This document shows positions 1-64,000 of a stretch of DNA of 64,000 bases, piece by piece; positions within the stretch are counted from its first letter, which is position 1, and each line of letters opens with the position of its first letter. A model generated the notes under the pieces. It was given only the letters and a program-made list of their open reading frames with translations, was not told the origin of the DNA and did not search any database. The stretch covers positions 2,752,440-2,816,439 of the forward strand of contig NZ_OZ255701.1 of assembly GCF_965276875.1 (NCBI RefSeq), in the 5' to 3' direction. Made by a program: the position numbers and the translations under genes. Source of the DNA: Lichenicoccus sp. Lineage in GTDB: Bacteria; Pseudomonadota; Alphaproteobacteria; Acetobacterales; Acetobacteraceae.

Positions 1-1
1 T

Positions 2-745
2 GGCTTCAACACCACCGAGCGCAATTCAGCGATGGTCAAGAAGCACCCCGATCGCTTCATCCTCAACGGCGCGTTCGACCCGCGCGACGGCGAGCAGGGA
101 TTGGAGGCGCTGCACGCGCTGGCCGAGAAGTTCAAGCTCAAGGGTGTGAAGCTCTACACGGCGGAATGGAAGGGCGAGTCGAAGGGCTACAAGCTCTCCG
201 ACAAGGCAAGCTACCGCTACCTGGAGGCCGCGGAAAAGCTCGGCATCAAGAACATCCACGTCCATAAGGGCCCGACAATCCTGCCGCTGAACCGCGATGC
301 GTTCGACGTCGCCGACATCGACGACGTGGCGTCGAGCTTCCAGAACCTCAACTTCATCGTCGAGCATTGCGGACTGCCGCGGCTCGATGATTTCTGCTGG
401 ATCGCAACGCAGGAGACCAACGTCTTTGCCGGCCTCGCCGTGGCGTTGCCGTTCATCCATAGCCGGCCGGGCTATTTCGCGCACATCATCTCCGAGCTGC
501 TGTTCTGGGTCGGCGAGGACAAAATCCTCTACGGCAGCGACTACGGGATCTGGACGCCAAAATGGCTCGTCGAGAAGTTCATGAACTTCGAACTGCCCGA
601 AGACATCGCCAAGGAGACCGGCACCTCGCTGTCGCGCGCGGCCAAGAAGAAAATCCTCGGTCTGAATGCCGCCCGCATCTACGACATCGACGTCGAGGCG
701 CAGAAGCGCAAGCTCGGCGTCGCAGAGAGCGTGGCGGCGGAGTGA
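2..745 (+). CDS. Metal-dependent amidohydrolase family protein (5'-truncated by window edge)
   Basis: The frame is open from the window edge, with no stop before the first ATG at 32. The translation (..KNIHVHKGP..IVEHCGLP..ILYGSDYGIW..) looks like a TIM-barrel amidohydrolase. The order amidohydrolase-DUF59-GroEL-like is typical of soluble di-iron monooxygenase accessory genes. Confidence 0.8.
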   Translation, partial: GFNTTERNSAMVKKHPDRFILNGAFDPRDGEQGLEALHALAEKFKLKGVKLYTAEWKGESKGYKLSDKASYRYLEAAEKLGIKNIHVHKGPTILPLNRDAFDVADIDDVASSFQNLNFIVEHCGLPRLDDFCWIATQETNVFAGLAVALPFIHSRPGYFAHIISELLFWVGEDKILYGSDYGIWTPKWLVEKFMNFELPEDIAKETGTSLSRAAKKKILGLNAARIYDIDVEAQKRKLGVAESVAAE

Positions 746-1539
746 GCGCGCTGCCCGACGGATCGACGGGGGACCGGGTCAGCGAGGTGCTGGCCCGGTT
801 GGCATTGGTGAACGATCCCGAACTCGACGAGTCCGTCACGGCGCTCGGCTTCGTCACTGGGGTCACCGTCGATGCGGCTGGCCGCGTCGGGGTGGGGTTC
901 CGGTTGCCGACCTATTGGTGCGCCGCCAACTTCGCCTTCCTCATGGCCGACGACATGCGCCGGGAGATTGCGGACCTGCTCTGGGTCACCGGCATCGATA
1001 TCGAGCTCGGCGAGCACATGTACGCGGAGACGATCAATCGGGCGGTGGCCACCGGGCTGTCCTTCAAGGACACCTTTGCCGAAGAGGCGGACGGCAACCT
1101 TGACGAGGTGCGGCAGGTCTTTGCGATGAAGGCTTTCCAGCGCCGGCAGATGGCGTTGCTCGATCATCTGGGCCGGCTCGGCTACGAGGTCGAGACCCTG
1201 CTGGGCATGAGCATTGCCGAGTTGATGGCAATCGAGTTCGCGTCGGAGGGCAGGGCGCTGGTCAGCCGCTATCTGGAGCGTCGCAATGCGCCGGGAGCGT
1301 TCGGGCCAGGGGATCGGGCCTTCGTCGACGAGACCGGCGGCGCGGTCGCCGTTGAGGCGTACGGCGCGCATCGGCGGGCGTTGCGGCGCGTGACGGTGAA
1401 TGTCGAATTCAACGGCGCCCTCTGCCGCGGATTGCTCGCCGCGCGCTACGGCGAGGCCGATCACACACTCTCCGGCGAACCCACCTTGCTTGACTTCGTA
1501 CGTGACCATCGACCGAAGGCCGCCGCCGCACCCGCCTGA
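742..1539 (+). CDS. DUF59 (MIP18/PaaD-like Fe-S assembly domain) protein with C-terminal extension
   Basis: The GTG at 742 overlaps the upstream stop (GTGA). The N-terminus LVNDPELDESVTALGFVTGVTVD..LPTYWCAANF is DUF59-like. The earlier ATG at 562 in the track lies inside the preceding gene and gives Arg-rich junk. Confidence 0.75.
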   Translation: MSALPDGSTGDRVSEVLARLALVNDPELDESVTALGFVTGVTVDAAGRVGVGFRLPTYWCAANFAFLMADDMRREIADLLWVTGIDIELGEHMYAETINRAVATGLSFKDTFAEEADGNLDEVRQVFAMKAFQRRQMALLDHLGRLGYEVETLLGMSIAELMAIEFASEGRALVSRYLERRNAPGAFGPGDRAFVDETGGAVAVEAYGAHRRALRRVTVNVEFNGALCRGLLAARYGEADHTLSGEPTLLDFVRDHRPKAAAAPA

Positions 1540-1573
1540 CAAAATCAAGAACGAACCAAGGGAGTTCCCCATA

Positions 1574-3211
1574 GTGGCCAAGATGATGCTGCATGACGAG
1601 GCGGCACGGGCGGCGCTGGGCCGCGGTGTGTCGAAGCTGGCGAAGGCGGTCCGTGGCACGCTGGGTCCGAAGGGCATGAACGCCATCATCGACCGGCCGA
1701 TCGGCACACCGCTGATCTCGCGCGACGGCGTGAGCATCGCCCAGGAGATCGAGCTGGAATGCCCGTTCGAGAACATGGGCGCGCAGGTGGTGCGCGAGGT
1801 CTCCAAGCAGACCAACGAGGTCGCCGGCGACGGCACCACCACCGCGACCGTGCTCGCCGACGCCATGGTGGGGCAGGGGCTGGTTTGCCTCGGACAGGGC
1901 GCCAATCCGGTCGAACTGGTGCAGGGATTGGAGGAAGCCGCGTCCGCGGCCATCGCGGCACTACGGCGCAGTGCGCGTCCGCTGTCAGGGGCGAGCCAGG
2001 CGCGCGCCGTGGCGGTGATCGCCGCCAACGACGTGGCCACCGGTGGCATGGTCGCCGAGGCGATCGAACGGGTGGGAGCATCCGGCATCGTCACCGTGGA
2101 GTTCGGCAGCACCGTCGAGACCGTGCTCGACATCGTGGACGGCATGGCATTCGACCGCGGCTACCTGTCGCACCACATGGTCAACGACATCGAGCGGATG
2201 CAGGTGGTGCTGCACAACCCGCTGATCCTGATGACCGACCTCAAGCTGACCGAGGCCGCCGACATCGCCGCGATCGATGCGTTGCTGGCCGAGAGCAGGC
2301 GGCCATTGCTGATCATTGCCGAGGAGGTGGCACCCGCCTGCATCATGGCGCTGCTCGGCCGCCCGGACCGTGAGCAGGCGCCGGTGGCCGCGATCCATCC
2401 TCCCGAGTTCGGCCATTGGCGCCGCGCAATGCTGGAAGATATCGCGATCGCGACCGGCGGACGGGTGATCGCCCGTGACCTGGGTGGTCGCATCGCGGAC
2501 GTTTCGATGCGCGACCTCGGCTCGGCACGCCAGATTCGGGTATCCGCCAACCAGACCGTGATCAGCGGCGGCGGCGGCGACGCGGACTCGATCGCAGCCC
2601 GCCGGCATCAGGTGGCCCGGCAACTCGACGCGGCGCCGCAGAACATCGAGCGCGACAAGTACCACGAGCGCCTGGCCAAGCTGTCGGGAGGCTCGGCCAC
2701 CATCCTGGCTGGGGGCGCGACGCCGGTGGAGCAGAAGCGTCGTGCGCAACTGATCGAGGACGCCGTCAACGCGACGCGTGCGGCGGTCGAGGAGGGCATC
2801 GTCGCCGGCGGCGGCACGGCGATGCTGCAGATCGCGCCGGAGCTGGACGGGCTGGTGGAGCGCCTCTCCGGCAGCGCCCGGCAAGGTGCGCAACTGCTGC
2901 AGAATGCGCTCGCGGAACCGCTGAGCTGCATTGCCGCAAATTGCGGACTGGTGCCGGAGGATATCGTCGCACGGGTCGCTCAATCGCCGCATGGCACCGG
3001 TTTCGATGCCCGCGCGGGCCGCTTCTGCGACCTGGTGGAGGCCGACGTGATCGACCCAATGCGGGTCGGCGCCACCGCGATCCGCAACGCCACCTCGGTC
3101 GCCGCCCTCATCCTGACCACCCAGACGCTGATCGCGAGCAAACCGGACGGCTACGATCCGACCGCAGGCATTGCGACCGGCGGCGGGGCGGAGAGACTGG
3201 GCCGCGCCTGA
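1574..3211 (+). CDS. GroEL/Cpn60-family chaperonin paralogue (monooxygenase-associated type)
   Basis: GGAG sits about 9 nt upstream of the GTG at 1574. The translation carries GroEL hallmarks (TLGPKGMN..ISRDGVSIAQEIELE..FENMGAQVVREV..AGDGTTTATVLA). There is no C-terminal GGM repeat and no adjacent groES. Confidence 0.9.
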   Translation: MAKMMLHDEAARAALGRGVSKLAKAVRGTLGPKGMNAIIDRPIGTPLISRDGVSIAQEIELECPFENMGAQVVREVSKQTNEVAGDGTTTATVLADAMVGQGLVCLGQGANPVELVQGLEEAASAAIAALRRSARPLSGASQARAVAVIAANDVATGGMVAEAIERVGASGIVTVEFGSTVETVLDIVDGMAFDRGYLSHHMVNDIERMQVVLHNPLILMTDLKLTEAADIAAIDALLAESRRPLLIIAEEVAPACIMALLGRPDREQAPVAAIHPPEFGHWRRAMLEDIAIATGGRVIARDLGGRIADVSMRDLGSARQIRVSANQTVISGGGGDADSIAARRHQVARQLDAAPQNIERDKYHERLAKLSGGSATILAGGATPVEQKRRAQLIEDAVNATRAAVEEGIVAGGGTAMLQIAPELDGLVERLSGSARQGAQLLQNALAEPLSCIAANCGLVPEDIVARVAQSPHGTGFDARAGRFCDLVEADVIDPMRVGATAIRNATSVAALILTTQTLIASKPDGYDPTAGIATGGGAERLGRA

Positions 3212-3230
3212 CGCTACGGGAGGAGAGGTC

Positions 3231-5138
3231 ATGCCGCCGCCCGCCCTGGCCCTGCCCACGATCCACCGGCAGAGCGACAGCAGCGACACCATGGAGGCGT
3301 GGGAGCGCTTCCTGACCGGCGACGGCAGTGTGGTGATTCCGGCACGCAACTTTGTCGTGGCATCCTGGCTGCGCAGCCAGCAATTGGGGATCGATCCGGT
3401 CGGTCGCTCGGCGCCGATGGTTGCGACCGGGGCCGCGATCCGGCCTTTGCGCGAGCGCCATGCGGAACTGCTTGCCGCGGCCGAGGGCGTGTTCGCGCAG
3501 GCCGCCCCGATGCTCAGCGGCTCGCGCTCGATGATGCTGCTGACCAACCCGGACGGCATCATCCTCGATGTGATCGGCGATCCGTTTACCCTGGAGCAGG
3601 GCGAGGACATCCACCTCAAGCCAGGCGGCGACTGGCGTGAGGCGGCGATCGGCACCAACGGCATCGGCACCGCCTTGGCGACCGCGCGTCCGGCCCAGGT
3701 GCACGCGTCCGAGCATTTCTGCGACGGCATCAAGGCCTGGACCTGCGCCGCATCCCCGGTGTTCGAGCCCGGCACCGGCGCGATGCTGGGCGTGATCGAT
3801 ATCTCGGGGCCGCCCTCGACCTACCAGCGCAACAATCTCTCGCTCGCGGTCGCCACCGCCCGACAGATCGAGATGGCGCTTGCGGAACGGGCGATGCAGG
3901 AACGCATGCGATTGCTGGAAATCTGTCTCGACCGGATTTCGGACGCCGATGTCGCCGGCATGGTCGCGATCGACCGCCGCGGTCGGCTGGTGCATCGCAC
4001 CGGGCGCGTGCCGAACCTGGTGGCGATGGGCCAGCGTGTGCCCGGGCTCGATGACGCATCCTCGGTCGAGGCCTGGGCCGAGAAGCTTCCCGACGGACTG
4101 CGCGCCGAGTGGTTCACGCCGGTGACCGTGGGCGGACGCGCGATCGGCGCCATGCTGGTGGTGCCGACACGTGCGCGGCCGCCGTCAGCGCAGAACGCGC
4201 CCGATGCGTTTGCGCAGATCATCGGTTCCAGCCGCGCGATCCTCGATATCGTGGCACGGGCGAAACGGCTGGTCGGCAAGCAGGTGCCGGTCCTGATCCA
4301 CGGTGAGACCGGCGTCGGCAAGGAGCTGTTCGCACGCGCTATCCATGGCGAGGCGAGCGAGCAGAGACCGTTCATCGTGTTCAATTGCGGCGCGGTCTCC
4401 AAGGAGCTGCTGGGCGCGGAATTGTTCGGCTATGTGCGCGGCGCCTTCACCGGCGCCGCCGCGGAAGGGCGCGCTGGCCGGTTCGAGCTCGCCCACGGTG
4501 GCACGCTATGCCTGGACGAGATCGGCGAGCTGCCGCTCGACCTGCAGCCGCTGCTGCTGCGTGTACTTGAGGACGGTATCATCTACCGCCTGGGCGAAGG
4601 CACGCCGCGTCGCGTCAACACCCGGCTGCTCTGCATGACCAACCGCAACCTGCCGGCGGAAGTCGAAGCGGGACGGTTTCGCCGCGATCTTTATTACCGG
4701 ATCAGCGTTACCACGCTCGAGCCGCCGCCTTTGCGGGATCGTGCCGGGGACGTCGAGATGCTGATCGCCCACTTCAACGAGACGCTGTCGGCTCGCCACG
4801 CCGTGCCGATGCGCCGCTTCGGTCCCGAGGTGATGCGTCTGATCGACGCCTATCATTGGCCAGGCAACGTGCGCGAATTGCGCAACATGGTCGAGACCCA
4901 GTTGCTGATGGCGGAATCTCCCGACGTCAGCGTGGACGAACTCGCGGCCGAAATGCCCCAGGCCGCGCGCCACGCAAGTCCCCCGCCGACCACCGGCGTG
5001 GTCAATCTGAGCGACGCCGAACACGCCATCATCCTGGACGCCCTGAAACGCTCGGACGGCAACCTCGCGGCCGCGGCGCGGGCGCTGGGTGTGTCCCGTA
5101 GCACGTTGTACCGGAAGCTTGAGGGGTATCGGCCCTGA
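3231..5138 (+). CDS. Sigma-54-dependent transcriptional activator (AcoR-like; GAF-type N-terminus, AAA+, Fis HTH)
   Basis: GGGAGGAGAGG RBS precedes the ATG at 3231. It has a Walker A ([15 protein letters not shown]), the GAFTGA sigma54-contact motif, and a C-terminal HTH ([17 protein letters not shown]). Confidence 0.9.
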
Positions 5139-5229
5139 GCGCGTGGCGGCTCAGGTCGGGCTCTGCCCGAACCCGCCAGGGGGCGTAAGCCCCCTGGACC
5201 CCATTACCAAGGACCATAACGCCCCATCT

Positions 5230-5973
5230 GTGTTCCGGCCGGAAAATCTGCTGCGCGAGGCGCGTCGGCAGAAGGACTTGCCGGTCGAGAATGTTCCGGA
5301 CATTTGCGTGCTCGATCCGGACGGCGACATTCTGCGACAACTTCGGGCAGATGGCCGGGCGACACGCATGTCGGCCTGGGCCTGCTACCACACCGATCTC
5401 TTCACGTTCGAGCTTGGCGGCGAACGCTTCGGGATTGTCGGATGCGCCGTCGGAGCCTCCTTCGCCGTGCTCATCGCCGAGCAGATGTTCGCGTCCGGAT
5501 GCCGCCTGCTCATCAGCATCACGTCGGCGGGCGAAATCGCGGCAGGCGGGCCGACACCCGCCTTCGTGCTGATCGACAGGGCGTTGCGCGATGAAGGCAC
5601 CAGCCGGCATTATTTGCCTCCGTCCGACTTCGCCGAAGCCGATCTGGCACTCGTCGAGCCTCTGATGCGAGCGCTCGAAGGCGGCGTGCCCGCGGTCAGA
5701 CGCGGTTCGACCTGGACGACGGACGCGCCGTTTCGCGAAACCGAAGCTGCCATCGCGGCGGCGCGGGCCCATGGCGTGCTCGCGGTGGAGATGGAGGCCG
5801 CCGCCCTCTACGCGTTCGCGCGCGCCTGTGGCAAGCCGGTTGTGTGTTTCGCCCATGTGACCAATCAGATGGCCCAGATCAGCGGCGACTTCGAAAAGGG
5901 CGAGGCAGGCGGCGCGCACGATGCCATCCGTCTGCTCCAGGCTGCGGCGCAAGCATGGCGATCAACGCTGTGA
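5230..5973 (+). CDS. Nucleoside phosphorylase family (PNP/UDP-1-like) protein
   Basis: The translation ..GIVGCAVGASFAVLIAEQ..LISITSAGEI..VEMEAAALYAFA.. fits the phosphorylase fold. The start is uncertain: the GTG at 5230 is chosen because the track start 5089 overlaps the upstream gene by 50 nt. Confidence 0.65.
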   Translation: MFRPENLLREARRQKDLPVENVPDICVLDPDGDILRQLRADGRATRMSAWACYHTDLFTFELGGERFGIVGCAVGASFAVLIAEQMFASGCRLLISITSAGEIAAGGPTPAFVLIDRALRDEGTSRHYLPPSDFAEADLALVEPLMRALEGGVPAVRRGSTWTTDAPFRETEAAIAAARAHGVLAVEMEAAALYAFARACGKPVVCFAHVTNQMAQISGDFEKGEAGGAHDAIRLLQAAAQAWRSTL

Positions 5974-6042
5974 AAGCGCTCGGCGCGCACAATCAACATC
6001 TGGCTCCTTCGGCTGTCTGTCGGGGCCATGTGGTGGTAGCCT

Positions 6043-8277
6043 TTAGCTGAAGGTCAGGCTGGTGTTCGGATCGGTCACCCCGAACAGCGCCAGCGACGTT
6101 CCGTCCACGAGATGGAAAATCGTGTTGCCGCCGCCGATTGTCTTTTGAACGTCCGCAGAGCTGTAGCCAAACAGCCTGATCTGATCGACACCGGGCCTGA
6201 AACCGTGCAGCAGGTCGAGCCCGCCGGAGGCACCGCGCACGACGTCGAACAGGACCGCGCCGCTGCCGAACGTCACGATCGCAGCACCGCTGCCCAGGAC
6301 GACCTGGCCGGGACCGGCGCCTTCGGCAAGGTTCATGGTGCCGCTGCCGGTAAAGACCAGGCTCGCGCCTGAGCCCGTGCTAATGGCCGAATGTCCGGAG
6401 CCGCCCGCGACCAGCATGTTGGCGGTCCGCGCCGTCACACCCAGGGTGCCGCTTCCGCCGATGATGGAGTCCGCACCCTTGCTGCTGCCGATCACATTCG
6501 TGTCGCCGCCGCCGGCGAAGATGGCGTCGCCATTCTGGGCGGTGATCGAATCGTGCTGACCGCCGCCCACTATGGTATCGCCGCCGCCGGTCCCGCCGAC
6601 CACGGTGTTGCTGCCGGAGCCGGTGAAGATCACGCTGCCGTTGGTGCCGCCAACGATGCTGGCGTTGCCGGCACCGCCGATGAGGAACTCCTTGCCCGAG
6701 CCTGCGACCAGCGCCGTGGTGCCGGAGGCCGCCCCGAACAGTTTGTCGCCGCCGGCGGCTCCGGTCAGGGTCGTGTTGCCGCCCGCGCCGATCAGGATGT
6801 TCCCGCCGGTGCGTCCGCCCTGGTAAACGCCGCCGCCGGCGCCGGCGAAGATCGTGGTCGCCCCCAGGCCGCCGGTCACGGTGCTGTCGCTCAGGCCACC
6901 GACGAAGGTGAGCGCACCGGCGCCCCCCTGTACCGAGAGGAACCCGGCAGGTGCCACGATGATTTCGGAAGCACTCCCCGCCTGCACCGTATCGGCGTCG
7001 TGCGCGACGTAGGTCTGGCTGCCGTTCAGATCGACCACGGAACCTGACGGTCCGGGTAGGCTCGATCCACTGAACGTCAGGGGTATCATCTTGGGCAGTG
7101 ACGAGATTTCGTGGGTTCCGGCAGCGGTTCCATCCGTGATCCACAGACCGTCATTACCCGCGGCATCGGAGCTGCTGAACACCAGCTTGCCGTCGTATGG
7201 CTGCAAGCCCTCGGCAGAGATACCATTGGCGCCTACCAAGAGTTGATAGGTGCCAGCCTGCGTTCCATCGCTGGTCCATAATCCCGAATTTCCCTTGTTC
7301 GAGACGTTAAAAAGAACCTTTCCCCCCAGTGCCACCGGTTCGCCATCGACGATGCTTCCCGCCGGACCGGTGACCAGCGCGTGCGTACCGGCATCGGTGC
7401 CGTCGGTCACGTAAAGGCCGATGGCAGAAATGAAGAATGCCTGGTTTCCCGCTACGGTGAGCCCCCCGATGTTCGACAGATAGGGGGGTCCGACCGGTTC
7501 TATCTTGCTGGTTCCGGCCGTGGTCCCGTCCGAACGCCACAGGCCATTATCGGTGCCGAACAGGGCCACGCCGTTCAACGAGACGGGCGCAACGGAGCCG
7601 ATGATGTTGTCAAAGCCGGGGACGCCGAGCGACTGCGTTCCCGAAGGCGTCCCGTCCGTCACCCAAAGCGATGATCCGAATGGGTCCAGGCCGGATTGGA
7701 TTTCGAATACAACCTTGCCGCTGGCAACGGCGGCATAGCCCGTCGGAGCCACAGACTGCGTGGCCGGTGTGAGCAGATGCGTGCCGGCGAGGGTGCCGTC
7801 CGAGGTCCACAAGCCGTAGACGCTGCTCGCGGCAGACACACCGTCGAAGAATAGTTTGCCCTCGACGGTCGCAAGATTGTCGGCCTTGACGCCTGCCAGG
7901 ATCTCGGTCGTGCCGGCGGCGGTGCCATCGGTGGTCCAGACGCTCGCATTGCCGTTATGGTCCAGCGCGGTGAACGCAGCCTTGCCACCAAAGGACGTGA
8001 GGTTTGCAAAGCTCACCGGAGCCTCGGCGCCGGCGCCTACGGGCACGATAACGGTGCCGACAGCCGTGCCGTCACTGCTCCACAGGACGGTCTGTCCGGC
8101 TGCGTTCTGGCCCAGGAAAAGCACGGTGGCACCCAGGCTGACAAACTCGGTAGGGTTGATCCCTTTCGCGGCGGACGCGCCTTGCGGCAGAAGCTCAACC
8201 GTGCCGACGCCATCGGAGACAAGGAGATTGACCCTGCTGCCAGCGTCTTCCGCGGCAAACAGAAAGCGTTCGCTCAT
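6043..8277 (-). CDS. ELWxxDGT-repeat (beta-propeller-like) protein with Gly-rich RTX-like C-terminal region
   Basis: GGGAG RBS precedes the ATG at 8277. There are eight spaced [LV][WY]x[ST]DGTxxGT repeats, then GGxGxD-like Gly/Asp-rich repeats. No N-terminal signal peptide is evident. Confidence 0.8.
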   Translation of the reverse strand: MSERFLFAAEDAGSRVNLLVSDGVGTVELLPQGASAAKGINPTEFVSLGATVLFLGQNAAGQTVLWSSDGTAVGTVIVPVGAGAEAPVSFANLTSFGGKAAFTALDHNGNASVWTTDGTAAGTTEILAGVKADNLATVEGKLFFDGVSAASSVYGLWTSDGTLAGTHLLTPATQSVAPTGYAAVASGKVVFEIQSGLDPFGSSLWVTDGTPSGTQSLGVPGFDNIIGSVAPVSLNGVALFGTDNGLWRSDGTTAGTSKIEPVGPPYLSNIGGLTVAGNQAFFISAIGLYVTDGTDAGTHALVTGPAGSIVDGEPVALGGKVLFNVSNKGNSGLWTSDGTQAGTYQLLVGANGISAEGLQPYDGKLVFSSSDAAGNDGLWITDGTAAGTHEISSLPKMIPLTFSGSSLPGPSGSVVDLNGSQTYVAHDADTVQAGSASEIIVAPAGFLSVQGGAGALTFVGGLSDSTVTGGLGATTIFAGAGGGVYQGGRTGGNILIGAGGNTTLTGAAGGDKLFGAASGTTALVAGSGKEFLIGGAGNASIVGGTNGSVIFTGSGSNTVVGGTGGGDTIVGGGQHDSITAQNGDAIFAGGGDTNVIGSSKGADSIIGGSGTLGVTARTANMLVAGGSGHSAISTGSGASLVFTGSGTMNLAEGAGPGQVVLGSGAAIVTFGSGAVLFDVVRGASGGLDLLHGFRPGVDQIRLFGYSSADVQKTIGGGNTIFHLVDGTSLALFGVTDPNTSLTFS

Positions 8278-8414
8278 TATCTTGGCTCCCGGGCCTACAC
8301 AGAAGGTTCGCAATTACTGCAGCATGATGCGACTACGCAATGATTATAACATGTTGCCTGATCATTGCAGGTTGCGCTCGACATTCCTGCAACGAAACAG
8401 TATGACGCAGCATC

Positions 8415-9155
8415 ATGGTGTGTTCCTTGCGTGCATCCTGGCTTCTACTGTCGCTCCTGATGCTCGCCGACTGTGCAAGCAAGCCCGTGCCGTTTCGCAT
8501 CGACCATGCCGGAACCCTGCCTCAAGCCAGCTATGCCGACTTCGATCGCCAGGCTGCCGCGGCGACCCCGCGCCTGAAGACTTTTGGCGCGGTTCCCAAG
8601 GACCTTCCTGAACCCTATTGGGTCTTTTCTTTTGAGGCCCCGCTCGATCCGGGCAGGGCGCCGTTGCAGATCGGACGCTTCAGCGGATCGGGAGAGATTG
8701 CAGCGCGCGTGGCAGCAAATCTGCCGCAACACCTTCAGCAGGCGCTGAGCGGGACGGGGCTGTTTAAGGTCGTCACGCGTTCGCCGATGCCGCACGCCTT
8801 TGTGCTGTGCGGCACGGTGACACGGGCCGACGAAGAGAACGGGCCGGGATTGGAAACCAATGACGGAACTCAGGTCGAGGCGATTCTCGTGCGCGACAAC
8901 GCCTTCTTCGGCGCCATTCAGATCAATGCGATCGAACTCGGATTCTCCCCGTTGTCCCTGGGAGCAACCTTGATCATGAACCTGGCGCAGGGGTCGAGGG
9001 CGAGTTTCGTCAGCGGAAAGTTCGCGGAGGTCTTCCAGGCGGCGGCGAAAGGCAGCCGGCGCGGACTGAGCACAGACTCCCTGAGCACCCGGTTCATGCG
9101 CATGCCGGCAGCACCTTCGCCTGTGCGGCAGGCAGCGGCGACGCCTCTACCTTGA
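8415..9155 (+). CDS. Hypothetical lipoprotein
   Basis: The N-terminus MVCSLRASWLLLSLLMLADC has a signal peptide plus a lipobox-like LADC. I recognise no family. Confidence 0.55.
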   Translation: MVCSLRASWLLLSLLMLADCASKPVPFRIDHAGTLPQASYADFDRQAAAATPRLKTFGAVPKDLPEPYWVFSFEAPLDPGRAPLQIGRFSGSGEIAARVAANLPQHLQQALSGTGLFKVVTRSPMPHAFVLCGTVTRADEENGPGLETNDGTQVEAILVRDNAFFGAIQINAIELGFSPLSLGATLIMNLAQGSRASFVSGKFAEVFQAAAKGSRRGLSTDSLSTRFMRMPAAPSPVRQAAATPLP

Positions 9156-9167
9156 CTGCAGCCTGCT

Positions 9168-10001
9168 TCAGCCGCGCGGATAAGCCGGGGCGGCGACGTC
9201 CTGCATTGATCTGGTGGTTCTGCCGTACGCGACATAGAGCGCGCCGCCGGTGAAGACAAGGGCGCCAACCAGGTTGCCGAGCGTCACCGGGATTTCGTTC
9301 CAGGCCCACCAGTCATAGAGCGTGACCTTGGCGCCGAACATCATGCCGACCGGGATCGCGAACATGTTGACCACGCAATGCTCGAAGCCCTGACTGACGA
9401 AGATGAAGATCGGCAGCCAGGCGCCGAGGATCTTGCCGGTCGTCGAGGTCGAGGCGAGCCCCATCACCGAGCCGAGGCTGACCATCCAGTTGCACAGGAT
9501 CGCCTTGACGAACACGGTCAGCATCCCCGCGGCGCCGAACGCCTCGTAGGCCGTGGTCTTGCTGACCGCGAGTGCCCGCAGTTTGGCGCCGATGACGCCG
9601 CCGGTGGTCTGGCCTGCGTCGGTCGCGGCGATCCAGAACAGCACCGCATAGATCAGCGCGCCGATCAGGTTGCCGGCGAACACCAGCGACCAGTTGCGCA
9701 GCATCGCCCCCGCGCCGATGCGGCCAGAAAACAGGCTGACCGGCATGATGCCGAAATTGCCGGTGAGAAGCTCCATGCCCAGCACCACGATCAGGGCGAA
9801 GCCGGCCGGGAACAGCAGCGCGCCGACGACGAACTGCCCGGTCTGGACGGCGAGCAGGAATGCCATTGAGGTGACGAAGGCGAGATAGGCACCAGCAAGT
9901 CCTGCGCGGACCAGGGTCTCGACCGCGGGCAACTCCGCCTTGATCACGCCGGACTCGATCATGTTGTCGAGCACGACGCCAGGCTTGACGTAATCGGACA
10001 T
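9168..10001 (-). CDS. Formate/nitrite transporter (FNT) family channel
   Basis: Six-TM protein with FNT-like segments (..GMELLTGNF.., ..FEHCVVNMF..). It lies 25 nt downstream of fdsD on the same strand. Confidence 0.9.
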   Translation of the reverse strand: MSDYVKPGVVLDNMIESGVIKAELPAVETLVRAGLAGAYLAFVTSMAFLLAVQTGQFVVGALLFPAGFALIVVLGMELLTGNFGIMPVSLFSGRIGAGAMLRNWSLVFAGNLIGALIYAVLFWIAATDAGQTTGGVIGAKLRALAVSKTTAYEAFGAAGMLTVFVKAILCNWMVSLGSVMGLASTSTTGKILGAWLPIFIFVSQGFEHCVVNMFAIPVGMMFGAKVTLYDWWAWNEIPVTLGNLVGALVFTGGALYVAYGRTTRSMQDVAAPAYPRG

Positions 10002-10026
10002 GCCGTTGATTTCCCTTTACGTTTCT

Positions 10027-10305
10027 TTAGCCTGCGTCGCTGGCCATCTGGCCGGCTTCCCGCGCGGGTGAGGTGACGCGAACCACGGGGCTCGCGGCGG
10101 TGATCGGCTGCTTCAGCGCGCTCACGACAAGCGGGTCCAGGTCCGGGGCACCCTGCTCGATCCAGCCTTCGAGGTCGCGCCGCATCGCCGGGGTCCAGAA
10201 CGATACCAGGTGACGCCGGATGCCGGCCGCGGCCTCGTCGTCCGGATAGGACCTAAAGAAGCGCGCGATCTGGTTCGCCATCGCTGCGAGTTTTTGCGGC
10301 TTCAC
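10027..10305 (-). CDS. fdsD: NAD-dependent formate dehydrogenase delta subunit
   Basis: The GTG at 10305 overlaps the fdsA stop (GTGA). The translation ..KLAAMANQIARFFRSYPDDEAAAGIRRHLVSFWTP.MR is FdsD-like. An ATG at 10281 is an alternative start. Confidence 0.8.
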   Translation of the reverse strand: MKPQKLAAMANQIARFFRSYPDDEAAAGIRRHLVSFWTPAMRRDLEGWIEQGAPDLDPLVVSALKQPITAASPVVRVTSPAREAGQMASDAG

Positions 10306-13142
10306 TCGGCGACGCTCGGCTCGGCGATTTGGGTCAGCGCCGTGTCCTCGTCGAAGAAGCGGGCCTGCCAGTCCGACATACGGTTGGTCTTGCGCACCTG
10401 CACCGCGGTGACTTTGTATTCCGGGCAGTTCGTCGCCCAGTCGGAATAATCCGTGGTGATCACGTTGGCGCCGGTCTTGGGATGGTGGAACGTGGTGTAG
10501 ACGACGCCGGGCTGCATCCGCTCGCTGATCCGCGCGCGCAGCGAGACGTCGCCGGAGCGGCTCGCGAGACACACCAGATCGCCCTCGACGACGCCGCGCT
10601 GCTCGGCGTCAAAGGGATGGATCTCCAGCACATCCTCTTCGTGCCAGCGGCTGTTCTCGGTGCGCCTTGTCTGCGCGCCGACATTATATTGCGAGAGGAT
10701 GCGTCCGGTGGTCAGCAGCAGCGGGAACAGTGTGCCGGTGCGCTCCTCGGTCGGGATGAACTCGGTAATCATGAAGCGGCCGAGCCCGCGCACGAAGCGG
10801 CCGACATGCATCGTCGGCGTGCCCGCGGGGGCGGCGTCGTTGCACGGCCATTGCAGCGAGCCGAGTGCGTCGATCTTCTCGTACGAGATGCCCTTGAAGC
10901 TCGGCGTCGAGACGGCGATCTCGTCCATGATCTCGGACGGATGGCTGTACTGCATGGCAAAGCCCAGCGCGTTGGAGAGCGCCATCGTCGCCTCCCAGTC
11001 GGCGAGGCCCCCCAGCGGCGGGATTACCTTGCGCACCCGACTGATGCGGCGCTCGGCGTTGGTGAAGGTGCCGTCTTTTTCCAGGAAAGACGAGCCGGGC
11101 AGGAACACGTGCGCGTATTTCGCGGTCTCGTTGAGGAACAAATCCTGGATGACGATGCATTCCATCGCGCGCAGCCCGGCGGTGACGTGCTGGGTGTCGG
11201 GGTCGGACTGGGCGATATCCTCGCCTTGGATGTAGAGGCCCTTGAAGCTGCCCTCGACGGCGTCGTCGAGCATGTTGGGAATGCGCCGGCCGGGTTCGCC
11301 TGAGAGCGACACGTTCCAGAGCGCCTCGAAGGCCTGGCGCACGCCGTCGTCGGACACATGCCGGTAGCCGGGGAACTCGTGCGGAAAGGAGCCCATGTCG
11401 CACGAGCCCTGCACGTTGTTCTGGCCACGCAACGGGTTCAGGCCGGTGCCGGGCTTGCCGATATTGCCGGTGGCCATGGCGAGGTTGGCCATCGCCATCA
11501 CCGTGGTGGAGCCCTGGCTGTGCTCGGTGACGCCGAGTCCGTAATAAATGGCGGCAGCCCCGCCGGTGGCGTACAGCCGTGCCGCTTGGCGAAGCGCCGT
11601 CGGGTCGACGCCGGTCAGCGCGGCGGTGGCCTCGGGTGAATTGCGCGGCTCGGCGATGAAGTGCTGCCAGCTATCGAAGGCCTGTGCGTCGCAGCGCTCG
11701 CGCACATAGTCGGTGGCGACCAGCCCCTCGGTCACCACCACGTGCGACATCGCGTTGAGCACGGCGACGTTGGTGCCAGGCAGCAAGGCGAGGTGGTGGG
11801 CGGCCTCGACATGCGGCGAGCGCACCAGGTCGATGCGTCGCGGGTCGACGACGATCAGCTTGGCGCCCGCGCGCAACCGCCGCTTCATGCGCGAGGCGAA
11901 CACCGGATGGCCGTCGGTCGGGTTGGCGCCAATCACCATGATCACGTCGGCGTCTGCCACGGAGGCGAAATCCTGGGTGCCGGCGGAGGTGCCAAGCGTG
12001 GTCATCAGCCCGTAACCGGTCGGCGAGTGGCAGACCCGGGCGCAGGTGTCGACATTGTTGTTGCCGAAGCCGGCGCGCACCAGCTTTTGCACCAGGAAGG
12101 TCTCCTCGTTGGTGCAGCGCGACGAGGTGATGCCGCCGATGCTGTCGCGGCCGTGGGTCGCTTGCAGGCGCCGGAACTCGCTCGCGGCGTGGCCGATCGC
12201 CTGCTCCCAGCTCACCTCCTGCCAGGGATCGCTGATCTTGGCCCGGATCATCGGCCTGGTGATGCGGTCCCTGTGGGTGGCGTAGCCCCAGGCGAAACGG
12301 CCCTTGACGCAGGAATGCCCCTCATTGGCGCGGCCGTCCTTGTAGGGAACCATGCGCACCAGGTCGGTGCCCTGCATCTCCGCCTTGAAGGCGCAGCCGA
12401 CGCCGCAATAGGCGCAGGTGGTGACCACCGAATGCTCGGGCTGGCCCTTGGCGATGACGCTCTTCTCGGTGAGCGTCGCGGTCGGGCAGGCCTGCACGCA
12501 GGCGCCGCAGGAGACGCATTCGGATCCGAAGAAATCGGTGGGGCCGGCGGCCACCTTGGAGTCGAAGCCGCGCCCCGTGATGGTGAGCGCGAACGTGCCC
12601 TGCACCTCGTCGCAGGCGCGCACGCAGCGCGAGCAGACGATGCATTTCGAGGCCTCGAAGGTGAAGTACGGGTTGGACTCGTCCTTGGGAGCGGCGAGAT
12701 GGTTGACGCCGTCCATGCCGTAACGCACCTGGCGCAGGCCAACGGCCCCGGCCATGTCCTGGAGTTCGCAATCGCCGTTGGCCGAGCAGGTCAGGCAGTC
12801 GAGCGGGTGGTCGGAGATATACAGCTCCATCACGCCGCGACGCAGTTGCGCGAGGCGCGCACTCTGCGTGCTGACCACCATGCCGTCCTCGGCCGGCGTT
12901 GTGCAGGACGCCGGTGTGCCGCGGCGTCCGTCGATCTCGACCAGGCAGAGCCGGCAGGAACCGAACGGCTCCAGGCTGTCGGTGGCGCAGAGCCTGGGGA
13001 TCCTGGTGCCGAGCGAGGCGGCCGCCGCCATCACCGAGGTGCCTTGCGGCACCGCGACGCTCTGGCCGTCGATGCGCAGGGTCACGGTTGTCTCGTTGGC
13101 GCGGATCGGCGTGCCGAAATCGGTCTCCTTGATCAGGCCCAT
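10302..13142 (-). CDS. fdsA: NAD-dependent formate dehydrogenase alpha (molybdopterin) subunit
   Basis: Starts at MGLIKETDFG. It has an N-terminal 2Fe-2S/4Fe-4S Cys clusters (NuoG-like) followed by a molybdopterin oxidoreductase body. The frame is continuous, with no in-frame TGA. The track start 13355 is an Arg-rich extension into fdsB. Confidence 0.95.
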   Translation of the reverse strand: MGLIKETDFGTPIRANETTVTLRIDGQSVAVPQGTSVMAAAASLGTRIPRLCATDSLEPFGSCRLCLVEIDGRRGTPASCTTPAEDGMVVSTQSARLAQLRRGVMELYISDHPLDCLTCSANGDCELQDMAGAVGLRQVRYGMDGVNHLAAPKDESNPYFTFEASKCIVCSRCVRACDEVQGTFALTITGRGFDSKVAAGPTDFFGSECVSCGACVQACPTATLTEKSVIAKGQPEHSVVTTCAYCGVGCAFKAEMQGTDLVRMVPYKDGRANEGHSCVKGRFAWGYATHRDRITRPMIRAKISDPWQEVSWEQAIGHAASEFRRLQATHGRDSIGGITSSRCTNEETFLVQKLVRAGFGNNNVDTCARVCHSPTGYGLMTTLGTSAGTQDFASVADADVIMVIGANPTDGHPVFASRMKRRLRAGAKLIVVDPRRIDLVRSPHVEAAHHLALLPGTNVAVLNAMSHVVVTEGLVATDYVRERCDAQAFDSWQHFIAEPRNSPEATAALTGVDPTALRQAARLYATGGAAAIYYGLGVTEHSQGSTTVMAMANLAMATGNIGKPGTGLNPLRGQNNVQGSCDMGSFPHEFPGYRHVSDDGVRQAFEALWNVSLSGEPGRRIPNMLDDAVEGSFKGLYIQGEDIAQSDPDTQHVTAGLRAMECIVIQDLFLNETAKYAHVFLPGSSFLEKDGTFTNAERRISRVRKVIPPLGGLADWEATMALSNALGFAMQYSHPSEIMDEIAVSTPSFKGISYEKIDALGSLQWPCNDAAPAGTPTMHVGRFVRGLGRFMITEFIPTEERTGTLFPLLLTTGRILSQYNVGAQTRRTENSRWHEEDVLEIHPFDAEQRGVVEGDLVCLASRSGDVSLRARISERMQPGVVYTTFHHPKTGANVITTDYSDWATNCPEYKVTAVQVRKTNRMSDWQARFFDEDTALTQIAEPSVAE

Positions 13143-14680
13143 GCGTGCGGCTCCTTGTCGAAATCCTCGGGGAAGTGCGTGAGCGCGCTTCTCACCGGCA
13201 CCGGCGTCAGGCCGCCCATGGCGCAGAGCGAGGTGTCGGTCATCAGGGTGCAGAGGTCGCCGAGCAGTGCCAGGTTGCGCGCGCGCTCGACGCCGGCGGT
13301 GATCCTGTCGACGACCTCCATGCCGCGCACCGCGCCGATGCGGCAGGGCGTGCATTTGCCGCAGCTCTCATGGGCGCAGAATTCGAAGGCGAAGCGGGCC
13401 TGGGCGGCAAGGTCGACGCTGTCGTCGAACACCACCACGCCGCCATGCCCGAGCAGGCCACCGGCCGCGGTGAAGGCCTCGTAGTCCATTGGGATCTCCA
13501 GCATATGCGCCGGGAAATAGGCGCCGAGCGGGCCGCCGACCTGCACCGCACGCAGCGGCCGCCCGGAGGCGGTGCCGCCACCGAGCTCCTCCACGATTTC
13601 GCGCAAGGAGGTGCCGAAAGCGACCTCGAGCAGGCCGCCGTGCCGGACATTGCCGGCGAGCTGCACGGCCAAGGTGCCGAGCGAGCGGTTGCCGCCATGC
13701 TGCGCATGGGTCTTGCCGCCGAGGGCCAGGATAGAGGGGATGGCGGCGAGCGAGAGCACGTTGTTGACCACGGTGGGCTTGCCGAACAGCCCGGACAGTG
13801 CCGGCAGCGGCGGCTTGGCGCGGACCGTGCCGCGGCGGCCTTCAAGGCTCTCCAGCAGCGAGGTCTCTTCGCCACAGATGTAGGCGCCCGCACCGAGCCG
13901 CGCCTCCAGGACGAAGCGCTGGCCCGATCCCGCGACGTCATCACCGAGCAAGCCGGCCTGCTCCGCCACCGCGATCGCGCGCTGCAGAGTACGAAAGGCG
14001 TGCGGATATTCCGAACGGCAATAGATGAAGCCCTTCGTCGCCCCGACCGTGAGCCCGGCGATGGTCATGCCTTCGATCAGGCAGAACGGATCGCCTTCCA
14101 TCAGCATTCGATCGGCGAAGGTGCCGCTGTCACCCTCGTCGGCGTTGCAGACGACGTATTTCTGCGAGGCCTGCGCCAGGCGCACCGTGTTCCATTTGAT
14201 GCCCGTCGGGAAACCCGCACCGCCGCGGCCGCGCAGCCCGGACAGCTTGATCTCGTCGACGCTCGCCTGCGCGCCGATCTCGGCGGCCCGGGCGAGACCC
14301 GCGTAGCCGCCATGCGCGCGATAGTCGTCGAGCGACAGCGGGTCGATGATGCCGCAGTGGGCGAAGGTCAGACGCGTCTGCCGGACCTGCCAGGGATGCC
14401 GCTCCGGCCGGCCGATAGCGAGCGCATGGTCGCCGCCATCGAGAAATCCGGCGTCGAACAGCGAGTCCACGTCGTCCGGCGTTACCGGCCCGTAGCCCGT
14501 TCGTCCGGACGCGGTCTCCACCTCGACCAGAGGCTCCAGCCAGACCATGCCGCGAGTGCCGTTGCGCACGATCTGCACCGGCCTGCCCAGGCGCTCCGCC
14601 TTGGCGCGGATCGCATCGGCAATCCGGTCGGCGCCCATTGCCAGGGCTACAGTGTCGCAGGGGACGAAAACTTGGGTCAT
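13133..14680 (-). CDS. fdsB: NAD-dependent formate dehydrogenase beta subunit (NuoF-like, FMN/NAD/4Fe-4S)
   Basis: NuoF-type motifs are present (GLRGRGGAGFPTG.KW, ..CGKCTPCR..). The start is MTQVFVP (ATG 14680); an ATG at 14695 is the alternative. Confidence 0.9.
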   Translation of the reverse strand: MTQVFVPCDTVALAMGADRIADAIRAKAERLGRPVQIVRNGTRGMVWLEPLVEVETASGRTGYGPVTPDDVDSLFDAGFLDGGDHALAIGRPERHPWQVRQTRLTFAHCGIIDPLSLDDYRAHGGYAGLARAAEIGAQASVDEIKLSGLRGRGGAGFPTGIKWNTVRLAQASQKYVVCNADEGDSGTFADRMLMEGDPFCLIEGMTIAGLTVGATKGFIYCRSEYPHAFRTLQRAIAVAEQAGLLGDDVAGSGQRFVLEARLGAGAYICGEETSLLESLEGRRGTVRAKPPLPALSGLFGKPTVVNNVLSLAAIPSILALGGKTHAQHGGNRSLGTLAVQLAGNVRHGGLLEVAFGTSLREIVEELGGGTASGRPLRAVQVGGPLGAYFPAHMLEIPMDYEAFTAAGGLLGHGGVVVFDDSVDLAAQARFAFEFCAHESCGKCTPCRIGAVRGMEVVDRITAGVERARNLALLGDLCTLMTDTSLCAMGGLTPVPVRSALTHFPEDFDKEPHAWA

Positions 14681-14687
14681 GCCCGGG

Positions 14688-15164
14688 TCATGCATGTGCC
14701 AGTGCGTCGTCGAGTTTGGCCGACGTCAGCCGAACCATCGGTGTGTCGTCCAACAGTGCTGCCGGAGCGCAGGCGCACAGGCCGAGGCAGTAGGTCGGCT
14801 CGATGGTGAGTTCGCCGTCCGCCGTCGTCGCGCTCCAATCGAGCCCCAACCGTGCGAGCAGCGCCTCCGCCAGCGCCACCGCGCCCATCGACTGGCAGGC
14901 CTCGGCGCGGCACAGCTTGAGGACATGGCGCCCAGCCGGCGCGCGGCGGAAGTCGTGATAGAACGAGATAACCCCATGCAGCTCGGCGCGCGAGATGTTC
15001 AGGGCGCTCGCGATCAGCGGCTCCGCCTGCGACGGGACGCAGCGGAATTCGTCCTGGAGTGCGTGCAGGATCGGCAGCAACGGGCCCTCCAGACCGAGAT
15101 GCGCCTCGATGATCGCCTGGGCCCGCGTTGTTTCCGGCCAGCCGGATTGCTGTGTGATGGACAT
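14688..15164 (-). CDS. fdsG: NAD-dependent formate dehydrogenase gamma subunit (NuoE-like 2Fe-2S)
   Basis: Starts at MSITQQ (ATG 15164). The NuoE-like Cys pattern is present (..LKLCRAEACQ.. and ..CLGLCACAP..). Confidence 0.9.
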   Translation of the reverse strand: MSITQQSGWPETTRAQAIIEAHLGLEGPLLPILHALQDEFRCVPSQAEPLIASALNISRAELHGVISFYHDFRRAPAGRHVLKLCRAEACQSMGAVALAEALLARLGLDWSATTADGELTIEPTYCLGLCACAPAALLDDTPMVRLTSAKLDDALAHA

Positions 15165-15243
15165 GATTGGATGCTGGCCCGAGAAAGGGTGCTTGTCGAG
15201 TTGGCAGCTTGACGGCGGTCTCGTGTCGCGCGACAGGGCAGGC

Positions 15244-15762
15244 ATGAACCTCGCCGACGGCGTCAACCGCGCGGATAACTGGATCCTGGACCGCGTCTTC
15301 CAGCCGATGGCCGACCGGCTCGGCGAAAAGCCGACGGCGTTCGAAATCGGCATGAGCATGCAGCTCGGTGCCATCGTGCTCGATGCCGCGGCCGTGATAG
15401 CCATATTCATGGTGGGCGGCCTGAGCATCGATTCCGCGCTGTGGAACGGGCTGATGTGGGCGCTGGGGTTCGCCTTCTATTTGTCGATCAACCGAATGCG
15501 GCCGCTGGTGCGTCCCGGACACGCCAACCCGCTGCGCTTCATGCTGCAGGGCTTCCGGCCGCTCTCGATCCCGTTCCTGCTCTATAGCGCGGTGCAGGCG
15601 GCCCTCGCGCACCCACCGTTCCAGATGGCGATGCAATTCAATGCGCTGGCCAACCTGGTGTTCGTGATCGGCCTGTATATGGTCTCGACCCAGCCCAAGC
15701 CGCCGCGCCAGCGCCAGACCGTGCGCTCAGGCTGGCGCCAGGAGGCGGGGAGCGGCTTTTAA
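15244..15762 (+). CDS. Hypothetical integral membrane protein
   Basis: Four hydrophobic segments follow MNLADGVNRADNW. I recognise no family. It is divergent from fdsG, and its stop overlaps the kinase stop in a shared TTAA. Confidence 0.5.
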   Translation: MNLADGVNRADNWILDRVFQPMADRLGEKPTAFEIGMSMQLGAIVLDAAAVIAIFMVGGLSIDSALWNGLMWALGFAFYLSINRMRPLVRPGHANPLRFMLQGFRPLSIPFLLYSAVQAALAHPPFQMAMQFNALANLVFVIGLYMVSTQPKPPRQRQTVRSGWRQEAGSGF

Positions 15763-17159
15763 GCACGAACGCCTTGGGCGGCCCCCCCACTCGTGAATTC
15801 CATACTGACCCGTAAGCCGGGGTTTGCCGGTTGCAGGCGCAGCTTGGCGCCATGCAGATCGGCTACCGCGCTGACCAGGCTGAGCCCAAGCCCATGGCCG
15901 GCGGTCGTGCGGCTGCGCTCGCCACGATAAAAGCGTCGGGTGATGCGCGGTAGATCCGCCTCCGCCACACCAGGGCCGTCATCCTCGACCGCGAGCACGA
16001 CGTGCGCCTGTTGGTCCTGGCCCAGACCTACGCGAATGCAGGTGCCGGGGGGCGTATGACGCAGGCCGTTCTCGACCAAATTGGCGAGCGCCTGGGTCAG
16101 CAGTTCACGGTCGCCGCGTAGCACGATGCCGGGGGCGATCGCGGTGGCCAGGCTGCGGCCGGCGGCTTCCGCGTCCGGTCGGTAGGCGTCGACCACGGCT
16201 TCGGCGACGGTGCTCAAGTCGACCGCGCGAAAGTGCGCGCTCGGCAGGCCGCCCTCGACCTGGGCGATGCGCAGCAGGGCGGAGAAGATGTCGAGCAGGC
16301 CGTCTGCCTCGGCGATGGCGGCGTCGATCGCCGCGGCAAAGGCCGGCGCCCCGTGCGCCTGGGCGCGGGCATCCTCGAGACGCTGATAAAGCCGGGTCAG
16401 CGGCGTGCGCAGGTCGTGCGCCGCGTCGCTGCCGACCTGGCGCAGACTGTCCATCAGCGCGCCGATGCGATCGAGCATCCGGTTCAGCGTTCCGGCGAGG
16501 CGGTCGAGGTCGTCGCCTGTGCCCCGCAGCGGCATGCGACGGGCGAGATCGCCGCCGATGATCGCCTCGGCGGTGTTGGAGATCGCATCCACCCTGCCGA
16601 GAAACGCCCGGCTCAGCCACACGCCGCCGCCGATGCCGAGCAGGCCGGCCGCCCCGATCGCCCAGACCAGCGCGGTGGTGATCGCCTCCTGCAGATCCTC
16701 AATCTGGTCGAGATCGTCGCCGACCGCCAGGGTCACGCCGTGGCCCAGATCGCTCACCAGGGTGCGGACATGTCCCGTCTCGCCGTCAACGTCGCGAGCA
16801 GTGGGGATTGTCGTCCAGCCCGCTCGCCACGGCATCGCGTGGGCGAGCGTGCCCGCCAGACGCGCGCCGCCAGGGCCCTCAACCCGGTACTCAAGCGCGC
16901 CGGTGCCGTGGCCGCGTGCGGCGACCAAGGCGAGCAGATGCTCCAGGCCGCCGTCCCGGTCGGCATCGCGCAGCAGCGCGGTCTCCGTCTCGATCCGCGC
17001 CGTCATCTGCTGGCGCAGCGCGGCGCGGGCTTCAAGCAGGACAACGCCCCCCAGGATCGACGCCGAGGCCGCGAACAGAACGACATAGAGGGCGGCGAAG
17101 CGAAAGCTTGCGGCGCGCAGCAGCCGCGGCACGGCCAGCCTGCTCACGCGGGGGGGCAC
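15759..17159 (-). CDS. Sensor histidine kinase (two TM, HAMP, HisKA, HATPase)
   Basis: It has an H-box (AAHDLRTPLT), an N-box (NLVENGLRHTP) and G-boxes (DDGPGV, GHGLGLSLV). The GTG start sits directly after the response-regulator stop. Confidence 0.9.
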   Translation of the reverse strand: MPPRVSRLAVPRLLRAASFRFAALYVVLFAASASILGGVVLLEARAALRQQMTARIETETALLRDADRDGGLEHLLALVAARGHGTGALEYRVEGPGGARLAGTLAHAMPWRAGWTTIPTARDVDGETGHVRTLVSDLGHGVTLAVGDDLDQIEDLQEAITTALVWAIGAAGLLGIGGGVWLSRAFLGRVDAISNTAEAIIGGDLARRMPLRGTGDDLDRLAGTLNRMLDRIGALMDSLRQVGSDAAHDLRTPLTRLYQRLEDARAQAHGAPAFAAAIDAAIAEADGLLDIFSALLRIAQVEGGLPSAHFRAVDLSTVAEAVVDAYRPDAEAAGRSLATAIAPGIVLRGDRELLTQALANLVENGLRHTPPGTCIRVGLGQDQQAHVVLAVEDDGPGVAEADLPRITRRFYRGERSRTTAGHGLGLSLVSAVADLHGAKLRLQPANPGLRVSMEFTSGGAAQGVRA

Positions 17160-17837
17160 TCACGGGGTGCGCAGGCTGTAGCCGGCGCCGCGTAAGGTGT
17201 AGATCAGCTCGACGCCGCCGAACTGCGACAGCTTGCCCCGTAACCGGCTGATATGCGTCTCGACGATGTTGGTCCTGGGATCGAAGTGGAAGTCCCATAC
17301 CGCCTCGAGCAGCATGGTGCGGGTCACCACCCGGTCGGCGTTGCGCAGCAGATATTCCAGCAACTGGAACTCGCGCGGTTGCAGCTCGATCGGCCTGCCG
17401 GCACGCATCACGGAGCGTTTCAACAGGTCCATCACGAGGTCGCCCGCAGTCAGCTTTGTGACCGGTGCCTCACCGAGCGGCGGGCGGCGCGCAAGCGCGT
17501 TGACCCGGGCCAGCAGTTCGGCAAAGGCGAACGGCTTGACCAGATAATCGTCGCCGCCCGCCTCCAGGCCGCGAACCCGGTCGCCGACGCCACCGAGCGC
17601 GGTCAGGAACAGCACCGGCGCCTTGACCCCGGTGCCGCGCAGCGCCTGCACCAGGCCGATCCCGTCCAGGCCTGGCAACATGCGGTCGATGATCAGCACG
17701 TCATGGCCGCCGTCATTTGCCATCATCAAGCCGTCCCGGCCGGTGGCTGCGCATTCGACCAGGTGGCCGTGCTCGCGCAGGCCGCGGCCGACATAGGCCG
17801 CGGTTTCCGCGTCGTCCTCGATCAGCAGGAGCTTCAT
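17160..17837 (-). CDS. OmpR-family response regulator
   Basis: REC domain (MKLLLIEDD..IIDRMLPGLDG..DDYLVKPF) plus a winged-helix C-terminus (..LTAGDLVMDLL..REFQLLEYL..VETHISRLR.KL). Confidence 0.95.
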   Translation of the reverse strand: MKLLLIEDDAETAAYVGRGLREHGHLVECAATGRDGLMMANDGGHDVLIIDRMLPGLDGIGLVQALRGTGVKAPVLFLTALGGVGDRVRGLEAGGDDYLVKPFAFAELLARVNALARRPPLGEAPVTKLTAGDLVMDLLKRSVMRAGRPIELQPREFQLLEYLLRNADRVVTRTMLLEAVWDFHFDPRTNIVETHISRLRGKLSQFGGVELIYTLRGAGYSLRTP

Positions 17838-18149
17838 GACAGACCTTGAGGGCGAACGCTCAGTCGGCCTCGCCGCCGGCCATCGCCAGGGCGCCGGCGG
17901 CGAGAATGCGTGTGGTGTTCATGGCAAGACATTCTCCGGGTGATTGACCCTGCGACCATGCGCCACGCGACATTGGCGGAGCCGGGACCCCACGATACCG
18001 ATCGCCAACCTTACAGCGCGGTGCTGATCAGCACGACAATGGGCAGCAGCGCCGGCGTGCCGAGCGGGACGCCATGCGTCACGCAACCCGGCGGGATTGA
18101 TTTTAACCAACTTTGTCCCGGCGCCGACACCTGATAAGTCCCCGGCCGA

Positions 18150-19502
18150 ATGAAGGCTCGAAGCTTCACCATTGTGCTCTGCTGCGCCGCACTTGCCGGT
18201 TGCGCGAGCTACCGCCCGCAGCCGCTCCGGCAGCATGCGCGCCTCGCCACCGGTGTGGCGGGGCTGGACCGGACGCGACCGGGTGCCGCGCCGATTCCAG
18301 CCGACCAGCCGCTGACCCCGGCCGAGGTTTCACTGCTCGCGGTCGCCAACAGCCCCGCTTTGAAAGCCTTCCGGGCCCGCCATGGCGTGGCCGCGGCGCA
18401 GGTGGTGCAGGCCGGTTTGCTGCCCGATCCGGTGTTTTCGACGGGCTACGACGTGCTGCTCGCCGGTCCCGACTTCGCCAACAACTTCACCGCCGCTTTG
18501 ACCGCTGACGTGGGGTCGCTGATTACCCTCTCGGCCAGGCGACGGGCGGCGCGTCAGGCGGCGATGGATGTCGATGCGCAGATCGTCTGGCAGGAATGGC
18601 AGACGATCAGCCGCGCCCAGACGCTCGCGATCGATCTGGTCGAGCAAGGCAGGCTGCTGGAGAGCCTGCGCGATACGCTCGCTTTGCTGCGCCATCGCGC
18701 CGCGACCACCCGGCGCGGGATCCGGGAGGGCACCGCCACCTTGCAGATGCTGGCCCCGGACATCTCTGCCTTGATCGTGCTGCAGACCCAGCTCGACGCC
18801 GCGGTGCTGGCCCAGCAGCAACGTTGGCAGAGCCTGGACCTGCTGCTCGGCCTGGAGCCCGACGTGCGGCCGCTGCTCGCGCATAACGTCAGCGTGCCGG
18901 CAATCACGCCTGCAGAGGCGGCATCCATGCTGGCGGCGCTGCCGCGGCGGCGGCCGGATCTGATCGCGCTGCAACTGGGCTACGCCTCGCAGGAGGCACG
19001 GATGCGCGCCGCGGTGCTCGGCCAGTTCCCGGCGCTGACCATCGGCCCGAACTACACCGAGGACACCTCGCGTACGCAGACGGTGGGTCCCGCGGTCAGC
19101 ATCGGGCTGCCGCTGTTCAACCGCAACCGCGGCGCCATCGCCATCGAGCGCGCCTCGCGCACGCAGTTGCAGGCGGAATACGACGACCGGCTGGCGACGG
19201 CGGAATCAGGTGCGCGCGCGTTGCTGGCCAATCTCGGCCTTGAGGAGCGGCAGTTGCGGGCGGCGGTCGCGGCCAAGCCGGAAGCGCGCAGGCTCGCCGT
19301 CGGAGCGCAGACCGGGCTTAACCGCGGGCTGCTGGACGAGCTGAGCTATGTCCAGTTGGTGGTGGCCAAGCTCGACCAGGAGCAGCAGGTGATCGGGCTT
19401 GAGCAATTGGTGCTGGATGAGCGCACGGCGCTGGCGACCCTGCTCGGCGCCGGCCTGCCGCCGGTCAAGCTGGTGCCGCCGAAGTCGCGGAGCCTGCTGT
19501 GA
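18150..19502 (+). CDS. Outer-membrane efflux factor (TolC/CzcC-like lipoprotein)
   Basis: Lipobox (LAGC) and two OEP-type repeats. It is the first gene of the OMF-MFP-RND operon. Confidence 0.9.
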   Translation: MKARSFTIVLCCAALAGCASYRPQPLRQHARLATGVAGLDRTRPGAAPIPADQPLTPAEVSLLAVANSPALKAFRARHGVAAAQVVQAGLLPDPVFSTGYDVLLAGPDFANNFTAALTADVGSLITLSARRRAARQAAMDVDAQIVWQEWQTISRAQTLAIDLVEQGRLLESLRDTLALLRHRAATTRRGIREGTATLQMLAPDISALIVLQTQLDAAVLAQQQRWQSLDLLLGLEPDVRPLLAHNVSVPAITPAEAASMLAALPRRRPDLIALQLGYASQEARMRAAVLGQFPALTIGPNYTEDTSRTQTVGPAVSIGLPLFNRNRGAIAIERASRTQLQAEYDDRLATAESGARALLANLGLEERQLRAAVAAKPEARRLAVGAQTGLNRGLLDELSYVQLVVAKLDQEQQVIGLEQLVLDERTALATLLGAGLPPVKLVPPKSRSLL

Positions 19503-20521
19503 GACATCTGCTCGTCCTGGCCGCTTGGCTTTTGCTCTCGACGCCGGCGCTGGCAGCCCCCAGCGTTCTGGTGCAGACGCAGCCGCCGCATCGTGGCGCG
19601 CTGCCGCGTCTGCTCGACACCTACGGCACCATCCAGGCGGCGCCGGGCGGCGGCAGCGAAACCATCAGCCTGCCGCGGCCGAGCGAGGTGACGGCGCTCT
19701 CGGTGTACGCCGGCGAGCCGGTTCATGCGGGGCAAATGCTGCTCGCCTTGCGCGCGGATCCGGCGTCGGTCGCCGCCTACCAGCAGGCGGTGGCGGCGCT
19801 GACCCAGGCACGCGGCAACCATACCAGGGCGACGGAGATGCTGCGCGAGCATCTCGGCACAAGGGACCAGTTGGCGCTGGCGGTGCAGGCGCAGCAGGAT
19901 GCGCAGGCCAATCTCGACGCGATTGAGCGCAGCGGTGGCGGCGCGCCGGAGCAGACCGTCTCCGCCGCCTTCGACGGGGTGGTGTCGGCGGTGCTGGTGG
20001 CGCAGGGTGCGCGGGTGGCGGCGAACACGCCGCTGCTGACCGTGGTGCGCAGCGCGGGGCTGGTCGCGGCGGTGGGCATCGAGCCGGGGCAGAGCGACAA
20101 GGTGGCGGTGGGCCAGCCGGCGACGATCGTGCCGCTCTATGGCGATGCCACCGCCCAGGGACGGGTCGGCTCGGTCGGCGGGCTGCTCGATCCGCGCACC
20201 AGACTGGTGCCGGCGATGATCGCGCCGCCACCCGGAGCCTCGATGACGCCTGGTACGCCGGTGCGGGTGGCGATCACCACCGGCTCGATGGACGGTTGGC
20301 TGGTGCCGCGCGACGCGGTCTCCACCGACGCGCATGGTCCGCATGTCTTTGTCGTGGGTGCCGGCAAGGCACATCGGGTCGAGGTGAAGATCGTAGGCCA
20401 CGCGGGCGACACCACGGTGGTCAGCGGCACGCTCGATATGGCGACACCGCTGGTGACCTCGGGCAATACCCAGTTGCATGACGGCGAGGACGTCCGCACC
20501 GACAGTTCGGGCAGCCAGTGA
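19499..20521 (+). CDS. RND efflux periplasmic adaptor (MFP) subunit
   Basis: The GTG overlaps the upstream stop (GTGA). It has a signal peptide and an HlyD/biotinyl-lipoyl-like architecture. Confidence 0.9.
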   Translation: MRHLLVLAAWLLLSTPALAAPSVLVQTQPPHRGALPRLLDTYGTIQAAPGGGSETISLPRPSEVTALSVYAGEPVHAGQMLLALRADPASVAAYQQAVAALTQARGNHTRATEMLREHLGTRDQLALAVQAQQDAQANLDAIERSGGGAPEQTVSAAFDGVVSAVLVAQGARVAANTPLLTVVRSAGLVAAVGIEPGQSDKVAVGQPATIVPLYGDATAQGRVGSVGGLLDPRTRLVPAMIAPPPGASMTPGTPVRVAITTGSMDGWLVPRDAVSTDAHGPHVFVVGAGKAHRVEVKIVGHAGDTTVVSGTLDMATPLVTSGNTQLHDGEDVRTDSSGSQ

Positions 20522-23500
20522 GCAAGCAGAATCCTCAGCGCGGTTTTGTCGCGCGCCATACCCGCTCGATCCTCGCCGTGCTGCTGGCCCTGGCGGTCGC
20601 GGGCGTGCTCTCGGCGACAGTACTGCCGATGCGTCTGTTCCCGCAGGTCGCCTTCCCGCGCATCCTGATCGATGTGAATGCGGGGGCGAGGCCGGCGCAA
20701 CAGACGGTGCTGCTCGTCACGATCCCGCTCGAGCAGGCGGTGCGCGGGGTGCCTGGTGTGCGCACCATGCGCTCGACCACCAGCCGCGGCTCGGTGCAGA
20801 TCGCGCTGGACTTTCCCTGGGGCACCAACATGGTGGCGACCGCCACCGAGGTGAACGCGGCCGTCGCCCAGACCCTGCCGAGCCTGCCTGCCGGCGCGCA
20901 GTATCAGGTGCGACGGATGAACCCCACGGTCTATCCGATCATCGCCTACTCGCTGTCGTCGAAGACCATCAGCGCCGTGGCGCAACGTGATCTGGTGCAA
21001 TACCAGATCGTGCCGCTGCTGACCGCGATCCCCGGGGTGGCGCATGTCGGCGTCCAAGGCGGCCAGGTCGAGGAGATCGAGGTCCTCGTCGACCCGCATC
21101 GGCTCGCAGCGCACGGGCTGGCGCTGTCCGACGTGGTGCTCGCTTTGTCCAAGGCCAACGTGCTGAGCGTGGTCGGCCGCATGCAGGACCATGACAAGCT
21201 GCTGCTGCTGGCACTTGACGACACCATCCGCCAGATCGCCCAGGTGCGGCAGACGGTGCTGCAGTCTGGTCCGGGCGGCGTGGTGCATGTCGGCGATGTG
21301 GCGGCGGTCCGCGAAGGCTCGGAGCCGCAATGGATACGCATCGGCGAGGACGGCCATCCGTCGGTGCAGTTCCAGGTCTACCAGCAGCCGAGCGGCAACA
21401 GTGTGGCAATCTCGGCGGCGGTGCGCGAGGCGCTTGCCGACTACCGGCCGCAGATGCCGCCCGGCGTGACACTCACCAAATGGTATGACCAGAGCATGCT
21501 GGTGACGCAATCCACCGGCAGCGTCCGTGACGCGGTGCTGATCGGGTTGGGGCTCGCGGGTCTCGTGCTCTACGCCTTTTTGCGCAGCCTGCGGGTGACG
21601 GCGGTGGCGATGCTGGTGGTGCCGGCGACGCTGGCCACCACCGTGCTGCTGCTCGAGATGCTGGGCATGACCTTCAACATCATGACCCTGGGCGGCATCG
21701 CGGCCGCCGTCGGCCTGGTGATCGACGACGTGATTACCATGGTCGAGCATCTCGCCCGGCGCGCCGGCCAGAACGGCGCCGCCGACGACGCGAACGGCGA
21801 TAGTCCGGTGCTGCGCGCCGGGCGCGAGTTCCTGCCGCCGCTGAGCGGCTCCAGCACGGCGACCTTGCTGGTGTTCCTGCCGCTGATTTTTCTCGGCGGC
21901 GTCACCGGGGCTTTCTTCAAGGCGCTATCGCTGACAATGGCCGCCGCCCTGATCATCTCCTACGGCCTGACCGCGCTGGCGGTGCCGGTGCTGACCCGTC
22001 TGCTGGTCAATTTCGACAAATGGAAGGACCCGGGCGACGCGCCGGAGGGCCGTGTTGGGCGCGCGCACCGCTGGGCCCTGGACAAGCTGTTCGCGCGGCC
22101 CTGGCTGCTGCTGCTGGGGCTGGCGCCGCTGCTGGTGCTCGGCTGGTTCGCCTTCAACAATGTCGGCAGCGGCTTCATGCCGGAGATGGACGAGGGCGGC
22201 TTCGTGCTCGACTACGTCTCCGCACCAGGCACGTCGCTTGCCGAAACCAGGCGCGAGCTGGCGCAGGTCGAGCAGATCCTGCGCGGCATCCCGTCGGTTG
22301 CGACCTTCTCCAGCCGGATCGGCACCGGCCTCGGCGGCGGCCTTAGCGAACCCAATACCGGCGACCTGTTCGTGCTGCTCAAGACCGGCGCGCGTCCGCC
22401 GATCACCAGCATCATGGAACAGGTGCAGGATCGTATCGACGCGCAGGTCCCGGGCCTCGACGTCTCGCTCGCACAGCTCATGCAGGACCTGATCGGCGAT
22501 CTCACCGCGGTGCCGGAGCCGATCGAGGTCAAGCTGTTCGCCGACGATCCGGCCAAGCTGGCGCCTGCCGCCAAGAAGATTTCCGCCGCCATCGCCAAGG
22601 TGCAGGGCGTGGTCTCGGTGCGCGACGGGATCGTGATTGCCGGCGATGGATTGCGGATCAAGCTCGATCCGACCAAGGCGGCAATCGAGGGCGTCGACAG
22701 TGCGGAGGTCGAAAGCGCGCTGAACACCTACCTGACCGGCACTGTGGCCACCCAGATGCCGCGGCCGCTCAAGCAGATTGGCGTGCGCGTCTGGCTGCCG
22801 CCTGGCATGCGTCGCTACGACGACCAGCTCGCGAACCTGCCGATACGGGCACCCGACGGCCATGTGTTCGCCCTGGGTCGTATCGCGACGATCACCCCCG
22901 CACCCGGCGAGCCGGAGATCGAGCGGCAGAACCTCGCCCGCATGGTGGCGGTGACGGCACGGCTACAGGGCCGCTCGCTGGGTGCTGCGGTCGGCGACGT
23001 AATAAAAGTGCTCAACCGCCCCGGCATGATGCCCCAGGGCGTGCGCTACGAAATGGGCGGCCTCTATGCACAACAGCAGATCGCGTTCGCCGGGCTGATC
23101 CGGGTGTTTGCCGCGGCCGTTGTCGCGGAGTTCGTGCTGTTGCTGTTCCTGTATGAGAGTTTCGCGATCGCCGCGATCGTGCTCACGGCGGCGCTGCTCT
23201 CGGCGATCGCGGTGTTCGCCGGGCTATGGTTCACCAATGTGCAGCTGAACATCACCGCGATCATGGGTATGACCATGATCATCGGCATTGGCACCGAAAT
23301 GGCGATCTTCCTGGTTTCCGAATGGGTCGACCTGAAGGCCGAAATGCCGCCGCGCGACGCCCTGCTGGAAGCCGCCCGCAACCGCTTCCGCCCGATTGCG
23401 ATGACCACGCTCGCCGCCATCCTGACCTTGCTGCCGCTCGCCCTTGCGTTCAGCCGCGGCTCGGGCCTGCAACAACCGCTGGCTATCGCGATCATTTCCG

Positions 23501-23601
23501 GCTTGATCGTGCAGATGCCGCTGGTGCTGTTCGCAATGCCCGTCGTCATCGGCTTTACCCTGCCGAAGGCAGAGCGGTCGCAGTCGCCGCACGGGGCATA
23601 G
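20518..23601 (+). CDS. RND efflux transporter permease subunit
   Basis: GTGA overlap with the upstream gene. About 1027 aa with 12 TM and two large periplasmic loops. The TM4 motif AVGLVIDDVITMVEH is present. The substrate class cannot be decided from sequence. Confidence 0.95.
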   Translation: MSKQNPQRGFVARHTRSILAVLLALAVAGVLSATVLPMRLFPQVAFPRILIDVNAGARPAQQTVLLVTIPLEQAVRGVPGVRTMRSTTSRGSVQIALDFPWGTNMVATATEVNAAVAQTLPSLPAGAQYQVRRMNPTVYPIIAYSLSSKTISAVAQRDLVQYQIVPLLTAIPGVAHVGVQGGQVEEIEVLVDPHRLAAHGLALSDVVLALSKANVLSVVGRMQDHDKLLLLALDDTIRQIAQVRQTVLQSGPGGVVHVGDVAAVREGSEPQWIRIGEDGHPSVQFQVYQQPSGNSVAISAAVREALADYRPQMPPGVTLTKWYDQSMLVTQSTGSVRDAVLIGLGLAGLVLYAFLRSLRVTAVAMLVVPATLATTVLLLEMLGMTFNIMTLGGIAAAVGLVIDDVITMVEHLARRAGQNGAADDANGDSPVLRAGREFLPPLSGSSTATLLVFLPLIFLGGVTGAFFKALSLTMAAALIISYGLTALAVPVLTRLLVNFDKWKDPGDAPEGRVGRAHRWALDKLFARPWLLLLGLAPLLVLGWFAFNNVGSGFMPEMDEGGFVLDYVSAPGTSLAETRRELAQVEQILRGIPSVATFSSRIGTGLGGGLSEPNTGDLFVLLKTGARPPITSIMEQVQDRIDAQVPGLDVSLAQLMQDLIGDLTAVPEPIEVKLFADDPAKLAPAAKKISAAIAKVQGVVSVRDGIVIAGDGLRIKLDPTKAAIEGVDSAEVESALNTYLTGTVATQMPRPLKQIGVRVWLPPGMRRYDDQLANLPIRAPDGHVFALGRIATITPAPGEPEIERQNLARMVAVTARLQGRSLGAAVGDVIKVLNRPGMMPQGVRYEMGGLYAQQQIAFAGLIRVFAAAVVAEFVLLLFLYESFAIAAIVLTAALLSAIAVFAGLWFTNVQLNITAIMGMTMIIGIGTEMAIFLVSEWVDLKAEMPPRDALLEAARNRFRPIAMTTLAAILTLLPLALAFSRGSGLQQPLAIAIISGLIVQMPLVLFAMPVVIGFTLPKAERSQSPHGA

Positions 23602-23722
23602 GTTCGAACCGTGCTTGTCATCCTCTTTACACAGCGATGTGTAGCCCCGCTCCGACAAAATAAACTGATCGGCCGTCAGGGGAAATGTCAGGAGCATCAT
23701 CTGTTCTGAGGCGGCTACCCTC

Positions 23723-24487
23723 ATGGAACAAGGCCTGATGACTTCACAGTTCTGGCTATGGTTCGACGTGATCGCCATGCTTGCCGGCGGCAGCCTGATC
23801 CTCGCCATCGGCAAACGTCGCACCGGCCATGAGGAGGCGCACACCGTTATCCACGGCATCGTGCCCATCATCGCCGCTTGTCTTTATCTGCTGATGGCGA
23901 CCGGCCAGGGCAGCATCCTGCTGCCGATCCTGCCCGGCAGTGCCACGACACGCATCTTCTATTTCGGACGCTATATCGACTGGACCTTCACCACGCCGCT
24001 CCTGCTCATGGGTCTGGCCTACACAAGCATGCCGAGCGGCCTGCGCCGCGGCGGCGCTATTCTCGGCATGCTGCTCGCGGACGTGATGATGATCGGGACC
24101 GCTTTGGCGTTCGGCGCCTCGGTGGTCGAATGGATCAAGTGGACCTGGTTCATCGTCTCCTGCGTGGCGTTCCTCGGCGTCTACTACGTCATGTGGGTGG
24201 CGCTGCTTCAGGAAGCCGGGCGCGAACGCGCAAAGGTGCGGTCCGACTATGTTCGCGACGCCGCGATCCTCTCGGTTCTGTGGTTTCTTTATCCGGTAAT
24301 CCTGGGTCTCGGCACCGACGGCACCGGTATCCTGAGCAGCACGACCAGCGTCGCCTTGATTGCGATCGTCGACCTGCTCTCGAAGGTCGCCTACGGCCTG
24401 CTGAGCACCGTCAGCACCGGTAAGCTGGTTGACGAGGATCTCAACGACGAAGGGAAGGTTACGGCCTCGGCACGCCGGGCGGCCTGA
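23723..24487 (+). CDS. Microbial (type-1) rhodopsin, D-T-G helix-C motif
   Basis: Seven TM. Helix C is RYIDWTFTTPLLLMG, aligning to bacteriorhodopsin RYADWLFTTPLLLLD; this gives D86, T90 and G97 at the BR 85, 89 and 96 positions. Helix F has WFLYP. Helix G is DLLSKVAYG, with the Schiff-base Lys at K221 and the counter-ion at D217. Confidence 0.85.
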   Translation: MEQGLMTSQFWLWFDVIAMLAGGSLILAIGKRRTGHEEAHTVIHGIVPIIAACLYLLMATGQGSILLPILPGSATTRIFYFGRYIDWTFTTPLLLMGLAYTSMPSGLRRGGAILGMLLADVMMIGTALAFGASVVEWIKWTWFIVSCVAFLGVYYVMWVALLQEAGRERAKVRSDYVRDAAILSVLWFLYPVILGLGTDGTGILSSTTSVALIAIVDLLSKVAYGLLSTVSTGKLVDEDLNDEGKVTASARRAA

Positions 24488-24996
24488 TGGTCCTGACCGA
24501 TCTTGCCGCGCACTGGTTTCGGAACGCGGCCGGGGGACTGCCGGATCGGTGGCGGCAGCGACGATCATCCGGGGCAAGAGCGGGACGCTCGGTTCCGATC
24601 ACGTTGCTCACCATCGGTATCGGGGCCGCGCTATGGCCGCTGGTGGGGGACGGGCCATTCAACATGCATCTGCTGTCGTTGACGATCCGTGGCCTTGCCG
24701 CACTAACCTTGCCGCACATTCTGCTCGACGCCCTTTCAGCCACGCCGATCTGGCGCCGGATCGTGTCGCGAATGCAAGTCAAGGACGGCGTCACTGTCTG
24801 GCGACGACAATGCACTTCATTCTTGGCCCCATTTCTGTCCAGTCCGTATGCTCCAGCGGATCGGAAGGATCGGCAGCACGATCCACACAATATGGGTTCC
24901 TGCAGTCACGGTCGGATCCTTCCAGCACGCGGCAAGCCCGGCCCGCTACATTGCGGTCAGGAGAGTTTGATCCAAGGGTCAAGCCTGGTTCCATGA
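24487..24996 (+). CDS. Hypothetical ORF translationally coupled to the rhodopsin (possibly a degenerate Brp/Blh remnant)
   Basis: Its ATG overlaps the rhodopsin stop (TGATG). Only the first ~85 aa look membrane-like (..ITLLTIGIGAALWPL.. ..LTIRGLAALTLPHILLD..). The rest is low-complexity or non-membrane, and GC falls after ~24700. Coding status is doubtful. Confidence 0.25.
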   Translation: MVLTDLAAHWFRNAAGGLPDRWRQRRSSGARAGRSVPITLLTIGIGAALWPLVGDGPFNMHLLSLTIRGLAALTLPHILLDALSATPIWRRIVSRMQVKDGVTVWRRQCTSFLAPFLSSPYAPADRKDRQHDPHNMGSCSHGRILPARGKPGPLHCGQESLIQGSSLVP

Positions 24997-25068
24997 AGGG
25001 AACATGGGCAAGGAGGAAAACCGGGTGCTGTACGCAGGCCGCAGCGCAAGAGACGTTGTCGCATCCCA

Positions 25069-25428
25069 TCACGATGCCGTCTCCTCCAAAAGCACCGTCG
25101 CACATGTTCCTGTCGTCAGGTCCACCCGCACCTCGCGCGCAACCGGCACCGGCCTGACCTCCCGTCCTTCCCGTTCCAGCCGGATCAGACCGTGGCCGGC
25201 GAGCAGTTGAAGGGAACGCGAGACATTTGGCTGGGCGCGGCCCGTCAGGGCGACGAGCTCCGCGATTGTCGTCGGCCGCTCCCGAAGCACAACACCAAGC
25301 AGGTCGAGTGCTTCCCGTGACAGGGCGGCTAGCAGGGGTGCCGCCGGCAGTGGCGCGGCGCGTCGCTCCCCGCGTGCTACGCCCCGCATCTCCTCGCGTA
25401 GGTCAGAAAGACTCTTCCGCGCCATCAT
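25069..25428 (-). CDS. MarR/winged-HTH-like small DNA-binding protein (putative antitoxin/regulator)
   Basis: The translation ..LSREALDLLGVVLRERPTTIAELVALTGRAQPNVSRSLQLLAGHGLIRLEREGR.. is a winged helix. The start overlaps the upstream gene by 26 nt. Confidence 0.7.
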   Translation of the reverse strand: MMARKSLSDLREEMRGVARGERRAAPLPAAPLLAALSREALDLLGVVLRERPTTIAELVALTGRAQPNVSRSLQLLAGHGLIRLEREGREVRPVPVAREVRVDLTTGTCATVLLEETAS

Positions 25429-25807
25429 CGTCCTCCGGCTCCAGTTCCACGTCCTCTGCCTTGAATTCAAACGCCACACCCTCCTGGCGGCATGCCATCT
25501 CCACCGCCGCAAAGAAGTCGCAGATCAGCTCGTCCGCACCTTGGTTATTGTAGCGCACCAGCTCGGCCGTTCTTCGAAAGCGGTGCCGATGGTCGTAGGC
25601 CTCAGCGCGGGGCAAGCCGTGGGCGTTGTCGAAGCCAAGCAGGCGTCTCCGGTCTACGTCGTGCAGCGTGAACGAGTATCTAATCCCATATGGCCGCTCC
25701 GTCGTCGTAGCCGTCTGCGCTATCCGGAAGCGAATGCTCCACCCATTTGCCAGCCAATAGCGACGCCGGTCATAATCGAGCAGTCGGTGCATCGCCTCGT
25801 CCGTCAT
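25403..25807 (-). CDS. Small conserved protein, DUF6516/'TumE'-like (putative toxin component)
   Basis: The translation ..GIRYSFTLHD...RLLGFDNAHG.......YDHRH.. plus an acidic tail matches my recollection of that family. This is unverified. Confidence 0.6.
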   Translation of the reverse strand: MTDEAMHRLLDYDRRRYWLANGWSIRFRIAQTATTTERPYGIRYSFTLHDVDRRRLLGFDNAHGLPRAEAYDHRHRFRRTAELVRYNNQGADELICDFFAAVEMACRQEGVAFEFKAEDVELEPEDDDGAEESF

Positions 25808-25995
25808 ATTTCCATATATCTAGTGATGATATGATTTGCAAGGGAGGATGCCAAGCGATGACCGATCAAGAGCACGAGCTTGACCGTTGTCCCGCGATGG
25901 TTTTGAAAGCGGCTTTCCATGCCGACGAGGAGTCGGGGCGGGCCGTCATTCCCCTCATGTCGAGGTGTCAGCTGCCGGCGGCGAGTAGAAGGTTC

Positions 25996-27441
25996 TCAAC
26001 GAAACCTCTCGACCTCCTGCCAAAAGGCGGCCTTGCGGCCGTGGGCGGTTCTGAGGCCTTGGGCATACGCCGCGTGATCGGGTTTGCCGTTGAAGTCGGT
26101 GATGCGCGAGGCGAGGCTGGCGCAGTCGGCGAGGTGGCGGGCAGCATGCTTGTAGCGTGTTGCGCGCGTTTGTTCGAGCGTGAAGTCGATCATTGCCCGG
26201 CGCAGCAGGGTGGCGGCGAGGGGGTATTTGTCGTCGAGCGCATCGGCGGCGGGGCTCAGGAATTCGTAGAGATCGCCGTTCAGCCGGTGGGCCTCGGCCA
26301 GCACCAATTCGTTGGCCTGGTGCAAAGCGGGCCAGTTGACCAGGAAAGCCAGAGCCTGGTGGACGTCCCGGTAGGTGAGGGCGTGCGCCAGGGCGCGTTG
26401 CTCGGCCTCGAAATCCTCGAAGTCGGGCAGCCGGCGTAGGTGCTCGCGCAGGTGCGTTTCGTTCAGCGTGTCGAGGAACCGCTGCCAACGATAGTCCTGG
26501 GCTTGCTCGGCGCGGTTGAGCGCCTCGAGCGTATCAAGGTGCGCCTGCTCCCACTCTATCGGCGCCCGCGCGCGCCTCGCAGGGTCGACGGCCTCCAACG
26601 CTTGCTTCGCGTCCGTCGGACGGCCCGCGTCGAGCAGGCGCCGTGCGATCGCGGCGGCGGCAAGCGGGGTCTTGCGCGCGGCCAGGTCGATTTGCGCGAT
26701 GTAGCCGTCAACGTTGCCCTGCGCGTCGGCAATTTGCTGGAGAACGAAGCTTGCGACGGAGCGGCGATGGCTGGACTCGATCTGGTCCGCATAAATGTTT
26801 CCCGAACTGCTCCAGCCGACCACCCGCCGCTCGCGCTCGGGAGGGACGGGCACCTTCTGCGCCTTGAACGCCTGCATGAGCGTCTTGATGCGGGCAAGCC
26901 CGGGGACGCCCAACTGTGGCGCAAGGGTCGGGACCAGCGCATCCCACGTGTCATACTGGTCGCGTCGCAACGCCTCGAAAGCGCGTTCGGCAAGACCCAC
27001 CGGGTCCAGCTTGGCAGCCTGCGCCAACGGCCCGAGGTCACGCACGGCGCCCTGGAAAATTTCGGTGAGCCGTCCGCTGCGGTCATCGCTGCGAGCGAAC
27101 ACCGACTGCGCGCAGCCGACCAGTTGCCAGAGCAGCTCGAACGCCTCGCGCGGATCGCCCGGTGCCAGCAGGTCGAGGATGGCGCGGCGCTGCGACTCCA
27201 GGTCGGCGGCCAGCGATTTGACCTGTTGGGCGTCCATGAAGCCGCGGGCCTTGGCGATGCTCGCCAGCCGCTTGCCCACCTCGCGGCTCGCCTCCGCCGG
27301 GCCGGCATTGCCCGCGAGTGCCAGGCGCAGCCGACGCTTGGCCGCGGCGCTGCCGGTGCTGATCTCGATCAGAAGTGCCGCCAGCCGTGCGGCCCCAAGT
27401 GTCTCGAGGTTGGCCGCGTTGAGTGTCTTGCCAGATGCCAT
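25996..27441 (-). CDS. Large alpha-helical hypothetical protein (DUF6880-like)
   Basis: A clean 481-aa ORF with non-artefactual composition. I recognise no catalytic motif. Confidence 0.65.
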   Translation of the reverse strand: MASGKTLNAANLETLGAARLAALLIEISTGSAAAKRRLRLALAGNAGPAEASREVGKRLASIAKARGFMDAQQVKSLAADLESQRRAILDLLAPGDPREAFELLWQLVGCAQSVFARSDDRSGRLTEIFQGAVRDLGPLAQAAKLDPVGLAERAFEALRRDQYDTWDALVPTLAPQLGVPGLARIKTLMQAFKAQKVPVPPERERRVVGWSSSGNIYADQIESSHRRSVASFVLQQIADAQGNVDGYIAQIDLAARKTPLAAAAIARRLLDAGRPTDAKQALEAVDPARRARAPIEWEQAHLDTLEALNRAEQAQDYRWQRFLDTLNETHLREHLRRLPDFEDFEAEQRALAHALTYRDVHQALAFLVNWPALHQANELVLAEAHRLNGDLYEFLSPAADALDDKYPLAATLLRRAMIDFTLEQTRATRYKHAARHLADCASLASRITDFNGKPDHAAYAQGLRTAHGRKAAFWQEVERFR

Positions 27442-27579
27442 GGCATCTTGTGACGCGATCGGCCGGCTTGCTCAAGCACAGCCATTTCGGCAAGTCTGAC
27501 GCCATACTTGTGCGAGATACTTGTGTTAGCAGGGCAGCACGATCGGGAGGGTGGCAACGCAAAGGAGGGCACGCTTGGG

Positions 27580-28713
27580 ATGAATACGCAGGCCGCCGGC
27601 CGCTTCGGGCTGCCTTCCGATGATGGCGGCAAGGATCTCGGCATGTTCCTGCCGATCGCCAATGGCGGTTGGATCCTGTCCTCAACGGCGCCGCCAATCG
27701 ATGCGTCCTATGCCTATAACCGCACGGCGGCGCTGCTGGCCGAGGGAGTCGGGCTCGACTTCATCATGTCGATGGCCAAGTGGCGCGGCTATGGCGGTGC
27801 GACGCGGCACTGGAGTTGCGCGCTCGACTCGCAGATCCTGATGACGGCGCTCGCTGTCGAGACCAGGCGCGTCAAGGTTTGGGCAACGGTGCATACGCTG
27901 CTGCAGAACCCTGCCGTTACCGCCAAGATGATCGCCACCCTCGACCACATAAGCGGCGGCCGTGTCGGGCTGAACGTCGTCCCTGGCGCCTATCGTGGCG
28001 AGTTCGAGCAGATGGGGGCCTGGCCAGGCGCGATCAGTCACGACGAGCGCTACGACCTTGCAACGGAATGGGTGCGCGCGGTCAAGCGGCTCTGGTCGGA
28101 ACCCTCAGTCACCCAGGAGGGCCGCTATTTCACGCTGCGCGACTGCCAGTCCGAACCCAAGCCGGTGCAGACGCCGCGGCCGTTCCTGGTCGCCGCCGGC
28201 ATGTCCGAGCGCGGCATGCGCTTTACCGTCGAGCAGACCGACGCGCTGTTCGTCGGCGGCAGCGACGACGACGAACTGCGCTGCGTCAGCTTGCGTGCGA
28301 AGGAGATGGCGCGCGCGGCCGGGCGACGGCTGCGCACCTATGCCATGCTGATCCTGGTGATCGAGGATAGCGATGCCGCGGCAGAGGCGGCGCTGAAGCA
28401 CTACCGCGCCGGCTTCGACAAGGAAGCCTTCTTCGGCATGATGCGCTCGTACGGTATGATCGATTCCGAGATCGGCCACGAAAACAGCTTCACCGCGCGC
28501 GCACGGTCCGCACTGATGGCGCCCTACGCCGCGGGGGGCGCCGCGAGCATTGTCAAACGCATGACGCATTTGCTGGGCGATTGCGCGCTTGACGGCTTGA
28601 TGCTGATCTTTCCCGACTATCACGCCGGGCTCAGGCGGCTTGGCGCCGAAATCCTGCCGGCCCTGCGTGAACGTTTTCCTGCTAAAGCTCGCCCCGATCG
28701 GCAAGCGCCTTGA
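27580..28713 (+). CDS. LLM-class (luciferase-like) flavin-dependent monooxygenase
   Basis: AAAGGAGGG RBS sits ~10 nt upstream. The translation ..GMFLPIANGGWI..DFIMSMAKWRGYGG..LDHISGGRVGLNVV.. resembles RutA/LLM family members. Confidence 0.9.
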   Translation: MNTQAAGRFGLPSDDGGKDLGMFLPIANGGWILSSTAPPIDASYAYNRTAALLAEGVGLDFIMSMAKWRGYGGATRHWSCALDSQILMTALAVETRRVKVWATVHTLLQNPAVTAKMIATLDHISGGRVGLNVVPGAYRGEFEQMGAWPGAISHDERYDLATEWVRAVKRLWSEPSVTQEGRYFTLRDCQSEPKPVQTPRPFLVAAGMSERGMRFTVEQTDALFVGGSDDDELRCVSLRAKEMARAAGRRLRTYAMLILVIEDSDAAAEAALKHYRAGFDKEAFFGMMRSYGMIDSEIGHENSFTARARSALMAPYAAGGAASIVKRMTHLLGDCALDGLMLIFPDYHAGLRRLGAEILPALRERFPAKARPDRQAP

Positions 28714-30244
28714 TCCGATCTGCGGTGCGCAGCGCGAGTGCGGTGATGGTCAGAGAGGGATTGACGCCTCCCGTCGTCGGGAACACCGAGCCGTCGCAGA
28801 TGAACAGGTTGGGAATATCCCAGCTCCGGCAATCAACGTTGACAACGCTGCTGTCGCGGTCGAAGCCCATCCGAGCGGTGCCGGCGAGATGGTTGGTGTC
28901 GTTCTCTTGTCGAAATAGATCCTGCACGCCCGCCAGCGCCAGGCTGGTCTGCATCTGGTCCATCGCATGATTGATCAAGGCGCGATCATTGTCCGACCAG
29001 CTATAGGTGATCCGCGGGATGCGCAGCCCGTATTGATCGGTCTCGTCGGCGAGGGTCACGCGGTTGTCCAGTGACGGCAGCATCTCGCCCACCATCTTCA
29101 AGCCGACCTGATGATTGTAGTTCGCCATTTGCGCACGCAGCGCCTCGCCCCATACGCCGCGCGAGGCTGTCACCACCGAGGACCACTCCATCGGCAGCGG
29201 GCCTTGTGCCATCCAGCAATAGCCGCCGAAAAAATCCTTGTTGTCGTCGTAGTTCCAGTGCTCGGTGAGGGAGAGCGACGGCGGCCCTTTGTTCCAGCGC
29301 ACCGTCTGCTGCATGGTGCCGTAGACCGCCTGGTTGGACTGAGTCATCAAATAGCGGCCGACGAGACCGGAGCTGTTGGCAATACCATCCGGGAAACGGT
29401 CGGTCGCCGAATTCAGCAGCAGGCGCGGCGTTTCGATGGCGTATCCGGCGACGATGACGAAGCGGGCCTTCTGAAAGTGCCATCGCCCATCGCGAAAGTA
29501 GTGGACACCATTGGCCTTTCCGGCCGCATCGACCTCGATCCGCCCGGCCATCGCGAGGTCGCGAATTTCGGCGCCGGCGCGTAGCGCGCGCGGGATGAAG
29601 GTAGTGAGCTGGCTCTGCTTGGCGTTGGTCGAGCAGCCGACCCGGCAGAAGCCGCGATACACGCATGACGGCGAGTTGCCGCGCGGGGCGGAAACGGTGG
29701 CCAGCGGCGTCGGCGTCCAGGCGTAGCCCATCGCCTCGGCACCGCGTGCCAGGATCTCGGCGGCACCGTTGAGTTCGTGCGCGCGATACGGGTAGCGCGG
29801 CCGCTTGGGTCCCCACGGGTAGCTCAGCGGCCCCGAGATGGCGAGCGCCTGCTCGGCCTTGCGGTAGTAGGTCCACATCTCCCGCCAATCCAGCGGCCAG
29901 TCGGCGCCATAGCCGAGGACCGAACGCGAGCGAAACCATTCGGGCCTGAAGCGCAACGACACCATGGCGAAATGCACGGTGCTGCCACCGACCGCCTTGC
30001 CGGAATTGTTGCCGCCCATCTTGATCGGGTTGGCGCCGTCGACAATCCGCTGGTCGGTCCAGAACAGTTTGGATTGCGAGGCCTCGTCGGAGGCGAAGTC
30101 CTCCAGCGGCCGAAAATAGGCGCCGGCATCCAGGGCGACGACCGAAAATCCGGTCTCGGCGAGGCGGGCTGTGAGCGGACCGCCGCCGGCGCCGGTGCCG
30201 ATGATGACGAAATCGACGGCCTCGTTCTCGGAGAACTCATGCAT
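28682..30244 (-). CDS. GMC-family FAD oxidoreductase (dehydrogenase large subunit)
   Basis: FAD fingerprint DFVIIGTGAGGG lies close to the chosen start MHEF. The C-terminus has the GMC signature (..HLAGTARMG..NLFICDGSVFPT..). Alternative starts are 30325 (GTG) and 30355 (ATG). Confidence 0.9.
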   Translation of the reverse strand: MHEFSENEAVDFVIIGTGAGGGPLTARLAETGFSVVALDAGAYFRPLEDFASDEASQSKLFWTDQRIVDGANPIKMGGNNSGKAVGGSTVHFAMVSLRFRPEWFRSRSVLGYGADWPLDWREMWTYYRKAEQALAISGPLSYPWGPKRPRYPYRAHELNGAAEILARGAEAMGYAWTPTPLATVSAPRGNSPSCVYRGFCRVGCSTNAKQSQLTTFIPRALRAGAEIRDLAMAGRIEVDAAGKANGVHYFRDGRWHFQKARFVIVAGYAIETPRLLLNSATDRFPDGIANSSGLVGRYLMTQSNQAVYGTMQQTVRWNKGPPSLSLTEHWNYDDNKDFFGGYCWMAQGPLPMEWSSVVTASRGVWGEALRAQMANYNHQVGLKMVGEMLPSLDNRVTLADETDQYGLRIPRITYSWSDNDRALINHAMDQMQTSLALAGVQDLFRQENDTNHLAGTARMGFDRDSSVVNVDCRSWDIPNLFICDGSVFPTTGGVNPSLTITALALRTADRIKALADRGEL

Positions 30245-30314
30245 GCCGACCCAGCCGCCCGGCTTGAAGACGTCCGGCGCCCGTCCGCCGGTCGCCCGTG
30301 GCTTGGAATAGATG

Positions 30315-30956
30315 TCAACCGACACGGGCGTTCTCCCGACGTGCGCGCTCTTCATGGCCAGGGGTCGCCTCGGCGGCCTCCCACGGGTCGCGCCGGTCGA
30401 GACGCAGGCGCACATAGCCGCGCGGACTTGCGGGACCGCCATAACCGATTTCGCTCCAGGCGGTCGGGTGCGCGTAATAGGCGCTGACGATGTCGGGGAT
30501 CAGCCGGTTGTTGAAAAACGATGGGCCGGGCATGCCATCGAGGGCGGCGGCTTCAAGCGAGCCTGCTTCGAGCGCCTTGAGCAGCGCATCCTGCGCGTCG
30601 CCGGTGAGCGCATGGAACGGCTGGCCGTGTTGCGCCTGCGCTGCCTCGCGCAATGCCGCCAGCCCGCGTGTCCAGGCGACTCTCTGTTCGGGCAGTTCCG
30701 CGTGACGGTAGCCGTCATGCGCGTCGCTCAGCATCTTGTCGTCGACGTAAGAGGCGAGCGGTACCGGCGGCCGGTCGATGGGTTGCGGCACGATACGCGT
30801 GCACACCGCTTCCAGTGTCTGCCAGGCTTCGACGTCGAAGAAGCGCGGCTCACGTGGGATTGCCAGACGCTTGTCGATGACCCGACGCGTCTCATCGTTC
30901 CAGGATAGTCCGGCACGCTTGGCCAGCACGTCATAGCCTGGATAGTGTTCAGACAT
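30315..30956 (-). CDS. Gluconate 2-dehydrogenase subunit-3-family small subunit
   Basis: Starts at MSEHYPGYDV, overlapping the upstream stop by 8 nt. Its size and its position immediately upstream of the GMC flavoprotein fit the family. No obvious twin-arginine signal. Confidence 0.8.
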   Translation of the reverse strand: MSEHYPGYDVLAKRAGLSWNDETRRVIDKRLAIPREPRFFDVEAWQTLEAVCTRIVPQPIDRPPVPLASYVDDKMLSDAHDGYRHAELPEQRVAWTRGLAALREAAQAQHGQPFHALTGDAQDALLKALEAGSLEAAALDGMPGPSFFNNRLIPDIVSAYYAHPTAWSEIGYGGPASPRGYVRLRLDRRDPWEAAEATPGHEERARRENARVG

Positions 30957-31896
30957 CGGCGACGTCCTCCAGCAGGCGAAGGGCGGCCAGACCGACCAGA
31001 GCCAGGCCGGTGAAGGCAGGCGGTGCCGGAAGTGGCGGTCCATTGAGGACGTTCTGTCGCCAGTTGCGCCATCCGCCCATGTCCCGGCCGACGCCGAGCG
31101 CATGGAATCCCGTGCCGGCCAGCCCGAGGATTGCGGTGGCACGCAACCACCAGCGCGTCAAAGGACGTGGGCGTGGTGACGACACCGACGCCACGGCGGT
31201 CAGCAGGGCGGCCACCGGCGGCATCGTCACCGGCAGCAGCATGAACGGATCATGGAACTGCCCGCGGAAATGCAGCAACCCGGCCTCACCGACAGTGCCA
31301 AAGATGCCGGCACCGGTTACGACGCCGAGCACACGACCGGCTGGCAGACCCAGCACGACGGGCGCGGTGCCGGGCGGCGTATTGCGCACGCGTTCGGACA
31401 GAAAGCCAAGCAGGCCCGAGAGCATTAACGCCGCCGGGGCACCGGGCGGGGCGGAGTAGAACAGGTTCTGCCAGGAGAAGCCGCCTGGCCGTTTTGCGAT
31501 GTTGAACAGGTGAAAACCGGTGCCGACAAGGCCGGTCAGCGCAGTGCCGGCATAGATCACATCGCGGGCAGCGTGCGCGCCCACGCGCGTGTCCGCCAAG
31601 CCATGTGCGCTGACCGCGAGCGAAAAGCTCGACGTCACCAGCGGCGTAAACATCGCGGGATTATGGAACTGTCCGCGATAATGTTCGACTGCGCTGTCAA
31701 ATAGGACGGAGCCGGCGAGGGTCCCGGCGGCGCGGTTCAGACGACGAGCGGTTTGCACCGCGGCAGTACGGGATAGATCCGGCTTTACACTGCGCTTCGC
31801 CAGCCCGCGCGCCGCGAGCAGCAACGCACCCAAGGTGGCGCCACCGAGGCCGGCCAGGACGCCGGCGACGACGCCGTCCGGACGTTTGATATCCAT
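30949..31896 (-). CDS. Integral membrane protein with internal duplication and conserved His motifs
   Basis: About 8 hydrophobic segments. The two halves share EHYRGQFHNP / LHFRGQFHDP and GTGFH / GTGFH motifs, ~137 aa apart. I recognise no family. Confidence 0.75.
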   Translation of the reverse strand: MDIKRPDGVVAGVLAGLGGATLGALLLAARGLAKRSVKPDLSRTAAVQTARRLNRAAGTLAGSVLFDSAVEHYRGQFHNPAMFTPLVTSSFSLAVSAHGLADTRVGAHAARDVIYAGTALTGLVGTGFHLFNIAKRPGGFSWQNLFYSAPPGAPAALMLSGLLGFLSERVRNTPPGTAPVVLGLPAGRVLGVVTGAGIFGTVGEAGLLHFRGQFHDPFMLLPVTMPPVAALLTAVASVSSPRPRPLTRWWLRATAILGLAGTGFHALGVGRDMGGWRNWRQNVLNGPPLPAPPAFTGLALVGLAALRLLEDVADV

Positions 31897-31911
31897 TTCA
31901 GTGCCCCGGGC

Positions 31912-33699
31912 TCAGTGCTTGCCGGGCAGGATGCTGGCCAGCATCTCCTTCGCGCTGCCGCGTATCACGCTGCCGAGTTCCGGCTCGCTGCCCATCATCG
32001 TCAGGAAGTTCTTGGCGTCCTTGACCGTGATGTGCGGCGGCAACGGCGGCACGTTGGGGTCGGTACGGGCTTCGAGGATCACCGGCCGGTCCGCCGACAG
32101 CGCCTCGTCCCAGGCGGCACCCAGTTTTTCCGGATCGTCGACATGGATGCCCTTGAGCCCGATCAGCTCGGCGTAGCGGGCGAACGGGAAGTCCGGAATG
32201 GCCTGGGTGGACTCCGTCTTGCCTTCGCCGAGCTGCACGCGCTCCTCCCAGGTCACCTGGTTGAGGTCGCGATTGTTCAGCACCAGCACGACCAGCTTCG
32301 GGTTGGACCAGGTCTTCCAGTACTTGCCGATGGTGATCATGACGTTGATGCCATTCATCTGCATCGCGCCGTCGCCCATGCAGGCGATCACGGTTCGGTC
32401 CGGGAACGCCATCTTGGCGGCCATCGCGTATGGCGTGCCGGCGCCGAGCGACGCCAGACCACCGGAAAGCGAGGCCTTCATGCCGCGTCGCATCTTCAGG
32501 TCGCGGGCAAACCAGTTCGCCGCCGAGCCGGAATCGGCGGTGATGATCGCATTCTCCGGCAGGCGCGGCGACAGCTCCCAGAACACACGCTGCGGGTTGA
32601 TCGGGGTTGCCGACTGCATTGCCCGATCCTCGAGCGTCTTCCACCAGCTCACCACCTCGCCTTCGATCTTGTGCCGCCAGGAGCGGTCGGCCTTGCGCGT
32701 GAGCAAGGGTGCCAGCGCCCGCAGGGTGGCTGCGGAGTCGCCGATGAGATTGACCTCCATCGGGTAGCGCAGGCTGAGATTGGCACCGTTGATGTCGATC
32801 TGCACACCGCGTGCGCTACCGGGCTTGGGCAGGAACTCGCTATAAGGGAAGGACGAGCCGACCATCAGGAAGGTGTCGCAGCCTTGCATCAGGTCCCAGC
32901 TCGGCTTGGTGCCAAGCAGACCGAGCGAGCCGGTGACATAGCCGAGATCGTCCGGCAACACCGCCTTGCCGAGCAGGGCCTTGGCGACACCGGCGCCCAG
33001 CAACTCAGCAACCTCGATCACCTCGTCGGTCGCGGACAGGCAGCCGGCGCCGACCAGGATTGCAACCTTCTTGCCGGCGTTCAGCACATCCGCCGCCTGC
33101 CGCAGGCCGTCAGCCTCTGGCACCTTGCTCTCGAACGCATAGCCAATGCCGGTATGGGTGGTGCCGTGCTTCAGCGGTGGATCCGCATAGGCCATTTCCT
33201 GGAGGTCATTGGGGATGATCACGCAGGTCGGCGCGCGCTTGGCGTGGGCGATGCGGACAGCGCGGTCGATCAGATGGCGGACTTGGCTCGGCACCATCGC
33301 GGTTGCGACGTATTCGGAGGCCACATCCTTGAACAGGGTCTGCAGATCGACTTCCTGCTGGTAATGCGCGCCGATCGCCGTGCGTGCCTGCTGACCAACG
33401 ATGGCGACAACGCCGACATGGTCGAGTTTGGCGTCATACAGACCATTGAGCAGATGGATCGCGCCCGGCCCAGAAGTCGCATAGCAGAGCCCGACCTGTC
33501 CGGTGAACTTGGCATGCGCTGACGCCATGAACGCGGCCATCTCTTCATGCCGCACCTGTACGTAGTCGAACCCGTCGTTGATCGCTTCTTGCAACGCGAT
33601 ATCGAGGCCGCCGACCCCGTCTCCGGGATAGCCATAAACACGGCTCAGCCCCCATGCACGAAGCCTGTGCCAGACGAACTCACTGACATTCATGCTCAT
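31912..33699 (-). CDS. Thiamine-diphosphate enzyme, pyruvate oxidase/pyruvate:quinone dehydrogenase (PoxB)-like
   Basis: The translation ..GYPGDG..VRHEEMAAFMASAHAKFTG..CYATSGPGAIHLLNGLYDA.. and the TPP-binding ..GDGAMQMNG..NN.. are PoxB/AHAS-superfamily features. Confidence 0.9.
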   Translation of the reverse strand: MSMNVSEFVWHRLRAWGLSRVYGYPGDGVGGLDIALQEAINDGFDYVQVRHEEMAAFMASAHAKFTGQVGLCYATSGPGAIHLLNGLYDAKLDHVGVVAIVGQQARTAIGAHYQQEVDLQTLFKDVASEYVATAMVPSQVRHLIDRAVRIAHAKRAPTCVIIPNDLQEMAYADPPLKHGTTHTGIGYAFESKVPEADGLRQAADVLNAGKKVAILVGAGCLSATDEVIEVAELLGAGVAKALLGKAVLPDDLGYVTGSLGLLGTKPSWDLMQGCDTFLMVGSSFPYSEFLPKPGSARGVQIDINGANLSLRYPMEVNLIGDSAATLRALAPLLTRKADRSWRHKIEGEVVSWWKTLEDRAMQSATPINPQRVFWELSPRLPENAIITADSGSAANWFARDLKMRRGMKASLSGGLASLGAGTPYAMAAKMAFPDRTVIACMGDGAMQMNGINVMITIGKYWKTWSNPKLVVLVLNNRDLNQVTWEERVQLGEGKTESTQAIPDFPFARYAELIGLKGIHVDDPEKLGAAWDEALSADRPVILEARTDPNVPPLPPHITVKDAKNFLTMMGSEPELGSVIRGSAKEMLASILPGKH

Positions 33700-33792
33700 G
33701 GGGTTCGCTCCTCAGTCGCGCCGCGGTAAGTCGTCTACGCGGGACCGCGGCCAACCGTTCCCACGCCAATGTGTTGATGGAGGGGTCACGCC

Positions 33793-34683
33793 ATGCAGGT
33801 TGAAGTCGTGCTTGATGCAGCGGCACGCATTGGCGAATCACCCGTCTGGGTTGCAGAAGAACGCGTCCTTTACTGGATCGACGTCAAGGCGCCCGCCCTA
33901 TATCGGCTCGACCCGGCATCCAAGGCACAGCAAAGCTGGAGGCTTCCTGGCGACATTGGCGCCTATAGCCTGACGACAGATCGTGATGTGGTGATCGTGG
34001 CACTGCGCGACGGGGTCTATCGCCTTACTTTGTCCAGTGGCGCCGTCGCCCTCCTGGCGCACGCGCCATTTGACCCCGTGATGCACCGCTTCAACGAGGG
34101 TGCGGCCGACGCGCGCGGCCGCTTCTGGGTCGGCACGATGTTTGATCCCCCCGAGGACGCGTACGCAAAGCCGCAGCCGGCCGGTCTGTTCCGCTACACC
34201 ACCAAGGGTGGCCTGCAACCGACCGGCAATGTTGCCGAACTGCATAACGGCATGGCCTGGAATCTCGACGAAACCCTGTTCTACCTGGCCCACAGCTATG
34301 CCGGAGTCGTGCATGCCTATCCGTTCGATGCGGCAAGCGGCAGCCTCGGCAGACGCCAGGTTTTTGCGGCCATAGAGAAGCCAGCCGGCATCCCGGATGG
34401 GGCGGCAATCGACTGCGAAGGAGGCTACTGGTGTGCGCTGCATGGCGGCGGCGGTTTGCGACGTTTCCGGGCCGACGGCGTGCTGGAGCGCGAGGTGCGG
34501 CTGCCGGTCAGCCAGCCAACCATGTGCGCCTTTGGCGGCGAGGCGCTGGACATCCTCTATATTACAAGCGCCTCGAAGGGGCTCGATGCCAGCCAACGTG
34601 CGCGCGAACCCCACGCCGGCGCCATTCTGGCGATCCACCCCGGCGTGACCGGCCTGCCTCGGGAGCATCGCTTCACCCTGTAG
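33793..34683 (+). CDS. SMP-30/gluconolactonase/LRE-family lactonase
   Basis: GGAGGGG RBS. The translation ..IGESPVW....LYWIDV.. ..RFNEGAADARGRFWVGTM.. ..NGMAW.. ..PDGAAIDCEGGYW.. fits the family. Confidence 0.9.
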   Translation: MQVEVVLDAAARIGESPVWVAEERVLYWIDVKAPALYRLDPASKAQQSWRLPGDIGAYSLTTDRDVVIVALRDGVYRLTLSSGAVALLAHAPFDPVMHRFNEGAADARGRFWVGTMFDPPEDAYAKPQPAGLFRYTTKGGLQPTGNVAELHNGMAWNLDETLFYLAHSYAGVVHAYPFDAASGSLGRRQVFAAIEKPAGIPDGAAIDCEGGYWCALHGGGGLRRFRADGVLEREVRLPVSQPTMCAFGGEALDILYITSASKGLDASQRAREPHAGAILAIHPGVTGLPREHRFTL

Positions 34684-34687
34684 ACCG

Positions 34688-34710
34688 CCATACGTCGTTT
34701 GACGCATACG
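34688..34710. promoter_or_regulatory. Candidate operator: CCATACGTC 9-mer plus GCATACG repeat upstream of the permease
   Basis: CCATACGTC (34688-34696) is identical to a 9-mer in the formamidase/kinase divergent region. A near-repeat GCATACG lies at 34704-34710. Confidence 0.3.
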
Positions 34711-34771
34711 CGCGCTGAGCCTGACTTCCTAACGTGACGGACGCCTTCATCCAACCGCGAGGAGAGTTGGG

Positions 34772-36427
34772 ATGTCCGACATCGCTGCCGGCGCGCCGAA
34801 ACGGCGTGCGTTCAACAAACTGGTCAATAATCCGGTGCTCGAGGACTACTCGTTGCGCTACGCACCTAAGAGCTTTCGGACCTGGTCGGAATACGCGGTC
34901 GCCACCGCCGCCCTCGGCGGCATCGCCTATATGGCGGACCAGGCGATCGGCGGCTCGCTCGCCGTGCAGTTCGGCTTCACCAACGCCTTCTTCGGCATTC
35001 TCGCCGCCGCGGTGGTGATCTTCCTGACCGGTATTCCGATTGCGATCTACTGCGCGCGCTACAATGTCGACGTCGATCTGCTCACTCGCGGCGCCGGCTT
35101 CGGCTATCTTGGATCGACGCTCACGTCGGTGATCTACGCCTCCTTTACCTTCATCTTTTTTGCGCTCGAAGGGTCGATCATGGCCCAGGCGTTCCTGCTG
35201 TATTTCGGCATACCGCTCTGGGTCGGCTACGCGCTCGGTTCGCTGATCATCATCCCGCTCGTCGTGTTCGGCATGACCTTGCTCGCCAAGCTGCAGGTGT
35301 GGACACAGCCGCTCTGGCTGCTGATGCTGTTTACCCCACCGATCGCGGTCTTCATCGCCGATCCCCATGCCATCTCGCAATGGACGAGTTTTGCCGGTAC
35401 CTCGCCTTCTGGTGCCAACTTCAACTGGCTGCTGTTCGGCAGTGCCGCCGGCATCGCACTGTCCCTGATCGCGCAGATCGGCGAGCAGGCCGACTATCTC
35501 CGCTTCATGCCGGACCAGGTAAAATCCAACCGCACGAAATGGTGGATCGCGGTGCTCTGCGCGGGTCCGGGCTGGGTGATATTGGGCGCTGCCAAGCAAT
35601 TGATGGGATCGCTGTTCGCCTCCGTCGCGGTGGCGCACGGCACGCCACCGGCGCAGGCCAACGAGCCGATCCAGATGTATATCGCAAGCTACCACTACAT
35701 GTTTCCGATGGCGGTAACGCTCGCCGTCGCCACCTTCTTCGTCATTCTGTCGCAGATCAAGATCAACGTCACCAACGCCTATTCCGGCTCGCTGTCCTGG
35801 TCGAACTTCTTCTCGCGCCTGCTGCACGCCCATCCCGGGCGCGTAGTCTGGATCTTTCTCAATGTCGGCATCTCGCTGACCATGATGGAGCTGAACATGT
35901 TCAGCTTCCTCGGCAAGATCCTGGGCTTTTACTCGAACGTTGCAGTTGCCTGGATCGGGGCCGTGACCGCGGACCTCGTCATCATCAAGCCGCTGCTCAA
36001 GCTCGGCCCGCAATATATCGAGTTCAAGCGCGCCCATCTCTACAACTTCAATCCGGTCGGCTTCGGCGCCATGCTGTTCGCCTCCGCGGTCTCGATTGTC
36101 GCGTTCTTCGGCCTGCTCGGTCCGGCAGCACAGGCCTTTTCCGCCTTCATCGCCCTCGGTCTTGCCTTTGTCGCCGCACCGATCATCGCGATCGTAACCA
36201 AGGGCCGCTACTATCTCGCCCGTCCGCCGTTCAACGATGCCTCGGTGAGCCCGACCTTGTCCTGCTCGGCCTGCGGCTTTGATTACGAAAAGCAGGACAT
36301 GACGAACTGCCCGTTCCACCAGGGCACGATCTGCTCGCTGTGCTGTTCGCTCGAATCCTCCTGCGCGGACATGTGCAAGCCAGCCGTTCGCTCCACGGTC
36401 CCGCTGGAGGCGCCCAGCGCTGCGTGA
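34772..36427 (+). CDS. NCS1/APC-like permease (~12 TM) with C-terminal 8-Cys module
   Basis: GAGGAGAG RBS. The hydrophobic profile plus QIKINVTNAYSGSLSWSNFF resemble the purine-cytosine-permease type. The cytoplasmic tail is CSACGFDYEKQDMTNCPFHQGTICSLCCSLESSCADMCKP. Confidence 0.85.
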   Translation: MSDIAAGAPKRRAFNKLVNNPVLEDYSLRYAPKSFRTWSEYAVATAALGGIAYMADQAIGGSLAVQFGFTNAFFGILAAAVVIFLTGIPIAIYCARYNVDVDLLTRGAGFGYLGSTLTSVIYASFTFIFFALEGSIMAQAFLLYFGIPLWVGYALGSLIIIPLVVFGMTLLAKLQVWTQPLWLLMLFTPPIAVFIADPHAISQWTSFAGTSPSGANFNWLLFGSAAGIALSLIAQIGEQADYLRFMPDQVKSNRTKWWIAVLCAGPGWVILGAAKQLMGSLFASVAVAHGTPPAQANEPIQMYIASYHYMFPMAVTLAVATFFVILSQIKINVTNAYSGSLSWSNFFSRLLHAHPGRVVWIFLNVGISLTMMELNMFSFLGKILGFYSNVAVAWIGAVTADLVIIKPLLKLGPQYIEFKRAHLYNFNPVGFGAMLFASAVSIVAFFGLLGPAAQAFSAFIALGLAFVAAPIIAIVTKGRYYLARPPFNDASVSPTLSCSACGFDYEKQDMTNCPFHQGTICSLCCSLESSCADMCKPAVRSTVPLEAPSAA

Positions 36428-36529
36428 GATGGCCGCTGCATGAGATGGCCGCTGCATGAGGTGACGCGGTCGTGCAATTCCCCGGCGGCGGCAAAGCCGG
36501 CCGGGGATCTGCGTCTGAGCATCACGCCA

Positions 36530-36829
36530 TCAATGGCTGATCATCCACGGGCGTGCGCCAGGAAACGACTTGGCTGCGCCCGCTTGACCTTTTGGTTTGC
36601 AGCAACCGCATCCCGGCGCATGCGCACGCAATGGTGCGTGCGCACTGCGCTCGTTGGTCTCGAAAGCGCGGCGTCGGCTACCTGGCATGGCAGCAAACGA
36701 CGGTGCGGCGAGGCTACGCGGTGCCGAACTGCCGCATTCCGGACAGACTGCGGGTTGCGCGAAGTCCGCCATCGCTGCGGCCGCCTCGAACGGACCGCAG
36801 TCGGCGCATAAATAGTGATAGCTCGGCAT
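36530..36829 (-). CDS. fmdB: FmdB-family zinc-ribbon protein
   Basis: MPSYHYLCADCG...VCPECGS is the CxxC..CxxC FmdB signature. It lies 13 nt downstream of the formamidase. Confidence 0.8.
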   Translation of the reverse strand: MPSYHYLCADCGPFEAAAAMADFAQPAVCPECGSSAPRSLAAPSFAAMPGSRRRAFETNERSAHAPLRAHAPGCGCCKPKGQAGAAKSFPGARPWMISH

Positions 36830-36842
36830 CAGAGAGTCTGCA

Positions 36843-38075
36843 TCAAAGGTCTGGCGCCAGCGGCATGTCGATGCTGCCGTCGAGGAAGCGGGTCGGGCCG
36901 TTCGCACCAGGCGAGATGTCGAAGTCGAAGATCTCGGTCGGCAACCAGAGCGTCGCACAGGAATTCGGCACATCCACCACGCCGCTGATATGGCCCTGAA
37001 CCGGCGCCGTGCCGAGGATCGACAGGGCCTGCGCGCCGGAATAGCCGAAGTTCTTTAGGTAGGCGATCGCATTCAGGCAGGCCTGACGGTAGGCGACGTT
37101 GACGTCGAGGTAGTGCTGTGCACCGTGCTCGTCGACTGAGATGCCTTCAAAGATCAGATAGTCCTGATAGCGCGGCGTGACCTTGCTCGGCTTGAAGATC
37201 GGGTTGCGTATGCCGTATTTCGCCATGCCGTCCTTGATCACGCTGTCGACGCGCATGTGTATCCAGCCCGGCATTTCGATGGCGCCGCAGAAGGTGATCT
37301 CACCGTCGCCCTGGCTGAAATGCAGGTCCCCGACCGACAGTCCGGCCCCCTCGACATAGACCGGGAAATACACCCGCGCGCCGCGCGAGAGATCCTTGAT
37401 GTCGCAATTGCCGCCATGCTCGCGCGGCGGCACGGTGCGGGCACCCTCGGCAGCGGCGGCGTCGCGCGCCTCGCCCGACATCCGGCCCATGTGGGCGGTT
37501 GGCCCGAACGGCGGGTTGGCGAGACCCGGCACCCGGTCCGGATTGGTTGCGATCAGGCCGCGTTCGCGCGTGTTCCAGGTCTCCAGCAGCGGCTTGCTGG
37601 GCAGGCAGCCAATCAACCCGGGATGGATCAGTCCGGCGAACTCGACACAGGGGACATGGCGTGACCGGGTGAACATCCCGTTGATGTCCCAGATCGATTT
37701 CTGCGCCTGCGGAAAATGCTCGGTCAGGAAGCCGCCGCCGTTCTTCTTGGAAAAGAAGCCGTTGAAGCCCCAGGAGTTATGCGAGAACGCGCCAATATCG
37801 AGGAAGTCGACGACCAGCAGATCGCCGGGGCTGGCCCCCGCGACCCGGATCGGGCCACTGAGGAAATGCACGATCGACAGATCGATGTCGCGCACGTCCG
37901 AGGCGTCGTCGTTGTTCTTGATGAAGCCACCGGTCCAGTCGTAGCACTCGACGATGAAGTCATCGCCCGGCTTGACGGTCGCGACCATCGGGATGTCGGG
38001 GTGCCAGCGGTTATGCACCTTGTCGTTCTCGTAGGCCGACTGGCCGAGATCGACCTTGATCAGCGTCTCCGGCAT
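36843..38075 (-). CDS. fmdA: Formamidase (acetamidase/formamidase family)
   Basis: Starts MPETLIKVDL...NRWHPDIPMV. About 410 aa and collinear with FmdA-type formamidases (..HFLSGPI.V.GA.PGDLL.., ..GGNCDIKDL.., ..VGDLHFSQGDGEI..). Confidence 0.95.
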   Translation of the reverse strand: MPETLIKVDLGQSAYENDKVHNRWHPDIPMVATVKPGDDFIVECYDWTGGFIKNNDDASDVRDIDLSIVHFLSGPIRVAGASPGDLLVVDFLDIGAFSHNSWGFNGFFSKKNGGGFLTEHFPQAQKSIWDINGMFTRSRHVPCVEFAGLIHPGLIGCLPSKPLLETWNTRERGLIATNPDRVPGLANPPFGPTAHMGRMSGEARDAAAAEGARTVPPREHGGNCDIKDLSRGARVYFPVYVEGAGLSVGDLHFSQGDGEITFCGAIEMPGWIHMRVDSVIKDGMAKYGIRNPIFKPSKVTPRYQDYLIFEGISVDEHGAQHYLDVNVAYRQACLNAIAYLKNFGYSGAQALSILGTAPVQGHISGVVDVPNSCATLWLPTEIFDFDISPGANGPTRFLDGSIDMPLAPDL

Positions 38076-38127
38076 TTGCCCGCACCCCCCAAAAGAGGCC
38101 GATGACACATCCGTGGGGGCGCCACAT

Positions 38128-38149
38128 CCATACGTCATTCACCGTATGG
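38128..38149. promoter_or_regulatory. Candidate operator: inverted repeat CCATACG-N8-CGTATGG in the formamidase/kinase divergent region
   Basis: A perfect 7-bp inverted repeat. Its left arm, extended to CCATACGTC, equals the 9-mer upstream of the permease at 34688. Confidence 0.3.
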
Positions 38150-38196
38150 CAAAGCCCCGATGGACGCGGCGGCGGCCGTCGCGCAAGCTGCCTCGT

Positions 38197-41100
38197 ATGG
38201 CAGCAACGCAACGTCTCATCCCTTCGCGCCGGGAATATAATCGCTGGGTGGCGGACGAGACGCTCGAAGATTTCGCCCTGCGCTATACTCCGGCCTCGGC
38301 GCGGCGCTGGAGCGGCGGCGCCATCGCCAATACCGCAATGGGGTCGTCCTCATTCATGGCGTTGGAGGCGATCGGCGGCCTGATCACCTTGCGTTATGGT
38401 TTCGCTGTCGCCGCCCTCGCCATCCTCGTCAGCAGCCTGGTCATCTTCGCCACCGCCTGGCCGATCGCGTTCGCCTCGGCGCGGCGTGGCATCGACGTCG
38501 ACCTGCTGACCCGCGGCGCCGGCTTTGGCTATATCGGCTCGACCATCACCTCGCTGATCTACGCCGCCTTCACCTTCATCTTCTTCGCGCTCGAGGCCAC
38601 GATCTTCGCCGCCAGCCTGCAGGCCGCCTTCGGTCTGCCGGTGCAGCTCGGCGTTGTGCTGGCAGCCGTAATCGTGGTGCCGATGGTCACGCACGGCATT
38701 GCCTTCATCAATCGCTTTCAGCGCGTAACACAGCCGCTGTGGCTGGCGCTCACGGCGCTGGCGATCGCGGCGGTGCTGCTGCACGGCTCGGCGACGCTCG
38801 TCGCCTGGCGGCAGTTTCCCGGTCTTGCGCGCAGCGGCAGCAGGTTGGTGGACTTCGGGGCCGCTGCCTCGGTGATTGCCGCCCTGCTCGCTCAGGTCGG
38901 CGAGCAGGTGGACTACCTGCGCTTCCTCCCAGCACCCAATCCCGAGCAACGCTGGCGTTGGCACCTGGCCCTCCTGCTCGGCGGTCCCGGCTGGATCGTG
39001 CCGGGCGCGCTCAAGCTGTTCCTGGGCTCGCTGCTCGCAACCCTGGCCTTCAACGCCGGCGCGCCACCGATCCTCGCTGCACAGCCCGCGACGATGTATG
39101 CCGACGCCTTCGGCCTGCTCACCGAGCATCACGCCCTGGCGCTGGCGGCGACAACGCTGCTGATCGTCACCGCCCAGCTCAAGATCAATGTCACCAACGC
39201 CTATGCCGGCTCGATCGCCTGGTCGAACTTCTTCTCGCGCCTGACCCGGAGCCATCCCGGACGGGTGGTCTGGGTGGTGTTCAACGTCACGATTGCCGTG
39301 CTGCTGGTCGAACTCGGCATCTATCCCGCGATCGCCGCGGTGCTCGCGGGCTTCTCGGTCGTTGTCTGCGCCTGGGTCGGCGCGCTGGTCTCCGATCTGG
39401 TGCTGGTGCGCCCGCTGCGGCTGGCACCGCGCGTGAGCGACTTCAAGCGCGCGCATCTGTTCGACATCAATCCGGTCGGCATCGGCGCGATGGCCGCCGC
39501 CATCGGGCTGGGCATGCTGGCTTTGGCCGGCGGCTTTGGTGTGGTGGCACAGGCCTTCGCGCCATTCCTGGCGCTGGCGACTGCCCTGCTGGCCTGTCCG
39601 CCTTTGGCCCTGCTGACCGGCGGCCGGTTCTATCTTGCGCGCAAACCGCGCCGCAGCTGGGCCGATAAGGCGCCGGCCTGCCGGGTCTGCGGCGTCGGCT
39701 TCGCAGCACCCGACATGGCCTATTGCCCGGCCTATGGCGGCGCCATCTGTTCGCTTTGCTGCACGCTCGACGTACGCTGCGGCGATCTGTGCAAGCCGCA
39801 CGCCCGCACCGCCGCACAACTCTCCGCCCTGCTGCAAGGGCTGGTGCCACATCGCCTGCGCGGGCGGCTCGGGCAGGCGCTGCCGCGCTTCCTCGCGCAA
39901 TTCGCGGTTGCCTGCGTGCTGGTGGCGCTGCTGCTCGGCTCGGTCTATCTCCAGGCCGCCGGCGCCAATGCGGCGTTGCGCCTGTCGATGGCGCAGGCGC
40001 TGTGGCGCGCCTTCCTGGTGCTGTCCATCGTCGCGGGAATCGTCGTGTGGCTGCTGACCTTGGCGCAGGAGAGCAGGGGGGCGGCACTCGAGGAGAGCCG
40101 ACGGCAGACGGCGCTGCTCGAGGAGGAGATCGCAGCCCACGGCCGTACCGACGCCGACCTGCACCGCGCCAAGGGTGTCGCCGAGGCCGCCAACCTCGCC
40201 AAGAGCCGCTTCGTCGTCGGTGTGGCGCACGAGTTGCGCACGCCGCTCAACGCCGTCCTCGGTTACGCACAATTGCTCGAGTTCGACGCGGCAATCCCGG
40301 AGGGGCGGCGCGAGGCGGTGCGCACCATTCGGCGCGGCGGCGAGCATCTGGCGCGCCTGATCGAAGGCCTGCTCGACATCTCCAAGATCGAGTCCGGCCG
40401 TATCCAGATCGAGCGCCGACCGGTGCGGCTTGCCGAGTTCCTCAGCCAGATCGTCGACATGTTCCGCCTGCAGGCCGAGGCTAAGGGGATCGCCTTCCGC
40501 TTTGCGCCGGCCGCGTCGATGCCCGGCGTCGTGCGCATGGACGAGACCAGGCTGCGCCAGGTGCTGATCAACCTGCTGTCCAACGCCATCAAGTTCACCA
40601 GCCAGGGCGAGGTCGCGTTCGTCGTCACGCGTCGTGGCGAAGTCACCGAGTTCAGCGTCACCGACAGCGGCCCGGGAATCGCATCCCACGACTTCGAACG
40701 AATTTTCGAGCCCTTCGAGCGCCTGGCCGGCGCGCCCGCGCACCATAATCCGGGGATTGGCCTGGGCCTGACCATCTGCAAGCTGCTCACCACAGTGATG
40801 GGCGGCGAAATCCAGGTCGAGAGCACGCTGGGGCGCGGCAGCCGGTTTCGCGTCCGGCTGCTGCTCTCCATTGTCCCTGGAACCGCCGCCGCGGCACCGC
40901 GCCCGGCGATGCTGCGCGGCTATGCCGGACCGCGTCGCACCCTGGTCGCCGCCGACGACGACGCGGTGCACCGCGCTTTGCTCGGCGAGGCGCTGACCCC
41001 GCTCGGCTTCATGCTGCACGCGGTGCCCGATGCGGCCGGCTGCCTGCGTCTCGCCGCCGAGGCGCATGACGGCGGCATCGACGCCTTTTTGCTCGACGTC

Positions 41101-41541
41101 TCGATGCGCGCCCTCGACGGCCCGCAGATGGATGGCTGGCAAATCGCTCGACGCCTGCGCGAGAGCGGCTGGCGGGTGCCGATCATCGTGGTGTCGGCGC
41201 ATCCCGAGGAACTGTCGCCGGACAGTCCGCACGACGCCTTCCTGAGCAAGCCGATGAGCATCCCGGCCTTGCACGAGACGCTCGGGCGATTGCTGCGGCT
41301 GGACTGGATCGAGGCCGCCCCGACGACGGAGCCCGCCGAGGCCGCCATGCCGGTCCCGCCGCTCGACGAGCTGTGCCGACTCGCGCGCACCGGTCACGTG
41401 CGGGCACTCTCGACTCGCGTGGAGGCGTTGCACGCGGCAATGCCCGACGACGTACGCCTCAGCCGTCTCGCCGACGCGGTGCGCGGCTTTCGTCTTGACG
41501 AGGCGGAGGCGATCCTGGCCGAGCTCTCAGCAGGCGCCTGA
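38197..41541 (+). CDS. Hybrid sensor histidine kinase with N-terminal permease-paralogue sensor, 8-Cys module, HisKA-HATPase and REC
   Basis: The first ~500 aa are collinear with the permease at 34772, with long identical stretches. The 8-Cys module, extra TM segments, H-box VAHELRTPLN, N-box LLSNAIKFT, G-boxes and a receiver (..FLLDVSM..) follow. The ATG at 38197 is chosen because the N-terminal length then equals the paralogue's. An ATG at 38146 is the alternative. Confidence 0.9.
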   Translation: MAATQRLIPSRREYNRWVADETLEDFALRYTPASARRWSGGAIANTAMGSSSFMALEAIGGLITLRYGFAVAALAILVSSLVIFATAWPIAFASARRGIDVDLLTRGAGFGYIGSTITSLIYAAFTFIFFALEATIFAASLQAAFGLPVQLGVVLAAVIVVPMVTHGIAFINRFQRVTQPLWLALTALAIAAVLLHGSATLVAWRQFPGLARSGSRLVDFGAAASVIAALLAQVGEQVDYLRFLPAPNPEQRWRWHLALLLGGPGWIVPGALKLFLGSLLATLAFNAGAPPILAAQPATMYADAFGLLTEHHALALAATTLLIVTAQLKINVTNAYAGSIAWSNFFSRLTRSHPGRVVWVVFNVTIAVLLVELGIYPAIAAVLAGFSVVVCAWVGALVSDLVLVRPLRLAPRVSDFKRAHLFDINPVGIGAMAAAIGLGMLALAGGFGVVAQAFAPFLALATALLACPPLALLTGGRFYLARKPRRSWADKAPACRVCGVGFAAPDMAYCPAYGGAICSLCCTLDVRCGDLCKPHARTAAQLSALLQGLVPHRLRGRLGQALPRFLAQFAVACVLVALLLGSVYLQAAGANAALRLSMAQALWRAFLVLSIVAGIVVWLLTLAQESRGAALEESRRQTALLEEEIAAHGRTDADLHRAKGVAEAANLAKSRFVVGVAHELRTPLNAVLGYAQLLEFDAAIPEGRREAVRTIRRGGEHLARLIEGLLDISKIESGRIQIERRPVRLAEFLSQIVDMFRLQAEAKGIAFRFAPAASMPGVVRMDETRLRQVLINLLSNAIKFTSQGEVAFVVTRRGEVTEFSVTDSGPGIASHDFERIFEPFERLAGAPAHHNPGIGLGLTICKLLTTVMGGEIQVESTLGRGSRFRVRLLLSIVPGTAAAAPRPAMLRGYAGPRRTLVAADDDAVHRALLGEALTPLGFMLHAVPDAAGCLRLAAEAHDGGIDAFLLDVSMRALDGPQMDGWQIARRLRESGWRVPIIVVSAHPEELSPDSPHDAFLSKPMSIPALHETLGRLLRLDWIEAAPTTEPAEAAMPVPPLDELCRLARTGHVRALSTRVEALHAAMPDDVRLSRLADAVRGFRLDEAEAILAELSAGA

Positions 41542-41550
41542 GCCAGGAGC

Positions 41551-42414
41551 ATGGACGGCACCATCCTGATCGTCGACGACAGCCCCGACACGCTGGGCAT
41601 GCTCACCGCCGCCCTGGAGGCGGCGGGCTTCACCGTGCTGGTGTCGCTCTCCGGCGAGCGCGCACTCGAGATCGTGCATGCCGCGCGTCCGGACCTGGTG
41701 CTGATGGACGCGGTAATGCCCGAACTCGACGGCTTCGAGACCTGCCGCCGGCTGCGTCGCATCCCCGGCACCGCGACCCTGCCAGTGATCTTCATGACCG
41801 GGCTCGCCGATACCGACCACGTGATCCGCGGGCTGCAGGCCGGCGCCGTCGATTACGTGACCAAGCCGGTGGCGGTGCGCGAGATGATCGCCCGCATCGA
41901 GGTGCATATCGCTGCCGCCCGGATGATGCGCAGTGCCCGCGCCGCGATGGAGATGTCCGGGCACGCGCTGTTCGCGGTCAGCGACACGGGCGCGCTGCTC
42001 TGGGCGACGCCGCGCGCCGAGAGCCTGCTGGCGGCGGCCCGGCTTGAGGGCGCCCCGCTTGCCGAGACGCTTCGCCCGCTGCTCGCCGGCGAGGCGCCGC
42101 TCGGCACGTTGCAGCGCGACACGACCGAAATCGGCCGGGTCGGTGTGCTTGGACCCGACGAGACCCTGCTGCGTATCGAGACCACCCACGCCTCGCGCAC
42201 CGAGCAGCGACTGCGCGCCCGCCTGCCGGTAACGCCGCGCGAGTGCGAGGTGCTGCTCTGGCTCACCCGCGGCAAGACCAACCGCGACATCGCCGAAATC
42301 CTCGGCCTGCGTCCCCGCACCGTGAACAAGCATCTCGAACAGGCCTACGCCAAACTCGGCGTCGAGAACCGCGCCGCCGCCGTGGCGCTGACCCTGAACG
42401 CCTTGCGCGACTGA
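41551..42414 (+). CDS. Response regulator, REC - linker domain - LuxR/FixJ HTH
   Basis: REC (ILIVDDSP..LVLMDAVMPELDG..VDYVTKP) and a C-terminal HTH (TPRECEVLLWLTRGKTNRDIAEILGLRPRTVNKHLE). It lies 10 nt after the kinase. Confidence 0.9.
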   Translation: MDGTILIVDDSPDTLGMLTAALEAAGFTVLVSLSGERALEIVHAARPDLVLMDAVMPELDGFETCRRLRRIPGTATLPVIFMTGLADTDHVIRGLQAGAVDYVTKPVAVREMIARIEVHIAAARMMRSARAAMEMSGHALFAVSDTGALLWATPRAESLLAAARLEGAPLAETLRPLLAGEAPLGTLQRDTTEIGRVGVLGPDETLLRIETTHASRTEQRLRARLPVTPRECEVLLWLTRGKTNRDIAEILGLRPRTVNKHLEQAYAKLGVENRAAAVALTLNALRD

Positions 42415-42454
42415 AGCCCGCGTTGACACCACTGAGACGCGGCTGCATGACGAA

Positions 42455-42534
42455 CCCATGACCGGGGTGTCCGCATACGCGGACTGAGATCACACCCGTC
42501 GAACCTGATCTGGGTCATTCCAGCGAAGGGAGGC
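42455..42534 (+). promoter_or_regulatory. TPP (THI-box) riboswitch
   Basis: The core elements appear in canonical order. They are GGGGTG (42464), the P3 hairpin TCCGC-ATAC-GCGGA, CTGAGA (42484), ACCC (42494), GAACCTGATCTGG (42501), and then CCAGCG-AAGGGA (42520-42531). The SD GGGAGG and the ATG at 42535 are embedded at the 3' end. Confidence 0.85.
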
Positions 42535-44832
42535 ATGTCGATGGACAAGAGCCGTTCGTTCACCGTTTGCGCGTGCGGTGTGGGTCTGCTTGGGGCCGTG
42601 CCGGCGTTCGCGCAGCAGCAACCGGGGACCGAGCAGATCACCGTCACCGCGCCAGCTTCTGCCGGCGGCGGCCTGATCGCGCCACGCACCGACGCTCGCT
42701 CGGTGAGCGCCGTCTCGCGCGACTTCATCGCCCGCCAGGCGCCGACCGAGAACGCATTCCAACTCATCTCGCTGCTGCCGGGTGCGAACTCAGCAAGCGC
42801 CGACCCGCTCGGCTTCTCGACCCAGGTCGATCTGAGCGTGCGCGGGCTCGGCCAGGACGAGATCGGAGCACTACTCGAAGGCATGCCGCTGAACGACGCC
42901 GCCTATTACAACTCCTATCCCTCGCAATTCGCCGACACCGAGAACATCGAGGACATTTCACTCACCCAGGGCTCCGCCGATCTCGACGCACCGCTGCTCA
43001 ACGCCGCGGGCGGTGTGCTCAGCCTCACCCTGCGCGATCCCTCGAAGCAGGCGGGCGGCTATGTCGATACCTCGTACGGCTCCTATCACACCAACCGCGA
43101 GTTCATCCGGCTCGACAGCGGCACGATCGCCGGCTTTCGCGGTTTCGTCTCATACTCTCACGCAAGCGCCGACAATGCTGGCGGCTCCGGCCGCGACAAG
43201 CGCCAGCATGTTGACCTGAAAATCGTGCGTGACTGGGGGCAGCGCAACCATGTCTCGCTGCTGCTCACCTGGCACGATGCGACCACCACCTCCTACCTCG
43301 AGCCGACGCTCGCGCAATGGCAGCAGAACGGCCGTTCGAATCATTACGACGGGACGTTCTCGCCCAGCGACATCAATTATTGGCGGCTCTACCAGGACCC
43401 TTATCGGCTGGTCTATGCGTCGATGCCGTCGCACTTCACCCTCGCGCCCAACCTGCAATTCGCAATCGTGCCCTACGCACAATATGGCTACGGCAACTCT
43501 CCGGGCGGCAGCCTGCTTGCCACCAGCGGGCTGTATCAGGGCACCGAGCCGGTGGCCGGCAGCATTACCCTGCCGGGTGCCGTGGGCGGCCAGGCGGCGG
43601 TGCTGGCGGATTATACCGGCCTGACCTACCGCGCCGGCGTTGTCCCGCAAGTCCATCTCACGCTGGGCGCGCAGCGTCTGACCTTCGGCGCCTGGTACGA
43701 CTATGTCGACGAGCACGACACCCAGCCCTTCAGCGCGCTCAGTGCCGACGGCACGCCCTCCGACAGCTGGGCGGAGCGATCCGGCAGCGTTGTCAAACTT
43801 GCTAACGGGCGAACGCTGTTTGCCTCCAACACCCATATGATCGCGCAGACCAACGCGCTGTTCGCCAGCGACCGGATCACGCTGGACGGCGGCCGCCTCA
43901 CGCTCGATCTCGGCTTCAAGGAAGCCGTGCTCTCGCGCACCGGTTGGGACGCGCTGCCGGGTCCGCAATACCGCACCGGCCTGAACGATTCCGAGCCGCT
44001 GCCGCGCGCCGCCGTCGACTGGCGGCTCGACCGCGTGAACCAGCTCTTCGCCAACGTCACGACGAATTTTCGCGCGCCCGCGCAAAGCGCGCTGTTCGCC
44101 ACCATCGATCCGTCCAGCGGCAGCATCGTCAGCGCCGCCGCCACCAATCTGAAACCGGAATATTCAATCGTCGAGGAGCTGGGCTACCGCTACGACGGCA
44201 AGCTTCTGGTCGGCAGCGTGACGCTGTTCAACTACAACTTTACCAACCGCCAGATCACCACCGTGCTCAATCTCAACGGCGCGCTGATCGGCGGCACCAT
44301 CAATGCCGGCGGCCAGACCTCGCGCGGCGTCGATGCCGAACTCGGCCTGAACCCCTGGCATCATCTCAGCCTCTATCTCTCCGGCGAGTATCTCTACGCA
44401 ACCATCGACAACGACATCGCCAACGGTGGCGACCTGCTGCCAACCGCCGGCAAGATCGCCGTGCGCAGCCCCCGCTTGCAGGGTGCTGTCGGGCTCACCT
44501 ACGACGACGGCACGCTGTTCGGCGTCGCCACCGTCAAATACGTCGGCTCGCAATACGCCACCTTCATCAACGACGAGCGGATCGCCGCACACACTGAGGC
44601 CGACCTGGCCCTCGGCGTGCGCCTGCCGTCGTTCGGCCCCGCTTCACACCCGCAGCTCCGCCTCAACCTGGTCAACGTCACCGACAATGCGTTCCTGTCG
44701 TCCGTCGCCAACCCGACCACCAACGCGCACGACACGGTCGGCCGCTACGGCACCGTAATCGCCGGGAGTGCCCCCACCTACCTGATCGGCGGCGGCTTCG
44801 CGGCCCTGCTGACCGCCAGCAGCGGGTTCTGA
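42535..44832 (+). CDS. TonB-dependent outer-membrane receptor
   Basis: Signal peptide, plug-domain motifs (..ISLLPGAN..VRGLGQDE..LEGMPLND..), a beta-barrel length and a C-terminal aromatic residue (..SSGF). Confidence 0.9.
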   Translation: MSMDKSRSFTVCACGVGLLGAVPAFAQQQPGTEQITVTAPASAGGGLIAPRTDARSVSAVSRDFIARQAPTENAFQLISLLPGANSASADPLGFSTQVDLSVRGLGQDEIGALLEGMPLNDAAYYNSYPSQFADTENIEDISLTQGSADLDAPLLNAAGGVLSLTLRDPSKQAGGYVDTSYGSYHTNREFIRLDSGTIAGFRGFVSYSHASADNAGGSGRDKRQHVDLKIVRDWGQRNHVSLLLTWHDATTTSYLEPTLAQWQQNGRSNHYDGTFSPSDINYWRLYQDPYRLVYASMPSHFTLAPNLQFAIVPYAQYGYGNSPGGSLLATSGLYQGTEPVAGSITLPGAVGGQAAVLADYTGLTYRAGVVPQVHLTLGAQRLTFGAWYDYVDEHDTQPFSALSADGTPSDSWAERSGSVVKLANGRTLFASNTHMIAQTNALFASDRITLDGGRLTLDLGFKEAVLSRTGWDALPGPQYRTGLNDSEPLPRAAVDWRLDRVNQLFANVTTNFRAPAQSALFATIDPSSGSIVSAAATNLKPEYSIVEELGYRYDGKLLVGSVTLFNYNFTNRQITTVLNLNGALIGGTINAGGQTSRGVDAELGLNPWHHLSLYLSGEYLYATIDNDIANGGDLLPTAGKIAVRSPRLQGAVGLTYDDGTLFGVATVKYVGSQYATFINDERIAAHTEADLALGVRLPSFGPASHPQLRLNLVNVTDNAFLSSVANPTTNAHDTVGRYGTVIAGSAPTYLIGGGFAALLTASSGF

Positions 44833-44835
44833 GCC

Positions 44836-45765
44836 ATGCGCCGTCGCTCGTTGCTGGCCGCTGGCCTGGCGCTTTCGCTCCCGCGCCCAGCCGCCGCCGC
44901 GGACAAGCTCACGGTAATCCTCGACTGGTTCATCAACGCCAACCACGAATCCCTGTTTGCCGCGCAATATTGCGGCGACTACGCCCGCGCCGGTCTCGAC
45001 GTGCGCTTCATCGCCCCAGCCGACCCCTCCTCGCCGCCGCGCCTGCTCGCCGCCGGGCAGGCAGATCTCGCGGTCAGCTACCAGACCGAACTGCCGTTCC
45101 TCGCCGCACGGGGGCTCCCGGTGGTGCGCGTCGCCACCCTGCTTGACCAGCCGTTGGAAGTGCTGATGACGCTGCCAGGCTACGGCATACGCAAGCTCGC
45201 CGACTTCAAGGGCCGCAGCATCGGCGTCGCGGTGGGCCCAGGTGAGGACGCCCAGCTCGACGCCATGCTGGACTCCGCGGGCCTCAAGCCAAACGACGTC
45301 CGCCGCGTGCAGGTCAATTTCCAGGTCGAGCAGGCGCTGATGTCGCACAGTGTGGATGCCGTCATGGGCGGCATGCGCAACTACGAACTGATCGACCTAC
45401 GCCAGCGCGGCCTCTCCCCGATCGCCTTCCGGCCCGAGCAGCACGGCGTGCCGCCCTACGACGAACTGATCCTGCTGGCCCGTCGCGACAACGCAGCAAG
45501 CCCAAAGATCGCCCGCTTCCTCGCCGCCCTACGCGTGGGCACCGCCCGCCTGCAAGCCGATCCCGGCTTCGTCTGGCGCAAATTCGCCGCCGCCCACCCG
45601 GACCTCGACACCCGCCTGAATCGCGCCGCCTGGACCGCAACCCTGCCGATGCTTCCGGCCGACCCCGCGCATCTCGATCTCACCCGCTACGAGACATTAC
45701 AGCGCTTTCTCGTGGCATACGGGGCGCTGCGCGATGCGGTGCCGGTGGCGACCTACGTTCGGTAG
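44836..45765 (+). CDS. NMT1/THI5-like (ThiY-type) periplasmic substrate-binding protein
   Basis: Signal peptide. The translation ..LTVILDWFINANHESLFAAQ...GLDV.. is typical of ThiY/NMT1 pyrimidine-precursor binding proteins. It starts 4 nt after the receptor's stop codon. Confidence 0.8.
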   Translation: MRRRSLLAAGLALSLPRPAAAADKLTVILDWFINANHESLFAAQYCGDYARAGLDVRFIAPADPSSPPRLLAAGQADLAVSYQTELPFLAARGLPVVRVATLLDQPLEVLMTLPGYGIRKLADFKGRSIGVAVGPGEDAQLDAMLDSAGLKPNDVRRVQVNFQVEQALMSHSVDAVMGGMRNYELIDLRQRGLSPIAFRPEQHGVPPYDELILLARRDNAASPKIARFLAALRVGTARLQADPGFVWRKFAAAHPDLDTRLNRAAWTATLPMLPADPAHLDLTRYETLQRFLVAYGALRDAVPVATYVR

Positions 45766-45779
45766 AATTTGGTAGTCTC

Positions 45780-46175
45780 TCAGTGCGAGACCCGGCAGGG
45801 GAAGACCTCCAACAGTCCCCTAATCACTAAATCGGCGGCCGGGCCATTCAACATATCAGGGTGGGCCATCGCATAACGCTGGAACGATAGAATGATCTGC
45901 CTTCCAGACGTTTTGGCCGGCAAGCAAATCCCTTGTCGTATAGTTGGAAGGCTTACCACATCGGCCACGGCATCGACGTAAGCCGTGCAAGCTCCCGACG
46001 CGTTTCCTTTGCAGAGTTCATAGAGCCGGTCCCCGCTCACAAACGCGTTTATTGTTGATGCTTGGGCACCGGCCGACAGCAGCCACGTTGCAGTCAGAAC
46101 ACCCGCGAGTTGCGCAAAGCGCTCTGTCGCATGGTAGGCGGATCGCCAATAAATCCGGCTAGGCTTCACGTTCAT
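45780..46175 (-). CDS. Rap1a/Tai-family (T6SS amidase-effector) immunity-like protein
   Basis: Signal peptide plus the pattern ..GDRLYELC....GACTAYVDAVADV......ICLP...SGRQI...FQRYAMAHPDML...AADLVIRGLLEVFPC. It sits at the edge of the lower-GC islet. Confidence 0.65.
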   Translation of the reverse strand: MNVKPSRIYWRSAYHATERFAQLAGVLTATWLLSAGAQASTINAFVSGDRLYELCKGNASGACTAYVDAVADVVSLPTIRQGICLPAKTSGRQIILSFQRYAMAHPDMLNGPAADLVIRGLLEVFPCRVSH

Positions 46176-46429
46176 AATGCCGCCTCACTGCTACCTAAAG
46201 GCTTATCCGCATTCGTTGCAAACTGAGTGGTCCTTTTGCATCTACTCTAACCCAAACGAAACGGATGGCTAGAGTGAAACCAAAAACTGTCCATATATTT
46301 TAGGCAAACGGCATGCAAATCTATGAGCTGGCAATGTGGCCGGTTTAAAATATGTCTCTCATAAAAGGGCGGCTCGCATTTTCTTGCCTCGTCATATATC
46401 CTGAGGGGAAAGCATGGAGCCGACGAGGT

Positions 46430-46639
46430 ATGACACGAAACATCATTAACCCGGAAGAGGGCGCGGAGTTGAAGCGTCTCTACATAGAGCACGCTACGGC
46501 GACAAGCTACGCTGTCGCTGTCCTTCGGGACATGGGCATGAATTCTCCTGAGTTTCGTGCGGCCGACGAAGCGGTTACTAAACTTTGGCCTCGTATTCGG
46601 CAGATTCTGGGCAACTCCGACCACCCGTGGACGGCTTAG
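46430..46639 (+). CDS. Small hypothetical protein
   Basis: A 69-aa ORF with plausible composition (MTRNIINPEEGAELKRLYIEH..) in lower-GC DNA. No homology recognised. Confidence 0.3.
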   Translation: MTRNIINPEEGAELKRLYIEHATATSYAVAVLRDMGMNSPEFRAADEAVTKLWPRIRQILGNSDHPWTA

Positions 46640-46792
46640 ATGTCTCCAAGGAGAGAAGCGCCGCGCCGACCTTATCGGCGGTAGCAGTCAGTCTCTGGCC
46701 GCAAGCGTCCCCAGTCTTTTGAGTTGCTTCCCGACAGACGGCTTTGCCGGGGTGTTTGACCGGGCATAACCCATCTATGCTATACATCCTTA

Positions 46793-47068
46793 ATGCAAAG
46801 CAGGGAGGAGTCTTTGATCAACTCGTCTTTCGGTATCGATCGACTGGTGACATGGTGCGGCGAGCAACATGCTAGCCACTGCAGGCAGGTGGAAATGCTC
46901 GAGAACGGCGAGTTGCGTACGCACAGCGAGCGGTGCAATGAAGAGCAACACGATACTTCGCAGGAATCTCTCAACCACGCGCGCCAAAAGGTAGCTGAGT
47001 TGGATCGTCTTTTGCAGGGCTTGTCTCCTGCTTCAATCCAGTCAGAGAAAGACGCACAGCGCCTATAG
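46793..47068 (+). CDS. Small hypothetical protein
   Basis: A 91-aa ORF in the lower-GC islet with plausible composition. No homology recognised. Confidence 0.25.
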   Translation: MQSREESLINSSFGIDRLVTWCGEQHASHCRQVEMLENGELRTHSERCNEEQHDTSQESLNHARQKVAELDRLLQGLSPASIQSEKDAQRL

Positions 47069-47174
47069 GGTTCCGGAGGCGAGAAACGCCCGGCCGACCT
47101 GATCGACACGGCGATGAAGTTCATGCGTATAGCGACCGACACGGAGCAAGACGAACAAAAAGTCACGACCACGG

Positions 47175-47720
47175 TTAACTGAGTAGCGAGGCGTATGGCG
47201 GTTCTGTCGAAGACGGCTTGCTGAATGGAGGTTGGACGGGTGGTCTTGATTGTATGCGGTGCGTCGCCGATCCGCACGACGTGCGGGCGCGTGTGACAAG
47301 GTGTCGCTGGAGCATGTTGAAGCTGTGCACCGGGTGCCCGTTGCCGGCTTGGCGCAAAGCGGCCTTTTTCTTTGCGGCTGCGTGCTCGTCCGGATAACCT
47401 TGTACTGTAGTTGCGGTCACGGCGCGGGTATCCAATAAGGCAAGCTGTAGTGGGTCGCCCTCGTCCGCAAGGGCCTGGATTGAGGTTGCAAGGCGGTCGC
47501 CCAGTCCAAGCCAGCGCGCTTGAGATCGGCTTCGATATGCGCGTTGTTGGTTATGCCGCGATTACCGACAAGGACCACGCCATCAAGCTTGAATCGCTCG
47601 CGCAGCATCTTGACCTGGGTCTGCCAGCATCGCCCGATCGGCTGTGTTGGAGTCGCGCGAATGCACTCTGCCTAAGACGAGCACCTCAATCGCCATCTTG
47701 AAGCCGTCAGCGAAACGCGG
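47175..47720 (-). pseudogene. Decayed IS1634/IS4-like transposase fragment (frameshifted)
   Basis: Two adjacent minus-strand frames give ..DSNTA..QVKMLRERFKLDGVVLVGNRGITNNAHIEADLKRAGLDWATAL.. and ..DPLQLALLDTRA...GYPDEHAAAKKKAALRQ... These resemble internal segments of that transposase family as I recall it. There is no intact ORF and no recognisable ends. Confidence 0.4.
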
Positions 47721-47839
47721 GACGTGCTCGGGGTATCAACACCTCCCCAGCCGGTCTCTGCCCGGCACTACGCCATCAGAAGCGGAACCGAAGACAATTT
47801 GCGCATTGCCGCCTAAAGGCAGCGGTTTCTACCCAAACG

Positions 47840-48271
47840 TCAGGCACCCGGTTGCGTGGAAGTTGCCACGGCGACGCCTGGCTTTGCGACCGGCTCCATA
47901 TCGAGCCTGACCTCAGAGGGGTAGGTATAGTTGGCGCCGCTGGCGGCATCGACAATGAACCCTACTGCGCCACCGGCCAGGATATTGCCGAACGTCATGC
48001 CGCCGAACGACGGGGTCTGTGAGATGGTCGCGACGCGGAATCCGTCCTTCTTGCACGTGACACTCAGGTCGTTCTTGCTCTTGTCGATGCGTACGCTTCC
48101 AGGCGTGGGGTTCACCATCCCGAGAACCCTGCCCGCCCTGCTGACGGTGCATTGGGCACCTGCAGGATTTGTGGAGACGGTGAGGTTCTGGTTGCTACCA
48201 TTGACGATGGTGGCGCAGCCTGGAAGCATCCCGGCGAGGGACAGAAGCAAGCAAGTTCGTATCGAAGTCAT
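47840..48271 (-). CDS. Hypothetical lipoprotein
   Basis: MTSIRTCLLLSLAGMLPGC is a signal peptide plus lipobox. Conserved-looking small periplasmic protein. The track start 48517 is an upstream extension. Confidence 0.7.
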   Translation of the reverse strand: MTSIRTCLLLSLAGMLPGCATIVNGSNQNLTVSTNPAGAQCTVSRAGRVLGMVNPTPGSVRIDKSKNDLSVTCKKDGFRVATISQTPSFGGMTFGNILAGGAVGFIVDAASGANYTYPSEVRLDMEPVAKPGVAVATSTQPGA

Positions 48272-48580
48272 TGTCTCGGGCTCCGTTGGGCTCCCAACTG
48301 CCGCCTCGCGGCTGGGATGACGATCCCGTAACGATGCAGTAATGGCATTAACAATGAATGAAGGGCCGCATGCGGATTGGATGTTCTGATGCTTTGCGCG
48401 ATCGGTATCCCTAAGGGGCTGGGTCGTTGGGGGGAAGCTGACGACGTAGATGGTCTCAGGGCTGCCCACGGTATCGGCGCCACCGAGAATCTCTGCCGTT
48501 GACGCGGCCGCAATCACGTAGTTTAACTACGTGAAATCGGGCTGTCATAAGGTAGCTCGCGTCATGGGAGGACGGTAGGG

Positions 48581-49552
48581 ATGACCCGTACGACTGGCCT
48601 GGGGCTTTTGGCGTCGGCTGCGGCGATGGTGATGGTGGCGTCGGGGGCACACGCGGCGTGCCTGATCGGCATGTCGAACTACACGCTGGCGGCGCCCTAT
48701 TTCGCAGCACAGGACGCCGAGGCGCACAAGAAGGGTGCGGCGGAAGGCTGCAAGGTGATCTCCGCCAACGGCCAGAACGACATGACCAAGCAGATCTCCG
48801 ACATCGAGGACATGGTCTCTCGTCATGTCGATCTGCTGCTCGTCAATGCGCGCGATCCGGAGGGGCTGGTGCCCGCGGTCAAGGCGGCGGTGGCGGCGGG
48901 GGTCAAGGTGGTCGCGGTGGATAGCGGCCTCGATCCCAAGGCCGGCTACATTACGCTCGTGCAGTCGTCGAACACCCAGAACGGTCTGCTGGTCGGGCGG
49001 TGGCTCGCCAACAAGATGGGCAGCACGCCGATGAAAATCGCTTTGCTCAGTGGCGACAAGGGCAACATCGTCGGACAGGAGCGGCGTGATGGCGTGTTTG
49101 CCGGCATCGTCGAGGGTCAGCTTGCCGGCCAGGGCCATGTGAACTTCACCGTCGTCGGTCAGGGCTGGGGCGGCTGGAACCAGCAGGGCGGCATGACCGC
49201 CATGGAGGATCTGCTGACAGCGCATCCCGACATCAATGTCGTGATCGGCGAGAACGACAGCATGGTGCTCGGCGCGCAACGAGCCCTTGAACAGCATAAG
49301 CGCGATACTGGTGTCACGTTTGTTGCTGCCGCCGACGGGCAGAAGCAGGCAATCAAGCTGATCGAGGACGGCAAGTATGGCGCGACCGGTCGTAATGATC
49401 CGACCTTGGTTATCGACACCGCCATCGACGTCGGCATGAAGGCGCTGCATGGCACCCTGCCGAAGGACTTTCCGAAGACCGACTACACCAAGCCGGTCGC
49501 GATCACCAAGGCGAACGCGTCGCAATACTACAAGTCCGACGCCGTTTTCTGA
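48581..49552 (+). CDS. Sugar ABC transporter periplasmic binding protein (RbsB-like)
   Basis: GGGAGG RBS, signal peptide and a periplasmic-binding-protein type I pattern (..VDLLLVNARDP..VKVVAVDS..). Confidence 0.9.
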   Translation: MTRTTGLGLLASAAAMVMVASGAHAACLIGMSNYTLAAPYFAAQDAEAHKKGAAEGCKVISANGQNDMTKQISDIEDMVSRHVDLLLVNARDPEGLVPAVKAAVAAGVKVVAVDSGLDPKAGYITLVQSSNTQNGLLVGRWLANKMGSTPMKIALLSGDKGNIVGQERRDGVFAGIVEGQLAGQGHVNFTVVGQGWGGWNQQGGMTAMEDLLTAHPDINVVIGENDSMVLGAQRALEQHKRDTGVTFVAAADGQKQAIKLIEDGKYGATGRNDPTLVIDTAIDVGMKALHGTLPKDFPKTDYTKPVAITKANASQYYKSDAVF

Positions 49553-49560
49553 GCCGTCAC

Positions 49561-51059
<1,499 letters not shown>

Positions 51060-51060
<1 letters not shown>

Positions 51061-52052
51061 TGGCCGATGGTGCGATCGCGACCGACACGCCATCGGCGGC
51101 TGGCCGGCCCCGGTTCGACCCGGTGACGGCGTTCCGTCGCTATGGGACGCTCGTAATCTTCGTGCTGATCATCGCCGGCGCCACCTGGCAGTCGCCCGAC
51201 TTCCTGACCGTCGGCAACATCATGAACGTGCTGCGACAGGTCTCCGGCACCGGCATCATGTCGGTCGGCATGCTGTTCGTCATCCTGACCGGCGGCATCG
51301 ATCTGTCGGTGGGCTCGGTGGCCGCACTTGGCAGCGTCACCGCCGCACTGATGTTGCAGCAGCACGGCAGTTTCGTCTCGCTGGGTGCTGCGATCCTCGC
51401 GGGCGCCGCCTGCGGCGTCGTCTCCGGCTTCACCGTGGCCTATCTGCGCCTGCCGCCGTTCGTGATGACCTTGGCGGTGATGACCATCGCTCGCGGTCTC
51501 GCTTTGATCTTCTCCGACGGCCAGCCGATCATGATCGGCGACAATGGCGCCATGCTGAACAACGTCATCAACGGCTACATCGCCGGCATCCCGAACCCGG
51601 TGCTGCTGATGGCCGCGGTGTTCCTCGCGGCCGGAGTCACTCTTGGGCTGACCAGGTTCGGACGGCTGGTGCAGGCGACCGGGTCCAACATCGAGGCGGT
51701 GCGGCTCTCGGGGATCGCGGTGCCGCGCTACATCCTCGCCGTGTATGTGATCTCGGGTGCACTGGCGGCGGCGGCCGGCATCATCATCACCGGCCGCTCC
51801 GGCGTCGGCTCGGCCACCGTCGGCACCGGCGCGGAGCTTACGGTCATCGCCGCGGTGGTGATCGGCGGTGCCAGCCTGATGGGTGGTCGCGGCGGCGCGC
51901 TCAACACCCTGCTCGGCGTGCTGGTGCTCGGCGTCATCGGCAACATCATGAATCTCGCCGGCGTGCCGGGCTACAGTCAGGACGTGTTCATGGGCGTGAT
52001 CATTATGGTCGCGGTGCTGCTGCAACAGGGCTCGCAATGGCTGCGCCGCTGA
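51060..52052 (+). CDS. Sugar ABC transporter permease (RbsC-like)
   Basis: The ATG overlaps the upstream TGA (TGATG). About 10 TM with ..TGGIDLSVGS... Confidence 0.9.
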
Positions 52053-53551
52053 ACCAGGGACGCACCCTGGCGATCGATGTCGGCACCGGCAGCGTGCGGG
52101 CTGGCCTGGTCGATCGGACCGGGCGCATCCTGCGCATAGAAAGCCGCGAGCATGAGCAGATCGTGCCGCAACATGGCTGGTCCGAGCAGCGTCCGGAGGA
52201 TTGGTGGGCCGGCGTCGTGGCGGTCGTGCGCCGGCTGCTCGACGGTATGGACGCCGAGGGACACGGCATCGAGGCGGTCTGCATATGCGGCCAGATGCAC
52301 GGCACCGTGCTGCTCGACGACGATCTGCGTCCGGTCCGCGAGACGGTGCCGCTGTGGAACGACAAGCGCACCCTGGCGCTGGTGCAGGTGTACGAGCGCG
52401 ACGATCCGGACTGCCGCACGCTCGCCGACTGCGCCAATCCGCCGACCCCGGCCTGGCCCGGCTTCAAGCTGCAATGGCTGCGCGACAATGATCCCCCCGC
52501 CTGGCGGCGCGCGCGTCTGGTGCTGATGCCCAAGGACTATGTGAACCTGCGCCTGACCGGCGCGGTCGCGACCGACCGCACCGAGGCGTCCTGTTCGTTC
52601 CTGATGGACCCGGTGCGTAACGACTGGTCGGACGTGATGATCGCGCGGCTCGGCCTGGACCGCGCCATGCTGCCAACGATCCGCATGCCGCACGAGATTG
52701 TGGGCCGGATCACCGACGCGGCGTCGCGCGAGACGGGTCTGCCCGCCGGGCTGCCGGTGCTGGTCGGCGGCGGCGACTATCCGGTGGCGCTGATCGGCTC
52801 CGGCGCGCATCGGCCCGGCCTCGGTTCCGACGTGACCGGCACCTCGTGCATTGTCACCCAGATCGTCGCGCGTCCGATCCTGCATCCCGAGATCTGCAAT
52901 GTCGCGGTCGCGGACGCCGCATGGGGCGCCTTCGTGCTGCTCGAATCCGGTGGTGACGCCATGCGCTGGGCGCGCCGCGCGCTGCACGAGAACGCTGTCA
53001 GCTACGACACCCTGGTCGCCCGTGCCGCCGAGGCCCCGGCCGGCGCCGACGGGCTGCTGTTCCTGCCTTATCTCGCCGGCGAGCGCCTCGGCGCCTATCG
53101 CAACGCACGCGCCCAGTTCTTCGGGATTTCGGCGGGGCACGGGCTCGCGCATCTGCACCGCGCGGTGATGGAGGGCGTCGCGTTCTCTGTGGCGCGGCAT
53201 CTGCGTATCATGGAGGCGGCGTCGGGACACCCGATCGAGCGGGTGATCGCCTCCGGCGGCGGTGCCAAGACCCGGCTCTGGCTCGAGATCAAGGCCAGCA
53301 TCTACGGCATTCCGATCCTGGTTCCCGAAGAGGCGGAATGCGGCGTGGTCGGCTGCGCGGCGTTGGCACTTCTCGCTACCGGCCGCGCCGCAAACCTCGA
53401 TGAGGCGGTCTCCATGACCGTGCGGCATGCCGCCGAGGTCGCGCCCAATCCGGCCTGGACCGAGCGCTACAGCCGGATGCTGGAGGTGTTCGACTCCGTC
53501 TATCGCAACAGTCAGAGCCAATATGCACGGCTCGACGAACTCGCGGGGTAA
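52037..53551 (+). CDS. FGGY-family carbohydrate kinase
   Basis: The translation LAIDVGTGSVRAGL..HGWSEQRPEDWW..CGQMHG.. together with the C-terminal ..GGGAKTRLW.QI.A fits the FGGY family. It overlaps the permease by 16 nt. Confidence 0.9.
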   Translation: MAAPLNQGRTLAIDVGTGSVRAGLVDRTGRILRIESREHEQIVPQHGWSEQRPEDWWAGVVAVVRRLLDGMDAEGHGIEAVCICGQMHGTVLLDDDLRPVRETVPLWNDKRTLALVQVYERDDPDCRTLADCANPPTPAWPGFKLQWLRDNDPPAWRRARLVLMPKDYVNLRLTGAVATDRTEASCSFLMDPVRNDWSDVMIARLGLDRAMLPTIRMPHEIVGRITDAASRETGLPAGLPVLVGGGDYPVALIGSGAHRPGLGSDVTGTSCIVTQIVARPILHPEICNVAVADAAWGAFVLLESGGDAMRWARRALHENAVSYDTLVARAAEAPAGADGLLFLPYLAGERLGAYRNARAQFFGISAGHGLAHLHRAVMEGVAFSVARHLRIMEAASGHPIERVIASGGGAKTRLWLEIKASIYGIPILVPEEAECGVVGCAALALLATGRAANLDEAVSMTVRHAAEVAPNPAWTERYSRMLEVFDSVYRNSQSQYARLDELAG

Positions 53552-53554
53552 GCG

Positions 53555-54307
53555 ATGCAGGTGTTCCAGGCCGATCTGTTCGCAGGCAAGACGGTCCTGG
53601 TCTGCGGCGCCACCAGCGGCATCGGGCTTGCCATCGCCGCGGGGTTTTCCGCTCACGGCGCGGACGTCCTCGCCGTGGGCTCGTCGCAGGCCAAGATCGA
53701 CGTCCTCCGCGTGGACCCCGCTTTTGCTGGCCTGCGCTTTGTGGCACTCGACGTGCGCAGCCAGAGCGACATCACCGCCTGCCTCGAAGCCGAGCCGCGG
53801 CTCAACGTGGTGGTCAACGCCCAGGGCATCGCCCGCCCCGACGATGAATTCAATGACGACGTGTTCGCCGACGTGATCGCGGTCAACCTCACCAGCGCGA
53901 TGCGGATCGCGATGGCGGCGCGCGCGCAGCTTGCACGCAGCGGCGGCTGCATCATCAACATCGCCTCGATGTTGAGCTATCTCGGCGCACCCGATGTGCC
54001 GGCCTATGGCGCCAGCAAGACCGGCCTGCTGGGCCTGACCCGCTCGCTCGCCCATGCCTTCGGCCCGGAGGGCATCAGGGTGAATGCGATCGCGCCCGGC
54101 TATCACCGCACCGCCATGACCCGCCCACTCTGGCAGGAGCCGCAAAGCTGCGAGGCGATCGCGCGCCACGCCGCGCTGCGCCGCTGGGGCACGGTGGACG
54201 ACCTGGTTGGGGCGGCTTTGTTCCTGGCCTCGCCGGCGGCGTCCTTCATCACCGGAGCCGACCTGCCGGTCGATGGCGGCTACCTGGTGGGCGCGGTCAC
54301 CGGCTGA
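53555..54307 (+). CDS. SDR-family oxidoreductase
   Basis: TGxxxGIG motif (VCGATSGIGLA), the catalytic YxxxK (YGASK) and the motif PG...T. Confidence 0.9.
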   Translation: MQVFQADLFAGKTVLVCGATSGIGLAIAAGFSAHGADVLAVGSSQAKIDVLRVDPAFAGLRFVALDVRSQSDITACLEAEPRLNVVVNAQGIARPDDEFNDDVFADVIAVNLTSAMRIAMAARAQLARSGGCIINIASMLSYLGAPDVPAYGASKTGLLGLTRSLAHAFGPEGIRVNAIAPGYHRTAMTRPLWQEPQSCEAIARHAALRRWGTVDDLVGAALFLASPAASFITGADLPVDGGYLVGAVTG

Positions 54308-54315
54308 GACAGCCA

Positions 54316-54933
54316 ATGGAGAATACCCCCGCCATGCCTGGCCTATTGCCCAGCACCACCGTTGCGGATCCGCGCTCCGGCGCCCTGCACGGCGCCACAG
54401 GACGTTACGAGAAGCGATTCTCCGATCTGCGCGGCCTGTTCCTCGACGAGGCGGCGCTGGCGCGTCGGATCGAGGAGACCAACGACGCGGTCGCCTACGC
54501 GGTCGAGGAGTTCCGCCCCTCGGAGCGCGCCGGCGACCTGATCTTTGGCGTGAGCACATTGCAAGCCGGGCAGATCGGGCGCGAATTCGCCATGACCCGC
54601 GGCCATCTGCACGCCCGCAGCGATCGGCCCGAGATCTATTACTGCCAATCCGGGCATGGGCTGATGCTGATGGAGCAGGTCGATGGCACCGTCGAGGTCG
54701 CCGAGATGCGGCCGCAGAGCATCGTCTATGTGGCGCCGCACTGGATTCATCGCAGCGTCAATGTCGCCGCCGTGCCATTGGTGACGGTGTTCTGCTACCC
54801 AGCCGACGCCGGACAGGATTACGACATCATCGCGCGCGCCGGCGGCATGCGTGTGCTGATCGTGCCGGACAAGCAGGGCGGCTGGCAGCAGGAGCCGAAC
54901 CCGCGCTACCGCCTGCGGAATGCCGCGCCGTGA
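54316..54933 (+). CDS. Cupin-type glucose-6-phosphate-isomerase-family protein
   Basis: Cupin metal motif ..MTRGHLHARSDRPEIYYC..G.G.ML.. ..YVAPHWIHRSVN.., resembling archaeal-type cPGI. Confidence 0.7.
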   Translation: MENTPAMPGLLPSTTVADPRSGALHGATGRYEKRFSDLRGLFLDEAALARRIEETNDAVAYAVEEFRPSERAGDLIFGVSTLQAGQIGREFAMTRGHLHARSDRPEIYYCQSGHGLMLMEQVDGTVEVAEMRPQSIVYVAPHWIHRSVNVAAVPLVTVFCYPADAGQDYDIIARAGGMRVLIVPDKQGGWQQEPNPRYRLRNAAP

Positions 54934-55880
54934 CTCTCGACCGGCCAACCTTGTTCTTCATTGGGGTCTCGACAGCGCAGTCCTCGATCATGCGGATTTT
55001 CCCACGCTGGGCAAAGGCTCTGGGCTTGGGCGATTGCGCGATCGCGGGACTCGATTTTGCCCTGCACGACCGGCCGGAGGCCTACCGCGCGGCGGTGAAG
55101 GCCATCAAGGGCGACCCCCTGGCGCGTGGCGCGCTGGTCACCACCCACAAGATCGACCTGCTCGCGGCCAGTGCCGACCTGTTGGACGAACTCGACCCGT
55201 TTGCAGCCTCACAGCGCGAGGTGAGTTGCCTGTCCAAGCGTGACGGATTGCTGATCGGCCATGCCAAGGACCCGGTCTCGGCGGGGCTGGCGCTCTCGGC
55301 GATGGTCCCCGCCGGCCATTGGGCCGAGACCCGCGCTGCCGCACTGGTGATGGGTGCCGGGGGTGCTACCACGGCGATCACCTGGAACCTGACGCGGCCG
55401 GAACTTGGCGCCGATCGACCGTCGCGGATCGTCGTCACCGACATCCTGCCCGAGCGGCTGGAGGCGCTGCGCCGCTTCCACGGCAACGACATCGCCATCG
55501 AAACGGTGCTGACCACGACCGCGGCCGAGAACGACGCGCTGTTGGCGCAGCTGCCGTCTGGCTCGCTCGTCGTCAACGCCACCGGCCTCGGCAAGGACCG
55601 TCCCGGCTCGCCGCTGAGCGATGCCGCGCTGTTCCCGCGCGACGCCTTGGTCTGGGACCTGAATTATCGCGGCGACCTGCTGTTCCTGGCTCAGGCCGAG
55701 GCCCAGGCGGGGGCGCAGGCGGGCGCGCGTGGCCTGCGCATCAACGATGGCTGGACCTACTTCCTGCACGGCTGGACGCAGGTGATCGCTGAGGTGTTCG
55801 CGGTCGATATCCCAACCTCGGGACCGCGCTTTGAAGAGCTCTCCAACCTCGCCGGCGGCCCGCCGCGCGCCCATCCATGA
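54930..55880 (+). CDS. Shikimate/quinate dehydrogenase-family protein
   Basis: The GTG overlaps the upstream stop (GTGA). AroE-like layout with ..VTTHK.. and the nucleotide site ..VMGAGGAT... Confidence 0.75.
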   Translation: MTLDRPTLFFIGVSTAQSSIMRIFPRWAKALGLGDCAIAGLDFALHDRPEAYRAAVKAIKGDPLARGALVTTHKIDLLAASADLLDELDPFAASQREVSCLSKRDGLLIGHAKDPVSAGLALSAMVPAGHWAETRAAALVMGAGGATTAITWNLTRPELGADRPSRIVVTDILPERLEALRRFHGNDIAIETVLTTTAAENDALLAQLPSGSLVVNATGLGKDRPGSPLSDAALFPRDALVWDLNYRGDLLFLAQAEAQAGAQAGARGLRINDGWTYFLHGWTQVIAEVFAVDIPTSGPRFEELSNLAGGPPRAHP

Positions 55881-56812
55881 AAGCCGCACGCGGGCGCATC
55901 CTGGTCACGCCGCGCTCGCTGACGGCGGCACCCGAAGACACGCGCCGCCGGCTCGAGCAGGCCGGCTTCGAGGTCGTGCTGTGCACCGCCGGCCATACGC
56001 CCAGTGAGGCCGAACTGCTGCGTCTGCTGCCCGGCTGCGCCGGCTGGATCGCCGGGATCGAGCCGGTCTCCGAACGGGTGCTGCGCGCAGCAGCCGGTCT
56101 GCGCGCGATCAGCCGCAACGGCGCCGGCACCGACAATTTGCCGCTCGCAACCGCGGCCGAACTCGGTATCGCGGTGCTGCGCGCGCCGGGTGCGAATGCG
56201 CGCGGCGTCGCGGAACTCGCCATCGGCCTGATGCTGGCCTCGCTGCGCGCGATCCCAACACAAAGTGCCGATCTGCGTCGTGGCGCCTGGCAGCGCCGCC
56301 CAGGTGGGGAGATCGGCGGCCGGGTCGTCGGCGTCGTCGGCTGCGGCGCTGTCGGCCGTTACGTCATCAACGGTTGCCGCGGGCTCGGCGCGCGGGTGCT
56401 CGGCTTCGATCCGTTCCCGTCGTTCGCGCCGCCAGACGGGTTTGCCTGGCGCGGGCTCGACGCCCTGCTCGCCGAGTGTGACATCGTATCGTTGCACTGC
56501 CCGCCGCCGTCGGACGGCCGGCCGCTTCTTGATGCGCAACGGATCGCGCAGCTGCGCCCAGGCTGCCATCTCATCAATACCGCACGTGCAGGCCTGGTGG
56601 ATGAGCTAGCACTGCTCGCGGCGCTGGAAAGCGGTCACGTCGCCGGTTACGCCACCGACGTGTTCCCCGTCGAGCCGCCGCCGCCGAGCAAGCTGCTGGC
56701 GCATGAGCGTGTGATCGCAACACCGCATGTCGGCGGCTTTACGGCCGAAAGCGTGCGTGCCGCCGCCGATGCCGCCGTCGACAACCTGCTCTCGGCACTC
56801 ACAGCCGCATGA
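55877..56812 (+). CDS. D-isomer-specific 2-hydroxyacid dehydrogenase-family protein
   Basis: ATGA overlap with the upstream gene. NAD site GVVGCGAVGR and the C-terminal ..TPHVGG.T.E. Confidence 0.9.
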   Translation: MKAARGRILVTPRSLTAAPEDTRRRLEQAGFEVVLCTAGHTPSEAELLRLLPGCAGWIAGIEPVSERVLRAAAGLRAISRNGAGTDNLPLATAAELGIAVLRAPGANARGVAELAIGLMLASLRAIPTQSADLRRGAWQRRPGGEIGGRVVGVVGCGAVGRYVINGCRGLGARVLGFDPFPSFAPPDGFAWRGLDALLAECDIVSLHCPPPSDGRPLLDAQRIAQLRPGCHLINTARAGLVDELALLAALESGHVAGYATDVFPVEPPPPSKLLAHERVIATPHVGGFTAESVRAAADAAVDNLLSALTAA

Positions 56813-57609
56813 CCATGCGCGGCCCGTCGCTAATCTGGCTCGGCCAGGCCGGGTTCCTGCTCGATCTCGGTGATATCGTCGTGCTGATCGACCCGTATCT
56901 CTCCGACAGCCTCGCCGAGAAATATCGCGGCCGGCGCTTCGCACACCTTCGCATGATGGCACCACCGATCACCGCCGAGGCGCTGGCCCGCGTCGATCTC
57001 GTGCTCTGCACGCACAGGCATGGCGATCATATGGACCCCGGCACCCTGCCGGTGATCGCCACCCGCCATCCCGACTGCCGCTTCGTCGTGCCGGCCGCCG
57101 AACGCCGCCACGCACAGACGCTCGGGCTGCCGGAGGACCGGTTGGTCCTGGCGGCGGCGGACGAGACGATCGAGCTGCTCGGCCTTGCGATCACGCCGGT
57201 GCCGGCAGCGCACGAGAGCCTGGAGTGCGACGAGGCCGGCCGGCATCGCTTTCTCGGTTACGGCATCGCCGGGCGCGGCTGCGCGCTCTATCACAGCGGC
57301 GACTGCATCCCCTATCCCGGCCTTGCCGCGCGGGTCGCGGCACTCGGCGCGCGCCTGGCACTGCTGCCGGTCAACGGCCGCGACGCCGAACGCGCGTCGG
57401 CGGGAATCCCCGGCAACTTCACCCTCGACGAGGCGGCAGCGCTCTGCCGCGAGGCTGCCATTCCCGTCATGTTGGCGCATCATTGGGGGATGTTCGACTT
57501 CAATACCTGCGATCCGGTCGCGATCGCGTCATTTGCCGCCACAACCGAAGTGCCGCGGATCATCATGCCGCAGCCGGGCCTGCAATTGCGGATCGGATCG
57601 GATGGCTAA
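56809..57609 (+). CDS. MBL-fold metallo-hydrolase (UlaG-like)
   Basis: ATGA overlap with the upstream gene. Metal motif ..LCTHRHGDHMD... Confidence 0.85.
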   Translation: MTMRGPSLIWLGQAGFLLDLGDIVVLIDPYLSDSLAEKYRGRRFAHLRMMAPPITAEALARVDLVLCTHRHGDHMDPGTLPVIATRHPDCRFVVPAAERRHAQTLGLPEDRLVLAAADETIELLGLAITPVPAAHESLECDEAGRHRFLGYGIAGRGCALYHSGDCIPYPGLAARVAALGARLALLPVNGRDAERASAGIPGNFTLDEAAALCREAAIPVMLAHHWGMFDFNTCDPVAIASFAATTEVPRIIMPQPGLQLRIGSDG

Positions 57610-58507
57610 GCCGTCGCGCGTCGCCGGCCCCTTCGCCGGCAACGTCCTGGAGCTGATCCTGGTCAGCCTGCCGGACCTGCGCCGCTCCGACCGCCGCGTC
57701 GCCGAGCACGTCCTCGCCGACCCGCGCGCCGCCCTCGGTGCCAGCATCGCCGAGACCGCGCGCGCGGCACACGTCAGCGAGCCGACGGTCATGCGCTTCT
57801 GCGCCGCCCTTGGCTTCGAGGGCTACCAGGACTTCAAGCTGCGGCTGGCGCAGAGCGTGGCCCTTGGCATGCCTGCGACGCAGTCGGTGCTGGAGCGGGC
57901 CGACTCGCCGCGGACGCTCACCGACAAGGTGTTCGACTACACCATGAACAGCCTCGACCACGCGCGCCGGCAGATCGATCATGCCGCCATCGGCGAGGCG
58001 ATCGAGATGCTGGTGGCGGCGCGGCGGATCGAGTTCTTCGGCTTCGGCGCGTCCTGGATCGTCGCCGCCGACGCGCAGCAGAAATTCCCGCTGTTCGGGG
58101 TGCCGTGCGTCGTGCATCTCGATGACCACCAGCAATTCATTGCTGCCTCGATGATGCGGGCGGGCGACGTCGCGGTGGCGATCTCCAACACCGGCCAAAC
58201 CACCGGCCTGATTGAGATCGCGCATGCCGCGCGCGAGGCGGGGGCAAAGGTGATCGCCCTGTCCGGCAGCGGCACGGCGCCGCTGGCGCGCCTATGCGAC
58301 CTGGTGCTGCTGGTCGAGACCCTGGAAAACACCAACGTCTACACGCCGACGATCTCCCGGCTCGCGGCGCTGACCGTGATCGACGTGCTGGCTGTAGGGG
58401 TGGCGATGCGTCGCGGCCCGGAGCATCAGCGCCGGATCGCGCGCATGAAGCAGCGGCTCAGCACCATGCGCAGCACGCCGCTGCAAACGCCCGACGAGCG
58501 CGCCTGA
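57602..58507 (+). CDS. MurR/RpiR-family transcriptional regulator (HTH + SIS)
   Basis: The HTH segment ..SIAETARAAHVSEPTVMRFCAALGFEGYQDFK.. is followed by a SIS domain. It overlaps the upstream gene by 8 nt. Confidence 0.9.
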   Translation: MAKPSRVAGPFAGNVLELILVSLPDLRRSDRRVAEHVLADPRAALGASIAETARAAHVSEPTVMRFCAALGFEGYQDFKLRLAQSVALGMPATQSVLERADSPRTLTDKVFDYTMNSLDHARRQIDHAAIGEAIEMLVAARRIEFFGFGASWIVAADAQQKFPLFGVPCVVHLDDHQQFIAASMMRAGDVAVAISNTGQTTGLIEIAHAAREAGAKVIALSGSGTAPLARLCDLVLLVETLENTNVYTPTISRLAALTVIDVLAVGVAMRRGPEHQRRIARMKQRLSTMRSTPLQTPDERA

Positions 58508-58508
58508 T

Positions 58509-59243
58509 TTAGCGGCGGAAGGTTGCGACCAGCACGTCGCGGTATGCCTCCCGGCCGGCATGCAGCGGACGGATCGCGGTGACGCCGTGATAGACCCGGC
58601 CGTCATCGACCAGGGCCGTATCGAGCGGCTCCGACAGGGTGAAGCTGCCGAGCAGGCGGCGTTGCAGGTCGTGGATGCTGGTGACGCCGCTTTCGACGTT
58701 CTCGCGCGCCACCAGCAGCACCAGCACCCAGTCGACGCCGTCGCGGTGCAGGCCTTCCGGGGTCGGCTGGCCCTGCTCGCCGTCATGCGCCTCGATGCGG
58801 AACTGGTGCAGCTCGACATGCCAGTCGGCCGGCCGCAGCGCGGGCGGCGTCAGCGGCGTGAAGATGCCCTCGCAGGTGGCCAGGATCGCGCGCAGCACAA
58901 GATGGTTGCCGATCGGGTCGGTGACAGGTGCGAACCAGCGCTCGACCCCTCCGTTGAGCAGGTTGTAGTCGCGGCTCTGGTAGTGCGGCTGGTGCGGCTT
59001 GCGGGCGATATGCCCTTGTCTGACCGAGAAGGTAGCATGACGACGGCGCCGGTAGCGGCCACCGTCGGCCATGTAGCGATCGAGGCCAAGATCGTTCCAA
59101 CTCTCGGCGAAGTCGCGCCAAGCCGCTGGTTCATCCGGCATGCAGTGTCGCAGGAGTGCTGCGCGCATCTGAGGTGCACGCAGCAGCGCGAAGCCGTCCT
59201 TTGCAAGGCCGCCCTTTGTAAAGGCGAGGGGCTGGTCAGACAT
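58509..59243 (-). CDS. 2OG-Fe dioxygenase-family protein (PF10014-like)
   Basis: The translation ..RYRRRRH..F......PHQPHYQS..YN.LNGG..R.F.. and ..PEGLHRDGVDWVLV.. fit the family. Its start overlaps the upstream channel's stop by 8 nt. Confidence 0.8.
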   Translation of the reverse strand: MSDQPLAFTKGGLAKDGFALLRAPQMRAALLRHCMPDEPAAWRDFAESWNDLGLDRYMADGGRYRRRRHATFSVRQGHIARKPHQPHYQSRDYNLLNGGVERWFAPVTDPIGNHLVLRAILATCEGIFTPLTPPALRPADWHVELHQFRIEAHDGEQGQPTPEGLHRDGVDWVLVLLVARENVESGVTSIHDLQRRLLGSFTLSEPLDTALVDDGRVYHGVTAIRPLHAGREAYRDVLVATFRR

Positions 59244-61479
59244 GCGCGCTCTCCGTTTCATGGTCGAAGCCGGGCAGCGCCAGCGTGCGCGCCGGCATGG
59301 CGATATGGTGCGCCTGCAAGGCAAGATTCAGGCGTCGGTAGAATTCGCGCTGCACCGGCCAGCGGCCAGAGGTGGTGCAGCGGATCGTGCCGCTGATCGC
59401 GACTGCATATTCGCCGATGCTGTCGACGCCGTTGAGGCCGAAATCGGCGATGATGAAGTCCGCAAAGGCTTCGTCCTCGCGCAATCCCTGGCCGATCTCT
59501 GTCAGCAGCGCGCAGACCCGGTCGGTATTCTCGCCGACGGCGATGCTGACCGTGATCGCCGCGACCGCGAAATCGCGCGACAGGTTGATCATGGTGGTTA
59601 CCGAGGAGAACGGGATGATCTGCACAGAGCCGTCGCCGGCGCGCAGCCTCAGGGTGCGGATTGAGAGATGCTCGACGGTGCCGGTGACTCCGGCCGCGGT
59701 GACGGTGTCGCCGACCTGCATCGCGTCTTCCACCAGCAGGAAGATGCCGGTGATGAAGTCCTGCACCAGCTTTTGTGAACCGAAGCCGATGGCGACCCCC
59801 AGGATGCCCGCACCGGCAAGCAAGGGCGCGATATCGACGCCGATCTGGCTGAGCACCGACAGCCCGACGACAATCGCGAGGGTGACGAACAGCACCGTGC
59901 GCAGGATCGGCAGCAAGGTCTGCAGCCGTAGTGCGCGCGCTGCCTGTTCGGCGTGGCCGAAGCGCACAATCTGGCGGTCGAGTGCGGCGTTGGCCGCCTC
60001 CCAGGCGATCACCCCGAGGCCCAGCGCGAGCAGGATCGCGATCAGTGCCGAGACCACGCGCGTGCCTAACGCGCCCTGCGTGAACCAGGACACCGCGGAC
60101 AGTCCCCAGGCTTGCAGCAGCAGCACCAGGCCGATGCCGACAAAGGCGGCCGCGATCAAGCGACGCAGCAGTGGCACGTAGCGCGCCGCGCGCAGCTCCA
60201 GTCCGGGGTAGCGCTGCTCCACGGTGTCACCCGCGCGCAGCATTCGGGTCAGCAAAGCGAGCAGTGCCGCCGCTACCAGGCGGCAGCCAAAGATGATCGC
60301 AACGCTGACCAGGAACAGCCGCCAGATCTTAGCGTAGCCGTCCCGCACATGCGCTGCGTAGATGACCCACAGCGCGAAATCGAAGAACAGAGCCGCGATC
60401 CACCAGTATTGCGCCATGCGTGTGAGCACCAGCCCGAATGCGGTCTGCCGCCACCGGCGCGGCGGCGAGAGCACCGTGGCAACCCGGTGGCGCAGCCGCC
60501 AGATCAGCAGGGCGACCAGGATATGTTCGACCAGCGCGATGGCGCGGGTCAGCGAGCGCTCTGCGGCGCCGGGGAGTTGCAGGATGCCGCCGATCTCGAT
60601 GACGGTGATCGCCACTACCGGCACCACAACCAGCCAGGCCCACCAGCGGTTCAGCAACACCGCGCCGGAATCGCTCATCCGGATGAGCCGCACGCGCGGC
60701 GCCCGTGGCGCCAGCAGCATGTCCACGCCCAAGGTGAGCAGGCGGCCGAGCCCATAGAGATTGATCGCGGTGACGGTGACCATTTGGCTCACGGGATGAG
60801 CAATGAAGGTGCCAGCGACGAAATTGCCGATCGCCAGAAACAGCGCCAGCGGCAGCAGCTTGACGAGCAGGCGCAACACGGCGAACGGCACCCGATGCAG
60901 CAATGTGAGAGACCTTGCCTCGGGCGTTTCCGCCACGTCGGACTCCGGTGGCGTGGTGGTGTCGGCGTCGCGTGCGAGTGCCCGCAGCGGCCGGCGCAGC
61001 AGCCTGATGACCACCTGCTCGGCCAGCAATGCCGCCAGGAAGACCGCGGTGCTCCGCCAAGCGGCGTCCACGAGCACGGCGCGGCTGTCGGGATGGCGCA
61101 GCTCGCCATCGAGCCAGCGCGCGGCGAGCACGGAATTGGCAAACATGCCGCCGAACGTGTCGACCTGCGTCAGCGCCAGCCGGCGCGCGACCCCCACTTC
61201 GCTTAGCAGTTCGCTGCCGACGCTGTTCGGCGCCAGCACCACCTTCGGCGATGGTTTCGCGGCCGTTACCGGCGCGGGCACGCTCTTGGCGATAGCATCC
61301 AGTGTGGCGATGAAGGCGGCGCGTTGCTTGGGATTGTTCAGCACGGTGAGCACCTGCTGCGCCTGCGTTGCACTGATCGGCGGCGCCGCGGGAGCAGCCG
61401 CCGGTGTGGCCGCATGCGCGAATCCGGCAAGCAGCAACAGAGCCGCCAGGATGGTCGTTCGTGTGCCTGTCGATCGCAT
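59236..61479 (-). CDS. Mechanosensitive ion channel (MscS family, long MscK-like form)
   Basis: Signal peptide, a periplasmic domain, multiple TM and an MscS core (..GSQKLVQDFITGIFLLVEDAMQVGDTV...G.VE..S.R...LR..DG....IP...). Confidence 0.9.
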   Translation of the reverse strand: MRSTGTRTTILAALLLLAGFAHAATPAAAPAAPPISATQAQQVLTVLNNPKQRAAFIATLDAIAKSVPAPVTAAKPSPKVVLAPNSVGSELLSEVGVARRLALTQVDTFGGMFANSVLAARWLDGELRHPDSRAVLVDAAWRSTAVFLAALLAEQVVIRLLRRPLRALARDADTTTPPESDVAETPEARSLTLLHRVPFAVLRLLVKLLPLALFLAIGNFVAGTFIAHPVSQMVTVTAINLYGLGRLLTLGVDMLLAPRAPRVRLIRMSDSGAVLLNRWWAWLVVVPVVAITVIEIGGILQLPGAAERSLTRAIALVEHILVALLIWRLRHRVATVLSPPRRWRQTAFGLVLTRMAQYWWIAALFFDFALWVIYAAHVRDGYAKIWRLFLVSVAIIFGCRLVAAALLALLTRMLRAGDTVEQRYPGLELRAARYVPLLRRLIAAAFVGIGLVLLLQAWGLSAVSWFTQGALGTRVVSALIAILLALGLGVIAWEAANAALDRQIVRFGHAEQAARALRLQTLLPILRTVLFVTLAIVVGLSVLSQIGVDIAPLLAGAGILGVAIGFGSQKLVQDFITGIFLLVEDAMQVGDTVTAAGVTGTVEHLSIRTLRLRAGDGSVQIIPFSSVTTMINLSRDFAVAAITVSIAVGENTDRVCALLTEIGQGLREDEAFADFIIADFGLNGVDSIGEYAVAISGTIRCTTSGRWPVQREFYRRLNLALQAHHIAMPARTLALPGFDHETESAHV

Positions 61480-61549
61480 GCGCTCTCCGCCGCCGGCTTC
61501 AATGGTCCGGCTTGGAACAACGCGCCGGCCGCGCTGTCAAATGCGCCCC

Positions 61550-62431
61550 CTAAGGGACGATCCGAAGTCGGGCGCGCGCTTCGATGGTCGGGCCGTCCAG
61601 CGCATGCAGCGCATCCAGGAGTGCAACCTGCAGCGTGCCGGGCCCGGGCGCCCGCGCGCCCGCCAGTTCGCCGGCAAGGCCGATCAGCACCATGCCATGG
61701 ACTGCCGCCGCGAGCGGGTCCGCGACCACGGCCAGGCACGCGCCAATGATCGCGGTTGCGGTGCAGCCCAGTCCGGTCACGAGCGGCATCATGGGATGGC
61801 CATTGTCGATGGCCACCATGCTGATCCCATCAGTGGCATAGTCGGTCGCGCCGCTGACCACCACGGCGCTGCCGGTGGCCCGCGCGAGCGCGCCCGCGGC
61901 CTCTCGTGCATCGTCGGACGCGGCCCGGCTATCGACGCCCCGCGAAGCTTGGCCGCCCGCATCGCCCGCACCCGAGAGCCGGGCCCCAGAGAGCCGGGCC
62001 CCAGAGAGCGGGGCCCCAGAGAGCGGGGCCCCAAAGAGCCGGGTAAAGGCGATGATCTCCGAGGCGTTGCCGCGAATTACCCGCGGCTTATGCGCAAGCA
62101 ACCCAACAGCCACCTCCGAGCGATACTGAATCACGCCGACCGCGACAGGATCGAGCACCCACGGCGTGCCCGCCTGCCGGGCCGCGGCGGTGGCGAGCGC
62201 CATCGCGCTTGCGCGTCGAGCATTCATCGTGCCGAGATTGATCACCAGAGCGTCGGCGAGGGCGGCGAACTCGACCACCTCCTCTTCGCCCTCGACCATC
62301 GCCGGCGAGGCGCCGAGCGCCAGCAGCGCATTCGCGGTGCTGTTGGTGACCACCAGGTTGGTGATGCTGTGCACCAGCGGCGTGCGCGCCCGCAGCGCCA
62401 GCAGGCTGGCGGCAACGTGCTGAGCGGTCAT
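61550..62431 (-). CDS. thiM: Hydroxyethylthiazole kinase
   Basis: The motifs ..PLVHSITNLVVTNSTANALLALGASPAM.., ..LVINLGT.., ..PWVLDPV.. and ..VIRGNASEI.. are all present. The ATG at 62431 is preferred over the GTG at 62446. Confidence 0.9.
   Translation of the reverse strand: MTAQHVAASLLALRARTPLVHSITNLVVTNSTANALLALGASPAMVEGEEEVVEFAALADALVINLGTMNARRASAMALATAAARQAGTPWVLDPVAVGVIQYRSEVAVGLLAHKPRVIRGNASEIIAFTRLFGAPLSGAPLSGARLSGARLSGAGDAGGQASRGVDSRAASDDAREAAGALARATGSAVVVSGATDYATDGISMVAIDNGHPMMPLVTGLGCTATAIIGACLAVVADPLAAAVHGMVLIGLAGELAGARAPGPGTLQVALLDALHALDGPTIEARARLRIVP
61973..62047. repeat. Imperfect 15-bp tandem repeat (about 5 copies) inside thiM
   Basis: The units are cgagagccgggcccc / agagagccgggcccc / agagagcggggcccc / agagagcggggcccc / aaagagccgggtaaa. 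They are in frame and encode ..GAPLSGAPLSGARLSGARLSGAG... Confidence 0.9.
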
Positions 62432-62647
62432 GACGTTGGCGATCACGCGCCGGACCGTGCAGCAGGTGGCGCCGGTCAGTCAAACGTTCCGTGGCAATTG
62501 TTTTTGGCAACGCCCGACCCGGCACGGCGGTCGCGCGGCATCCTGGTCCGACGGTTACAACTTCTTAGGGTTTGACCCCCTAAGATCATGGGCTCGCAAC
62601 GACCGATCCGTCCAGCCGCGGCTAAACCGGTTGAACAGGAGCCATGC

Positions 62648-64000
62648 ATGTCCCTTTCGCTCGACCGTTTCAGCATCAGAGTAAAGGTGGTCGGGGCATT
62701 CTCGCTTGTCCTGCTGCTTTTGCTCGGTCTGAGCGCCACCGCCGTCGAACGGCTGTCGGCGATCAATCATCGCGCCGCGGATATCCGCGACAACTGGCTG
62801 CCAAAGACGGGAGAGCAAGGGCGCCTGTTGATCGCGCTGCAGAAGGTCCGCCTTCTCGAAGCACGCTATTCACTGGCCCTCACCGATGGTGAGCGCAAGC
62901 AGATCGGCGCGGCCATTGCCGCTGGCCGCCACGAGGTCGAGCACTTGCGCGCAGCCTACGGCTCCATGACCGATGCAGGCAGTGTTGAGGCGCGCCTGAT
63001 GCGCACGTTCGATCGGAAGTGGGCGGATCACACGACGCTCGTCAATCGTGATATTGGCCCTGGCGGTGACCCCGAGAACCTCTTCGCCGATGAGGAGCAG
63101 AAGAGTTTCGCCGCGGCGTTCAAAGCATCCGAGGCGGCGCTGCATGCGAGCCTTGCTCATGGCAGAAACGCGGCAGAGGCAAGTGCCGCTCTCTATGTGA
63201 CGACAAAGCGCGTCATCCTTGCCGTGGCGGCAGCGTCCATTGCAGCTTGCGCTCTGCTGTCCTGGGCCATCATCAGGGATGTATCGGTGCCAATTCGCCG
63301 GATTACTCTCATTATGAAACGGCTTGCCGACCACGACCTGGACGTTGCCGTTACGGGATCGGATCGCCGCGACGAAATCGGCGGCATTGCCGCCGCGGTT
63401 CGGGTTTTCAGGGACAACATGATCGAGCGCGACCGGCTGGCGTCCGAGCAGCAAGCGGAAGAGGCCGCAAAGACCAGTCGAGCCGCCCGCGTGGAAACGC
63501 TGCTCCAGACGTTTGAGGGAAAATTTGGCGAGATGGCCGAGGTCCTCGCGGCCGCCTCCACCGAGCTTGAGGCGACGGCGGCAAGCATGACGGGTTCGGC
63601 GCAGCAGACCAATCAGCAGGCCGACCAGGTGGCGTCCGCCGCAATGCTGGCGAGCACCGGCGTGCATTCCGTCGCCTCGGCGGCCGAGGAACTGTCCACC
63701 TCGGTTGCGGAGATTTCACGTCGGATCAGGCATTCAACAAAAATGACCGGGCAGGCGGTCATCGACGCGCGCCGTGCCGATGTTACCGTCCAGGCGCTTG
63801 CCGATAGTGCCGAAAAGGTCGGACGGGTGGTCGGCCTCATCGCCGACATCGCGGGCCAGACCAACCTGCTGGCGCTGAATGCCACGATCGAGGCTGCGCG
63901 CGCCGGCGAGGCAGGTCGGGGGTTCGCCGTCGTGGCATCGGAGGTCAAGAGCCTGGCTGCGCAAACCGGGGCCGCGACCGAGGAGATCGGACGTCAGATC
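62648..64000 (+). CDS. Methyl-accepting chemotaxis protein (3'-truncated by window edge)
   Basis: AGGAG sits 6 nt upstream. It has TM1, a periplasmic 4-helix-like domain, TM2, HAMP (..[19 protein letters not shown]..) and the signalling-domain core ..[37 protein letters not shown]... The frame is still open at 64000. Confidence 0.9.

Follow-up and report, generated by a model that had tools for sequence, protein, structure and literature searches.

The segment at 23616-24764 of the window (the whole 64,000-nucleotide stretch of DNA analysed in this study) was identified, by comparison with related loci, as a degraded copy of a photosystem cassette consisting of a leader, a microbial rhodopsin gene and blh, the gene for beta-carotene 15,15'-dioxygenase. 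The 169-aa open reading frame (ORF) that follows the rhodopsin is, on the evidence of its alignments with intact relatives, a blh pseudogene that was gutted by an in-frame internal deletion. The rhodopsin gene had been described as an orphan in the original prediction; it is instead one half of a rhodopsin-blh cassette from which blh was deleted in place, and the case shows how an "orphan" rhodopsin can originate, namely by the in-place deletion of a linked retinal-synthesis gene. The account considered probable here, though far from certain, is that of a degraded cassette with an intact, pump-competent opsin which would need retinal from elsewhere, and whose position beside an RND efflux operon is incidental. 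The blh pseudogene and the case against efflux coupling are the main additions of this study. The features concerned are listed in the table.

Features of the rhodopsin region and its neighbours (positions in the window)
Feature	Coordinates	Strand	Evidence
Histidine kinase and OmpR-type response regulator, divergently transcribed	15759..17837	-	Pfam
OEP-MFP-RND efflux operon	18150-19502, 19499-20521, 20518-23601	+	Pfam OEP, HlyD_D23, ACR_tran (1.9e-191)
Leader travelling with the cassette	23616..23737	+	blastn homology onset at 23616-23637
Perfect palindrome TACACA-GCGA-TGTGTA, candidate operator	23628..23643		In leader
Microbial rhodopsin gene, 249 aa from the likely start	23738..24487	+	Pfam PF01036, AlphaFold2, family consensus
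blh (beta-carotene 15,15'-dioxygenase) remnant ORF, 169 aa	24487..24996	+	Pfam BCD, tblastn, alignments
Retained 5' end of blh, ~18 codons	24487..24542	+	blastn
Deletion junction, ~43 nt versus ~710 nt in intact relatives	24543..24585	+	DNA alignment
Retained 3' part of blh (RSVPITLLTIGIGAALWP...GLAALTLPHILLD...), ~52 codons	24586..24764	+	blastn, tblastn
TumE-like toxin and HTH (MarR/ArsR-like) partner	25069..25807	-	Pfam TumE (3.1e-6); HVO_A0114/MarR_2

That the ORF at 23723..24487 encodes a microbial (type-1) rhodopsin is beyond reasonable doubt. A Pfam scan of the 254-aa translation returned a Bac_rhodopsin match (PF01036) over residues 7-231 with an E of 1.3e-40 and a score of 139.7 bits (cutoff 24.6), and the protein matched PDB rhodopsins of 135 distinct sequences at E up to 0.001. 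The AlphaFold2 model, for which a 49-sequence alignment served as input, has a pLDDT of 91.4 and a pTM of 0.87 and superposes on solved rhodopsins with TM 0.82-0.87. It contains the seven transmembrane helices that had been predicted for the 254-aa ORF (residues 3-24, 30-54, 76-97, 105-127, 131-160, 165-191 and 201-248), together with a B-C hairpin. Translation likely starts at the second ATG, 23738, and not at 23723, because gene callers and all relatives use the second ATG and the upstream one is not conserved: the homologues, of 247-250 aa, begin with MT(S/A)Q(F/T)WLW, the window protein with MTSQFWLW, and the upstream ATG is absent or out of frame in relatives and would add five non-conserved codons.

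The alignment to bacteriorhodopsin (BR; the reference sequence is identical to PDB 1o0a) gives D/T/G at the positions of BR 85/89/96. The WFLYP of helix F supplies the W/Y/P of BR 182/185/186, and helix G carries D/K at BR 212/216, the lysine being the Schiff-base lysine. The residues named in the original prediction (D86, T90, G97, D217 and K221, with WFLYP) are correct in the 254-aa numbering. In the 249-aa numbering, which is used hereafter, the key residues are D81, T85, G92, W182, Y185, P186, D212 and K216, with E32, E33 and H35 in addition and with H39 at the BR-T46 position.

The two-gene rhodopsin-blh cassette is the norm in this rhodopsin family of Acetobacteraceae and Methylobacterium. 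Scanning a single genome from each species yielded 80 loci, most of which are from Acetobacteraceae MAGs, many of these from lichen metagenomes, while the remainder belong to Methylobacterium/Methylorubrum and one Janthinobacterium MAG. With the addition of metagenomic relatives 86 loci were tallied; the metagenome scan gave two further contigs, both of the L084 lineage. A full blh lies immediately 3' of the rhodopsin in 56 of the 86 and no blh was found within 1.8 kb downstream in 24, two loci ending too near a contig end to be scored. A whole-locus scan of the first 82 detected no blh in the flanks covered (up to 10 kb a side) of 28, and about 28% of the family is without a linked blh. Clear blh remnants were recognized in the window and in L001, and two more loci gave insignificant partial matches only (E 0.3-0.7).

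The window's own subclade comprises eight distinct rhodopsins at no less than 80% identity, all of them DTG. Five of the eight have a full-length blh with its ATG overlapping the opsin stop; a full-length Pfam BCD gene of 319-339 aa was found at this junction in L083, L084, L085, L086/L087 and L089, and a full-length blh also occupies it in the more distant relative L002. The contig of the sixth, L090, breaks off after the first 83 blh codons. Within this subclade blh is broken in the window and in L001 only. The L001 gene keeps the middle that is missing in the window and misses parts that the window has kept. The two lesions thus differ, and the two losses are therefore regarded as independent, with the caveat that the L001 contig has 2.7x coverage.

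No intact blh lies directly downstream of the window opsin, where only a partial BCD profile match was obtained. The ATG of the remnant of this translationally coupled gene overlaps the TGA of the rhodopsin gene exactly as in the intact relatives, and its frame reads through past the normal stop. The Pfam match to the BCD profile is confined to positions 205-262 of 267 (E 1.4e-6), and a tblastn search of the window with intact Blh covered residues 222-271 only (E 1e-11). At the DNA level, window 23616-24542 corresponds to L084 2795-3722 at 80.5% (blastn) and window 24586-24743 to L084 4432-4589, and the net loss amounts to about 670 nt, with the N- and C-terminal remnants still in one frame. 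The retained 3' part has 75-80% identity to L083, L084 and L085 (blastn) and matches the L085 Blh with an E of 6e-24 (tblastn). Exact unitigs from four separate sequencing runs of the source sample (23971-25535 or 23505-25535) span the deletion junction, which is therefore genuine.

Of five His-containing motifs conserved across four intact Blh sequences, four went with the deleted segment. PHGALD, HFG and H-x-P-x-H are among the losses and only LPH(M/I)LLD is left, and the cassette can therefore no longer make retinal from beta-carotene. The GC3 of the remnant is 0.66 versus 0.82 in the rhodopsin gene, and private changes number 5/52 in the remnant versus 10/248 in the opsin, a difference that is not significant (p = 0.15). 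The 169-aa ORF should carry a blh pseudogene label in annotation. As for other sources of retinal, no intact gene for phytoene synthase or desaturase, lycopene cyclase, or a BCD or RPE65-type oxygenase was found by Pfam among about 50 candidate ORFs of the 64 kb. The earlier statement that no intact crt or blh gene is visible in the 64 kb was thus borne out, but the blh remnant directly downstream of the rhodopsin (24487-24764) had been missed.

The opsin itself, as far as can be read from its alignment with the family, bears no sign of decay. At each of 26 key positions in BR numbering the window opsin has the consensus residue of the family. The retinal-pocket residues BR R82, W86, W182, Y185, P186 and D212 and the Schiff-base Lys are all present, and the alignment to the family revealed no disabling substitution in the pocket. 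Compared with seven close relatives the window opsin has eight private substitutions, none of them in a column conserved at 90% or above, which is fewer than in most of the relatives with an intact blh. Its pairwise dN/dS is 0.10-0.18 versus 0.15-0.21 among the blh-intact relatives, although these values are long-term averages (dS ~0.7) in which a recent loss of constraint could therefore go unseen. A decaying gene had been among the alternatives first put forward; this is true of the photosystem, whose blh is dead, but does not visibly describe the opsin with its consensus residues and low dN/dS. An apparent 91-nt skip in the opsin, seen in three runs, was considered as a deletion variant and rejected, as it came from contigs of divergent homologues, belonging to other organisms in the sample, that share the conserved RYIDWTFTTP region. 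Same-sample contigs of other organisms were found to align to the window rhodopsin across the conserved helix-C region.

An opsin without its blh may be a non-functional relic, lacking retinal and not yet marked by lesions. The destruction of blh and the want of any intact crt, blh or carotenoid-oxygenase gene in the 64 kb would both fit such a state, as would a recent loss of constraint beyond the resolution of pairwise dN/dS, and as the remnant can still be recognised, with 75-80% nucleotide identity, the deletion need not be old. However, the opsin has no frameshift, stop or private change at a conserved column, and the opsin is intact in L001 as well, a second lineage whose blh was broken independently. 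Opsins are intact as well in the loci without blh, whether these are counted within 1.8 kb (24/86) or in the flanks (28/82), and a bacterium without known retinal genes, Aurantimicrobium minutum, makes a functional rhodopsin (PMC7734400). The relic is considered somewhat unlikely on this balance. It is possible, though less likely than not, that the opsin is still used after the in-place loss of blh. The window and L001 lineages would in that case have kept their opsins under purifying selection despite independent blh losses, and these terrestrial Acetobacteraceae-type bacteria would run the pump on retinal scavenged from community members or made by an enzyme of another kind. The window opsin would then be one more terrestrial rhodopsin that works on external or unconventionally made retinal. 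Aurantimicrobium minutum and the Saccharibacteria (bioRxiv 10.1101/2022.02.13.480300) resemble the window in having an intact opsin without an adjacent working blh, and in all three function depends on some other retinal source. The window differs from both in that the loss has been caught in the act, with a blh remnant that overlaps the opsin stop and with sister lineages that are intact.

A phylogeny had been proposed as a check on the prediction of a DTG-type rhodopsin, and a neighbour-joining tree of 97 sequences was built, in which MpR is represented by Methylobacterium/Methylorubrum homologues. The window rhodopsin was placed in a large clade of Acetobacteraceae-type and Methylobacterium/Methylorubrum sequences, and SpaR and PspR formed a separate branch. 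Judged from this tree, the window rhodopsin falls in the MpR-like DTG/DTS clade and not in the PspR/SpaR proton-pump clade, so that the DTG motif of the original prediction stands and its family assignment needs refinement. Okhrimenko et al. described two DTG/DTS clades, the SpaR-like "mirror proteorhodopsins", which have H32 and H33, and the MpR-like clade, of which "most" members have the signature E32, E33 and D35 (PMC10154332). All 16 of the Methylobacterium loci read DTG with E32/E33/D35 at sites that align to SpaR 30/31/33, a correspondence that is given in PMC10154332 itself, which speaks for the clade being the MpR-like one.

In the window protein E32 and E33 are combined with H35, as in 57 of the 73 Acetobacteraceae-type members. 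H35 occupies the position of SpaR H33, and H39 that of SpaR H37; H39 is invariant across the whole rhodopsin family. The third motif residue varies within the Acetobacteraceae-type subclade (S, T, A, G or P) and is thus labile in the clade, and "DTG" alone therefore says little. A literature search found no characterised members of the H35 subclade. The combination of MpR-like E32/E33 with SpaR-like H35/H39 could confer on this subclade an ion selectivity, pH profile or Zn2+ sensitivity of its own. The window protein is a further member of a known family, that of the rhodopsins of soil, leaf and lichen bacteria, and its clade has been studied less than the other DTG/DTS clade.

Among the sequences compared, the Methylorubrum homologues (MpR-like, DTG) are 54-55% identical to the window rhodopsin, followed by SsGHR (8XX8, a TTG anion pump) at 43%, SpaR (8ANQ, DTS) at 38%, RxR at 37%, PspR (7W74, DTG) at 36% and BR at 30%. 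With the MpR-like clade the window protein shares the DTG motif, E32/E33, the His at BR-T46 and, in the window's relatives, a blh directly downstream. It differs from the Methylobacterium members of that clade in having H35 instead of D35, in its position in a separate Acetobacteraceae-type subclade and in the deletion of its blh. The best match of solved structure was SsGHR, the glycilhalorhodopsin (GHR) of Salinarimonas soli (PDB 8XX8; PMC11532467), with an E of 5e-40 and TM 0.87. It has, like the window protein, Gly at BR-D96, E-E at 32/33 and WFLYP, but Thr at BR-D85 and Gln at BR-T46, where the window protein keeps Asp81 and H39. GHR is an inward anion pump (PMC11532467), and its hallmark Thr at BR-D85 is thus replaced by Asp in the window rhodopsin.

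SpaR and PspR (PDB 8ANQ and 7W74) resemble the window protein in the D-T-G/S motif without a carboxylate donor and in fold (TM 0.82-0.84), and both H37 at BR-T46 and H33 of SpaR are matched in the window (H39 and H35). They differ from it in their low identity and separate clade, and in individual residues: SpaR H32 is A34 in the window, the A/L of SpaR is E32/E33, and S121 is G126. Over the mirror-proteorhodopsin set H32/H33/S121/S199 (SpaR numbering) the window reads A34/H35/G126/S204 and agrees at two of the four positions, so that it does not carry the set.

By analogy with these proteins, the window opsin would be a light-driven outward cation pump, most likely for H+. D81 would serve as the proton acceptor, with R78 and D212 in the counter-ion complex. 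With Gly at position 92 the protein has no carboxylate donor, and a proton would therefore reach the Schiff base by way of an open cavity on the cytoplasmic side at G92, gated by H39. PspR likewise has no donor residue (PMC8927995), and H37 of SpaR has been described as a gate or donor (PMC10154332). Such activity would be expected only with all-trans-retinal obtained from another enzyme in the 4.38-Mb genome or from neighbouring organisms.

The H+ selectivity is an assumption, since MpR has been reported as a Li+/Na+ pump. MpR, from Methylobacterium populi, is the sole characterised member of the clade according to PMC10154332, and its function is worded there as what "Cho et al. claimed" in 2021. 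A Li+/Na+ pump of the same kind, in which the cytoplasmic carboxylates recruit the cation, has to be weighed for the window opsin, as this protein shares its large clade with the Methylobacterium/Methylorubrum rhodopsins (54-55%), the bearers of E32/E33/D35, and itself possesses E32 and E33. Position 35, on the other hand, is His and not Asp, as in the proton pumps SpaR (H33) and PspR, and this H35 is common to 57/73 of the Acetobacteraceae-type members. The features of NDQ-type Na+ pumps are absent from the window rhodopsin, and the function of MpR itself rests on one paper, which PMC10154332 presents as a claim. A Li+/Na+ pump is therefore held to be unlikely.

The upstream neighbours of the rhodopsin gene, annotated like the rest of the window by Pfam and NCBIfam profile scans, are a bona fide tripartite OEP-MFP-RND efflux operon, whose three genes overlap start to stop as in an operon. 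The divergently transcribed kinase/response regulator pair probably regulates this operon and not the rhodopsin. The best NCBIfam matches of the pair are of the heavy-metal CopRS/CzcRS type, and a heavy-metal exporter was considered on account of these regulators and the order OMF-MFP-RND, but all the NCBIfam matches were below the curated cutoffs. The gap of 121 bp between the RND stop (23601) and the rhodopsin that was given in the original prediction is right for a start at 23723, and becomes 136 nt from 23738.

RND, MFP or OEP homologues were found next to the rhodopsin in none of the 86 related loci, which include about 10 contigs from seven other rhodopsins at 80-88% identity. One subclade has distant RND paralogues (24-28% identity) at 3-7 kb from the rhodopsin, with parC between them in L002. 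The RND genes, the TumE/HTH pair and a DUF6880 gene are absent from all close relatives, whose upstream neighbours all differ: DUF2141, prephenate dehydratase, an FKBP-family gene, an MFS-like transporter and small unknown ORFs were seen. Gene neighbourhoods thus suggest that the adjacency to the RND gene is incidental, reflecting where the cassette sits in the window genome and no functional pairing.

The homology of the window to L084, L085 and L001 begins 100-120 nt before the start codon, just past the RND stop, and this leader of about 110 nt is conserved in four genomes (the window, L084/L091, L085 and L001) despite their different upstream genes. The palindrome within it recurs as ACACA-N4-TGTGT in L084 and L085, and in a degenerate form in L001; it was found in three of the 86 upstream regions, all from the window's own subclade. 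As the leader travels with the rhodopsin gene, a promoter of its own is suggested rather than a dependence on read-through, and we infer that the leader holds the cassette's own promoter or operator. Neither a sigma-70 consensus promoter nor an intrinsic terminator was found in 23300-25300, a range that takes in the leader and the end of the RND gene, so that some read-through from the RND operon could still occur. No Rfam families were found in 23000-26200.

A coupling of the rhodopsin to the RND operon, or co-transcription with it, as a local source of proton motive force (pmf) for efflux was the pairing put forward in the original prediction. The shared strand, the gap of only 121-136 nt and the lack of a predicted intrinsic terminator between the two genes are in keeping with such an arrangement. 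Nevertheless, the adjacency is unique to the window genome among the 86 related loci, the conserved leader comes with the cassette, and a chromophore is not guaranteed without blh. Moreover, pmf is delocalised and gene adjacency is not needed for its use. Efflux coupling is accordingly regarded as very unlikely; the picture of an efflux pump fed by a neighbouring light-driven source of pmf, attractive as it is, is unsupported, and the RND neighbourhood provides no basis for inferring the function of the rhodopsin.

A sensory rhodopsin signalling to a transducer, the other alternative first named, would be in line with the slow photocycle that is predicted, as in sensors, from the lack of a carboxylate proton donor, but it is extremely improbable, as the D85 and D212 equivalents are both present; Anabaena sensory rhodopsin has Pro at the latter position. 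Moreover, no transducer gene adjoins the rhodopsin either here or among the relatives, its partner being blh in every case, and the closest MCP gene of the window lies at a distance of 38 kb.

Two pairs of inverted repeats, 23718-23738/24979-24999 and 23915-23934/24863-24882, were considered as cassette ends or an inverted opsin fragment and rejected, as their local alignment score of 30 lies within the range of shuffled sequences (20.7 on average, with a maximum of 32). The G+C content is 0.59-0.64 across about 23.0-26.0 kb versus 0.67-0.71 in the flanks, and this low G+C, together with the TumE/HTH neighbours, fits a patch of accessory genome.

The leader that moves along with the rhodopsin cassette (leader, rhodopsin gene and the retinal-synthesis gene blh) contains a perfect palindrome, which may be an operator specific to the subclade of the window's rhodopsin. 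Its core, ACACA-N4-TGTGT, was found at the same position in the leaders of the related loci L084 and L085 and in degenerate form in that of L001, and was not found in the remaining 80-odd upstream regions of family loci.

In the sister lineage L001, the opsin of which is 85-87% identical to that of the window, blh (2234-2730) is also broken, independently of the remnant in the window. This blh lacks its first ~55 codons as well as two internal blocks and contains an in-frame stop, with the caveat that the L001 contig has a coverage of only 2.7x and the small blh lesions could be assembly errors.

Across the wider family (loci L003-L082), His at the position of bacteriorhodopsin T46 and Glu32 are invariant. 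The position of bacteriorhodopsin D96 is unusually labile in one rhodopsin clade, being S, T, A, G or P in the Acetobacteraceae-type members and G in every Methylobacterium member. The source sample is a community, and further contigs in its sequencing runs X1 and X3 (depth ~8-48) match window positions 23851-23998 only at the conserved RYIDWTFTTP region. Among these contigs, at least one reads ...TGHEQAHTIY... and therefore belongs to a different organism of this community, which has a rhodopsin of the same family.

Features identified around the cassette and elsewhere in the window
Feature	Position	Strand	Detail
Formate/nitrite transporter, then soluble NAD-linked formate-dehydrogenase-like set	9168-15428	-	
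Efflux operon and divergent two-component system	15759-23601		gene order OMF-MFP-RND
Leader palindrome	23628-23643		TACACA-GCGA-TGTGTA
TumE-like toxin ORF overlapping HTH ORF (HVO_A0114/MarR/ArsR-like)	25069-25807	-	Pfam TumE, 3.1e-6
Full-length DUF6880 protein, no known function	25996-27441	-	Pfam, 6.5e-182
Formamidase/acetamidase gene	within 36843-42414		FmdA_AmdA, 2e-177
Rap1a-like type VI immunity protein ORF	45780-46175		Pfam, 1.5e-14

The best NCBIfam matches of the two-component system divergent from the efflux operon are heavy-metal regulators (CopRS/CzcRS/SilRS) and the RND permease matches CusA/CzcA, all of the matches for the operon and this system falling below the curated cutoffs. 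Directly downstream of the blh remnant, inside a low-G+C patch, the TumE-like and HTH ORFs look like a putative toxin-antitoxin pair, which the DUF6880 gene adjoins.

In the formate-dehydrogenase-like set, a molybdopterin subunit that carries NuoG-type Fe-S domains is accompanied by an FMN subunit of the Nuo51 type and a thioredoxin-like 2Fe-2S subunit. A large hybrid histidine kinase and a response regulator of the LuxR type are encoded divergently from the formamidase/acetamidase gene. The stretch 45780-48000, which has a low third-position G+C and lacks strong ORFs with the sole exception of the Rap1a-like one, may be foreign DNA.

Follow-up and report, generated by a model that had tools for sequence, protein, structure and literature searches.

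A formamidase locus encoding a hybrid histidine kinase with an NCS1-like, permease-related sensor domain

In the window, meaning the whole 64-kb stretch of DNA that was analysed, we have examined a locus of five genes and two candidate operators (Table 1). FmdA exceeds the cutoff of the NCBIfam FormamaseFmdA equivalog model (738 bits; cutoff 500) and matches Pfam FmdA_AmdA (E 2e-177), while FmdB matches Pfam Zn_ribbon_8 (42.7 bits; cutoff 34.4; E 5.6e-11) and, in part, the NCBIfam RPWMISH model. fmdB begins after a 13-nt gap from fmdA, and the same fmdA to fmdB order is found in most related loci. The families and orientations given by an earlier, sequence-only reading of this DNA were thus borne out, with formamidase and FmdB divergent from the kinase and the permease convergent on the other side. 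For the kinase, the ATG at 38197 agrees with the consensus of its homologues and leaves 22 residues before the motif LED[YF][SA]LRY, exactly as in the permease, so that the equal lead-in noticed earlier holds. The collection's own gene call places a GTG start 17 codons downstream (P0271, 1097 aa).

Table 1. Features of the formamidase locus, in window coordinates
Feature	Position	Strand	Evidence or remark
Candidate operator 1 (ATACGTCGTTTGACGCAT)	34690..34707	.	centre 73.5 nt upstream of permease ATG
Stand-alone NCS1-like permease, 551 aa, 12 predicted TM helices and C-terminal 8-Cys module	34772..36427	+	
Permease 8-Cys module, Cys 498-535	36263-36376	+	
fmdB, zinc-ribbon protein, RPWMISH-type C-terminus, 99 aa	36530..36829	-	Pfam, NCBIfam
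fmdA, formamidase, 410 aa from Met22 of longest ORF	36843..38075	-	NCBIfam, Pfam
Candidate operator 2 (ATACGTCATTCACCGTAT)	38130..38147	.	121-nt divergent fmdA/kinase intergenic region; 63.5 nt from fmdA ATG, 58.5 nt from kinase ATG
Kinase residues 1-476, predicted NCS1-like 12-TM sensor domain	38197..39624	+	BLASTP; AF2 helix pattern like the permease's
Kinase 8-Cys module, Cys 495, 498, 510, 518, 521, 522, 528, 532	39679..39792	+	
Two further TM-region helices, aa 561-588 and from aa 592	39877..40398	+	AF2; Pfam HisKA
Kinase HATPase_c (E 4e-26) and receiver REC (Response_reg E 2e-9)	40540..41280	+	Pfam
Kinase C-terminal tail, conserved, four short helices	41362..41541	+	AF2 helices 1056-1113
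Response regulator, 287 aa: REC, ~100 aa unassigned region, LuxR/GerE HTH	41551..42414	+	Pfam

The signalling part of the kinase is composed, as had been read, of HisKA, HATPase_c and Response_reg domains by Pfam, to which the AF2 model adds two helices after the Cys module (561-588 and 592-695). The latter, of about 100 residues, runs without a break from the last TM segment into the DHp region and bears the predicted HisKA phospho-acceptor His678; H678/E679 are nearly invariant among homologues. The C-terminal tail has no Pfam match. It was considered as an Hpt domain and rejected, since the His next to the invariant Gly1066 varies as H/Y/F and Pfam is negative; this hybrid kinase has a REC domain, and no Hpt was found by homologue alignment or Pfam. 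The REC-LuxR gene that had been noticed just after the kinase starts 9 nt past its stop (Response_reg E 5e-29, GerE E 5e-17), and its orthologue directly follows the kinase in most fused loci of ~1100 aa.

That the first ~500 aa of the kinase are collinear with the stand-alone permease was clearly supported by BLASTP, with 244/541 identities (45%), 65% positives, 7 gaps and an E value of 3e-150; the match runs collinearly from residue 9 to 547, covers the first ~545 aa of the kinase and contains all the near-identical blocks quoted earlier. Both the permease and the sensor region end in the same 8-Cys module, spaced C-x2-C-x11-C-x7-C-x2-CC-x5-C-x3-C, whose eight Cys are all kept without exception in 42 diverse fused proteins and in 26 aligned modules. 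Short beta-strands are present at the module in both AF2 models, and no relative of it was found in Pfam or PDB. The module is also found in the stand-alone, supposed plain transporter. The sensor domain clusters with the kinase domains of two related loci (L002 and L003), apart from the local permease, and by this grouping the two copies are ancient paralogues. A local duplication was considered as their origin and rejected on the same ground.

Neither the permease nor the permease-like domain of the kinase matched any Pfam or NCBIfam model, and the HMM check proposed earlier, against Pfam Transp_cyt_pur, failed to give a match even at E<=10. The fold assignment therefore draws on profile and structure searches. 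A family profile matched the cytosine permease CodB (7qoa) with an E value of 2.2e-8 and homology over TM1-TM6, whereas a profile of the C-terminal half gave no alignment to CodB. The AF2 model of the permease (pLDDT 84.9, pTM 0.86) retrieved only CodB and Mhp1 among its top five Foldseek matches, with TM-scores up to 0.78 on the target, hence an NCS1-like fold. The suggested NCS1-like (LeuT) fold of the N-terminal domain is upheld by these searches, and the kinase is predicted to carry it. About 55 positions of the membrane domain are invariant across 42 diverse proteins.

In the majority of its relatives, the membrane module is joined to signalling outputs, namely HK, REC, PAS, GAF, GGDEF, EAL or SpoIIE; most of its full-length 50%-identity clusters measure 800-1550 aa, and the stand-alone form is a single clade. 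Judged by these architectures, the module serves chiefly for sensing and is coupled to many different outputs. Seven class-specific positions, clustered on TM1 and TM8, divide fused from stand-alone forms, including L against D at 56 and A against S at 337/338 and 341/342. Those of TM1 align to the Gly29/Phe32/Ser34 breakpoint of CodB, and TM8 was matched to CodB by motif spacing. In CodB, the TM1 breakpoint and TM8 form the Na2 site, where sodium coupling takes place (PMC9379551). Since the class-separating residues lie at these elements, the likeliest role of the fused domain is that of a receptor that binds its ligand and has a changed ion-coupling site, rather than that of an efficient transporter. 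Perhaps coupling is altered and not lost, because the fused forms have an invariant Glu one position from the stand-alone Asp on TM1.

The set of permease, fmdB, fmdA, kinase and LuxR genes was expected to be kept outside this strain and was in fact found across phyla. Among 84 loci (83 related loci and the window) with 50 fused homologues, fmdA lies within 10 kb of the fused gene in 24/50, ureC in ~7/50 and only Urt-like ABC or CN_hydrolase genes in ~6/50; about one quarter have no amide/urea gene within 10 kb, several of these being on short contigs. In Acidihalobacter (L001), a permease-fmdA-fmdB operon is divergent from the kinase-regulator pair, in Acidiphilium (L002) the same five genes adjoin urease, and in Bradyrhizobium (L083) genes for an SBP, two permeases and two ATPases precede fmdA and fmdB, divergent from the kinase and regulator. 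The pair thus adjoins fmdA-fmdB with either the NCS1-like permease or a Urt-like ABC transporter, and the linkage is kept across Alpha-, Beta- and Gammaproteobacteria although gene order changes. One subclade of the pair adjoins urease/urt genes instead, and an aliphatic-amidase-like CN_hydrolase is an additional member of several loci. The stand-alone permease gene lies immediately 5' of fmdA, co-directionally, in L001, L006, L007, L008 and L021, an arrangement spanning Gammaproteobacteria, Actinobacteriota, Bacillota and cyanobacteria. Its closest homologues come almost exclusively from acidophiles. In most genomes, gene content suggests uptake through the ABC transporter and not the NCS1-like permease.

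The palindrome ATACGT-N6-ACGTAT occurs exactly twice in the 64-kb window, and a search for ATACG-N8-CGTAT at <=1 mismatch returned the same two sites only. They share the 9-mer CCATACGTC, found nowhere else in the window (mean of 0.15 in shuffles). A PWM built from 19 sites of other genomes, leaving out the window's own, scored operator 2 at 22.8 and operator 1 at 22.7, against 5.0 for the next best site and a shuffle maximum of 17.8. Eighteen other genomes or loci carry the palindrome in the intergenic region next to the kinase gene. The related loci, 1.6 Mb in all, yielded 25 matches, 20 of which immediately precede the kinase gene or, in the case of L003, the permease gene; the urease-linked subclade has variant palindromes upstream of urtA-like genes. 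These sites, of which the LuxR-type regulator is the presumed binder, would join fmdAB, the kinase-regulator operon and the permease in one candidate regulon, and together with synteny they suggest that the kinase controls fmdA.

We consider it fairly probable that this is a locus for the utilisation of short-chain amides (of the formamide and/or urea class), with a dedicated two-component system, a permease-derived sensor and a stand-alone importer. The N-terminal 12-TM domain of the kinase, derived from a small-amide permease, would read the signal: a ligand at the bundle/hash interface may shift its conformation, and the shift would be relayed via the cytoplasmic 8-Cys module and the two-helix hairpin to the continuous DHp helix with His678, changing autophosphorylation. 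Phosphate would then pass to the REC-LuxR regulator, a dimer of which may bind the palindromes and so turn on fmdA-fmdB, the kinase-regulator operon that encodes it and the permease gene. The actual importer would be the stand-alone paralogue, possibly replacing in this acidophile lineage the Urt-like ABC transporter of neutrophilic relatives. The formamide sensing and uptake circuit proposed earlier gains from the conserved locus and the shared candidate operator, but its specificity for formamide does not, as sister pairs adjoin urease/urt or CN_hydrolase genes; formamide is the most local guess for a family adjoining formamidase, urease and aliphatic-amidase-like genes.

The sequence-only reading had called the sensor a "transceptor", and its paralogy with the permease stands. 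A true transceptor, in which the kinase domain still transports the amide and kinase activity reports the flux or the cycle of transport, an idea put forward for CbrA and histidine, would fit the retention of all 12 helices in the kinase model and of almost all family-invariant polar residues (D25, D100, D102, R106, E133, D239/241, R242/244, N331/332, N334/335, R348/349), as well as the many genomes with the kinase and no stand-alone paralogue. Nonetheless, D56, S338 and S342 on TM1 and TM8 are L, A and A in the fused class, loci without the paralogue have a full ABC importer, and the module drives GGDEF, EAL and SpoIIE outputs in the manner of dedicated receptor domains; we therefore regard this reading as rather unlikely. 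We give little credit to a co-sensing pair, in which permease and sensor interact (as a hetero-oligomer or by their Cys modules) and the kinase reads permease activity, cf. DcuS/DctA. Both paralogues are indeed retained together in the window, L001, L002, L003 and L021, each with the unusual cytoplasmic Cys module. Yet most of the sampled kinase-bearing genomes have no stand-alone copy nearby and no kinase lies near most of the stand-alone copies (Streptomyces, Acidithiobacillus), so each can work independently.

It is similarly improbable that the signal is not an amide at all but metal, Fe-S or redox sensing by the eight Cys, or nitrogen status or pH, with the permease-like domain mainly a membrane scaffold. 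Eight invariant Cys in ~38 residues with no known relative, the acidophilic sources of the closest stand-alone homologues and the zinc ribbon of FmdB would agree with it; on the other hand, the ~55 invariant positions exceed what a scaffold needs, the genomic linkage is specific to amide/urea hydrolases and their importers, and the Cys module occurs in the stand-alone form too. We see only a very slight chance that the neighbourhood is coincidental, the kinase and regulator acting on different targets and general nitrogen control alone governing fmdAB and the permease. A consensus scan detected no promoter, and the work on Methylophilus fmd gives only induction by amides and urea, repression by ammonia and FmdB as putative regulator (PMC10781810), but the linkage survives changes of gene order in three proteobacterial classes and the palindrome is restricted to the intergenic regions concerned. 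We thus favour the amide-utilisation locus with a receptor-like sensor. No published characterisation of such a permease-fused kinase system was found, in agreement with the earlier remark that the circuit is uncharacterised; the uncharacterised transporter-derived sensor module is widespread in bacteria, beside formamidase and urease genes.

Amide-responsive control of an amidase operon is exerted in Pseudomonas aeruginosa by AmiC/AmiR, AmiC being a cytoplasmic amide-binding protein of the Peripla_BP_5 type whose target is an antiterminator, and the six-helix channels UreI/AmiS of H. pylori provide a membrane pathway for small amides and urea in acid-exposed bacteria. The window system would share the amide-responsive hydrolase control and the dedicated membrane pathway, yet these are neither two-component systems nor proteins of the LeuT fold. 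In Methylophilus methylotrophus, the short-chain amide/urea system fmdCAB-fmdDEF, induced by amides and urea and repressed by ammonia, likewise has fmdA-fmdB with a dedicated importer (PMC10781810), and the ABC-fmdA-fmdB operons beside the kinase in Bradyrhizobium and Burkholderiales resemble it; however, descriptions of it include neither a two-component regulator nor an NCS1-type permease, and FmdB is the sole proposed regulator. Like CodB and Mhp1, its best structural matches, the window permease has 12 TM helices, with profile homology over TM1-TM6. It differs from CodB, Mhp1 and MetT by its extra C-terminal 8-Cys module and by matching no Pfam model, Transp_cyt_pur included. No fusion of a characterised NCS1 member to signalling domains is known. 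The substrate of the window permease would be a one-carbon amide or urea, while characterised NCS1 members take N-heterocycles and MetT metformin (PMC13390362).

The kinase joins transporter-fused sensor kinases such as CbrA, CrbS and Ks-Amt5. CbrA and CrbS/MxtR carry an N-terminal SLC5/SSS solute:sodium-symporter domain (PMC6591292, PMC5715377), and in both cases a complete LeuT-fold transporter domain precedes a kinase that acts, or here would act, on nutrient-use genes through a cognate regulator. In contrast, the window kinase has an NCS1-like domain, an 8-Cys module and a two-helix hairpin leading into the DHp helix in place of a STAC or PAS linker, and its regulator is of the REC-LuxR type with amide/urea hydrolases as putative targets. 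Ks-Amt5 and Sd-Amt1 similarly reuse a nitrogen-compound transporter fold as a receptor with alternative outputs (HK, GGDEF) (PMC5764959, PMC11152129, PMC8534201). The Amt domain of Ks-Amt5 binds ammonium and barely transports it (PMC5764959, PMC8534201), and the TM1/TM8 substitutions suggest, by analogy, binding with little transport for the fused domain here. Nonetheless, the fold of Amt is unrelated, being trimeric and channel-like, its ligand differs, and the window kinase, unlike Ks-Amt5 and Sd-Amt1, has a stand-alone paralogue in the same candidate regulon.

The stand-alone permease and the N-terminal part of the hybrid histidine kinase align over 541 collinear residues with 45% identity, 65% similarity and 7 gaps (BLASTP, E 3e-150), and every near-identical block on which a sequence-only reading of this DNA had based their paralogy is present. 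As that reading also described, both shared regions close with the same cysteine-rich module, in which eight cysteines are spaced C-x2-C-x11-C-x7-C-x2-CC-x5-C-x3-C. None of the eight is substituted in 26 aligned modules, nor in 42 diverse fused relatives, proteins where the membrane module is joined to a signalling output. By neighbour-joining, the window permease groups with the permeases of three related loci (L001, L002 and L003) and the window kinase domain with the kinases of L002 and L003. Because of this placement, the two are considered ancient paralogues that were kept together and not the outcome of a recent local duplication.

Both belong to a set of five genes found within 34.6-42.4 kb. 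FmdA is, at equivalog level, a predicted formamidase (EC 3.5.1.49) paired with FmdB, whose gene lies directly downstream after a gap of 13 nt. The kinase most likely starts at the tabulated ATG, giving a product of 1114 aa, because the family consensus M-x9-RR-x-YN-x-WV is then reproduced together with a permease-like 22-residue lead-in to LEDxxLRY; the source gene call uses a GTG 17 codons downstream (P0271, 1097 aa). A consensus scan of 34.5-42.6 kb found no sigma-70 promoter, and the count of intrinsic terminators in the same region was not above that of shuffles. Between the convergent permease and fmdB genes lies a GC-rich hairpin, CCCCGGC...GCCGGGG, which has no T-run, was not flagged by the consensus scan and could be a bidirectional terminator. 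The 16-nt unit TGAGATGGCCGCTGCA occurs in two tandem copies from the permease stop codon, followed by TGAG. The genes flanking the set (GMC oxidoreductase, TPP enzyme, SMP-30 lactonase, TonB-dependent receptor and NMT1/THI5-like protein) look unrelated to it. A 315-aa ORF between the GMC oxidoreductase and TPP enzyme genes has no Pfam match, and a gene for a Rap1a-like (T6SS immunity) protein adjoins a fall in G+C from ~0.66 to 0.54 (46000-47000) that may be the edge of an acquired island.

Features of the formamidase locus and its flanks (nucleotide positions in the window unless residues are stated)
Feature	Position	Strand	Remarks
ORF, 315 aa	30949-31896	-	
9-mer, copy 1	starts 34688		84 nt upstream of permease ATG
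Palindrome, site 1	34690-34707		
Permease, 551-aa membrane protein	34772-36427	+	
Tandem 16-nt unit	36425-36456		
GC-rich hairpin	36480-36506		
fmdB	36530-36829	-	convergent with permease; Zn_ribbon_8 (PF09723), 42.7 bits against a cutoff of 34.4
fmdA	36843-38075	-	convergent with permease; NF045496 equivalog, 738 bits against a cutoff of 500
9-mer, copy 2	starts 38128		in the 121-nt fmdA/kinase intergenic region
Palindrome, site 2	38130-38147		
Hybrid histidine kinase	most likely start ATG 38197	+	divergent from fmdA
Kinase, NCS1-like core	residues 40-474		helix pattern as in permease (AlphaFold2)
Kinase, 8-Cys module	residues 495-532		AlphaFold2 model
Kinase, further helix in TM region	residues 561-588		AlphaFold2 model
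Kinase, single uninterrupted helix	residues 592-695		last TM, coiled coil and DHp helix with His678 (AlphaFold2 model)
Kinase, ATPase domain	residues 741-890		AlphaFold2 model
Kinase, receiver domain	residues 906-1040		AlphaFold2 model
Kinase, tail	residues 1056-1113; 41362-41541		60 aa, four short helices (AlphaFold2 model)
REC-LuxR regulator	41551-42414	+	Response_reg 101 bits, GerE 61.8 bits (Pfam)
Regulator, insert	residues 125-225; 41920-42231		between REC and HTH
Rap1a-like protein gene	45780-46175		

The search that had been proposed for recognizing a permease family, with Pfam Transp_cyt_pur (PF02133), came out negative: neither the permease nor kinase residues 1-618 gave any Pfam-A family in hmmscan, even at E<=10. 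No NCBIfam model matched the permease or the kinase N-terminus, and in single-sequence phmmer searches of the PDB nothing rose above noise, the matches being of the Cys module to rubredoxin/FYVE proteins. Built from 22 family members, a profile matched the cytosine permease CodB (7QOA_A) at E 2.2e-8 (profile 18-258, CodB 5-235), spanning TM1-TM6; the profile of the C-terminal half (TM7-12) gave no CodB match in the PDB, so that TM8 has no sequence alignment to CodB. The AlphaFold2 model of the permease (mean pLDDT 84.9, pTM 0.86) shows 12 membrane helices and, after them, the Cys module as a small beta-rich unit. With this model, Foldseek ranked CodB (7qoa) and three states of Mhp1 (2jln, 4d1a, 2x79) at the top of the PDB (E ~2e-8, target TM-score 0.65-0.78), and Nramp, APC, SSS and NSS proteins behind them, SSS well below. 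The CodB profile, the confident model and the Foldseek ranking therefore indicate an NCS1-like LeuT-fold protein of a divergent family that has no model in the curated libraries. Thus, the permease fold suggested earlier for the shared domain stands; fold and profile make the domain NCS1-like, although the curated NCS1 HMM does not recognize it. Source annotations name it “purine-cytosine permease-like”.

In the kinase, Pfam finds HisKA (62.6 bits), HATPase_c (92 bits) and Response_reg (37.8 bits) in one chain, all above cutoffs, and the regulator gene starts 9 nt after its stop codon, in agreement with the hybrid kinase and adjacent REC-LuxR regulator of the sequence-only reading. The kinase model (AlphaFold2, pLDDT 80, pTM 0.58) would place its Cys module in the cytoplasm, because 12 TM helices precede it, and the extra hairpin after the module would return the chain to the cytoplasm. 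The module is assumed to bind metal; its profile retrieved only generic CxxC zinc-finger knuckles from the PDB and Pfam, with non-significant per-domain scores. The tail of the kinase is conserved, with an invariant Gly in IG[HYF][VI]R. An Hpt domain was considered for this tail and rejected, as it has no Pfam match and homologues can carry Tyr or Phe in place of its single His; the region ~28.7-46.6 kb of the window showed no Hpt gene. The regulator is classed by its domains as a NarL/FixJ (LuxR-type) protein with an N-terminal REC and a C-terminal GerE/LuxR helix-turn-helix, between which it carries an unusual conserved insert of ~100 aa. This middle region matched nothing in Pfam, and the whole regulator matched the PDB only through its REC domain.

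Searched exhaustively with phmmer, 1.84 billion cluster representatives yielded 1,720 clusters (defined at 50% identity) at E<=1e-3, and 413 when the limit was E<=1e-30; the majority of full-length matches are 800-1550 aa long. A pattern scan of one genome per species gave at least 600 matches, 599 of which were confirmed as relatives by tblastn, and the 80 loci kept come from Proteobacteria, Actinobacteriota, cyanobacteria, Bacillota, Myxococcota and Campylobacterota. When 42 long family members were scanned with Pfam, HATPase_c was detected in 28, HisKA in 27, REC in 20, PAS in about 11, GAF, GGDEF and Hpt in 6 each (Hpt in more distant fused relatives), EAL in 5 and SpoIIE in 3. Dedicated sensor domains typically show such a pattern, with a single membrane module joined to various outputs. 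A midpoint-rooted neighbour-joining tree was built with 89 domains of 84 loci (the window and 83 related ones); in it, all 39 stand-alone proteins fall into a single clade, nested among the 50 fused ones. The module is most likely primarily a widespread receptor domain, with the stand-alone permease as the minority form. Nearly all of the closest stand-alone homologues (67-97% identity) are supplied by acidophiles, namely Rhodopila, Acidiphilium, Acidocella, Acidithiobacillus, Acidihalobacter, Acidiferrobacter and Ca. Velthaea. The stand-alone form is conserved to an unusually high degree across phyla, which suggests horizontal spread or a strong constraint linked to low pH.

The gene neighbourhood is also conserved outside this strain. 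The five-gene set recurs in shuffled order in Acidihalobacter (L001), Acidiphilium (L002), where it adjoins a urease operon, and a Beijerinckiaceae MAG (L003). In Bradyrhizobium, Burkholderiales, Methylococcales and Pseudomonas, a ~1120-aa kinase with its REC-LuxR regulator is divergent from an ABC-fmdA-fmdB operon encoding a Peripla_BP_5/6 binding protein, two permeases, two ATPases, FmdA and FmdB, and several of these loci also have CN_hydrolase, an aliphatic-amidase-like enzyme. A sister kinase subclade adjoins urease and a Urt-like ABC transporter in Hydrogenophaga, Variovorax, Hylemonella and Pseudorhodoferax. Within 10 kb of the 50 fused homologues, fmdA is found in 24 cases, ureC in about 7, and only a Urt-like ABC transporter or CN_hydrolase in about 6. 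In five distant lineages (L001, L006, L007, L008 and L021) the stand-alone gene immediately precedes fmdA in the same orientation, and in Streptomyces it directly follows a Peripla_BP_5/6 (AmiC/UrtA-like) gene (e.g. L012 8514-9650), with no fmdA or kinase within 10 kb. The Leptolyngbya locus L021, with a ~930-aa fused sensor and a divergent permease-fmdA-fmdB operon (3611-5188 (-) and 6716-9907), is a cyanobacterial version of the window layout. We infer that the ligand class would be small amides and/or urea rather than formamide alone, and that the importer is probably an ABC transporter in most genomes. The fmdA-linked and urease-linked kinase subclades show only six fixed differences, which are conservative and confounded with phylogeny, and so uninformative on ligand specificity.

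A candidate operator connects the genes of the set. The 9-mer CCATACGTC has exactly two copies in the 64-kb window (shuffles: mean 0.15, never 2), both part of an 18-bp palindrome, ATACG-N8-CGTAT, which at <=1 mismatch occurs in the window only at these two places. In 1.6 Mb of related loci the same pattern gave 25 matches, 20 of them (18 genomes) intergenic and just upstream of the kinase gene, and in L003 also upstream of the permease; the consensus across loci is ATACGTcaattgACGTAT. A weight matrix built from 19 sites, all outside the window, scored the window sites at 22.8 and 22.7, the next-best position in the window at 5.0 and the best of 30 shuffles at 17.8. In urease-linked loci the palindrome takes a variant form, GTACGCC-N4-GGCGTAC, and lies ~125 nt before the urtA-like gene (L040 19049, L043 17953, L052 14461), and Methylococcales loci have related half-sites; operator and regulator subclade appear to have diverged in step. 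For a dimeric LuxR/NarL-type activator, an 18-bp dyad ~60-75 nt ahead of start codons would be the expected kind of site. Linked by this candidate operator, fmdAB, the kinase-regulator operon and the permease are predicted to form one regulon.

The sequence-only reading was right in its finding and mostly good in its interpretation; among the readings to be corrected are the restriction to formamide and the view of the kinase sensor as a “transceptor”. At seven alignment positions, fused proteins have one fixed residue and stand-alone proteins another, respectively S and A at 52, F and Y at 53, L and D at 56, A and G at 134, I and L at 171, and A and S both at 337 (338 in the stand-alone form) and at 341 (342). 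By the profile alignment, positions 49-56 correspond to CodB Gly29-Ser36, G49 pairing with Gly29. In CodB, carbonyls of the TM1 breakpoint together with Asn275, Thr278 and Thr279 of TM8 form the Na2 site, and Asn282 bridges TM8 to TM1 (PMC9379551). The TM8 motif N335-x-x-S338-x-x-x-S342 has the spacing of CodB N275/T278/N282, a register taken from spacing alone in an unaligned segment. Thus, the stand-alone clade is polar (Asp, Ser, Ser) at the places where an ion or proton would bind for coupling, and all fused sensors have Leu, Ala and Ala at those sites, with an invariant Glu one position along. We hypothesize that the coupling site is altered or lost in the fused sensors, which, by analogy, might then behave like Ks-Amt5, a protein that binds ammonium and transports it barely (PMC5764959, PMC8534201). 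These indirect sequence hints lean against a transceptor. Perhaps, though we hold this only tentatively and somewhat short of probable, the NCS1-like 12-TM domain with its 8-Cys module is an undescribed, widespread bacterial receptor class for urea or small amides (at least 599 tblastn-confirmed matches, ~1,700 clusters); evolving out of a formamide/urea permease or in parallel with one, it would have given up normal cation coupling and become connected to histidine kinases, c-di-GMP enzymes and PP2C phosphatases, with the Cys module acting as a metal-binding transducer between transporter core and output. If this is true, it would be the first dedicated urea/formamide sensor kinase family, and one-carbon amides would be a substrate class for NCS1 carriers.

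To our knowledge, urea and short-chain-amide sensing in bacteria is poorly known beyond a few models (UreR, AmiC/AmiR and general Ntr control). We also know of no NCS1 protein reported as a signalling domain; with SSS and Amt as the earlier cases, this would be the third transporter fold apparently turned, independently, into a signalling receptor. A 2024 formamide review names no sensor (PMC10781810), and the locus offers a concrete, widely conserved candidate with sensor kinase, regulator, 18-bp candidate operator and predicted regulon, all testable by standard genetics. Its transporter/receptor paralogue pair is a natural matched pair in which the converting changes are open to direct study, and its membrane family and 8-Cys module are absent from Pfam and NCBIfam. 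In addition, processes with formamide as nitrogen source would benefit from a formamide-inducible switch and a secondary formamide importer.

Among known systems, the sensor kinases CbrA and CrbS/MxtR carry SSS domains (PMC6591292, PMC5715377) and Ks-Amt5 and Sd-Amt1 carry Amt domains (PMC5764959, PMC11152129), Ks-Amt5 being the sole transporter fusion cited in a 2021 sensor-kinase review (PMC8534201). The substrates of characterised NCS1 proteins are N-heterocycles, metformin being the first that is not (PMC13390362). We found no published characterisation of a formamide/urea two-component system or of an NCS1-kinase fusion in the literature; a 2026 genome note gives the synteny fmdA-urtABCDE-hybrid HK-LuxR in Ectopseudomonas, leaving the sensor uncommented (PMC13296017). 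What is new here is the conserved candidate operator, the modelled continuous TM-to-DHp helix, the invariant 8-Cys module without known relative and the class-specific substitutions in TM1 and TM8. The Bradyrhizobium-type ABC-fmd operons resemble the fmdDEF/fmdAB short-chain amide/urea system of Methylophilus (PMC10781810). Unlike the SLC5/SSS-STAC kinases (CbrA/CrbS), the window kinase has no SSS (PF00474) or STAC Pfam match. In its operation the system may resemble CbrA and Ks-Amt5, though it belongs to the class of neither, and it is an uncharacterised, broadly distributed and readily testable variant of the transporter-fused sensor kinases.
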